Assembly: GCA_020846575.1 (NCBI GenBank) | Contig: JADLDQ010000320.1 | Span: 1 to 37,787 of the forward strand | Direction: 5' to 3' | Length of the DNA stretch: 37,787 nucleotides | Origin: Burkholderiales bacterium | GTDB lineage: Bacteria; Pseudomonadota; Gammaproteobacteria; Burkholderiales; SG8-39 | Part shown: piece by piece, positions 1 to 37,787 of the stretch | Layout of the letters: each line of letters starts with the position of its first letter | Position numbering within the stretch: the stretch's first letter is position 1 | The notes under the pieces: model-generated | The model's input: the letters and a program-made list of their open reading frames with translations, nothing else | Told to the model about the DNA's origin: nothing | Database searches by the model: none | Position numbers and translations under genes: made by a program

Positions 1-1319
1 CGGTTCTGCGGCCTCGGCAGCCCCAGGTTCTCCCGCAGCGTTCTCCCCTCGTATTCGCTTCGGAACAGGCCTCGCTTCTGCAGCTCCGGGACGACGAGCT
101 TGCAGAAGTCGTCGTGCGCGCCCGGAATGTACGGCGGCATCACACAGAAGCCGTCGCAGGCGCCCGACTTGAACCAGGACTCCATGTAGTCGGCGACGGT
201 CGCGGGGCTGCCGTGGATGGCGTTCTTGCCGCGCGCACCGGCGACGCGCGCGCCGAGCTGGCGCACGGTGAGGTTCTCGCGCTTGCCCAGCGCGACGATG
301 CTCTCGAAGTGGCCCTTGCTGCCGCCCTGGTGCGGCAGCGGGTCGGGAAGCGGCTGGTCGGGGTCGAACGAGGAGAGGTCCATGCGCCCCAGCATGGTGG
401 AGAGAATCTCCCGCCCCACCATGGGGTGGATGAGCGACTGCAGATACTCGAAATCTTCGCGCGCGGCTTCATCGGTGGCGCCGACGATGACGGAAAGCCC
501 CGGCAGGAGGTTGAGGTGGTCCGGATCCCGGCCGTACTTCGCCATGCGGCCCTTCACGTCGTCGTAGTAGGCCTTGGACTGCTCGATGGTGAGATGCGGG
601 CTGAAGATCGCCTCGGCGTACTCGGCCGCCAGCTCGCGCCCCTCGTCGGAGGCGCCCGCCTGCACGATCACCGGCCAGCCCTGCGGCGGCCGCGGGACGT
701 TCAAGGGGCCCTCGACCGAGTAGTACTCGCCCTGGTGGCGCAGCACATGCATCTTCTCCGGCTCGAAGAACAGACCGCTGTCCACGTCGTACACGAAAGC
801 GTCGTCGTCCCAGCTGTCCCACAGGCCGGTCACCACCTGCGCGAACTCGCGCGCCCTTGCGTAGCGCACTTCGTGCGCGTCGACGCCGCTGCGCCCGAAG
901 TTGCGCGCCTCCGCCTTCTGCACCGATGTCACGAGGTTCCAGCCGGCGCGCCCGTGGCTGATATGGTCGAGCGAGGCGAACTTGCGCGCCACGTGGTAGG
1001 GCTCGTTGTAGGTGGTCGAGGCGGTGCCCACCAGTCCGATGCGCTGGGTCGCCATCGCCAGCGCCGCGAGCAGGGTGAGCGGCTCGAAGTGCGCCACGAA
1101 CTGCACCGAGCGCGACAGCGCGTCCATGTGCGCCTCCCGCGTGGCCACCCCGTCGGCGAGGAAGATCATGTCGAACTTCGCCCGCTCCGCGCTCTGCGCG
1201 ATCTCCACGTAGTGCTCGATGCTGATGTGGGCGTCGCGCTGGGCGCGGGGATGCCGCCAGGAAGCGACGTGGTGGCCGGTGGGGTTGAAGTAGGCGGCGA
1301 GGCACATTCTGGGCTTCAT
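1..1319 (-). CDS. LLM-class (luciferase-like) flavin-dependent monooxygenase, NtaA/SnaA/DszA type; C-terminal end lies beyond the left window edge
   Basis: Absent from the supplied ORF track because no stop codon falls inside the window. My reverse-strand translation from ATG 1319-1317 runs without stops to position 1: MKPRMCLAAYFNPTGHHVASWRHP...FEPLTLLAALAMATQRIGLVGTASTTYNEPYHVARKFASLDHISHGRAGWNLVTS... These blocks are typical of nitrilotriacetate-monooxygenase-like LLM enzymes. Listed ORFs 114..1466(+) and 469..2013(-) are out-of-frame shadows of it. Confidence 0.8.
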   Translation of the reverse strand, partial: MKPRMCLAAYFNPTGHHVASWRHPRAQRDAHISIEHYVEIAQSAERAKFDMIFLADGVATREAHMDALSRSVQFVAHFEPLTLLAALAMATQRIGLVGTASTTYNEPYHVARKFASLDHISHGRAGWNLVTSVQKAEARNFGRSGVDAHEVRYARAREFAQVVTGLWDSWDDDAFVYDVDSGLFFEPEKMHVLRHQGEYYSVEGPLNVPRPPQGWPVIVQAGASDEGRELAAEYAEAIFSPHLTIEQSKAYYDDVKGRMAKYGRDPDHLNLLPGLSVIVGATDEAAREDFEYLQSLIHPMVGREILSTMLGRMDLSSFDPDQPLPDPLPHQGGSKGHFESIVALGKRENLTVRQLGARVAGARGKNAIHGSPATVADYMESWFKSGACDGFCVMPPYIPGAHDDFCKLVVPELQKRGLFRSEYEGRTLRENLGLPRPQN

Positions 1320-1462
1320 CGGCAGGATTCCTGGTGCTCATGGGGGCGAGCGGCAAGTATAAACATGAATGCGCATCCCTCCCGCCGAGGGATGCGCGCG
1401 CTGCGCGCCGTCGGACCTTGGACTCGCCGCTGGGGATTTTTCCAACCCGCCAGGAGCGCGGC

Positions 1463-1609
1463 ATGAGCGAGAAGGAGACGATGGGCGAACTCTTCGAACG
1501 CGGCCTCGCGCTGCGGCGCGAGGTGCCGGGCGCCGGCTGCGCCGGCGGGTCGATGAACTCGGCCGGCGAGTTCATGAGCGCAGGGAGGCGCCTCGCGGCA
1601 AGGCGCTGA
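1463..1609 (+). pseudogene. Possible N-terminal remnant of a carboxymuconolactone-decarboxylase-family (PcaC/AhpD-like) gene
   Basis: ATG 1463 is preceded by CAGGAG. The 48 codons read MSEKETMGELFERGLALRREVPGAGCAGGSMNSAGEFMSAGRRLAARR. The block ELFERGLALRREV resembles, from memory, the N-terminus of CMD-family proteins. Similarity then decays and a stop follows, so it is too short for a functional domain. Confidence 0.3.
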
Positions 1610-1657
1610 TGGACGAAGCCTCTGTTCAGGCATGGGCACGACGCGGCGCGTATCCTC

Positions 1658-2887
1658 TTGCCTTTTTTGCGCCCGGGAAGCGGCGGGCGGGCCGGCACGG
1701 GGTGCGCATTGGGTTCACTCGTTTTCTTGCTGTTGCTGACGCTGTTGAACCACTTGGCGTATACCGGCATACGCCTGGCGGTACTGCTGTACGCCGCGCA
1801 CCTCGGCGCCTCGGCCATGGTGGTCGGCGTGCTCGCCGCCCTGTTCGGCCTGCTCGCGGCGCTCACTTCGGTCCAGGTCGGGCGCTGGATCGACCGGGCC
1901 GGGTCGCGGGTACCGCTGCTCGTGGCCGCGCTCACGATGACCGCGGGTGGCGTGATTCCCTTCTTCTGGCGCGACGTGGTCGCGCTGTTCGTGGTCGGAA
2001 CGCTGGTCGGCACCTTTCACAACGTGGTGCACATCGCCCAGCAGCAATTGGTGGGCAAGCACGGCCGGCCGCAGGACCGGGCGAAGAACTTCAGTTACTC
2101 GGCGCTTGCCAACTCCGCGGCGACCTTCGCCGGGCCCATCGCTGCGGGCCTGGCCATCGATCACGCCGGCCATGCGCTCAGCTTCGTGCTGCTGGCGGCG
2201 ATCGGCTTCGCCATCTTCCCCTGTGTGCTGTTCGGCTGGTTGCGCCTGCCGGGGCCCGCGCCCCGACGCGCCCGGGCGCATGGCGAGGCGGCCGCGGGGA
2301 GCCTGCGGGACCTGTTGCGGGATGCGGCGCTGCGCCGCATCTACGCCGCATCGGTGCTCACCAACGGCACCTGGGCGGTGGTGAACTTCATGATACCGCT
2401 CTACGGCCTGCAGATCGGTTTGGACGCCACCCGCATCGGCACGCTGCTGGGCTGTTTCGCCGCGGCCACGATGCTGGTCCGCGTGGTGCTGCCGCTGCTG
2501 CTCCCCCGGCTGACTCCCTGGCAGCTCATGGTGACGGCGCTGTTCATGGCCGCCGCCAGCTTTCTCGTCATGCCGCTCACGGCGGACTACACGCTGCTGC
2601 TCGCGGTGTGCTTCTGGCTGGGTCTGGGGCTGGGCGTCTCGGGGCCGATGACCAACGCCCTGCTCTACGACGCCTCGCCGGCGGAGCGCACCGGCGAGGT
2701 GGTGGGCCTGCGGGTGCTGCTGCAGAACGTCTGCCACACCCTGGTCCCTCTGCTCTCGGGGGCGATCGGCGCGGCGACCGGCGTGGGGCCGGTGTTCTGG
2801 GTACTCTCGGCCTTCATGTTCTGGGGCTGCTGGGACAATCGCGGGCAGCTGAAGGCCCCTCGCTCTCAGGGCAGGCTGCCGCCCTGA
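1658..2887 (+). CDS. MFS transporter
   Basis: 409-aa ORF with about 12 hydrophobic segments and the MFS loop motif GRWIDRAGSR between TM2 and TM3. The start is uncertain: TTG 1658 or the in-frame TTG near 1709. Confidence 0.85.
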   Translation: MPFLRPGSGGRAGTGCALGSLVFLLLLTLLNHLAYTGIRLAVLLYAAHLGASAMVVGVLAALFGLLAALTSVQVGRWIDRAGSRVPLLVAALTMTAGGVIPFFWRDVVALFVVGTLVGTFHNVVHIAQQQLVGKHGRPQDRAKNFSYSALANSAATFAGPIAAGLAIDHAGHALSFVLLAAIGFAIFPCVLFGWLRLPGPAPRRARAHGEAAAGSLRDLLRDAALRRIYAASVLTNGTWAVVNFMIPLYGLQIGLDATRIGTLLGCFAAATMLVRVVLPLLLPRLTPWQLMVTALFMAAASFLVMPLTADYTLLLAVCFWLGLGLGVSGPMTNALLYDASPAERTGEVVGLRVLLQNVCHTLVPLLSGAIGAATGVGPVFWVLSAFMFWGCWDNRGQLKAPRSQGRLPP

Positions 2888-2950
2888 CGGTGCCGGGGGC
2901 GCTGGCGCGGTTTTCGGCCACGATGGGCTGGCTCCAGGTCCTCGAAAATG

Positions 2951-2976
2951 AACAGGGGCGCCACGGCGCCCCTGTT
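2951..2976 (-). terminator. Rho-independent terminator hairpin downstream of the peroxiredoxin gene
   Basis: Perfect inverted repeat AACAGGGGCGCC / GGCGCCCCTGTT around a tiny loop. On the minus strand it is followed by CATTTTCGAG (U-tract) and lies 25 nt after the peroxiredoxin stop at 3001. It sits between convergent genes. Confidence 0.6.
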
Positions 2977-3000
2977 CGACGAGAGCCCTACCGCCGGCCG

Positions 3001-3657
3001 CTACTTCACCTGGGAGACGGTCCGCAGGTAGGGCTTGTGGGTCTTGAAGCCCTGCGGGTACTTCCTGTTCGCATCCTCGTCGGACACCGAGGTCGGGATG
3101 ATGACGTCCTGTCCGGGCTTCCAGTTCACCGGCGTCGCCACGTTCTCGCGCGCAGTCAATTGCAGCGAGTCGAGCAGCCGCAGCACCTCGTCGAAGTTCC
3201 GCCCCGAGCTCATCGGGTACACCAGCATCGCCTTCACCTTCCTGTCCGGACCGATGAGGAACACCGAGCGGATGGTCGCGTTGTCGGCGGCGCTGCGCGG
3301 TTGGGCCCCGCTCGCATTGGGGTGGATCATGTCGTAGAGCTTGGCGACCGACAGTTCCGGATCGCCGATCAGCGGGTAGTTGACCGCGCTGCCCTGCGTT
3401 TCCTCGATGTCCTTCAGCCAGCGGCCGTGGTCGGCGACCGGGTCGATGGAGAGCCCGATAATCCTGGTGTTGCGCCTGTCGAACTCGGGCTTGAGCCGGG
3501 CCATGTAGCCCAGCTCGGTGGTGCACACCGGGGTGAAGTCCTTTGGATGCGAGAACAGGATCGCCCACTGGTTGCCGATCCATTCGTGGAAGCGGATCTT
3601 TCCCTGCGTGGTCTCCGCGGTGAAGTCGGGAGCTTCGTCGCCGATGCGAATGGGCAT
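3001..3657 (-). CDS. 1-Cys peroxiredoxin (Prx6-like)
   Basis: MPIRIGDEAPDFTAETTQGKIRFHEWIGNQWAILFSHPKDFTPVCTTELG... contains the PVCTTE peroxidatic-Cys motif. Internal ATG 3657 has a GGAG SD 7 nt upstream (CCGAAGGAGAATCGAAATG). The 50 extra N-terminal codons of listed ORF 3001..3807 are Arg-rich and non-protein-like. Confidence 0.93.
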   Translation of the reverse strand: MPIRIGDEAPDFTAETTQGKIRFHEWIGNQWAILFSHPKDFTPVCTTELGYMARLKPEFDRRNTRIIGLSIDPVADHGRWLKDIEETQGSAVNYPLIGDPELSVAKLYDMIHPNASGAQPRSAADNATIRSVFLIGPDRKVKAMLVYPMSSGRNFDEVLRLLDSLQLTARENVATPVNWKPGQDVIIPTSVSDEDANRKYPQGFKTHKPYLRTVSQVK

Positions 3658-3789
3658 TTCGATTCTCCTTCGGTGTCGGGTAGGACGGGAAGTGCCCGCA
3701 GCGACTGCAGTGCGAGCCCGATGAAGCGCGCTCCATTCTAGACGTCGCGCGGACCGTGCGCGCAGCGCCGGCAGTGCACGGTACGCGTT

Positions 3790-4122
3790 CGGAGCGGCAC
3801 CTATCAACCCGACTCCATCAATTCCGACGTGACGTCAGGGTCACCCCGAGCGTTCGGAAAAACCTCACCGGGATCGTTTCCTCGCCGGCGAAGGGCCGGC
3901 CTTTCGAGATGCAGGCCGAGGCGGTGCGCTTCGTGTCCGGCGTCGAGGCCCCGGACGCTTACCCGGTCCAGCCCGAGCCCATACGCTGGGGTTCCTGCGC
4001 GAGCGGGCGCAACTGCGGCCGCGCACCAGCGCCAGCGGCCTGTCGAACGCGCGCGACGTGATCCCGTTTCCACGCACGCCGGGGACAGCGCGCTGTCGAA
4101 CGCGAGGCGCGCGCCGCGCACA
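3790..4122 (+). pseudogene. Decayed, internally deleted duplicate of asparaginyl-tRNA synthetase (asnS)
   Basis: By-eye nucleotide alignment to the intact asnS at 18669-20150 gives three collinear pieces. (i) Upstream leader plus the first ~12 codons, with the start codon changed (AGG GTC ACC CCG AGC GTT CGG versus ATG GTC ACC CTG AGC GTT CGA). (ii) The PSPAKG.PFEMQAE.VRFVSGV...LRPRTS segment, with a 1-nt deletion. (iii) The last ~20 codons [15 protein letters not shown] plus about 35 nt after the stop. Roughly 0.9 kb of the catalytic core is missing. Confidence 0.85.
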
Positions 4123-4333
4123 TCCCCTCGGCTTGATTCAGGTCAAGCGCCAGTCCTTGACAAGCCGGAACGCTACGAGCAAGCTCGCCGCCGAGCAGTG
4201 CGGCGGAGCAGTGCGGCGTGACGCGCGCGAGGCCGAACGCTGCGGCCGCAAGCCAGTGCGGTGGCCGCCGCCCGCAAGCGCAAAGCTTCGAATATCCCGT
4301 GGAGCAGATTGGAAGATCGAGAGGAGAAGACGA

Positions 4334-5314
4334 ATGCGAATGGCCGGTAGCGTTGGCGTGATCAGCGTCATGACGCTTGTGCTGAGCATCGCACTCGCCG
4401 GGGGCGCCCGGGCGCAGAGCGACTATCCCGCGCGGCCGATCCGTTTCGTCATCCCGTTCGCCGTCGGCGGTATCGCCGACATTCACGCACGCATCGTTGG
4501 CGTGGAGCTGGGCAAGCGGCTGGGCCAGGGCGTCGTGGTCGAGAACCAACCCGCGGCCTTCGGCATCCCCGCGGCAAAGGCGGTGCTCGCGCAGGCGCCC
4601 GACGGGCATACGATAACGCTGCTCGCGAACGGCACGGCCACCAGCGTCTCGCTCACCACCCTGCCGTTCGATCCGGTGAATGACTTTGCGCCGGTGGCGA
4701 GCATCGCGACTTTCGACCACGTGCTGGTGGTCAATGCAAGATCGAGCCTGCGGTCGATCGCCGACATCGTCGCGGCGGCGCGCGCCAGGCCGGAAGGCCT
4801 GAACGTCGGCACCTCGGCGCCGGGCACGACCGGCAATCTGGTCACCCATCTGTTCATCCAGCGCTCGGGAATCAAGGCGGCGCTGGTGCCGCACCGCAAT
4901 ACCGGCGAGCTGGCGATCGGACTGTTACGCAACGACCTCGACCTGATCGTTCACACCTACGCCGCCATTGTGGCGCAGCTCAAGGATGGAAGCCTGCGCG
5001 CCGTTGCGGGAACGGGCGCGAAACGCTCGGCCGTACTGCCCGACGTTCCCACCGCGCAAGAGGGCGGGCTGGCGGGTTTCGATGCGGCGTCATGGTTCGG
5101 CATCTTCGTTCGCGCCGGCACGCCGGGCCCGATCATCGCGCGGCTCAATCGCGAGATCAACGCGACGCTGCATGAGGACCGCATCAAGCAGCGTCTTCTC
5201 GCGCTCGGGACGGAGCCGATGATCGGCACGCCGGAAGACCTTCATGCGCGGCTCAGCAACGACATCGAGCGATGGCGAGTCGTCATAGACAAGGCGGGTC
5301 TGAGGAACAAGTGA
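4334..5314 (+). CDS. Bug-family (TctC-like) periplasmic substrate-binding protein
   Basis: MRMAGSVGVISVMTLVLSIALAGGARAQSDYPARPIRFVIPFAVGG... has a signal peptide followed by the Bug signature YP.RPIR.V.PF..GG. GAGGAG SD lies upstream of ATG 4334. The upstream part of listed ORF 4058..5314 overlaps the asnS remnant and is rejected. Confidence 0.9.
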   Translation: MRMAGSVGVISVMTLVLSIALAGGARAQSDYPARPIRFVIPFAVGGIADIHARIVGVELGKRLGQGVVVENQPAAFGIPAAKAVLAQAPDGHTITLLANGTATSVSLTTLPFDPVNDFAPVASIATFDHVLVVNARSSLRSIADIVAAARARPEGLNVGTSAPGTTGNLVTHLFIQRSGIKAALVPHRNTGELAIGLLRNDLDLIVHTYAAIVAQLKDGSLRAVAGTGAKRSAVLPDVPTAQEGGLAGFDAASWFGIFVRAGTPGPIIARLNREINATLHEDRIKQRLLALGTEPMIGTPEDLHARLSNDIERWRVVIDKAGLRNK

Positions 5315-5582
5315 GAGACTGGCAGCCTCAGTCGTTCCGTGTCGGCAGGCAATGGGCACTGAGGCACTGAAACTTTCCTTCACGGCTGTGGACGGCGGAC
5401 GGGATGCGGTCCGTGGAGGTCCTCCACCGCTGACCCCGGCAGGATCGAGCGCCGAGGGCTCACCTTGGTGAGGCAGCGGCAAGACCGGGGCGGCGTATTC
5501 AGCCGGCACGACACCAGACCCTGCATCCGCACCACGCTGGACTGCCACCAGTGCGACGTGCGAGCAGGCCAGCGCGTTGCAC

Positions 5583-6821
5583 CTAATTCATCAGCGCCTG
5601 CAGCGGTACCAGCACGTCGGCCAGTGCGGCCGGCTCGAACGTACGGCCGGATCGGATCAGGCGGCGGGCGAAGCGCACGTCGCGGCCTGTGTTGACGCCT
5701 GAGCAACCGACCATGCGTCCATCAGCCAGATAGAACACGGTGAACGCGCCGGTCGCGGGGTCGCCTCGCGTCACCGTGCTGTCCCAGGCTTGCCGCAGAC
5801 CCATGAGCTGAATGTTCATGTCGTACTGGTCGGACCAGAACCAAGGGATCTCGCTGTAGGCGGCCGCCTCTTCGGGGTTCGCGGCCAGCATCGCCTTGGC
5901 GACGGCAATGGCCTGATTCTGCGCGTTCTCCCACGACTCGAGTCGCACGCGCTGCCCAGTGGGCACGTTCGGATGATTGGTCACGTCGCCCGCGGCGAAG
6001 ACGTGCGCATCCGAGGTGCGGCCTCGGTCGTCGACCACGATGCCGTCTGCCGTCGCCAGTCCGGCGTCGCGCGCCAGCTCGACGTTGGGTACGATGCCGA
6101 TGCCGATCACCACGAGCCCGCACGCCAGCGTGGTGCCGTCGGACAGTACCGCGCGCTCCACGCGGCCGTTGCCTTCAAGGCGTGTCACCGTGGTCTTGAG
6201 GCGCACATCGACACCGTTCCGGCGGTGGACGTCCTCGAGGTAGCCGGCGAGGTCGCGCGTGAGCCCCCGGACGCACAGCTGGTCGAGCGCCTCGATCAGC
6301 GTCACCTCGGCACCGAGCTGACGCGCGGCCGACGCCACCTCGAGCCCGATCCAGCCGCCGCCAACCACGAGGACGCGGCTTCCGGGCTCGATCGCCGTCT
6401 TGATGGCGAGGGCGTCGGGGATTGTGCGCAGGTAATGCACCCCGGCGAGCTCCGCCCCGGGCAGTACGAGCCTGCGCACGCGCGCCCCGGTCGCCAGCAT
6501 GAGCCGCTCGTAGACGATCACTTCGCCGTCGGCAAGCTCGACACGGCGGTTGCCGCAGTCGAGGCGAGTCGCACGGCGGGCGAGCTTGAGCTCGACCTCC
6601 CAGTCGTCCCACGACTTCGCTGGCCACAAGTACGCGGCTTCGGGCGGCTTGGCGCCGGCCAGGATTTCCTTGGAAAGCGGCGGCCGCTCGTAGGGCGGAT
6701 GCTCTTCCTCGCCGATGAGGATGATGCGCCCGTCGAAGCCGCCGTCGCGGAGCGTCTTCGCTGTCCAGCCCCCCGCCTGCCCGGCGCCGACGACGACGAA
6801 GGTGCGGCTGCCGCTGGTCAC
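5583..6821 (-). CDS. FAD-dependent NAD(P)H:ferredoxin reductase (pyridine-nucleotide-disulfide oxidoreductase class, as used by Rieske and P450 systems)
   Basis: 412 aa. It has two Rossmann motifs, VVVGAGQAGG and VLVVGGGWIGLEVA, plus the C-terminal reductase block PWFWSDQYD. Starts at GTG 6821. Confidence 0.9.
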   Translation of the reverse strand: MTSGSRTFVVVGAGQAGGWTAKTLRDGGFDGRIILIGEEEHPPYERPPLSKEILAGAKPPEAAYLWPAKSWDDWEVELKLARRATRLDCGNRRVELADGEVIVYERLMLATGARVRRLVLPGAELAGVHYLRTIPDALAIKTAIEPGSRVLVVGGGWIGLEVASAARQLGAEVTLIEALDQLCVRGLTRDLAGYLEDVHRRNGVDVRLKTTVTRLEGNGRVERAVLSDGTTLACGLVVIGIGIVPNVELARDAGLATADGIVVDDRGRTSDAHVFAAGDVTNHPNVPTGQRVRLESWENAQNQAIAVAKAMLAANPEEAAAYSEIPWFWSDQYDMNIQLMGLRQAWDSTVTRGDPATGAFTVFYLADGRMVGCSGVNTGRDVRFARRLIRSGRTFEPAALADVLVPLQALMN

Positions 6822-6887
6822 GGACGGATGGGTAAGTCGGTCTTGCGCATTTTCTTACTCGGCGGAATGCCGGACCATTCTACGACG

Positions 6888-6909
6888 CGTTGACAGCGCG
6901 CTGTCAACG
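6888..6909. promoter_or_regulatory. Perfect 22-bp palindrome (candidate operator) embedded in back-to-back sigma70-like promoters
   Basis: CGTTGACAGCG/CGCTGTCAACG is a perfect 11+11 inverted repeat. Each arm carries TTGACA. On the plus strand, TTGACA 6890-6895, an 18-nt spacer and AATAAT 6914-6919 lie upstream of the cupin gene. On the minus strand, TTGACA, a 19-nt spacer and TAGAAT lie upstream of the reductase gene. Confidence 0.55.
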
Positions 6910-6950
6910 TCGCAATAATCGACCGCATCATCCAAAAGGAGGATTTCGGT

Positions 6951-8264
6951 ATGCAACGCAAGAATCGCTTCGACATCTACGCCAGCGCTGCTGCGCGCCG
7001 CCCTTACGATGAATGTCCGATGCTGGAGCTGGGAATCGATCCGCAACTGCATCTCAGCCGCAACGACCGCGTCCAGCCGTTCTTCCTGATCTGCGAACAG
7101 GACTGCGTGATCGCGCAGATGTCAGGCGCCGCCCGGGTCGAATTCCGCGCTTCGTCGGTCAACTATTTCGATCTTCAGCTCGGCGATTTCGTCTATGTTC
7201 CGGCCGGCACGCCGCATCGCATCGTGCCGCAATCGGAGTCGATTCATCTGCGTTACAAGGCGGCCGAGGCGGGCCTGGAGGCGGTTGCGTGGTATTCGCC
7301 GAAGACCCACGAGGAGATCGCGCGCGTCACCTGGGACTGCGCCCGGGAGCTACCGCAGGAAGGGTATCTGCGCGCGAGTCGCACCTTCAACGAGAATGCG
7401 CGCATGCGCACCTGCCCGACCACTGGCACGGTGCTGCCGCAGATCGATCTGGCGCCGTTCGGTTGGGAAGCGCTGGCGAAGGAGATCCGCGCAGCGGAAT
7501 CCGCGGATCGGGAGCGGTTGGCGGCGCGAGGCGAACCTCTGCCAAACGAGCGAGCGCGCCGCCCGTCACGCAGCGAGATTGCGCCCGCCGGCGAAAGCAA
7601 GGTACCGCTCAAGAACAACGTCTACGACTTTGCGCGCAACGCGCACGCCGCCCTGTCGCCGCTGTTTTCCTATTTCGACCCCGGCGCCATCGTGCCGTGC
7701 GTGGCGCTGTTCGATCTCAAGGGCCGCGGCCCGCGCGGATACTTCGTGCATTTCAATACCGTGCAGGAAGCGAACGTGTGTTTCGGGGTGCGCGGCATGC
7801 CGCACCTGCGGCCCGGCATCGCCTCCGTCGGGCCGCTGACTCATCCGGTCGGCGACAAACCGGGCCAGCCTTCCGATCCCGACATGATCTCCGTGCACGT
7901 GATCACCCTGCGCCTGGCAGTGGGCATTCCGGAGGCCGAGGCGATCATGTTGATGTGTGAGAAGTGCGGCGAGGAGATCTTCCGGCGCGACTACGGACTT
8001 GAATTCCCCGATCCGCTGTCCGGTGAGATTGATCCCCAGATCGTCGGGCTGCCGACGGTCTCGCAGTCAGCTGCGACGGCCCAGTTCTTCAACGAGCGGA
8101 TCGAGAACCGCACCTGCAAGAAGTGCGGCCATGTCAGCGCCTCGTTCCCCGTAGATTCCTGGGGCTGGCAGGATTACCGTCGGCGCACCCAGGTCGTGGT
8201 CGAGGCTCGCGCCATCATGAAGAGTGCCGCTCAGCAGAGCGGTCATGCAGCACCTGCGACATGA
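6951..8264 (+). CDS. Tandem 3-hydroxyanthranilate-dioxygenase-like (HAO-like) cupin protein with a C-terminal rubredoxin-like Cys4 site; function unknown
   Basis: 437 aa with a strong SD (AAGGAGGA 7 nt before the ATG). Module 1 (residues ~25-165) has the cupin block GDFVYVPAGTPHRIVPQ, then WYSPKTHEEI...RTCPTTG. Module 2 (residues ~215-400) ends in LMCEKCGEEI...RTCKKCGHV, i.e. CxxC...CxxC. The pattern matches my memory of bacterial HAO (cupin followed by WYC..C....C..CG). Confidence 0.75.
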   Translation: MQRKNRFDIYASAAARRPYDECPMLELGIDPQLHLSRNDRVQPFFLICEQDCVIAQMSGAARVEFRASSVNYFDLQLGDFVYVPAGTPHRIVPQSESIHLRYKAAEAGLEAVAWYSPKTHEEIARVTWDCARELPQEGYLRASRTFNENARMRTCPTTGTVLPQIDLAPFGWEALAKEIRAAESADRERLAARGEPLPNERARRPSRSEIAPAGESKVPLKNNVYDFARNAHAALSPLFSYFDPGAIVPCVALFDLKGRGPRGYFVHFNTVQEANVCFGVRGMPHLRPGIASVGPLTHPVGDKPGQPSDPDMISVHVITLRLAVGIPEAEAIMLMCEKCGEEIFRRDYGLEFPDPLSGEIDPQIVGLPTVSQSAATAQFFNERIENRTCKKCGHVSASFPVDSWGWQDYRRRTQVVVEARAIMKSAAQQSGHAAPAT

Positions 8265-8653
8265 TCATGAGCGAGCCCGCGCAGCGCATCGAAGCGGACA
8301 GCGAAATTCCGGTCGATCACGAATTCCTTCCGGCCTTGTCGGTGTCCGACGTGCGCCCCGGGCAGCCGAAGCGGGCCACCATCGGTGATCTGGAACTCAC
8401 CATTTACAACCTCGGAGGCACTTTCTACGCGACGGAAGGCTATTGCACGCACGGGCGCGCGCATCTGGCCGAGGGCTACATTGACGGCACTCTGATCGAG
8501 TGCCGCATGCATGGCGGGACCTTCGATATCTGCAGCGGCAAGGCGGTCGGTGCGCCGTGCACGGTCGATCTCAAGACTTACGAAGTCAAAGTCGAGGGCG
8601 ACCGGATCTTGGTCGCCGTGCCGCGCCAGGGGCCGGTTGGCCAGAACGCCTGA
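8261..8653 (+). CDS. Rieske [2Fe-2S] ferredoxin
   Basis: 130 aa. CTHGRAHL (C-x-H) and CRMHGGTF (C-x-x-H) are the Rieske ligand boxes, and the size matches ferredoxin components of multicomponent oxygenases. The start overlaps the cupin stop (ATGA at 8261-8264), which indicates translational coupling. Confidence 0.9.
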   Translation: MIMSEPAQRIEADSEIPVDHEFLPALSVSDVRPGQPKRATIGDLELTIYNLGGTFYATEGYCTHGRAHLAEGYIDGTLIECRMHGGTFDICSGKAVGAPCTVDLKTYEVKVEGDRILVAVPRQGPVGQNA

Positions 8654-8694
8654 GAGTTCAACACGATCATGGAATAGAGCAAAGGGGAAGACTC

Positions 8695-9720
8695 ATGTGC
8701 AATCTCGTGATCCGTCCGGTGTGGGCAGCGTGCGCGCTCGCGCTGCTGACCGGTGCCGCCGCCGCGCAGACAGAACTCAAGCTTGCGACATTCGGTCCGC
8801 CCACGTCCTACTTCTACGTCGATACCGTGCTCCCCTGGGCGGAGGCCGTGAGCAAGGACTCGGGTGGAACCATCACCATCAAGCATTACGGCGGCGGTGT
8901 TCTGGGCCACGCCGGCAACATGTACGACACCGTGCTCAACGGCGCGGCTGACATCGCCTGGGCCCTTCAGGGCACGGTCCCGAACAAGTTCGTCAAGTCG
9001 TCCGTGGTCGAGCTGCCGTTCGCCTACGACGCCGCGGAACCGGGCGCGGTGGCGCTGTGGCGGGTCGTCGCTAGCGGGCTGGCCGCCAGCGACTACGACC
9101 AGGTGAAGCTGCTCGCCGTCACGACGTGGCCCGGCGGTTCGCTTGCGTCGCGTGAAAAGCAGATGGGCAAGCTGGAAGACTTCAAGGGTATGAAGATCGC
9201 CGTCTCCGGCAGACTGCGCGCTGATGTCGTGACTGCGCTGGGCGGCGTGCCGGTGAATATTCCCGTCGACCAGATATATCAAGCCATCGGCAAAGGCGTA
9301 GTCGATGGCTTTCTCGGGTCCATCACAGCCATGCGCCAGTTCAAGTACAACGAGGTTTCCAGGCACTGGCTCAAACTCGAGGTCGTCGGCGCGGGCGCCA
9401 TGCTGATTATGAACAAGACTCGCTTTGACGGCCTGCCTGCGAGAGCCAAGGAGGCCATCGAGAAGCATTCGGGCGAAGCGCTCTCGCGGGCGCTCGGCAA
9501 GTCGAACGACGCCGAGGAGAAACGCGCGTGGGCCTTCCTCGATCAGCAGATCAAGCAGGGCAGGAACGCCCCCATTCAGCCGCTGCCGCCGGCCGAGGTC
9601 ACGCGCTGGCAAAAGGCGGTGCAGCCGGTCATCGACAGCTGGGCGCAGCGTACGCCGAACGGCAAGGCGGTGTACGAGGGCTACCTTGCGGCCGTGAAGA
9701 GCGCGAAATCCGGCAAGTGA
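8695..9720 (+). CDS. TRAP transporter substrate-binding protein, DctP family
   Basis: Signal peptide MCNLVIRPVWAACALALLTGAAAAQ, followed by the DctP-like layout (ELKLATFGPP..., ELPFAYD, EDFKGMKIAVSG, VDGFLGS). GGGGAAG SD lies upstream of ATG 8695. Confidence 0.88.
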   Translation: MCNLVIRPVWAACALALLTGAAAAQTELKLATFGPPTSYFYVDTVLPWAEAVSKDSGGTITIKHYGGGVLGHAGNMYDTVLNGAADIAWALQGTVPNKFVKSSVVELPFAYDAAEPGAVALWRVVASGLAASDYDQVKLLAVTTWPGGSLASREKQMGKLEDFKGMKIAVSGRLRADVVTALGGVPVNIPVDQIYQAIGKGVVDGFLGSITAMRQFKYNEVSRHWLKLEVVGAGAMLIMNKTRFDGLPARAKEAIEKHSGEALSRALGKSNDAEEKRAWAFLDQQIKQGRNAPIQPLPPAEVTRWQKAVQPVIDSWAQRTPNGKAVYEGYLAAVKSAKSGK

Positions 9721-9730
9721 CAGAGGGCTG

Positions 9731-9836
9731 ATCCGCGCAGAGTCGCCTGCTGGCGCGATGTCGAGCGCTGGTGAATCGCACAGGCGCGACCATCCGCAGA
9801 GTCTCCTGCTGGACGGTGTCGAGCGCTGGTGCATCG
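9731..9836 (+). repeat. Imperfect tandem duplication (~60-bp period) at the 5' end of the TRAP permease gene
   Basis: ATCCGCGCAGAGTCGCCTGCTGGCGCGATGTCGAGCGCTGGTGAATCG (9731-9778) versus ATCCGCAGAGTCTCCTGCTGGACGGTGTCGAGCGCTGGTGCATCG (9792-9836). Only a handful of mismatches and one 2-nt indel by eye. Confidence 0.7.
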
Positions 9837-11692
9837 TATTGTCGCGGCGTATCGGTATCCTCGCGATCGGGGGAATGCTGGCGCTCGCGATTCTCACCGT
9901 CGTCGATATCGCGCTTCGTTACTTTCTCAGCATGCCCGTCCGCGGGCTCGTCGAGATAAGCTCGCTGCTCATGGCAGTGATCGTGGTGGCAACGTTCCCG
10001 GTCGGAATCATGGAGCGCAGCCACATCACGATCGATCTGCTCCAGGGAATGCTCGGCCCCAGGCAGGTCAAGCTCGGCGAGCTGATCGGCGCGCTCATGA
10101 TGCTCGTATTCCTGGCGCTCGTGGCTTGGCGGCTGGGCGTCCACGCTCACCGAGTCGGGTTGCGGGCCGACGCCACGATGATCATCGGCATCCCCACGGC
10201 GCCGTTCTGGTGGGTGGCGACGGCGATTCTCGGCCTGTGCGTCCCGATGCAGGTGATCGTGATTGCGAAGTACTGGTCCGAGGTATGGGCGGCGCCGGCC
10301 AGCCCTGAGGACCGCCGCGGTCGTGCCATCATTGGCGCCGTCGTCGCGCTCACCCTGCTGTTGTACGCAGCGCTGATCGCGGGCAGCACGATGGGCGCTA
10401 CGACGCTGGCGCTGGTGGCGCTGGGCGCACTGTGGCTGCCGCTGATGATCCTGGTGCCAGTCGGCCCGGCCATGGGTATTGTCGGTATTGTCGGCACAGC
10501 AGTCCTCACGAATACCGAGGCTTCGCTCAGCACGCTCGCGATCCAGATTGTTTCGTTCCTCGCCAACGCCAACGTTTCCGTGCTGCCGCTGTTCCTGATG
10601 ATGGGCAGTCTGGCGGCTGCCGCCGGGCTGTCCGATGACATTTACGCGATCGCGCACGCCCTGCTCGGGCGGCTGCGCGGCGGTCTGGCGATGGCAACCA
10701 TCGGCGGTTGCGCCGGGTTCGGCGCCGTGACCGGCTCGTCGGTGGCGACCGTGGCGACTATCGGTCGGGTCGGCCTGCCGGAGATGAAGGCGCGCGGCTA
10801 CAGCACTGCGCTGGCGACCGGCACCATCGCGGCGGGCGGCACGCTCGGCGCTCTGGTGCCGCCCTCGGCGCCGTTGATCGTGTTCGCTCTGCTCACCGAG
10901 GCTTCGATCGGCCAGTTGTTCATTGCTGCGGTGGGTCCAGCCGCGCTCGCGGTCGCCCTCTATCTCGTCACCATCTGGTGCTACGTGCGGCTGTGCCCGG
11001 ACGCCGCGCCCGGCGCCGCGCGCCGCGAACCCGGCGCGCTGGCGGCCGCGCTCAAGCGCTGCGGGGCGCTCGCCTTCACGTTCGGCACGGTGCTCGGGGG
11101 CATCTACATCGGCGTCTTCACCATCACCGAATCTGCCGCAGTCGGCGTCGCCGCGACCTTTCTCGTGGCCTTGCATCGAGGCAAACTCAAACGCGGCAGG
11201 TTTCTGAACCTGATCGCGGAGACCACCATCACTACGGCAATCATCTACCTGATCATCGTCGGTGCGCTGATCTTCTCCTATTTCATGGGTCTGTCGGGTC
11301 TTGCCGAGGCAGTCACCAAGGCGGTCGCCGCACTCGACTGGTCGCCGTTCGCGATTGTGGCGCTGCTGCTCGCCATCTACATCGGGCTCGGCACCTTCAT
11401 GGAGTCCTACACCATAATGATCATCACGGTGCCGATCGTGAGCCCGCTCATCCTTGCGATGGACTACAACATTCTCTGGTGGGGCATTCTGATGCTGTGT
11501 GTGGTCGAGACCGGCGCGATCACGCCGCCGTTCGGTCTCAACATGTTCGTGGCCAAGAACCTCGCCGGCGTGCCGATGGCGGATGTGTTCCGCGGAGTCA
11601 TGCCGTTCGTCGCCGCCGATCTCGTGCGCATCGCCATTGTTGCCGCCTTCCCGCCGCTGTCGCTGTGGCTCGTGTCCACCATGTTCAATTAG
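9758..11692 (+). CDS. TRAP transporter fused small/large permease (DctQ-DctM fusion)
   Basis: 644 aa. The N-terminal ~170 aa have DctQ-like helices (ILAIGGMLALAILTVVDIALRYF). A long polytopic DctM-like domain follows (LPLFLMMGSLAAAAGLSDDIY, GGTLGALVPPSAPLIVFALL, ITPPFGLNMFVAKN). The start is uncertain: ATG 9758 has no SD, and in-frame TTG 9839 is an alternative. Confidence 0.88.
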   Translation: MSSAGESHRRDHPQSLLLDGVERWCIVLSRRIGILAIGGMLALAILTVVDIALRYFLSMPVRGLVEISSLLMAVIVVATFPVGIMERSHITIDLLQGMLGPRQVKLGELIGALMMLVFLALVAWRLGVHAHRVGLRADATMIIGIPTAPFWWVATAILGLCVPMQVIVIAKYWSEVWAAPASPEDRRGRAIIGAVVALTLLLYAALIAGSTMGATTLALVALGALWLPLMILVPVGPAMGIVGIVGTAVLTNTEASLSTLAIQIVSFLANANVSVLPLFLMMGSLAAAAGLSDDIYAIAHALLGRLRGGLAMATIGGCAGFGAVTGSSVATVATIGRVGLPEMKARGYSTALATGTIAAGGTLGALVPPSAPLIVFALLTEASIGQLFIAAVGPAALAVALYLVTIWCYVRLCPDAAPGAARREPGALAAALKRCGALAFTFGTVLGGIYIGVFTITESAAVGVAATFLVALHRGKLKRGRFLNLIAETTITTAIIYLIIVGALIFSYFMGLSGLAEAVTKAVAALDWSPFAIVALLLAIYIGLGTFMESYTIMIITVPIVSPLILAMDYNILWWGILMLCVVETGAITPPFGLNMFVAKNLAGVPMADVFRGVMPFVAADLVRIAIVAAFPPLSLWLVSTMFN

Positions 11693-11716
11693 AGTCATTC
11701 AAGAGAGGAAGCCTCG

Positions 11717-12682
11717 ATGTCGACACCTGTGCTAAAGCGTTCGATCACGCTCAACTTCATGGGAGACTGGGGCAACGCCAACCTGCACCGCGCGTTCGGC
11801 TGGTTGAGTTCGGAAATGGTCAACTTATGCGGCCCGCACACCCGCATCGCCATCTGGAACGGAAACGGCGCGATGCGCAATCTCCGGGCGGTGGGCCGCG
11901 GCGAGGTCGACGTCGCGCTGGTGACGCCGGCGCATTTCGTCGCCATGGCCCTCGACGGCCGCGGTCCCTGCGCGGACGAGTTCTACCCGCACCTGCGGGC
12001 TCTGGGACATGTTCCACAGCACGATCGCCTCATCTTCGCGGTACGCAAGGAATTCGGCGTCGCGTCGTTCGGCGATCTGCGCGAGAAGAAACCGCCGCTG
12101 CGCATCAGCGTCGGCCTCGACGACGGCGACAACTTCATGGGTATGGCGGCTCAGTACGTGATGGCGAAAAGCGGCATCAGCCGCCGCGAGTTCGAATCCT
12201 GGGGCGGGCGCTACATCGAGAACGAGACGCCGCGCGCCTGCGTCAACGAGGTGCTTGCCGGCAACGCCGACGCCATCATGCAGGAAGCTGTAATGACCCA
12301 ATACTGGCGCGCCATGACGGACAAGATCGACTTCGATTTCATTGAGATCGAGCAGCGCGCACGCGATGCCCTGATTCGGGACCTCGGCTGGCCGAGCGCG
12401 AGGCTGCCCAAGGGCTACCTGCGTGGTATGGACCGCGAGATGGAGTTCCTCGATTTTTCCCATTTCCTGCTGGTCACGACCACCGACCTGCCGGATGACG
12501 TCGCGTATGGCCTGTCGTGGTGCCTGGTGGAAAAGTGGTCGGGTCTCGAGGAGCAGTACCGCCACCTGCCGCCCGAGCGCAGCCCCGTGTCCTATCCCTT
12601 GGACGCGCGCGCCGCCTGCCGCACGCCGATTCCACTGCATCCGGGCGCCGAACGCTATTTCCGCGACAAAAAACTCCTTTGA
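11717..12682 (+). CDS. TAXI-family (TRAP-associated, NMT1-like) solute-binding-fold protein lacking a signal peptide
   Basis: 321 aa with SD GAGAGGAAG before the ATG, 24 nt after the permease stop. TAXI-like blocks are RAVGRGEVDVALVTPAHFVAMALDG, LRALGHVP, FGDLREKKPPLRISVG and the C-terminal IPLHPGAERYFRDK. The N-terminus MSTPVLKRSITLNFMGDWG enters the first beta-strand directly, with no hydrophobic leader and no lipobox. Confidence 0.7.
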   Translation: MSTPVLKRSITLNFMGDWGNANLHRAFGWLSSEMVNLCGPHTRIAIWNGNGAMRNLRAVGRGEVDVALVTPAHFVAMALDGRGPCADEFYPHLRALGHVPQHDRLIFAVRKEFGVASFGDLREKKPPLRISVGLDDGDNFMGMAAQYVMAKSGISRREFESWGGRYIENETPRACVNEVLAGNADAIMQEAVMTQYWRAMTDKIDFDFIEIEQRARDALIRDLGWPSARLPKGYLRGMDREMEFLDFSHFLLVTTTDLPDDVAYGLSWCLVEKWSGLEEQYRHLPPERSPVSYPLDARAACRTPIPLHPGAERYFRDKKLL

Positions 12683-12732
12683 AGAGACTCTCTGTCCACC
12701 GCCGCCTTGCACAGGAGAGCGTTCGATTGACC

Positions 12733-14031
12733 TCAGAACAGGTCGGGCCTTACCTCCTTTCGCGTCTTGGAACAGATGTCGAGAGCCGCCAGAGCGTAGA
12801 CCTTGGCGCAATCGACGACATCGCCGATGTGCACGTATTCCCGATCGCGGTCCGACAGCGTGAGTCCCTTGATCTTGCGCGCCCCGGCGCACCCGTAATT
12901 CACCGCCTGGGCGCCCATGGCATTCAGCGGCGGCGCGTTCGAGTACCAGAGTTCGTAGGAGGTTTCCAGGGGTCTGTTGAGAACCGCCTGATGACCGCGG
13001 CTCAGCGCCTGCGCGACGTAGTCCTGCTCGCTGATCTCGGTGCCCGGATTGGTGCAGTAGGGCTGGTGTTCCAGCTTCAACTCGGGCTGCCTGGAATTCA
13101 GGTCATCGACGACGGCGTCTATTCGCGCCTTGACTTTCAGGGGTGACCACGTCGGCGGAAAACGAACATCGATATACAGGCTGACTGCATCGGGACTGCG
13201 CGAACCTTTCCACGGCCGCCCCCCCTGGACGGCCGAGATGTTGACCAGTCCCCTGTACCCTTTGTGCTCGGTCGATTGTTCGAACCGGGCCTTGAACGCC
13301 TTGAGTGCTTCGATGACGAGCGGTAACTGCTCGATCTTGTTGGGCAGCCCGCGCGTATGCGCGGTGTGAATCACGGTGCCGCCCGTCAGCGAGATCTTGC
13401 TCCAGAAAGAGCCGAAATGGCCCAGCATGAGCTTGAACTCCGTCGGCTCACCCAGGATCGCGAAGTCGGGCACGATACCGTGCGAAGCGGCGTGCGCGGC
13501 GCCCGCGCCGTTGCCTCGATAGTAGGCGCCCTGGAACTCATCGACCTGCGATGCTTCGATTTCACCGGAGGTCGCCGACAGCATGATGTCGCCGCGCAGC
13601 CTGATGCCGCATTTCATTATCGCGGCGACCGCCGCAAGATAGCTCGCGTGCGCCGCCTTCATGTTGTAGGCGCCGGCACCGAAGATCCACTTCTCGCCGT
13701 CGGCTTCGCCGACCCGCGCGCCGGCGATCGACGCGCCGCCGCGCATGAACGCCTCCCTGCCGGTGAAGGAAACGTCCAGGTGGCCGTCGAACTGCAGCAC
13801 CGGGCCGCCGCCTGTCCCGCGCAGGAGGCCGAAAATATTGGGACGGCCGGGTTCGACCTCCTGGCGGAAGACCTGCAATCCGATTTCGGCGTAACGCGCT
13901 TCCATGTAATCGCCCATCGCCGCCTCGGAACCTGTCGGGCTGTGGATATTCACCATGTCGACCACGTCCTGAACGATGCGCTGCTCGTCGATAGCCGCCA
14001 GCACGCGCGCGGCGAGGGAATCAGTCGTCAC
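12733..14031 (-). CDS. M20-family metallopeptidase / amidohydrolase (ArgE/DapE/ACY1/CPG2-like)
   Basis: Blocks IHSPTGSE, PVLQFDGHLDV, GAGAYNMKAA, SGEIEAS and AVQGG fit the M20 metal-ligand and dimerisation-domain layout. The likely start is GTG 14031 (AGGAG 9 nt upstream); the listed ORF starts at TTG 14052. Confidence 0.85.
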   Translation of the reverse strand: MTTDSLAARVLAAIDEQRIVQDVVDMVNIHSPTGSEAAMGDYMEARYAEIGLQVFRQEVEPGRPNIFGLLRGTGGGPVLQFDGHLDVSFTGREAFMRGGASIAGARVGEADGEKWIFGAGAYNMKAAHASYLAAVAAIMKCGIRLRGDIMLSATSGEIEASQVDEFQGAYYRGNGAGAAHAASHGIVPDFAILGEPTEFKLMLGHFGSFWSKISLTGGTVIHTAHTRGLPNKIEQLPLVIEALKAFKARFEQSTEHKGYRGLVNISAVQGGRPWKGSRSPDAVSLYIDVRFPPTWSPLKVKARIDAVVDDLNSRQPELKLEHQPYCTNPGTEISEQDYVAQALSRGHQAVLNRPLETSYELWYSNAPPLNAMGAQAVNYGCAGARKIKGLTLSDRDREYVHIGDVVDCAKVYALAALDICSKTRKEVRPDLF

Positions 14032-14207
14032 GTTGGAATGCTCCTGTTGCAAAGAAAGTCCGCACAGTGCGCCTGCAAAGTGCGTCCCGGTTCAGCCTCG
14101 ATCCGGCCGGCGCGGCAGGCGCCGTGCCGTCCCGGCGCAGCGGGTCGCTCCAATCCGGTGCTGCCGTATCGCGCCCGATCTCGGCCGGGTTCCACGCGCC
14201 CGGGAGA

Positions 14208-15053
14208 TCACGCGCCGGGCATGCTGAAGCCGCCGTCGCAGATGACGCTATTGCCGGTCATGTGCAGCGCGTCCTGGCTTGCGAGGAACAGTACGACGGG
14301 TACCAGATTGACGGGGTCGCCGATCGCGCGCAGCGGCGTGTTGTCGACCAGGAACCTGCGCCGCTCCGGCGTCCAGTCCTCCCGCTCCTTCAGGGACTGG
14401 GTGTCCATCCATCCCGGACCGGCGAAGTTGACGCGCACATAGGGAGCCAGGGCGAGCGCGTAAGACTTCGTGATGCCCAGGATGGCATACTTCGCAGCCG
14501 CATATTCGGGTGCGCGCGGGCTCCCGGTACTGATGACGTTCGAGCCGATGTTGACGATGCTGCCGGCCTGTTGCAGGTCAAGCATGCGCTGGCCGAATTC
14601 GTGAGTGCAGAACATCGTTCCCTTGATATCCATGCCGAGAATGTGATCGATGACGGGTTCGCGCAGGTCGCGCCACGACATCTTGTCGGCAGCCGTCTCG
14701 CCGGCATTGTTGACCAGCACGTCACAACGCCCGAACTCCTTCCACACGGCGTCCGCGAGCGCGCGCACGTCCTCGAGCTTCGCGATGTCGCAACGCAGAG
14801 CCGTTGCCTTGCGTCCGGATTGGCGCACGGCATCCGCCACGTCCTCGGCCATGGCCTTGTTCTTCACGTAGGTGACCGTGACGTGAGCGCCTTCTCCGGC
14901 GGCGGCGAGCGCGATCAGCTTTCCGAAACCGCGTGACGCCCCGGTAACGACCACGACCTTGTCCTGCAAGCGGCGCCCGGGCGGGGTCGGCTCGCGCTTC
15001 CAGGCGATTTCGCCTTCGACGACCGCACTGCCTGTTACGCTTCCCCATGCCAT
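14208..15053 (-). CDS. SDR-family oxidoreductase (classical short-chain dehydrogenase)
   Basis: VVVVTGASRGFG (TGxxxGxG), the NNAG motif (VLVNNAGET) and YAAAKYA (YxxxK). AGGAGG lies 10 nt upstream of ATG 15053. It has an N-terminal extension of about 30 aa. Confidence 0.9.
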   Translation of the reverse strand: MAWGSVTGSAVVEGEIAWKREPTPPGRRLQDKVVVVTGASRGFGKLIALAAAGEGAHVTVTYVKNKAMAEDVADAVRQSGRKATALRCDIAKLEDVRALADAVWKEFGRCDVLVNNAGETAADKMSWRDLREPVIDHILGMDIKGTMFCTHEFGQRMLDLQQAGSIVNIGSNVISTGSPRAPEYAAAKYAILGITKSYALALAPYVRVNFAGPGWMDTQSLKEREDWTPERRRFLVDNTPLRAIGDPVNLVPVVLFLASQDALHMTGNSVICDGGFSMPGA

Positions 15054-15453
15054 GATGAACAGTCCTCCTGATCAGTGTTTTTCGGATACGCGATGGTATC
15101 AGCGAGACGGCACGGCCTCGCACGTTCGCTCCTGGCGGCCCTTCGGCGAGTCGCGCCGCTCAGACTTGTCGGAGGCGAGCCGGACGCGCCCCTTGATTCG
15201 CGGGGTGAAGGGTCCCGGAGCGCACGCAAGGAGTCGATGGGTTGCCGGGCGTTCGCCGCCTCCAGGGGCGGTACGCGGCTTCAAACCCGCCCGGCCCCGT
15301 GTACCCAGCCCGAACCAGGCGGCAGCCCGGCGCCACGTATCGACGGGCGCGGGATGATCACGATCGATCCTGCGCCCTGTCGCCGGGTTTCGCCCCGAGA
15401 ACGACCTTCCCGCCGCGGATCGCCCGGGCAAGACGAAAGCCGACATCGTCCCG

Positions 15454-16425
15454 CTATTGTTGAAGTTTGATGTTCCGCGCCTTGATGATGCCGCCGATCT
15501 TCTTGCGCTCGGAGACAAGGAACGCAGTCAAATCCTCCGGCGAACCGCCAGCGGCGACGTAATTCATTGCGAGCAGCTTCTGGCGAACATCGGGCACCTT
15601 CAGAACGCGATTGACGTCGGCGTTGATTCGCCTCTGAATGTCGCGATCGAGGTGCGCCGGGGCGTGCAGACTCAGCCAGGTGCTCACCTCCAGTCCGGTC
15701 ACGCCCTGTTCCGCGAATGACGGCACGGATGGCGCCCCTTCGAACCTCTTGTCGCCCACGACGCCCAGCACCTTCAGCTTTCCCTGTCTCACCTGAGCCA
15801 TGGTGGATACGTCCAGGGCCACCTGGACGGTGCCCGCCAGCAGATCGACCACGGCGACGCCCATGCCCTTGTACGGGACATGCACCATCTGGATCCCGAC
15901 TCGTGTCATGAACTGCTCGGTGGCAATGTGAAACGATGAACCGTAGCCGGTCGTCGCGTAGGACAGTTTGTCGGGATTGGATTTCGCGTAGGCGATGAAC
16001 TCCTGCAGGTTGCTGGCCGGCACGGAGGGGTGGACGATCAGGAAGATGGGGCTGATCGCGAGCAAGGCGAGCGGCGTGAAATCCCTCTCCGTATCGTACG
16101 GGAGCTCGTTGAAAAGAAACTGATTGGCCGCCTGCGAGGTGATGATGCCGAGCCCGAGTGTGTAGCCATCCGGCTTCGCCTTGGCGACTGCATCGGTGCC
16201 GATGATGGTGTTGCCGCCGGGCTTGTTTTCGACGTAGACGCGTTGCGGCCACATCGTGGAGAGCCTCTCGGCGAGAACCCGCGCCGTTCCGTCGGCGGTG
16301 CCGCCGGCGGCGAGCGGAACGACGATCTGGACCGGTCGTGCCGGCCAGGACGGCTGCTGCGCGAACGCCGGAGTGGCAAGAAGTGACGCGGCGACGAGCA
16401 GCGTTACTCGAAGAGCGCTTCGCAT
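15454..16425 (-). CDS. Bug-family (TctC-like) periplasmic substrate-binding protein
   Basis: MRSALRVTLLVAASLLATPAFAQQPSWPARPVQIVVPLAAGGTADG... Internal ATG 16425 has a GGGAG SD. Confidence 0.9.
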   Translation of the reverse strand: MRSALRVTLLVAASLLATPAFAQQPSWPARPVQIVVPLAAGGTADGTARVLAERLSTMWPQRVYVENKPGGNTIIGTDAVAKAKPDGYTLGLGIITSQAANQFLFNELPYDTERDFTPLALLAISPIFLIVHPSVPASNLQEFIAYAKSNPDKLSYATTGYGSSFHIATEQFMTRVGIQMVHVPYKGMGVAVVDLLAGTVQVALDVSTMAQVRQGKLKVLGVVGDKRFEGAPSVPSFAEQGVTGLEVSTWLSLHAPAHLDRDIQRRINADVNRVLKVPDVRQKLLAMNYVAAGGSPEDLTAFLVSERKKIGGIIKARNIKLQQ

Positions 16426-16571
16426 TCGAATCTCCCTGTGGTTTGCGTGAAGATCACGCGTCATGGTTCGTGCTGTACATGCTTTGCCCCGGCACAGTCG
16501 TATCGTACGCGGTCCTGAACGCCGTTTGCAAACGCCCTGGCCTCCAGGCTCATACCTCGTTGGAAAAGACT

Positions 16572-16600
16572 TTGACAGTCGTCAGGTAACGCTTTACGCT
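16572..16600 (+). promoter_or_regulatory. Candidate sigma70 promoter of higBA
   Basis: TTGACA (16572-16577), a 17-nt spacer and TACGCT (16595-16600). The GTG start of higB follows 5 nt later, which would make the transcript essentially leaderless. Confidence 0.3.
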
Positions 16601-16605
16601 TCCTT

Positions 16606-16881
16606 GTGATCTCCGGTTTCCGGCACAAGGGCCTGCGCGAGCTGGCGCAGACCGGCAAATCGGCGAAGGTGCGTGCCGACCTGCACGCCCGGACCCTGCG
16701 GAGGCTGGACGCCATCGCCGCGGCGAAGACACCCGAGGCACTTCGGGTGCCGGGGTTCGACTTCCACCCGCTGCAGGGTCGCCCGCAGCGCTATAGCGTG
16801 CACGTGAACGGCCCCTGGTGCATCACCTTCGGCTGGGATGGCGAGAACGCGATCGATGTCGACCTGGAGAACTACCACTGA
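16606..16881 (+). CDS. higB: HigB toxin (RelE/ParE superfamily, plasmid-maintenance killer protein)
   Basis: MISGFRHKGLRELAQTGKSAKV...GFDFHPLQGRPQRYSVHVNGPWCITFGWDGENAIDVDLENYH matches the remembered HigB pattern (F.HKGL......G; LHPLKG; W.I.F.F; DYH). Confidence 0.9.
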   Translation: MISGFRHKGLRELAQTGKSAKVRADLHARTLRRLDAIAAAKTPEALRVPGFDFHPLQGRPQRYSVHVNGPWCITFGWDGENAIDVDLENYH

Positions 16882-16890
16882 GGGGTGACG

Positions 16891-17187
16891 ATGAGTAAGA
16901 CCCGCTGCCCGACGCATCCCGGTGCCATCCTGCGCGAAGACACGCTGCCCGCCCTGGGCCTGTCGGTGGCCGCGTTCGCGCGGGCGCTGGGGGTGTCGCG
17001 CCAGATGCTCCACGGCATCCTCGCCGAGCGCGCCTCGGTGACCCCGGAGATGGCGCTGCGCCTGGGGGCATTCCTCGGCAACGGGCCGCAGCTGTGGATC
17101 GATCTGCAGGTGCGCCACGCTCTGTGGCAGGCCGAGCGGCGCATGAGCGGGCGCCTGCCCAAGGCGCACGAGGCGCGCGCGGCTTGA
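16891..17187 (+). CDS. higA: HigA antitoxin (XRE-family HTH)
   Basis: HPGAILREDTLPALGLSVAAFARALGVSRQMLHGILAERASVTPEMALRLGAFLGNGPQLWIDLQ is the HigA/VapI HTH signature. ATG 16891 is preceded by GAGGGG; GTG 16885 is also possible. Confidence 0.9.
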   Translation: MSKTRCPTHPGAILREDTLPALGLSVAAFARALGVSRQMLHGILAERASVTPEMALRLGAFLGNGPQLWIDLQVRHALWQAERRMSGRLPKAHEARAA

Positions 17188-17330
17188 ACGAGGCACAGGA
17201 GGATGCGTCTCGCTCTCGTAGCCGATTCCCTCGGAGCCGCCGGCCACCCGTGCCGCCGGTCGAGAAGGCGCACTCGCCAATCTCAGCTTCCCTCGGGCAG
17301 CCCGCAGCGGCGCAATCCGTCGAGGCAGGC

Positions 17331-17639
17331 GGCGAGTACGCGCGTATCGAGCGCGCTGCCGCCCCCGATGTAGTCACTGTTGCCGAATCGGGGTTCCCCG
17401 GCTTCGAGGCGATCGCCTGGTTCGGCCTGCTCGCGCCCGCCGCGACGCCCCAGCCGGTGCTGCGATAGGTCCACCAGGACGCGGTGAAGGCGCTGGCGCT
17501 GGAAGGCGTGCGCTCCAAGCTCGCAGCCGCCGGACTCGAGGTGGCAGGCGGCACGCCGCAGGAATTCGCCGCGCGCAGCCGCGAGGAAATCGTCGACAAG
17601 GGTAAGCTCGTCGCCGTGTCCGGGGCGAAGCCCGACTGA
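17331..17639 (+). pseudogene. 3'-terminal remnant of a Bug-family gene with an in-frame stop
   Basis: ...PDVVTVAESGFPGFEAIAWFGLLAPAATPQPVLR, then TAG at 17466-17468, then VHQDAVKALALEGVRSKLAAAGLEVAGGTPQEFAARSREEIVDKGKLVAVSGAKPD*. This is the conserved Bug C-terminal third; the N-terminal two-thirds are missing. Confidence 0.75.
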
Positions 17640-17699
17640 GCTTGCATCGGTTTCCTCCCCGGGGGAAGACCGCGCGGGCCTGGATCAGTCCGCCGGCAG

Positions 17700-17890
17700 G
17701 AATGCCGCAACTTCTGCGGCGCCTGCCTGATGTCGGCCCCCTCGGCGTCCGGCAGCGCAACCGGGAAGTCCTTGATCCAGGTCGCGATCGGGGTGCCGGC
17801 GCCTCCGATCAGGTTGTCGGTCACTGCGCGCACGACGGCGACGAACCTGTTGCGGATGACTTCCAGGGTGCTCGAATCGACCCTCGATCT
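17700..17890 (-). pseudogene. Possible N-terminal remnant of a hydantoinase-B/oxoprolinase-family gene
   Basis: Reverse-strand reading with high GC3: SSTLEVIRNRFVAVVRAVTDNLIGGAGTPIATWIKDFPVALPDAEGA. It resembles the remembered HyuB N-terminus (TLEVIRN.L..I.EEM...L.R.A.S..I.E..DFS.AL.D..G). No start codon is present and nothing continues downstream. Confidence 0.3.
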
Positions 17891-17989
17891 GCCGGCATGC
17901 CGACTCGCTCACTCCACGACGCCGGTGACCGGCGCCTGCGGTGGTGTCCACCCGGACAGGGAAACCACGCTGCCGAGCGCGCCTGCCTT

Positions 17990-18474
17990 CCGAAGGTATC
18001 GCCGCTTTGCAGCCACATGTGGCCGGGTAAGCGCGCGGATGTGACCAGCCTCCTTGCCGTGCTCGAGCGCCTGCGCACGCAGTTCAAGGTGGGCGAAGTG
18101 TGCATCGTCGCCGACCGCTGCATGATCGGCGCGGCCGCGATCGAGCCAATCAAGGCGCGCGGCTGGCGCTCTATCCCGGGGGTTCGCATGCGTCGCACGC
18201 GCGCAGCCAACGAACAGCTACTCGCGCGGGCCGGGCGCTTTGAGCAGGTCTACGCAAACAACGACGACCTCAAGGCGCCTTCGCCCTTGAAGGTCAAGGA
18301 AGTGTGGGTCGAGGACCGCCGCTACGTCGTGTGCGTGAACGAAGGCGTCTGCAGCCGGTCGACCTGACGCTCAACGCCAAGGGCTACCGGCTGCGCACCG
18401 ATACCGCGGGCTGCCTCGCCAAAGTGTTCCAGGCCTGTGGCGTTGCGCTACCCCGGCAATCGGGGCCTTCATGA
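17990..18474 (+). mobile_element. IS1634-like (IS4-superfamily) transposase remnant, 5'-truncated and internally deleted
   Basis: WPGKRADVTSLLAVLERLRTQFKVGEVCIVADRCMIGAAAIEPIKARGWRSIPGVRMRR matches the remembered IS1634 DDE region (GN..D..T....L..L........VVADRGM.S.......E..G..YI.GVR.R). After a frame jump near 18349, a typical C-terminal tail follows: LQPVDLTLNAKGYRLRTDTAGCLAKVFQACGVALP. I recognised no terminal inverted repeats. Confidence 0.6.
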
Positions 18475-18727
18475 GAAAGACTCACCACCGCCCGTTCCTC
18501 GCCAAACGGCGTGACATGACACGTCCGCGACGCCTTGACCCGATTGGATTTCCGAGACCTTCAAGAACAAACTGTCGAAGATGGGTCAAGGCGAAGGCGT
18601 CGTGCGGCACGCTCAGCCGGATACCCGCTGCCGAGGGGCGCCGGGGCCGGAACATCGACGCCCCTTGTCGGAGCGGACCCGCGGCCGCGCGCTATCATCC
18701 CGGCTCCTCCTGTTCCGGCATGAAATC

Positions 18728-20128
<1,401 letters not shown>

Positions 20129-20378
20129 ACGCGCGGCGCGCCGCGCGCAGCTTCCACTCCGATCCGGGTCGAACGCGGCGCCGGGCCTGTGGGCTGAGGG
20201 TCAGCCGTGTGCGGCGGAATGCCGCGGCCTCCGCCTTGCGAGCTCGCAGCGGAGGGCCTCGCGAGGGAGAAGCGCGCCCAGGCATCGTTCCCGGCGGGCG
20301 AACATGGACAGATGGATTTCGATCTGCGCGGCCTTGCCGTGGCCCCGCGCTTGCCCGCGCAGGGCGGCGCGCGCGGCC

Positions 20379-21332
20379 TCAGCGCTGCACGCGGTTCACC
20401 ATCGCCTCCAAGCGCCCTTCGATGAAGCAGCGGATGTTCTTCTCCAGGATGGGCAGGTTGAGCAGGTGGTTCACGTCGCTGCCCCCGGCGATGTTGGGCG
20501 TGACGAGCACGTTCTCCATCCGCCACAGCGGATGGTCCGGCGCCAGCGGCAAGCGCGCGAAGTGGTCCAGCCCGGCACCGGCGATGCGCCTGTTCCTCAG
20601 CGCCTCGATCAGCGCCTGCTCGTCGCACACCACGCCGCGCCCGATGTTGACGAGATAGGCCGTGGGCTTCATCGCGGCGAAGAACTTCGCGTCCAGGAGG
20701 CCGATGTTCGGCGGCGTGGCGGGCAGAAGGACGACCACGTAATCGGCCCGCGCCGCGCAGGCGAGCAGGTCCGAGCGCGGGTGGATGCGGTCGAACCCGG
20801 GCACCTCGCGCGGCGTGGCCGAGACGCCCAGCACCGTCATGCCGAAGGCCTTGCAGCGCGGCGCGAGCGCCTCGGCGATGGCGCCCACGCCCAGGATCAG
20901 GACCGTCTTTCCCGCCAGGCGGATCTGCGTCCAGCGCTCCCACCGGCCGGCCTTCTGGTTCTCCCAGAAGCGAAGCGCATTGCGCGACAGGTTCAGCATG
21001 TGCATGAACGCGGTCTCTGACATCTGCGGGCCGTGGATACCGGTATTGGAGGTGATGACCACCTGCCTTGCGAGCGTCTTCAGGTCGACGATGGCGTCGG
21101 TGCCGGTGGTGAGAGCCTGGATCCACTTGAGCTTCGGGGCCGCCGCGAGCAGCTCGTCGTCGAACACCGCGTGGGTTCCCTTCGCGAAGATGGCCTGCGC
21201 ATCGACGAGCGCGGCTGCCTTCACCTCCCTGCGCTCGGGAAAGGCGCGGAACTCCAGTTCCAGAAAACCGGGGGCGAGGCGCGAGCGGTAGAAACCGGCG
21301 AATTCGTCGATGATGACGATGGGCGTGGGCAT
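20379..21332 (-). CDS. D-isomer-specific 2-hydroxyacid dehydrogenase family protein (NAD-binding)
   Basis: 317 aa. GKTVLILGVGAIAEALA is the GxGxxG nucleotide fold. NIGRG..CDE..L..AL and AGAGLDHF fit the family catalytic Arg/Glu/His layout. Confidence 0.88.
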   Translation of the reverse strand: MPTPIVIIDEFAGFYRSRLAPGFLELEFRAFPERREVKAAALVDAQAIFAKGTHAVFDDELLAAAPKLKWIQALTTGTDAIVDLKTLARQVVITSNTGIHGPQMSETAFMHMLNLSRNALRFWENQKAGRWERWTQIRLAGKTVLILGVGAIAEALAPRCKAFGMTVLGVSATPREVPGFDRIHPRSDLLACAARADYVVVLLPATPPNIGLLDAKFFAAMKPTAYLVNIGRGVVCDEQALIEALRNRRIAGAGLDHFARLPLAPDHPLWRMENVLVTPNIAGGSDVNHLLNLPILEKNIRCFIEGRLEAMVNRVQR

Positions 21333-21425
21333 GGCTCGGGGAGATCCTGCGGGAAAGTGTGGAGTGGCTGCTGCGAGCGGCGCTGCGTTACACCGGAAGT
21401 GTCGCGGTTGCGCGCGGCGAGTCGC

Positions 21426-22190
21426 TCAGTCGGTCCGGAATCGCGAAAAATCCGGCGCGCGTTTCTCCAGGAAGGCGCTCATCGCCTCTTTCGCCTCGGG
21501 CGAACCGAGCCGCTCGGCGAACAGGCGCGCCTCCTCCGCAATGCGCGCGCCGAGCGCCTCGCGGCCGGCGGCTTTCAGGAGTCTTTTCGTGAGGCGTATC
21601 GATTCCGGCGGCAGCGCGGCGAGCGCTGCGGCGGCCCGCTGCGCCTCCTCGAAGAGAGTCTCCTCCGGGAAGATCGCGTTGACGATGCCGGCCTCCTTCG
21701 CCTCTTCCGCGGTAAAGGGACGGCCGAGGAGCAGCAGCTCCGCGGCGCGCTGGTAGCCGGCGAGCAGCGGCAGAAGCAGGCTCGAGCCGAATTCCGGCAC
21801 CAGGCCCAGCGGTACGAAGGGAAGCCGGAAGCGCGCGCCGGGCGCCGCGTACACGAGGTCGCAGTGCAGCAGCAGCGTGGTGCCGATGCCGACCGCCGGG
21901 CCGCCGACCGCCGCGACCACCGGCTTGTCCAGCCCGGGCAGCACCTCGAACAGATCGAACGCCGGCGATCGATCACCTGCCTTTCGCGCGAGGAATTCCG
22001 ACACGTCGTTGCCCGAGGTGAAGCACTCGCGGCTGCCGTGCAGCAGCAGCGCGCGCACCTGCGGGCTCCTGTCCGCCGCGGCGAGGGCCGCGGCGAGGCG
22101 GGCGTACATGTCGGCGGTCAAGGCGTTCTTCTTCTCGGGTCGGGCGATCTCGATGCGGGTGACACCCTTTTCGGCCGTCACGTGTATCAA
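21426..22190 (-). CDS. Enoyl-CoA hydratase/isomerase (crotonase) family protein
   Basis: ...ITLNRPEKKNALT-like block (RIEIARPEKKNALTADMYARL), FTSGNDVSEF, and GPAVGIGTTLLLHCDLVYA (oxyanion-hole region). TTG start 22190 overlaps the upstream stop (TTGA), with GGAGGAGGA just upstream. The 216 N-terminal codons of listed ORF 21426..22838 are an out-of-frame overlap with the MetF domain and are rejected. Confidence 0.88.
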   Translation of the reverse strand: MIHVTAEKGVTRIEIARPEKKNALTADMYARLAAALAAADRSPQVRALLLHGSRECFTSGNDVSEFLARKAGDRSPAFDLFEVLPGLDKPVVAAVGGPAVGIGTTLLLHCDLVYAAPGARFRLPFVPLGLVPEFGSSLLLPLLAGYQRAAELLLLGRPFTAEEAKEAGIVNAIFPEETLFEEAQRAAAALAALPPESIRLTKRLLKAAGREALGARIAEEARLFAERLGSPEAKEAMSAFLEKRAPDFSRFRTD

Positions 22191-23866
22191 AAGTCCTCCT
22201 CCCCGCCCCCAAGCGCGGCCCTTTCCGCCCGCCGCGCCGCGATGCGCTCGGTGAGTATCCCCGACTCCTCGATGATCTCCCCCACGAGGTGTTCGCGCCG
22301 GTAGGCCATCACGTGCACGCCGGCCACGCCCTCGATCTCGCGGATCTGCCGGATGATCTCGATGCAGATCTTCTTGCCTTCCTCCGCCGGCCTCCCCGAC
22401 TTCTCGATGCGCTCGATGAGCGCGTCCGGAATATGGATGCCGGGGACGTTGCTGCGCATCCAGCGCGCGGTCTTCGGCGAAGGGAGCGGCCCCACGCCCG
22501 CCAGGATGAACACTTCCCGATGCACGCCCATGTCGCGTATGCGTGCCATGAAGCGCCGGAACAGTTCCACGTCGAACACGTAGTTGGTCTGGATGAAATC
22601 GGCGCCGGCCTCCACTTTCTTCGCCAGCCGGTCGGCGCGCAGCTCGTAGGGCGGGATGCAGGGGTTCTCCGCCGCGCCGAGGAACACCCGCGGCGGCGTG
22701 GTGATGGCGCGGCCGGAGAGGAAGCGCTGTTCGTCGCGCATGGTCTTCAACGCCCGCAGCAGCGACATGCAGTCGAAGTCGAACACCGGCTTCGCTCCCG
22801 GCTGGTCGCCCACCGCCACCCCGTCGCCGGTGAGGCACAGCACGTTCGAGACGCCCATGGCGGCCGCACCCAGCACGTCGCCCTGGATGGCGATGCGGTT
22901 GCGGTCGCGGCAGGAGATCTGCAACACCACCCCCAGCCCGGCGCGCGACAGGATGGAGGAGATGCCCATGGAGGACATGTGGCAGTTGGCGCCCGAGGCA
23001 TCGGTGGCGTTGATCGCGTCCACCACGTCCTGCAACGGCTCGGCGGCGGCCAGCACGTCGCGCGGGTCGGCCGAATCCGGCGGGTTGAGCTCGGCGGTCA
23101 CCGCGAACCAGCCCTTGCGCAGCGTGTGCTCCAGGCTGGACGCGGACCTGTAGCCCGGCGGCGGCGCGGGCGGCGCGTGTACGATCGGGTCATAGGGCGC
23201 CGGTGCGAGGAAAGGGCGCGGGGCTTCGCCCTCGCTTGCCGCGGCGCCCGGGACCGGCGCGTAGTGGCGCGGCTGCGCCGTCGAAGGCTGGCCGGGCGTG
23301 GCCGCGCGTGGCTCGAGCGCGAGCGGCGCGGTCGCGGGCTCGATGGTGCGCGCCTGCGGGAACGCCCGTGCGATCGCCGCTTTCCTCGGTTCGGGCTGCG
23401 CGCCGGGGCTGCGCGCCGCCGCCGCCTTCTCGCGCGCCACCCGCAGCCACGCCGAGGAGCCGCGCAGCGTCTGGTCCACGGGCGGCTGCACCACGGCGAT
23501 CTTCTGCAGCCCGTACTTCATCCGCCGGGCGCCGTCAAGCGCTTCCACCCACACGCAGCGCATCGCGGGGTTCACCTCGCAGTGCCGGTCCGGCCGCACC
23601 CCGCTGCAGGGCCCGTTGCGCAGGTTCTTGGGGCAGTTCATCGGGCAGGACATGCCGGTGGAGGACAGCACGCACTGGCCGCACATCTTGCAGTCGAACA
23701 GCAGGCCCTTGACGAGCTTCTCCGTGACTGCGAAGGGCGCTTCCAGGCGCTCGTAGCCGATGCGCCGGAACACCGGGTCGAGGGCCACGATCACTCGCTC
23801 GAGCGCGAGGTACAGTTGCTCGAACGCGCTTGCGTGGCGGACGGCGAATCGGCGCAGTGCGTACAT
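22187..23866 (-). CDS. Fusion protein: MetV-like Cys-rich domain (MTHFR C-terminal-type) + Pro/Ala-rich linker + MetF-type methylenetetrahydrofolate reductase TIM barrel
   Basis: Single 559-aa ORF. Residues 59-104 hold eight Cys (CKMCGQCVLSSTGMSCPMNCPKNLRNGPCSGV..HCEV..RCVW). Residues ~146-243 are a low-complexity P/A linker. Residues ~250-545 carry MetF blocks (FAVTAELNPPD, VDAINATD, ISCRDRNRIAIQGDVLGAAAMGVSNVLCLTGD, VFDFD, KKVEAGADFIQTNYVFD). AGGAAGG SD lies before ATG 23866. Confidence 0.85.
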   Translation of the reverse strand: MYALRRFAVRHASAFEQLYLALERVIVALDPVFRRIGYERLEAPFAVTEKLVKGLLFDCKMCGQCVLSSTGMSCPMNCPKNLRNGPCSGVRPDRHCEVNPAMRCVWVEALDGARRMKYGLQKIAVVQPPVDQTLRGSSAWLRVAREKAAAARSPGAQPEPRKAAIARAFPQARTIEPATAPLALEPRAATPGQPSTAQPRHYAPVPGAAASEGEAPRPFLAPAPYDPIVHAPPAPPPGYRSASSLEHTLRKGWFAVTAELNPPDSADPRDVLAAAEPLQDVVDAINATDASGANCHMSSMGISSILSRAGLGVVLQISCRDRNRIAIQGDVLGAAAMGVSNVLCLTGDGVAVGDQPGAKPVFDFDCMSLLRALKTMRDEQRFLSGRAITTPPRVFLGAAENPCIPPYELRADRLAKKVEAGADFIQTNYVFDVELFRRFMARIRDMGVHREVFILAGVGPLPSPKTARWMRSNVPGIHIPDALIERIEKSGRPAEEGKKICIEIIRQIREIEGVAGVHVMAYRREHLVGEIIEESGILTERIAARRAERAALGGGEEDF

Positions 23867-23903
23867 GTGTCCTTCCTGTGTTCGCCCGCTCGCCGGGCGG
23901 GCT

Positions 23904-25658
23904 TCACGCCGTCGCGGGCTGGCTTTCCGTGACCACCCGGGCCGGGGGCCGGTGGGACGCGAAGTAGGCGTCGTGGCCGGCGATGTCGGTGATCCGCGGG
24001 CGCAAGCTCACCGTGGGCCTGCCGCTCTCGCGCCAGGCGGTGAGGAACTTGTCCGCGAGCAGCGGGTTGGTGAAGCGGTAGTCCGACCTGCGGTGCGTGC
24101 CGCGGGTTTCCCGCCGCGCGAGCGCCGATACGAAGATCGCCTCGGCGCAATCCATGAGTTCCATCACCTCGGCCATGCGCATCAGCTCGTGCGCGTTGGC
24201 GCAGCGCACCGTGTCCATGGCGCGGCGCCCGAGGTCGCCCAGGTACTTGAGGCCCGCCGAGAGCAGCGTCTCGGAGCGCACCTCGGCGTTCGCGTAGTCG
24301 CGCATGATCTGCTGCACCATGAAGTTCGCCTCCTTCCACGCGGCGCCCTCGGCGCGCGCGAGGAAGGCCGAGAACTGGCTGCGGCGCAGTTCGAAGAGCG
24401 CGCTGTCCTCCACCCGCTCGGCCGGCGACAGCGCGCGCAGGTCCCGCGCCGCGGCCTCGCCCGCGATGTGCCCGAAGGTCGCGGCGCCCGCCATGTCGGC
24501 GCGGAAGTTGCCCACGGCGTCGCCGGCCGCGTACAGACCCTGCACGCGCGTGCGCGCATGCAGGTCGATCTCGGGGCCCCGGCCGATGAGAAACGGCTGG
24601 TACTGCATGAATTCCAGGCGATGGCGGCGCAGGTCCACCCCTTCCTTGCCCATGAGATTCACCAGGGCGGTGTTGCCTTCCTCCTTCAGACCCCACATCA
24701 TGTACTCGATGTCGGCCGGGTCGGTGGCGGTGCAGTCCATGTAGGCGGGCCCTTCGCCGGACTTCATCACGTCGCCGAACACCGAGTTCCACACGTCCGC
24801 GGTGATGTCGCCCAGCCACTTGTCGGCCTTGGTGATGAACGGACCCAGCGGTTTGCCGTCCGGACCGGTGATCACGCCGATGAAAGTCGCCTTGCCGGCC
24901 CGCTCCAGGTACTTCACCCCGGCGTGCAGATTGGGAAATTCCATGTTCGCCAGTTTCGCGCCGCTGCGCCAGGCGATCGCCTGGGTGTTGCCGGTGCAGG
25001 CCGGGCACCACGCGGTGTTGAACAGCAGCGAAGGCGCGGGCGAGGGGTAAAGGCGAATCGCCGAGCCGCCCGCGAGCACGACCGCCGCGGTGCGCACCAG
25101 GCGCAGCCGCGGCTGCACGCTGCTCACGTCCAGGCCGATGGCGCCGATCACCCGGCCTTTCTCCACCACCACGTCGACGATGGGCAGGTAGTTCACGGTT
25201 CGCACGCCCAGCTTCTTCGCAGCGCGCGTCAGCGCCAGCTTCTGGTTGCTGCCCGCGTACTTGAGCCAGATGCGCGGCCGGCCGGGGAAGGCGTGACCGC
25301 AGAACGACCACTCGCCGGTGGGCCGCATGTCGATGCCGAAACTCTCCCAGTCGCGCGCGCGGTCGAAGGACTGCTCGAGAAACTTGCGCGACAGCGGCGT
25401 GTCGTGAAAGCCGCCGATCTGGCTGGCGAGCAGCTCCTTGAGTATCGGTTCGATGTCCGGCCCGTGCTTTTCCGGTATGTAGCACATGAAGTGGTCGTTG
25501 CCGGTCGCACCCGAGCCGCTGCGCAGGGCGTGCGCCTTCTCGGCGACCACCACCTTCGCGCCCTGGCGCGCCGCGCCGATGGCGGCCATCAGGCCCGCCA
25601 TGCCGCCGCCGGCGACCAGTACGTCGCATTGGAGGACGCCAGGGTCGATCTCGATCAT
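23904..25658 (-). CDS. FAD-dependent oxidoreductase of the SdhA/FrdA/NadB/AprA flavoprotein superfamily
   Basis: 584 aa from internal ATG 25658. It has the Rossmann motif DVLVAGGGMAGLMAAIGAARQGAKVVVAEK, plus GLYAAGD and the C-terminal RRETRGTHRRSDY block (the R.E.RG.H signature of this superfamily). The upstream 65 codons of the listed ORF are Arg/Cys-rich shadow. Confidence 0.85.
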   Translation of the reverse strand: MIEIDPGVLQCDVLVAGGGMAGLMAAIGAARQGAKVVVAEKAHALRSGSGATGNDHFMCYIPEKHGPDIEPILKELLASQIGGFHDTPLSRKFLEQSFDRARDWESFGIDMRPTGEWSFCGHAFPGRPRIWLKYAGSNQKLALTRAAKKLGVRTVNYLPIVDVVVEKGRVIGAIGLDVSSVQPRLRLVRTAAVVLAGGSAIRLYPSPAPSLLFNTAWCPACTGNTQAIAWRSGAKLANMEFPNLHAGVKYLERAGKATFIGVITGPDGKPLGPFITKADKWLGDITADVWNSVFGDVMKSGEGPAYMDCTATDPADIEYMMWGLKEEGNTALVNLMGKEGVDLRRHRLEFMQYQPFLIGRGPEIDLHARTRVQGLYAAGDAVGNFRADMAGAATFGHIAGEAAARDLRALSPAERVEDSALFELRRSQFSAFLARAEGAAWKEANFMVQQIMRDYANAEVRSETLLSAGLKYLGDLGRRAMDTVRCANAHELMRMAEVMELMDCAEAIFVSALARRETRGTHRRSDYRFTNPLLADKFLTAWRESGRPTVSLRPRITDIAGHDAYFASHRPPARVVTESQPATA

Positions 25659-25698
25659 GATCGGGTTCCCGTTGCGGTGGCGGTGTTGCGCCCGGCGA

Positions 25699-26010
25699 TT
25701 ACTCGCGGGGCATCTCCCAGGCCGACTCCGGGTGATTGCCCAGATGGTCCCCGACGATGTCGTAGGGCGAGCCACGCGGCGCCGAAGGGTCGATCCACAG
25801 CAGCTGCATCTGCAGCGGCACGCGCAGCTCGATCCCCTTGTGACCGTTCTCACCCGGACAGTCGAGCACGCAGGCGTCGCAGTACCAGCATTCTTCGGGA
25901 TACAGAACCTGCGGGACGCGGTGGTCCTTGTGATGGCTGAAGACGTCGCAGGGGCAGATCGCGGCGCAGATCCCGCAGCCGTTGCAGTGGCGATTGAAAA
26001 CCGGCGGCAT
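25699..26010 (-). CDS. 2x[4Fe-4S] ferredoxin, AprB-like
   Basis: CNGCGICAAICPCDV and CWYCDACVLDCP are two cluster-binding motifs. The CW.C..CV..CP block resembles the adenylylsulfate-reductase beta subunit. ATG 26010 has GGAG 6 nt upstream; ATG 26022 is an alternative start. Confidence 0.8.
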   Translation of the reverse strand: MPPVFNRHCNGCGICAAICPCDVFSHHKDHRVPQVLYPEECWYCDACVLDCPGENGHKGIELRVPLQMQLLWIDPSAPRGSPYDIVGDHLGNHPESAWEMPRE

Positions 26011-26199
26011 GCGCAGCTCCATGCGCCTCACGGGCGGCGCGAAAGTCGGCGACCCGCGCACCTTGCCCGAGCGCTGCGGTGGGTGTTTGACGCAGATCAA
26101 GGCGCCACGACGGCGCGGCCGCGCCCGGGGCGACGCGCGCCATGATTAAATCGCTTCTGGTCCGCGCCGTACGGGGCCTACGCCAAGAGGAGGGTAGCC

Positions 26200-26544
26200 A
26201 TGGACATCGAATCCGAATCGCTGGGTGACAAGACCGTGCGCATTATCCTTACTGGACGCATGGACGTGCAGGGCGCCCAGGAAATCGACGCGCGCTTCAA
26301 CGCGATGACCGCGATCGACGGCGGCCGCTGCCTGGTGGACATGGCGGGCGTGAGCTTTCTCGCCTCCATCGGTATCCGCACGCTGCTGATCTCGGCCAAG
26401 GCGCTCAAGGCGCGCGGCGGGCGCCTGGTGCTCGTGAACCCGGACGCGAACGTCACCAAGGTCCTGCAGACCTCGGGCGTGGATACCCTGATCCCGGTCT
26501 ACGGCGAGCTGCGGGCGGCGCTCGCGGCCGTCTCGACGCCTTGA
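26200..26544 (+). CDS. STAS-domain anti-sigma-factor antagonist (SpoIIAA/RsbV-like)
   Basis: 114 aa with AGGAGGG SD. LVDMAGVSFLASIGIRTLL contains the conserved phosphorylatable Ser position (S56, codon 26365-26367). Confidence 0.9.
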   Translation: MDIESESLGDKTVRIILTGRMDVQGAQEIDARFNAMTAIDGGRCLVDMAGVSFLASIGIRTLLISAKALKARGGRLVLVNPDANVTKVLQTSGVDTLIPVYGELRAALAAVSTP

Positions 26545-28280
26545 GCGCGGCTCGCGAGCTGCGGCTGCGCAACGACTTCGCGGAGCTGCGGCGCATGAGC
26601 GAGTGGCTGGCGGATGCCTGCGCGGCCTTCCAGGTGCCGCAGGGGTTGCGCTTCGATCTCGATATCGCCGCGAACGAGGCGGTGACCAACATCATCAGCT
26701 ACGGCTTCGAGAACTCGGCCTCGCACCAGATCGTGCTGCGCGTGTCGCGCCAGCGCGATCGCGTCGCGCCGGAGATCGACGACGACGGCCGGCCGTTCGA
26801 CCCGCTGCGCTACCCCGAACCGGCCACCCCCGCAAGCCTGGAGGAGGCGCCGATCGGCGGGCTGGGGGTGAAGCTGATGCGCGGACTCATACGCGACTGC
26901 CGTTACGAAAGGCGCGACGGGCGCAATCGGCTGGTCATGGCCGGCACCTGCCCGATGCCGCAGGGTGCGACGCCGCTGGAGCCTTCCGGGGAAGCGGCCC
27001 CGTCGCGCCCGCGCGGCAGCGACCGCAGGCGCCGCACGATGACCCCGGAGGAACTCTCGGCCGCCGGTATCGCCGAGCGCCGCAGCCAGCGCGACCGCCG
27101 GCGCGCCGGCTTCATTTCCGCGTCGCGGTTTCTCTCCGGCGTGCCCTACCACCTGGTGGAGGATGTGCTCGCGCGCTGCAGCGTGCGCAACCTGAACAAA
27201 GGCGATGTGCTGCTCGCGCCGGGTCAGATGAACGACTGCATGCACCTGCTCCAGGAAGGGCAGTTGCGCATCCACCTCGACTCCCCGGACTCCGGCGATT
27301 TCATCCCGGTGCAGCCGGTGGACTGCATCGGCGAGCTGTCGATCCTGGACGGCAAGCCGGTCTCGGCCTACGTGGTGGCGCACGAGCCGAGTCGGGTGCT
27401 CGCCATCCACGAGAGCGTCTTCTGGGAGGTGCTGCTGCCCATCCCGGAGGTGGCGAAGAACCTGTTCCGGGTGCTCTCGGAGCGCATGCGGCTGAACAAC
27501 GAACTCATCCTGCAGCGCATGAAGGACCACCTGGTGCTGGAGCAGCTGCGCCAGGAACTGCGCATCGCCCGCAGCATCCAGTCGAGCATGCTCCCCGCGG
27601 GCTGGCCGATGTTTCCCGGGCGCGGCGACGTGGACATCTGCGCCAGCATGGACCCGGCCGAGGAAGTGGGGGGCGACTTCTACGACGCCTTCTTCGTCGG
27701 GCGGCACCGTCTGTTCCTGGCCGTGGGCGACGTCTCGGGCAAGGGGGTTCCGGCGGCGCTGTTCATGGCGCGCGCCATGACGGTGCTGCGCACCGAGGCG
27801 CTGCGCGGCCGCCCGCCGCACGAGATCCTCGACTGGCTCAACGCTTCGCTGTGCGAGAACAACGACGCGTCCATGTTCGTCACCATCCTGTGCGGGCTGT
27901 TCGACACCCGCAGCGGCCGCTTCACCTACTCGAACGCCGGGCACAACCCGCCCTATGCCGGCCGCGCGGGCGGCTACTACGAACTGCCGGTGCCCAGGGG
28001 GCCGCTGGCCGGCATCGACCCGGACGCGCGCTTTTCCTCCGCCGAGTGCCGGCTCGCGCGCGGCGACACCCTGGTGCTGTACACGGACGGTGTGCCCGAG
28101 GCCATGGACGCGGCCCAGCGGCCGCTGTCGGAGGGGCGGCTCGTGTCCCTGCTGCAGGCCGCGCCTCGGGGCAGCGCCCGCGACCTGGTCGAGGCGATCC
28201 GGGCGGGAGTGGCCGGTCACGTCCAGAGCGCGGCGCGCTCGGACGACATCACGCTGATGGTGCTGAGGCACAGGGGTTGA
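26541..28280 (+). CDS. Three-domain fusion: RsbW/SpoIIAB-type Ser kinase (HATPase_c_2) + cyclic-nucleotide-binding domain + PP2C (SpoIIE/RsbU-type) phosphatase
   Basis: 579 aa. Residues 1-135 carry NEAVTNIISYG (N-box), DDDGRPFDP and GGLGVKLM (G-boxes). Residues ~196-320 carry the cNMP fold (CIGELSILDGKPVSAYVVA). Residues ~335-579 carry ARSIQSSMLP, GGDFYD, VGDVSGKGVPAALFM, SNAGHNPP, LYTDGVPEA and DDITLMVL. TTG start 26541 overlaps the STAS stop (TTGA). Confidence 0.85.
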   Translation: MSAARELRLRNDFAELRRMSEWLADACAAFQVPQGLRFDLDIAANEAVTNIISYGFENSASHQIVLRVSRQRDRVAPEIDDDGRPFDPLRYPEPATPASLEEAPIGGLGVKLMRGLIRDCRYERRDGRNRLVMAGTCPMPQGATPLEPSGEAAPSRPRGSDRRRRTMTPEELSAAGIAERRSQRDRRRAGFISASRFLSGVPYHLVEDVLARCSVRNLNKGDVLLAPGQMNDCMHLLQEGQLRIHLDSPDSGDFIPVQPVDCIGELSILDGKPVSAYVVAHEPSRVLAIHESVFWEVLLPIPEVAKNLFRVLSERMRLNNELILQRMKDHLVLEQLRQELRIARSIQSSMLPAGWPMFPGRGDVDICASMDPAEEVGGDFYDAFFVGRHRLFLAVGDVSGKGVPAALFMARAMTVLRTEALRGRPPHEILDWLNASLCENNDASMFVTILCGLFDTRSGRFTYSNAGHNPPYAGRAGGYYELPVPRGPLAGIDPDARFSSAECRLARGDTLVLYTDGVPEAMDAAQRPLSEGRLVSLLQAAPRGSARDLVEAIRAGVAGHVQSAARSDDITLMVLRHRG

Positions 28281-28336
28281 GGAGCGGTGCGGATGAGCGA
28301 AGCGCGCGGGGAGTGCATCGCGCGCCTTGCGCGGGG

Positions 28337-28391
28337 GGTTGAAATCGGGGGGTTGAAATCGGGGCGGTTGAAATCGGGGCGGTTGAAATCG
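28337..28391. repeat. Four tandem copies of a 14-15-bp unit GGTTGAAATCGGGG(C)
   Basis: Copies at 28337-28350, 28351-28365, 28366-28380 and 28381-28391 (last copy truncated). The GGTTGAAATCG core is identical in all four. Intergenic: 57 nt after the fusion-gene stop and about 195 nt before the next Bug gene. Confidence 0.95.
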
Positions 28392-28585
28392 TGTACCCGC
28401 GCGCTGGCGGATACGGGGAACGCCGGCGCCAGGTCCGGCAATCCCGTGAACGAGGCGGGGTAGCGTAACGGGCCTCGCGGCGCCGCCTCATGAGCACGGT
28501 CGAGGCGGCGCCTGCGGACCTGGCGATCCGGATGCGGGCGCCGGGTATATCATCCGGCCTGGTGCCGACAACCGGAGGTGTACTC

Positions 28586-29557
28586 ATGATCATGTTGCGT
28601 GCTCTCACAGCGCCGCTGTGCGCGCTCGCGGCCGCGCTCGCCTGGTCGCCGTCGATCGCGCAGACCTATCCCGCCAAGCCGGTTCGGATCATCGTGCCGC
28701 TGGTGGCGGGCGGAAGCCTCGACACCATGGGCCGCATGATGGCCGACAAGATGTCGCAGGGACTCGGGCAGCCGGTCTACGTGGAGAACCGTCCCGGCGC
28801 GAGCGGCGACATCGGCATCGGCCTGGTGGCGAAGTCGCCGCCCGACGGATACAACCTGTGCGTCATCGGCACGGGCATGATCGCGATCGGGATGTACGTG
28901 CGCAAGCTGCCCTACGACCCGCTGAAGGACCTGGCGCCGGTGTCGGGTCTGTCCAAGAGCCTGCTGGTGATCGTCACGGCGGCCAACAGCAGCCTGCGCT
29001 CGCTCCCCGAACTGCTCGCCTACGCCAAGGCCAATCCCGGTGTGGTCAATTTCGGTTCGATCGGGATCGGTTCAACGCAGCACCTCTCGGGCGAGTTGTT
29101 GAATCTCCTGGCCGGCATCAACATGGTGCACGTGCCCTACAAGGGCGCCGGTGAGGCCAACACGGCAGTGATGGGCGGGCAGATCCACATAGCGGTCTCC
29201 GGCGGACCGGGCGTCGCGCCGCACGTGCGCGCGGGCAAGATGCGCGCGCTCGCGGTGACCGACACCAAGCGCTCGACGGCGATGCCCGACGTGCCGGCGG
29301 TGAGCGAGTTCGTGCCGGGCTACGCGACCACCGCCCTGCTGGCGTTCGTCACCACGGGTGGAACGCCGCCCGACGTGGTCGCCCGGCTGAACTCGGAGAC
29401 GCATCGCGTGCTGGGTCTTGCGGACGTGCGCGGGCGCATCACGGGCTGGGGCGATGAGCCGGATCCGACCACACCCGAGGAACTGGGCAGGACGCTGCGC
29501 GCCGAGATGCAGAAGTGGGGCGACGTGATCAAGAAGGCCGGGCTGAAGCTGCAGTAG
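28586..29557 (+). CDS. Bug-family (TctC-like) periplasmic substrate-binding protein
   Basis: MIMLRALTAPLCALAAALAWSPSIAQTYPAKPVRIIVPLVAGGSLD... GGAGG SD lies 7 nt before ATG 28586. Confidence 0.9.
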   Translation: MIMLRALTAPLCALAAALAWSPSIAQTYPAKPVRIIVPLVAGGSLDTMGRMMADKMSQGLGQPVYVENRPGASGDIGIGLVAKSPPDGYNLCVIGTGMIAIGMYVRKLPYDPLKDLAPVSGLSKSLLVIVTAANSSLRSLPELLAYAKANPGVVNFGSIGIGSTQHLSGELLNLLAGINMVHVPYKGAGEANTAVMGGQIHIAVSGGPGVAPHVRAGKMRALAVTDTKRSTAMPDVPAVSEFVPGYATTALLAFVTTGGTPPDVVARLNSETHRVLGLADVRGRITGWGDEPDPTTPEELGRTLRAEMQKWGDVIKKAGLKLQ

Positions 29558-29655
29558 AAAGCAGGCGCGGGCGCCCCGAGGTTCGCCGGGCCGAAGCGCG
29601 GTGCCCGGCGCATCGACCGATCCAGCGGTGAACCCGCGTCAGGCCGGAACGGGCG

Positions 29656-30663
29656 CTACTGCCGCTTGACGTCGATATGGCTCATCTTCACCACTTGCGG
29701 CCAGATGCGGAACTCCGCTTCCATGCGCGTGGCGGCCGAGTGCATGCCCTCGCCGATCGGGATGAAACTCATCTCCTTGAATTTCGCCGACATCTCCGGG
29801 CTCTTCACCGTGGCGATCAGATCCCGCTCGAGCACGGCGAGCACCTCGCGCGGCGTCTTCACCGGCGCGAAGATGCCGTGCCAGCCCTCCTCGAACTCGA
29901 GGTTCTTCTGGCCGGCCTCCGCGAGCGTGGGGATGTCGGGAAGCGTCTCCAAGCGGTGTTGATCCAGCAGCGCGAGCGCCCGCATCTTTCCGGACCGCAG
30001 GTTGGCGACCACCGCCTCGGGCGACTGGATCAGAAACTGGACTTCCCCCGCCAGCATCGCCCGCACCGCCGGGGCACTTCCCTTGTAGGGGACGTGGGTC
30101 ATCTTGATTCCCGCCTGTGTGGAGACCAGTTCGGTGAGCAGGTGGAAGGAGTGGCCGATACCGGGCGTCCCGTAGAAGAACTTGCCCGGCTGCTGGCGCG
30201 CGAGCGCGACGAACTCGGCGAGGGTGTTGGCCTTGACCGAGGGCGACACCACGATCAGGCGCGGGTTGCGCGCGATCGCGGCCACGCCGACGATGTCGCG
30301 CCGCGCGTCGTAGGGCGGCTTGGGCTCGAAGTTCTCCGCCAGGGTGATGGCGGTGGCCCCGGCGTAGAGCACGGTGTAGCCGTCGGGCGCGGACCTCACC
30401 ATGGCGGCGACGCCGCGCTGCTGCGCGGCCCCGGCGATGTTCTCGACGATGACCTGCTGCCCGAAGCGCGGGGCGAGCGCGTTGGCGAGGTTGCGGGTGG
30501 CGATGTCCAGTCCGCCGCCCGGCTCCGAGGGCACGATGATGCGCAGGGGTTTGCTCGGGTAGCTCTGCGCCAGCGCGGCAGGGGTCGGTGCGAGCAGCAG
30601 CGCGGCGGCAAGCACGGAAAGCGCGGCGCCCACGAGACAGGCGCTGCATTGGCGGCTCTTCAT
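29656..30663 (-). CDS. Bug-family (TctC-like) periplasmic substrate-binding protein
   Basis: MKSRQCSACLVGAALSVLAAALLLAPTPAALAQSYPSKPLRIIVPSEPGGGLD... Internal ATG 30663 has an AGGAAAGGGA SD. Confidence 0.9.
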   Translation of the reverse strand: MKSRQCSACLVGAALSVLAAALLLAPTPAALAQSYPSKPLRIIVPSEPGGGLDIATRNLANALAPRFGQQVIVENIAGAAQQRGVAAMVRSAPDGYTVLYAGATAITLAENFEPKPPYDARRDIVGVAAIARNPRLIVVSPSVKANTLAEFVALARQQPGKFFYGTPGIGHSFHLLTELVSTQAGIKMTHVPYKGSAPAVRAMLAGEVQFLIQSPEAVVANLRSGKMRALALLDQHRLETLPDIPTLAEAGQKNLEFEEGWHGIFAPVKTPREVLAVLERDLIATVKSPEMSAKFKEMSFIPIGEGMHSAATRMEAEFRIWPQVVKMSHIDVKRQ

Positions 30664-30908
30664 GGCATGGTCCCTTTCCTCGTTCAGACCCGGGCGTGTG
30701 TTCCCGTCCCGTTTGTGGTTTCTTGCGGGTGTCGCCGGCGACCGCCGGACCCAAGAAGGACAATAGCACAGGGCCCGGCGCGGCGCGGCGGGCGCTACGG
30801 CCGGGTGTCGCCAGGCGCGCGTGCCGTACAAGCGGCCGGCGCCTTGTCGCTCTTTGCAGGGTTGCGGAATAATGTGCCCCCTGCCGCGACTCGGCGAAGG
30901 AGCAGCGC

Positions 30909-31904
30909 GTGATCATCGATGTGCACCACCACTGGATGCCGCCGCACCACGTGCGCATGCTCGGCAAGGTCGCGCGCCCCGGGCAGACGGTTCGCGAGCT
31001 GCGCCCGGGCACGCCGGGTATCTTTCGCGGCGACGCCATGCTGTTCTGGTGCAACGAACGCATCGCCTCGGCCGACCGCCTGATCGAGGGCCTGGACCGG
31101 AGCGGGATCTCGCGCGCGGTGCTCAACGTCTCGAACTGGATCGAGTGGCTCGATCTCGAACTGTGCCGCGACGTCAACGACGCGATGCACGCTCTGAAAC
31201 AGCGTTTCCCCGATCGTATCGTGACGCTGGCGCACGTTCCCATCGGTGAGCCCGGCGCGCTCGACGAGCTCGAGCGCGCCGTGTCGCTCGGCGCATCCGG
31301 TGTGTTCAGCATCGTTCATCTGTCGCGCCCGGGATGGTCGCTCGATGCCCCTCAGCTCGATCCCTTCTATGCGCGCGTGAGCGAACTGGGCCTGCCGATC
31401 TTCACGCACCCGGCGTGCGAGCCGCTCGAATACCAGGCCGATGCCGACGAGCGGCTGTTGCCGCTGCTCGACCACGATCTCCTGACCTGCCTGGGCCGGC
31501 CGTACAACACCACGGTGGCGGTGATGCGGCTGCTGCTGTGCGATGTGCTCGATCGTTTCCCGGGGCTTCGGTTCGTCATGCCGCACCTGGGCGGGACGTT
31601 CGCCGTGATGAAGGAAAGGCTGCTGAGCCGGTACTACGACTGGGGAATGCGCGAGCGGCTGGATCGGCGCCTGCAGCAGTTGTGGTTCGATACCGCGCCG
31701 CCGCGCTGGTCGGGCCAGCAGCTTCACTGCGCGGTGGAGACGCTGGGCGCCGACCGGATCATGTTCGGCAGCGATCATCCGATCGAACCCGACTACGCGG
31801 AGCGCGCGGTGCGCATGATCGCGTCGAATGGTATCGAGTCCGGGCAGCGCGAGGCGATCTGCCGCGGCAACGCCGCACGCTTTCTGGAGCTGACCGATGC
31901 ATGA
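30909..31904 (+). CDS. Amidohydrolase-2 family (ACMSD-like metal-dependent hydrolase/decarboxylase)
   Basis: The N-terminal IIDVHHHWMPP (H.H metal motif), PIFTHP, and the C-terminal RIMFGSDHP (metal-binding Asp) are typical of PF04909-type TIM-barrel enzymes. GTG 30909 is preceded by AAGGAG. Confidence 0.85.
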   Translation: MIIDVHHHWMPPHHVRMLGKVARPGQTVRELRPGTPGIFRGDAMLFWCNERIASADRLIEGLDRSGISRAVLNVSNWIEWLDLELCRDVNDAMHALKQRFPDRIVTLAHVPIGEPGALDELERAVSLGASGVFSIVHLSRPGWSLDAPQLDPFYARVSELGLPIFTHPACEPLEYQADADERLLPLLDHDLLTCLGRPYNTTVAVMRLLLCDVLDRFPGLRFVMPHLGGTFAVMKERLLSRYYDWGMRERLDRRLQQLWFDTAPPRWSGQQLHCAVETLGADRIMFGSDHPIEPDYAERAVRMIASNGIESGQREAICRGNAARFLELTDA

Positions 31905-32910
31905 GGTGACTGCCATGGGCCGATGCGTGAATCCAATCACGACGACACGATGGGCCGTGACGCTCGCGGGCGCGTGCCTGCTGATCTCGACCGCGACGGT
32001 GCTCGCTCAAGGCTGGCCGGGGAAACCGGTGCGATTCGTCGTTCCGTTCGCCCCCGGCGGCGGCAACGACATCCTCGCGCGCGTGGTCGGCGAGCGCCTC
32101 GGAGCGGCGCTCGGCCAGCCGGTGGTGGTGGACAACCGGCCGGGAGCCGGCGGCAACATCGGTGCGGAGCTGGTCGCGCGCAGCGCGCCGGACGGCTACA
32201 CGCAGCTGGTCGCCGCGCACGCCACACTGGTGATCAACCCGCACATGTACGCGCGCGTTCCGTTCGATCCGGTCAAGGACTTTGCGCCGGTCGGATTGAT
32301 GGGGGCGCTGCCGGTCGTGCTGGCGGTGCATGCGGACGTGCCCGCTGCCTCCGTGCGGGAGCTGATCGCGCTGGCGAAGGCAAGACCGGGCGGACTCGCG
32401 TACGCCTCGGCCGGGTCCGGGACGCCGCACCACCTCGCCGCGGAGATGTTCAAGTCGCAGACCGGGACTTCGATGGTGCATGTCCCGTTCAAGGGCGGCG
32501 CGCCCGCGGCCGCCGAGCTGCTCTCCGGCAGGGTGCAGGTCATGTTCGCGCCGATCAACAACATCGCTCCGTATCTGAAGAGCGGGAAACTGCGCGTACT
32601 CGCCGCGGCCGGGGAGCGACGCGTGCAGATGCTCCCGGACGTTCCGACCATCGCCGAAGCGGGGCTTCCCGGATACGCGGTCGAGAACTGGATCGGCCTG
32701 GCCGCGCCGGCGGGCACATCGCAGGAGATCATCCGCAGGCTGAACGCGGAGATCGGAAACGCTCTGGCGCAAGGCGAAGTCCGCCAGAAGCTGAACGCGC
32801 TCGGAATCGAGCCGGTGACAGCCACCCCGGCACAGATGGCCGCCACGATCGTCTCGGAGCTGGCGCGCTGGGGAAGCGTGATCCGTAACGCGGGCATCAA
32901 GGCGGACTGA
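31897..32910 (+). CDS. Bug-family (TctC-like) periplasmic substrate-binding protein
   Basis: ...WAVTLAGACLLISTATVLAQGWPGKPVRFVVPFAPGGGNDI... ATG 31897 overlaps the amidohydrolase stop (ATGCATGA). ATG 31915 (GAGGTG SD) is an alternative start. Confidence 0.9.
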   Translation: MHEVTAMGRCVNPITTTRWAVTLAGACLLISTATVLAQGWPGKPVRFVVPFAPGGGNDILARVVGERLGAALGQPVVVDNRPGAGGNIGAELVARSAPDGYTQLVAAHATLVINPHMYARVPFDPVKDFAPVGLMGALPVVLAVHADVPAASVRELIALAKARPGGLAYASAGSGTPHHLAAEMFKSQTGTSMVHVPFKGGAPAAAELLSGRVQVMFAPINNIAPYLKSGKLRVLAAAGERRVQMLPDVPTIAEAGLPGYAVENWIGLAAPAGTSQEIIRRLNAEIGNALAQGEVRQKLNALGIEPVTATPAQMAATIVSELARWGSVIRNAGIKAD

Positions 32911-33087
32911 CGCGGCGGTTCGCGCGCAAAGGAAGCTCGCCGGTCCGATGGTGGGTTCGCTGCTCGCGATCCCTTCGGGGCAGCCTCGCGCATGCGCCCG
33001 CCACGGCTCGGCGCCGATCGTTCCCCGGCGCGCGCCGCGAGGGCGCGCGCAGGCGCGGGCCCTCGCGGCGGTTGCGGCCGCGCGGAC

Positions 33088-34053
33088 TCAGTCGGCGCGG
33101 AAACCCGAGGCCTTGATCGCGCTCTCCCAGCGCTCGATATCGGCGCGGATCATGCGCGCGAACGCCTCGGGCGTGTTGGGCGCGGGTTCCAGATCGATCG
33201 CGCGCAGCTTCTGCTGCGCCGCGGGCGACCTGAGCGCCGCGGTGATCTCGCGGTTCAGACGCTGGACCACGGCCGAGGGCGTGGCGGCGGGGGCGACGAA
33301 CCCGGACCAGATGTAGACCTCGAGCTGCGGGTAGCCCAGTTCGCGGAAGGTCGGCGCCGCGGGCATGAGCGGCGAACGCTCGCCCCCGGTGATGGCGAAT
33401 GCTTTCAGCTTACCCGCCTCCACGTGCGCCTTTACCGAAATCAGCGGCAGGAAGGCGCTCATGACCTGGCCGCCGAGCAGGTCCTGGACCGCGGGCGGCG
33501 TGCCCTTGTAGGCGACGTGCAGCATGTCGATGCCGGCGAGCTGGTTGAGCATGACCCCGGCGAAGTGCGAGGGGTTGCCCGCCGTGAACGAGGCGAAGCT
33601 GGTCTTGCCGGGATTGGCCCGGGCGTAGGCGATGAAGTCCCCGAGGGTGGCCGCAGGCAGCGATGCGCTGCCCGCGAAGATCATCTGGGAGCGAATCGCC
33701 AGGCTCACCGTCGCGAAGTCCCTGAGAGGGTCGTACGGCAGCTTCGAGTAGGTGTGCGGGTTGATCGACATCATCCCCGAGGTGGCGAGCAGCATCGTGT
33801 AGCCGTCCGCGGGCGCGGCGAGCAGCGTCTGGGCCGCGATGATGCCGCCCGCGCCCGGCCGGTACTCGGAGATCAAAGCCTGCCCGGTCGCTTCCCGGAA
33901 GCGATCCCCGATCAGGCGCACCACCGAATCATTGACGTTTCCGGCTGGAAACGGCTGGATCAGGCGCACCGTGCGCGAGGGAAATTCCTGCGCCGCGGCG
34001 GGCAGCAGGGCGAGCGCCGCAGCAACGAGTCCGAGCCACTGCTTTGCTTTCAT
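33088..34053 (-). CDS. Bug-family (TctC-like) periplasmic substrate-binding protein
   Basis: MKAKQWLGLVAAALALLPAAAQEFPSRTVRLIQPFPAGNVND... AGGAGG lies 9 nt upstream of ATG 34053. Confidence 0.9.
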   Translation of the reverse strand: MKAKQWLGLVAAALALLPAAAQEFPSRTVRLIQPFPAGNVNDSVVRLIGDRFREATGQALISEYRPGAGGIIAAQTLLAAPADGYTMLLATSGMMSINPHTYSKLPYDPLRDFATVSLAIRSQMIFAGSASLPAATLGDFIAYARANPGKTSFASFTAGNPSHFAGVMLNQLAGIDMLHVAYKGTPPAVQDLLGGQVMSAFLPLISVKAHVEAGKLKAFAITGGERSPLMPAAPTFRELGYPQLEVYIWSGFVAPAATPSAVVQRLNREITAALRSPAAQQKLRAIDLEPAPNTPEAFARMIRADIERWESAIKASGFRAD

Positions 34054-34280
34054 GCGGCATTACCTCCTGGACAGGGTCATCCGCACCCGAGGTCACGGCC
34101 TGAGCGCCTCGATCCGCTGCCCGGGGCGCGACGGGGGTTTCGCGGCCGGACGCTCACCCGCGACTGGCGCAGCGCGTACATTACCTCACTTGCGAAACGG
34201 GCAAGACCCGGGGCGACGAGCGCGAGGCGTCGTGCACGGGGTTGCCGAGTGCCCTCATGCCGATCGCACGGGCGCTCGTC

Positions 34281-34691
34281 TCAGCGGTCGAACTCCCCCA
34301 TTGCCTCGGGTTGCCGGACGACCTCCAGGACGCGCAGATTCAATTCGCGTCCGCCGGGAACCTGCCAGACGATGGATTGACCCACGGACAACCCCAGCAG
34401 GGCGCTGCCGACGGGAGCCAGTACCGAGATCTTGCTCACCAGGTCGGCTTCGCCCGGATAGACGAGCGAGAGCTGGAATTCCGATCCGCTCGCGTCATCG
34501 ACGAACCGGACCGTGGAATTCATCGTCACGACGTGCGGCGGAACCTCGGTCGGCTCGACGACCGTGGCGCGGTCGATCTCGCTCATCAGCGCATCGATTC
34601 CCGGAAGCTGCCTGTACTCTCTCGAAGCGAGCAGGCGCTCGAGACGGGCTTGATCGAGACTGGACATGATGATCGGTGGCATGCGTTCCAT
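34281..34691 (-). CDS. rnk: Regulator of nucleoside diphosphate kinase (Rnk; GreA/GreB C-terminal-domain family)
   Basis: MERMPPIIMSSLDQARLERLL...VVTMNSTVRFVDDASGSEFQLSLVYPGEADLVSKISVLAPVGSALLGLSVGQSIVWQVPGGRELNLRVLEVVRQPEA is collinear with my memory of E. coli Rnk. GAGGAAG SD lies before ATG 34691. Confidence 0.85.
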   Translation of the reverse strand: MERMPPIIMSSLDQARLERLLASREYRQLPGIDALMSEIDRATVVEPTEVPPHVVTMNSTVRFVDDASGSEFQLSLVYPGEADLVSKISVLAPVGSALLGLSVGQSIVWQVPGGRELNLRVLEVVRQPEAMGEFDR

Positions 34692-34815
34692 GACTCTTCC
34701 TCGGTGAAGGGTGGTATCGCGGCGTTGAAACGAAAGCGTATCGGCCGCTCTGGCGTGAGGGCCGATTTTCACATGGATCGGGCGGCGCCTTCGGCTCGAG
34801 ACCTTCCACGGCGCC

Positions 34816-34853
34816 GGCAGGAACGCGGTGAACGCAGGCAGGAACGCGGTGAA
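34816..34853. repeat. Two direct copies of GGCAGGAACGCGGTGAA spaced 21 bp apart, upstream of rnk
   Basis: Identical 17-mers at 34816-34832 and 34837-34853, about 125-160 nt upstream of the rnk start. Confidence 0.8.
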
Positions 34854-35012
34854 AAACGCGCTCGGGGAGACGCTCGACATCGGCCCTGGCGCGAGCAGGC
34901 AAGCTCGCCGTCATTTCCCGGTTCGGAGCCGGATGTGCGCGCGCGCGGGAGGCTGCTCCAGGACCGATGGGTTGGGCCCGGGCCTGCGGGCCCTGCGACG
35001 CTCGGCCGCGGC

Positions 35013-35183
35013 TCAAGGAGCCTGCGGGCTATCCGGCGAGGAGCCTGCGCCGCCAGGATCGCTCACTTGCGTGGCTGCGCCGGAGCGGCCCTTGTCCTTG
35101 TGCTTGGCCAGTAGCCGCAGCTTCTTCTTGATCTGCTGCTTGCGCCTGCGGGTGCGAAGATTGCGGTTGGTCTGTCTGCCCAT
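35013..35183 (-). CDS. Hypothetical small, highly basic protein (56 aa)
   Basis: MGRQTNRNLRTRRRKQQIKKKLRLLAKHKDKGRSGAATQVSDPGGAGSSPDSPQAP. ATG 35183 is preceded by GGAGAAAGAG with good spacing. I recognise no family, so it could be spurious. Confidence 0.35.
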   Translation of the reverse strand: MGRQTNRNLRTRRRKQQIKKKLRLLAKHKDKGRSGAATQVSDPGGAGSSPDSPQAP

Positions 35184-35424
35184 TGCTCGAATCTCTTTCT
35201 CCAGTTCCTGCCCGTGCGCCGACCCCGACCGGAGCCGTGCGCGAAGAGCCGCGCCGGCTCTTGCGGTCCGACCCCCGTCGGGCTGCGCCGCGTGGCGGCC
35301 CGTGCTCGACCGGCCTTCAGGCGGTTGAAGTGTACCGCGAGCAGCCCGCTCGCCACCGGGAACGTGATCGCCCGCAGACGCCCGCCCCGGAGGAGCGTCG
35401 GGTAGAACAATGGCAGCGCGCGTT

Positions 35425-36084
35425 CTACGACTCTTTGTCACCAGCGCTGGTTGCGCGCAGTGCCAGGCGCCGGCGAGCGAGATGTGGCTGGAGCTCAGGC
35501 AGAACTGGCTGTAGCGGCAGGCCCCGCCAGCATGGGCGAGGCTGTACTCCTCCCACAGCCGTTGCAGCGTCACGCCCCTGCGCTTGAGTTCCTGATGGAT
35601 CAGCGCGAAGTCCGGCGGGGCGTACACAGCCGCCCGCGCCGGGGCTCGCGGGAACAGCACTGCCTCCACAGAGCGGCATCATCGAGTTCCGGGGCGACAG
35701 GCCAGCTCAGGCCCGCCGCCAGCGCGCGCTGCACGTACTTGGTGACGGCCCCCTTGGATACCCTGAGCGCGGCACCGATGCGCTCGTGACTCAAATCCGC
35801 CTCGAACTTCAGGCGCAGAACATCTTTGATCTTGCGCATGGCTTTCCTCTTGGTTGGCATCGTTCGCCCGAAAAATCGGGGAGGATAGCCCGCCACAGTT
35901 GAAATCCAGCGCTGACCGGGAACTTCACTCCGGATCGTGACCGAACATTCCGGAGTAGACCCGAAATCGGTCACGTTCCTCCGGAGTCGTCGGTCACGTT
36001 CGACCGGAATGACCGGTCACGTTCGTCCGGAATCCTCGGTCACGTTCCTGCGGAAACGCCGGTCACGTTGGTCCGGAATACGCA
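35425..36084 (-). mobile_element. istA: IS21-family element, left end only: terminal repeat array plus a frameshifted, 3'-truncated istA
   Basis: From ATG 35860 it reads MPTKRKAMRKIKDVLRLKFEADLSHERIGAALRVSKGAVTKYVQRALAAGLSWP (IstA HTH). A frame change then gives YAPPDFALIHQELKRRGVTLQRLWEEYSLAHAGGACRYSQFC, and a second frame change gives ...LRATSAGDKES, after which similarity ends near 35425. The outer terminus is inferred at 36084 (reverse strand begins TGCGTATTCCGGACC). Confidence 0.8.
35968..36082. repeat. Five tandem 23-bp repeats CGGTCACGTT(N3)CCGGA(N5) at the IS21 terminus
   Basis: CGGTCACGTT starts at 35968, 35991, 36014, 36037 and 36060, an exact 23-bp phase. An inverted GTGACCG lies at 35937-35943. 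The outermost unit ends 2 nt from the inferred IS end. Confidence 0.9.
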
Positions 36085-36330
36085 GAGGAAGATCACGGCG
36101 CCCTCGGCGCCGAGCGCGGGGTCGCGTCGGGCGATGGCTCGGATCTCCGAGAGCGCCTCGTCGATGCGCCTGATCGCGAGGTGCGATCCGCGCCAGCCGA
36201 AGGCTTCGCGGCGCAGGCGACTGCGAAACGCCCACTGCACTTTGTCTGCCGCCCGGGCCTTATCTGCGCCTCTGGTTTTGTCTGCGACTTTCGTCTTGCT
36301 TGCGGTTCTGGCGGTCATGGTGGCGGCCAA
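36085..36330 (-). pseudogene. 5' part of a hypothetical gene truncated by the IS21 insertion
   Basis: MAATMTARTASKTKVADKTRGADKARAADKVQWAFRSRLRREAFGWRGSHLAIRRIDEALSEIRAIARRDPALGAEGAVIFL, then the reading frame runs straight into IS21 terminal-repeat sequence. Family not recognised. Confidence 0.5.
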
Positions 36331-36395
36331 CGTCAGGGGCGGCGTATGCCCGGCTGCCGCCCCTGCGGTGGCCGGGCCGGACGGCGCCGTCGCGC

Positions 36396-36693
36396 TCAGC
36401 CCTCGTTTTTGAGTACGGCCGGAAGGTCCCGGGCCCCGTGAAGGATGCGAACGATCAGCACTTCCTCGGCCGAGGGCCGGAACAGGATGAGGTACCGCTT
36501 GTGGGGGCAGCCGCGGATGCCCTCACCCAGTTCCGGGCGCGCCGCGTAACCTCAGTGGTGACAGGGCGATCTTCGCGCAGCGCTCGCGGATCTCGCGAAC
36601 GAAGGAGACCGCGCGGGACGGGTTGTCGCCGGCAATGGTGTCGCCGATTTCCTCCAGGTCCTGCTCGGCCTGGACGGTGAAGACGACCTGCAT
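36396..36693 (-). pseudogene. parE: ParE toxin gene with a +1 frameshift
   Basis: The length is 298 nt (3n+1). Frame 0 reads MQVVFTVQAEQDLEEIGDTIAGDNPSRAVSFVREIRERCAKIALSPLR and stops at TGA 36525-36523. The other frame reads YAARPELGEGIRGCPHKRYLILFRPSAEEVLIVRILHGARDLPAVLKNEG*. One extra base at about 36548-36549 (CTGAGGTTAC) joins the two halves. The start overlaps the parD stop (TGATG). Confidence 0.8.
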
Positions 36694-36962
36694 CACCTCC
36701 CGCGCCGCTTCCGCGCCATGGCCGCGTACTTGCGCTCCAGGCGCCCGAGCACTTCCTCCGCCGGCTTGCCCTTGCCGCTCGCAAGTCCCTGCCTGACCTC
36801 GCCGCGCAGCGCCTCCAGTGCGGCAGCGCGCCGCTCTTGCTCCTCTTCGAGCAGGCGCAGCGCGTCACGAACGACTTCGCTCGCGCTGGCGTAGCGTCCG
36901 CCGTCCACCTGCTGCTTGATGAACTGCTCGAAATGATCGCCGATGGCATAGCTGGAAGGCAT
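36693..36962 (-). CDS. parD: ParD-type antitoxin (ribbon-helix-helix)
   Basis: MPSSYAIGDHFEQFIKQQVDGGRYASASEVVRDALRLLEEEQERRAAALEALRGEVRQGLASG... is the classic ParD1/3/4 pattern. AGAGGA SD lies before ATG 36962. Confidence 0.85.
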   Translation of the reverse strand: MPSSYAIGDHFEQFIKQQVDGGRYASASEVVRDALRLLEEEQERRAAALEALRGEVRQGLASGKGKPAEEVLGRLERKYAAMARKRRGR

Positions 36963-36998
36963 GGCGTGAATCCTCTGAAGCTGATCGCGATATCCGAT

Positions 36999-37017
36999 AT
37001 TATCACTTGTTGATAAT
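36999..37017. promoter_or_regulatory. Inverted repeat ATTATCA-N5-TGATAAT in an AT-rich patch upstream of parD (candidate ParD operator/promoter)
   Basis: 7-5-7 inverted repeat lying 37-55 nt upstream of the parD start. It is the most AT-rich stretch in this part of the window. Confidence 0.45.
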
Positions 37018-37517
37018 CGCTCACGCCGCGCAACCGGACCCGCCGGGCAGGTCCCTCGCGCTGCCGTCGGTCTGGTTGCCCCTCGGCGCTCGTTGAATTG
37101 AACCCTTTTTGGGTCAGTGAAACGGACCCACCGAGTGCGCATCAGTTTGCGAATTGACGCCGGCGGCAAGGCCGGCGTGGGTGTTCGCTGTACTGTCTGT
37201 GAGGACGGGCTGTCTGCGCCCGAAGCGTCAGGCGCTGGCTGGTGTGGTGCCGGTCGTTGAACCGGCGGGGCTGTCGGGCAAGCTGAACAACCGCGGTGCA
37301 GGGGTTATCCACGCCCTTGTCCACGGGCGACGGAGCGGCGAATCGATATGGCCGTGCGACGGAGCCGGTGGGCAAGGGGATGGATCACCCCGGTGTTCGA
37401 AGCGCGGTCTACACGCGGGTGCGGTTTTTGGCGGCTAGGCGCGGTTTGGCGGGTGAGGCTGGTTTGGAGGCGGGCGACGGGGGCGGTGGGTCCGGGGTGC
37501 GCAGTGATGGACCGCGG

Positions 37518-37680
37518 ATGACCATCGAGGGCAAGAGCTACCGCACCAAAGACCAGGCCGAGAACTGATCCTCGTCCGCCTCGCCGAATTCTTCGCCGCC
37601 TCCCGCCCTCGCCGTACCCTCGCTTCCGCCCTCGAATTCCGAACCGGCCAATTCACACGGAATTCACGCCGCCGCTGACA
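37518..37680 (+). mobile_element. istB: Right-end remnant of a second, oppositely oriented IS21-family element (last codons of istB plus terminal sequence)
   Basis: MTIEGKSYRTKDQAEN* resembles the remembered IstB C-terminal motif (I.G.SYR.K). The preceding AVMDR (other frame) resembles the IstB ..LDRL.HH block. About 110 nt of noncoding sequence follow, ending in CA at 37679-37680, directly abutting the maturase fragment. Confidence 0.4.
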
Positions 37681-37787
37681 CCAGTGGTTGGGCGCAGTCG
37701 TGCGTGGGCACCTTGGCTACTACGGGGTGCCTATGAACGGCCCGGCGTTGCATCTGTTTCGGTTCCAGATCGGCCGGATGTGGCATC
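37679..37787 (+). pseudogene. Fragment of a group II intron reverse transcriptase/maturase (C-terminal X/maturase region), running off the window
   Basis: Absent from the ORF track because it has no stop in the window. My translation is HQWLGAVVRGHLGYYGVPMNGPALHLFRFQIGRMWH, which matches the remembered maturase block (W...V.RGH..YY.VP.N...L..FR..V...W). An in-frame TGA lies immediately upstream (37676-37678), so only a fragment is present. Confidence 0.7.

Follow-up and report, generated by a model that had tools for sequence, protein, structure and literature searches.

The region from position 5583 to 12682 of the window (the whole 37.8-kb stretch of Burkholderiales DNA that was analysed) probably encodes a multicomponent non-haem-iron oxygenase that depends on NAD(P)H and has not been described before; its predicted terminal component is a bicupin protein of HAO-like fold. 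This reading is built on directly observed gene anatomy, fold, conserved ligands, fusions and co-occurrence; the repeated fusion or adjacency of the bicupin to interchangeable electron donors suggests an undescribed type of NADH-driven oxygenase. The features of the region are the following.

5583-6821, minus strand: FAD-dependent ferredoxin-NAD(+) reductase of the glutathione-reductase type, 412 aa, divergent from the cupin operon
6822-6950, no strand: divergent control region of 129 bp, between the reductase and the cupin gene
6890-6907, no strand: operator-like perfect palindrome TTGACAGCGCGCTGTCAA, TTGACA-N6-TGTCAA, overlapping the -35 box
6951-8264, plus strand: cupin protein (bicupin), 437 aa, ORF starting at ATG 6951
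6951-7535, plus strand: N-like cupin domain of the HAO type, residues 1-195: triad lost, non-catalytic; paralogous to the C-like domain
7596-8264, plus strand: C-like HAO-type cupin domain, residues ~216-437, predicted catalytic, with triad and Cys4
8261-8653, plus strand: Rieske [2Fe-2S] ferredoxin, 130 aa, HcaC/AndAb-like (PF00355, 6e-20), with the ligands CTH...CRMH intact
8695-9720, plus strand: DctP-type TRAP periplasmic binding protein with a signal peptide (PF03480, 1e-38; hydrophobic leader)
9758-11692, plus strand: fused DctQ-DctM TRAP membrane component (DctM 2.5e-77, DctQ 5e-14)
11717-12682, plus strand: leaderless TAXI-like / NMT1_3 protein of binding-protein fold (PF16868, 1.7e-18)

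The divergence of the reductase and the cupin gene from the 129-bp region, and the ATGA at 8261-8264 in which the cupin stop overlaps the ferredoxin start, had been described in a first-pass annotation; its coordinates all hold, and the overlap was confirmed. In the Pfam scan the reductase matches Pyr_redox_2 (2e-73) and Reductase_C (4e-29); among NCBIfam models AndAa (408 bits) and HcaD (382 bits) fit it best, neither score reaching its equivalog cut-off, and it shares 39-43% identity with the reductases that Methylocella, P. chlororaphis and Variovorax encode in operons of the flavodoxin type. ATG 6951 was preferred as the cupin start over the 414-aa database call because of the GGAGGA ribosome-binding site upstream of it and a conserved N-terminus, MRRKNRF. 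The DctP gene stands in identical gene order in loci L002 and L010. The same annotation held that the window has no Rieske alpha/beta oxygenase, diiron hydroxylase or P450 gene, and two scans agree: none was found by Pfam among the well-supported ORFs of the 37.8-kb window, while a six-frame motif scan of the same 37.8 kb returned the ferredoxin at 8261-8653 as the sole Rieske motif and no P450 haem loop.

The 437-aa protein had been correctly described as a cupin; its division into one catalytic and one degenerate domain had been missed. Two HAO-like cupin domains follow one another in it, and they are paralogues (hhalign probability 98.4%, E 9e-15). The C-like domain carries the residues H267-x5-E273...H298, with the spacing of the HAO triad H51/E57/H95; a 2-His-1-carboxylate facial triad of this kind is the classic O2-activating motif. 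It also carries a rubredoxin-like Cys4 site (C336/C339/C389/C392), reported earlier as intact and found here to be invariant in all homologues. About 90 related loci preserve the triad and the Cys4 of this domain, and R321 and E330 are near-universal, the exceptions being four loci, one of them a frameshifted copy. The N-like domain, instead, has R37, Q42 and P43 where HAO has iron ligands, H89 alone being retained, and in the window protein its Cys4 site is degraded as well (S116, T119, C155, T158). Every split form has this second Cys4 intact, as do the fused proteins of a divergent clade devoid of Rieske partners; across the family, the domain lacks the triad and retains Cys4 everywhere but in the fused clade dominated by Rieske partners. 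A loss confined to that clade fits an electron relay that has turned dispensable.

The label "HAO-like" stands as far as the fold is concerned and fails as a statement on family membership. The AF2 model of the cupin protein (pLDDT 92.6) has mammalian and bacterial HAO structures as its top Foldseek matches (3fe5, 2qnk, 5tk5 and, in addition, the bacterial enzyme), with an E value of 1e-11 to mammalian HAO and a TM score of 0.67 (rmsd 3.0 Å) to C. metallidurans HAO; a profile search of PDB sequences reached HAO chains at E ~0.06. Membership of the HAO family was rejected on scores of 33.6 bits for PRK13264 (cut-off 220) and 25 bits for TIGR03037 (cut-off 146), and no Pfam model reaches its gathering score on the protein. 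The substrate-binding residues of HAO, R47, R99 and E110 (numbered as in the C. metallidurans sequence), are absent, the aligned positions being G263, D302 (variable) and T319. The C-like domain resembles HAO/NbaC (PRK13264, TIGR03037) in the cupin fold, the H-x5-E...H triad and the CxxC...CxxC site, whereas the window protein is only 13-19% identical to these enzymes. Mammalian HAO is likewise a bicupin with one dead domain, but in the window protein the dead domain comes first, the reverse of the mammalian order.

To our knowledge, every characterised HAO-type enzyme is a dioxygenase that needs no reductant, and this independence of its relatives counts against a multicomponent oxygenase. 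The bicupin differs from them in having dedicated redox partners and a TAXI-like partner; seen in genomic context, the dedicated donors argue against reductant-independent cleavage of the 3-hydroxyanthranilate ring. The Cys4 iron of HAO, some 24 Å away from the catalytic one, has been interpreted as an iron reservoir. The Cys4 of the bicupin could hold Zn and be purely structural, which would also weigh against the oxygenase.

Electron donors accompany the family in several forms. Of 110 close homologues, 29 carry a Rieske domain at their C-terminus, its Cys/His ligands being invariant: in the closest relative (P0002, 78% identical) the orthologue of the Rieske ferredoxin is fused to the cupin protein at the very point of the window's stop/start overlap, and it is fused also in 28 other homologues. 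The predicted model of a fusion protein (pLDDT 61) is too poor for distances between the centres. In P. chlororaphis and Variovorax the cupin is split into two genes, and the operon reads flavodoxin, reductase, (DLH), catalytic subunit and N-like subunit, the reductase being of the same FAD type as that of the window. In Methylocella a reductase-flavodoxin operon diverges from the two cupin genes; in L090 and on Phaeobacter pGal_C110 a flavodoxin gene lies downstream of both of them, translationally coupled to the N-like gene in L090, and on the Sphingobium plasmid pANTQ-1 a VanB-type reductase begins 4 bp after the N-like gene. Three unrelated donor types (Rieske ferredoxin, flavodoxin with reductase, and VanB-type reductase) are found in different branches of the family.

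Overall, a redox carrier is fused or adjacent in 35 of 63 independent loci, and because of this the cupin-carrier arrangement, judged by gene neighbourhood, exceeds chance. In the remaining 28 loci no carrier lies within 6 kb, and only 13 of the 63 (2 of the 33 fused-type loci) have an adjacent reductase; both counts speak against a multicomponent oxygenase. The co-occurrence of a Rieske ferredoxin and a reductase with the cupin, for which a neighbourhood check had been proposed, is therefore borne out for the carrier and much less for the adjacent reductase: what stays constant in gene context is a dedicated donor of electrons, whatever its type, rather than the pair of Rieske ferredoxin and reductase. 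The earlier view that the cupin is functionally wired to these proteins and not beside them by accident gains support from the Rosetta-stone fusions, the translationally coupled carriers and the three donor types.

The most constant partner of the cupin is the TAXI-like gene, adjacent to it in 52 of 63 loci and, in L047, L049 and L051, placed between the genes of the two cupin subunits; neither this protein (11717-12682) nor the operator palindrome (6890-6907) had been recognised before as a conserved partner. No signal peptide is present on it, nor on nearly all of its 59 homologues, the few higher hydrophobicity maxima arising from upstream ORF extensions, while 16 of 16 DctP proteins taken as a control have one; the protein, being leaderless, is therefore cytoplasmic. 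An N-terminal motif, GDWGxANxHR, is conserved. Its assignment as a TAXI-family TRAP solute receptor was rejected on the score (TIGR02122, 60.8 bits; cut-off 84.35) and the missing signal peptide. Among solved structures its nearest matches are without exception solute receptors, at E values no better than 6e-5, and we know of no catalytic members of the TAXI family.

In the oxygenase proposed here, electrons would pass from NADH to the FAD reductase (5583-6821) and the Rieske ferredoxin (8261-8653), then through the rubredoxin-like Cys4 of the C-like domain to the 2-His-1-Glu iron, where O2 would be activated. The N-like domain would act as a non-catalytic paralogous partner, possibly providing a second Cys4 relay in the flavodoxin-using branches, and the cytoplasmic TAXI-like protein may be an extra subunit or a partner that handles the substrate. 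Import of this substrate, most likely a carboxylate of the aromatic or heteroaromatic kind, would fall to the TRAP transporter; genomic context points to aromatic or lactone-forming carboxylates. A multicomponent oxygenase is preferred because of the Rieske fusions, the donor swapping, the conserved triad and Cys4 of the C-like domain, the distribution of the N-like Cys4, the missing HAO substrate residues, the lack of an alternative electron acceptor in the window and the AibH1H2 precedent discussed below. A broader proposal, which we advance more hesitantly, sees in the bicupin a convergent cupin counterpart of the Rieske oxygenases and a new O2-activating class: an HAO-like mononuclear iron would receive two external electrons per turnover via rubredoxin-like Cys4 relays, from interchangeable donors (fused or free Rieske protein, flavodoxin with reductase, VanB-type reductase), with the TAXI-like protein as a subunit that delivers the substrate or acts as an effector.

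Fold, triad and Cys4 are at the same time those of HAO, a reductant-independent dioxygenase, and the bicupin might be a ring-cleaving Fe(II) dioxygenase with no net need of electrons, in which carrier and reductase merely re-reduce adventitious Fe(III), as XylT does. The first-pass annotation had set such a repair chain beside a terminal oxygenase; the swapping of donors, as in terminal oxygenases such as P450s and Rieske oxygenases, favours the electron-consuming alternative, and we regard repair as unlikely. It would agree with the FAA-hydrolase-family genes of 20 loci and with the other frequent neighbours (DLH, MBL, S15 and Amidohydro_2 hydrolases, class II aldolases), all expected after ring cleavage, and the 28 loci with no carrier nearby suit an accessory role; the FAA-hydrolase-family genes and the lactone/ester-type hydrolases thus fit a plain ring-cleaving dioxygenase too and weigh against the oxygenase. 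XylT, the model for repair, is also a dedicated iron-sulfur protein encoded beside a ring-cleaving Fe(II) dioxygenase; however, it belongs to the plant-type [2Fe-2S] ferredoxins and is not known to have a reductase of its own or to occur as a fusion, its dioxygenase (catechol 2,3-dioxygenase) is not a cupin, and its relatives are also small and not known to be fused or to have their own reductase. In the window the carrier is instead a Rieske protein with an adjacent reductase, and elsewhere the donors are Rieske domains fused in cis, a flavodoxin and NADH reductase of the same operon, or a complete VanB-type reductase; moreover, if repair were only occasional, there would be little reason to keep a second Cys4 domain that is strictly conserved yet devoid of a catalytic site.

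Slightly less probable still is that the electrons are consumed in reductive chemistry (dehydroxylation, dearomatisation, or nitro, N-O or quinone reduction), or that the TAXI-like protein is the catalyst and the cupin its electron-transfer module. The constancy of that cytoplasmic partner would suit this proposal, as would the better conservation of the N-like domain (mean column identity 56% vs 49% for the catalytic one), but the invariant triad is of the O2-activating kind, the hosts are predominantly aerobic, and the TAXI family offers only solute receptors as nearest structures. It is very improbable, finally, that ferredoxin and reductase are coincidental neighbours serving an oxygenase encoded elsewhere in the genome, the cupin protein working alone. 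The search for a terminal oxygenase covers the 37.8-kb window, adjacency of the reductase within the Rieske-type clade is essentially confined to it, and classical Rieske-oxygenase-like genes lie beside the module in two loci, encoding a VanA_C protein (L001) and a 402-aa Rieske protein (L007), which also counts against the multicomponent oxygenase; such a coincidence is nevertheless contradicted by the fusions, the ATGA coupling, the three donor types independently recruited across at least 35 loci and the shared operator that precedes the operon.

Among known systems, the three-component Rieske ones (AndAaAbAcAd, HcaA1A2CD, BphA) share with the window the types of reductase and Rieske ferredoxin, and with the family the variation of donors among branches, but the window lacks an alpha/beta oxygenase and its Bet v 1-like catalytic domain. 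Like the alpha subunits of Rieske oxygenases, the fused homologues have their Rieske domain in the same polypeptide as a mononuclear 2-His-1-carboxylate iron; they differ in that the iron lies in a cupin, the Rieske domain is C-terminal, and one or two extra Cys4 centres are present. HppE, (S)-2-hydroxypropylphosphonate epoxidase, is a mononuclear non-haem iron cupin dependent on external redox equivalents and later shown to use H2O2; unlike the bicupin, it has no known dedicated carrier genes and no Cys4, and the sequences are unrelated. The nearest precedent is AibH1H2 (with AibG and AibF), one of the amidohydrolase-related oxygenases: a catalytic and a non-catalytic paralogue of unexpected fold, with a Rieske ferredoxin and an NADH reductase as their electron-transfer partners, and recognised as a terminal oxygenase from the adjacent genes of these two proteins (PMC7782822). 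The bicupin is likewise a paralogous pair of unexpected fold, its role proposed from gene context, but the TIM-barrel fold of AibH1H2 holds a dinuclear metal site, in contrast to the mononuclear cupin, and there is no sequence relation between the two.

The family comprises 212 clusters among 1.84 billion representatives, from mainly aerobic soil and marine heterotrophs, including cultivable Pseudomonas chlororaphis, Variovorax boronicumulans, Phaeobacter gallaeciensis, Methylocella and sphingomonads. It is unnamed in all databases searched, and no paper on it was found in the literature search, in agreement with the earlier remark that neither arrangement had a described example. If the oxygenase reading is true, the bicupin would add a new scaffold to the few NAD(P)H-driven non-haem oxygenases (now Rieske, soluble diiron and amidohydrolase-related), give a redox role to the enigmatic rubredoxin-like site of HAO-type proteins and a first enzymatic partner role to a cytoplasmic TAXI-like protein; were the repair reading true instead, a dioxygenase with a fused self-repair Rieske domain would still be unprecedented. 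Since the family is small and conserved and its hosts cultivable, the hypothesis is directly testable.

As for regulation, the palindrome overlaps a sigma-70-like promoter, TTGACA-18-AATAAT at 6890-6919, with 11 of 12 positions matching. A MarR gene neighbours many loci and none is present in the window; a regulator encoded elsewhere, of the MarR type in other loci, may bind TTGACA-N6-TGTCAA. With one or two near-variants allowed, this pattern has 25 matches in 1.55 Mb of loci, compared with ~0.1 expected by base counting, and nearly all of them are found immediately upstream of either a cupin operon or a co-regulated MFS transporter gene.

The reductase and cupin genes of the window are divergent, with a 129-bp gap between them, and the cupin stop codon overlaps the start of the Rieske ferredoxin gene in an ATGA at 8261-8264. 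On re-checking, the coordinates, gap and overlap of the three ORFs were exactly those of the first-pass annotation, and domain searches upheld the identities of the two redox proteins.

Features of the cupin region of the window
5583-6821, minus strand: ferredoxin reductase, 412 aa, with Pyr_redox_2 and Reductase_C domains; glutathione-reductase type, AndAa/HcaD-like
6890-6907: operator-like perfect palindrome, TTGACAGCGCGCTGTCAA
6951-8264, plus strand: ORF of the cupin protein, 437 aa
7296-7307 and 7413-7424: N-like Cys4 positions of the cupin protein (residues 116-119 and 155-158)
8261-8653, plus strand: Rieske ferredoxin, 130 aa, identified by domain search, ligands intact
11717-12682: NMT1_3/TAXI-like protein with the conserved N-terminal motif GDWGxANxHR

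The public record of the cupin protein (P0001, 414 aa) begins at Met24, at window position 7020 instead of 6951; the 437-aa product is preferred because of a GGAGGA ribosome-binding site before the ATG at 6951 and of the conserved N-terminus MRRKNRF. Among the well-supported ORFs of the window, Pfam scans detected neither a Rieske oxygenase nor a diiron hydroxylase nor a P450. In a six-frame motif scan, the P450 haem loop was absent from the 37.8 kb and the Rieske motif occurred once. Both results agree with the claim that the window contains no gene of these three kinds.

No Pfam model matched the 437-aa protein above threshold, and the NCBIfam models for HAO (3-hydroxyanthranilate 3,4-dioxygenase), whose cut-offs are 220 and 146 bits, gave it scores of 33.6 and 25. 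AlphaFold modelled it with confidence from 27 homologues (pLDDT 92.6), and the structures that match the model best are mammalian HAO, which is also a bicupin, and the bacterial HAO from C. metallidurans (TM 0.67, 19% identity); by sequence and profile searches the protein has no relative among solved structures, nothing being found below E 0.02. The protein consists of two paralogous HAO-like domains in tandem (hhalign probability 98.4%). The C-terminal domain retains H267-x5-E273...H298, with the spacing of the HAO iron triad, as well as the Cys4 site (C336/C339/C389/C392); in the N-terminal domain the corresponding ligand positions are occupied by R37, Q42 and P43, with H89 alone kept. The substrate-binding residues of HAO are not conserved, and the protein is therefore not an HAO, in spite of its fold and metal sites: the description "HAO-like" holds for these two features, but not for an HAO identity.

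A word-indexed search retrieved 110 homologues, all unnamed, "hypothetical" or automatically labelled; 29 of them carry a C-terminal Rieske domain (540-576 aa in total), whose Cys/His ligands are invariant. The closest relative, P0002 (78% identity), is one such cupin-Rieske fusion, from which the window differs in that the Ala-rich linker is broken by the ATGA; the AlphaFold model of P0002 has a pLDDT of only 61, too low for cluster-to-iron distances. A catalytic-domain profile gave a family size of 212 clusters (E <= 0.001) among 1.84 billion representatives. No source searched gave a functional name for the family and full-text literature searches returned no description of it, in agreement with the earlier statement that no example had been described. 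PicB, of the four-component 6-hydroxypicolinate monooxygenase, was considered as a match and rejected, since the paper shows an ordinary Rieske oxygenase.

Homologous loci came from a scan of species-representative genomes (78 loci), with more added by gene-context look-ups and plasmid searches, and they display two architectures: the fused bicupin, as in the window, and a split form, in which the gene for a catalytic C-like subunit (about 215 aa) precedes that for an N-like subunit (about 190 aa). In several genomes two or three paralogous copies lie side by side, fused next to split (loci L016, 8547-12587; L036 and L038, 7600-11270), which suggests recent duplication and fusion/fission within the family.

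Electron-donor genes by architecture, in 63 distinct loci with a flank of at least 3 kb on each side
Fused, 33 loci: Rieske 19, flavodoxin 0, reductase 2
Split, 30 loci: Rieske 2, flavodoxin 14, reductase 11

These counts indicate that the conserved trait is a dedicated low-potential electron donor, the kind of which is variable. Split forms are accompanied by a flavodoxin and by a reductase that shares its type with the window reductase (39-43% identical): the operon of P. chlororaphis and Variovorax boronicumulans reads flavodoxin-reductase-DLH-catalytic-N-like, in Methylocella sp. a reductase-flavodoxin operon diverges from the cupin genes, in a divergent MAG the N-like gene ends inside the flavodoxin gene, and in the Phaeobacter gallaeciensis plasmid pGal_C110 the flavodoxin lies downstream of both cupin genes. 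In plasmid pANTQ-1 of Sphingobium sp. AntQ-1, a PDR/VanB-type reductase starts 4 bp past the N-like gene. The neighbourhood check proposed in the first-pass annotation returned a dedicated donor that recurs, but whose kind varies (Rieske, flavodoxin or VanB-type reductase), and the proposed link between the cupin and electron transfer is strongly supported by comparative genomics, through both Rieske fusions and swapped donors; a merely coincidental neighbourhood of these genes seems most improbable. A donor type that changes around the cupin is, by analogy, the pattern known from terminal oxygenases.

The variant module of pANTQ-1 (L093, 8752-12191) encodes, besides the catalytic and N-like subunits and the PDR/VanB-type reductase, a PhnD/SsuA-like binding protein that has no leader. 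About 9 kb separate the module from the described anthraquinone catabolic region of the plasmid, and the AntQ-1 paper does not treat it, nor does the 7-hydroxycoumarin paper deal with cupin module genes. In another cupin locus, L020, Rieske ferredoxin and TAXI-like genes occur as a pair for a second time (8591-9849), 3.4 kb downstream of the module, and this extra pair is not accompanied by a cupin gene.

About 90 loci conserve both the triad and the Cys4 site in their C-like domain. The N-like Cys4 is intact in all split forms, flavodoxin-type included, and in the fused forms of a divergent clade devoid of Rieske partners, and its degradation is confined to the fused clade of the window, where Rieske partners predominate. 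One exception is L047, a split locus that keeps the N-like Cys4 next to a Rieske gene; others are eleven fused loci (L006, L013, L015, L016, L021, L023, L024, L026, L036, L038 and the duplicate record L014) with neither an N-like Cys4 nor a Rieske gene in the available sequence, three of which are truncated or interrupted by insertion sequences. The relation between N-like Cys4 loss and a Rieske partner is a clade-level correlation with few independent events. It is as expected if the N-like Cys4 were an electron relay that the Rieske cluster made redundant, a role that we infer.

The TAXI-like gene, which was missed in the first-pass annotation, is the neighbour most regularly found with the cupin: it is adjacent in 52 of the 63 loci, and in some lies between the two cupin genes. 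A signal peptide is absent from the window protein and from nearly all of its 59 homologues, and present in 16/16 DctP controls; this, together with a score below the TAXI family threshold, predicts a cytoplasmic partner rather than a transporter component. No TAXI-like protein appears to have been described in such a cytoplasmic role.

On the whole, we lean towards a new multicomponent oxygenase in which the cupin would be the terminal acceptor, every mechanistic step of which we infer. Conceptually, the nearest precedent is AibH1H2, which has a Rieske ferredoxin and a reductase as partners; its two paralogues, only one of them catalytic, make up a terminal oxygenase whose fold was unexpected. 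The same donors could instead belong to a repair chain for the cupin, which we regard as unlikely, or drive a reductive chemistry other than oxygenation, which seems slightly less likely still.

As to the substrate of the putative oxygenase, a carboxylate is suggested by the genes of a TRAP transporter (DctP, DctQM), with which the window operon continues. Accessory genes differ from locus to locus; those recurring elsewhere encode FAA-hydrolase-family proteins (20 loci), class II aldolases (12), dienelactone hydrolases (10), Amidohydro_2 proteins (8), S15 hydrolases (7) and FAD aromatic hydroxylases (5), with LigAB, intradiol and VOC dioxygenases at single loci each. Together they point to aromatic or lactone-forming catabolism, with no single substrate singled out.

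The divergent region contains a strong promoter-like site, with the -35 box inside the palindrome, which the first-pass annotation had likewise missed. The motif TTGACA-N6-TGTCAA occurs 25 times in 1.55 Mb, where base counting predicts about 0.1 occurrences, and recurs before cupin operons of both architectures and before MFS transporter genes (L002 9952; L006 7937; L008 7933; L012 4402/6880/7671; L017 5885/9936; L070 9908; L074 1859; L088 6332). A MarR gene adjoins many loci and none is found in the window; the motif is probably the MarR site. A 188-aa "conserved unknown" ORF beside the Methylocella operon was discarded, being an antisense frame of the MarR gene.

Elsewhere in the window there are genes for six tripartite tricarboxylate binding proteins of the TctC/Bug family (4058-5314, 15454-16464, 28490-29557, 29656-30831, 31897-32910 and 33088-34053) with no adjacent TctAB membrane genes; an Amidohydro_2 gene (30909-31904) precedes one of them. 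A type II toxin-antitoxin pair is formed by a HigB-like toxin (16606-16881) and an HTH antitoxin (16885-17187). Three minus-strand genes make up a further cluster:

22187-23866, minus strand: MTHFR-domain protein with DUF5981
23904-25853, minus strand: FAD_binding_2/fumarate-reductase-like flavoprotein
25699-26100, minus strand: small 4Fe-4S dicluster ferredoxin

This cluster (22187-26100) may encode an electron-transferring methylene-THF reductase-like complex. At 26200-28280, a STAS-domain protein followed by a 579-aa protein with HATPase_c_2, cNMP-binding and SpoIIE phosphatase domains is a partner-switching regulatory module.
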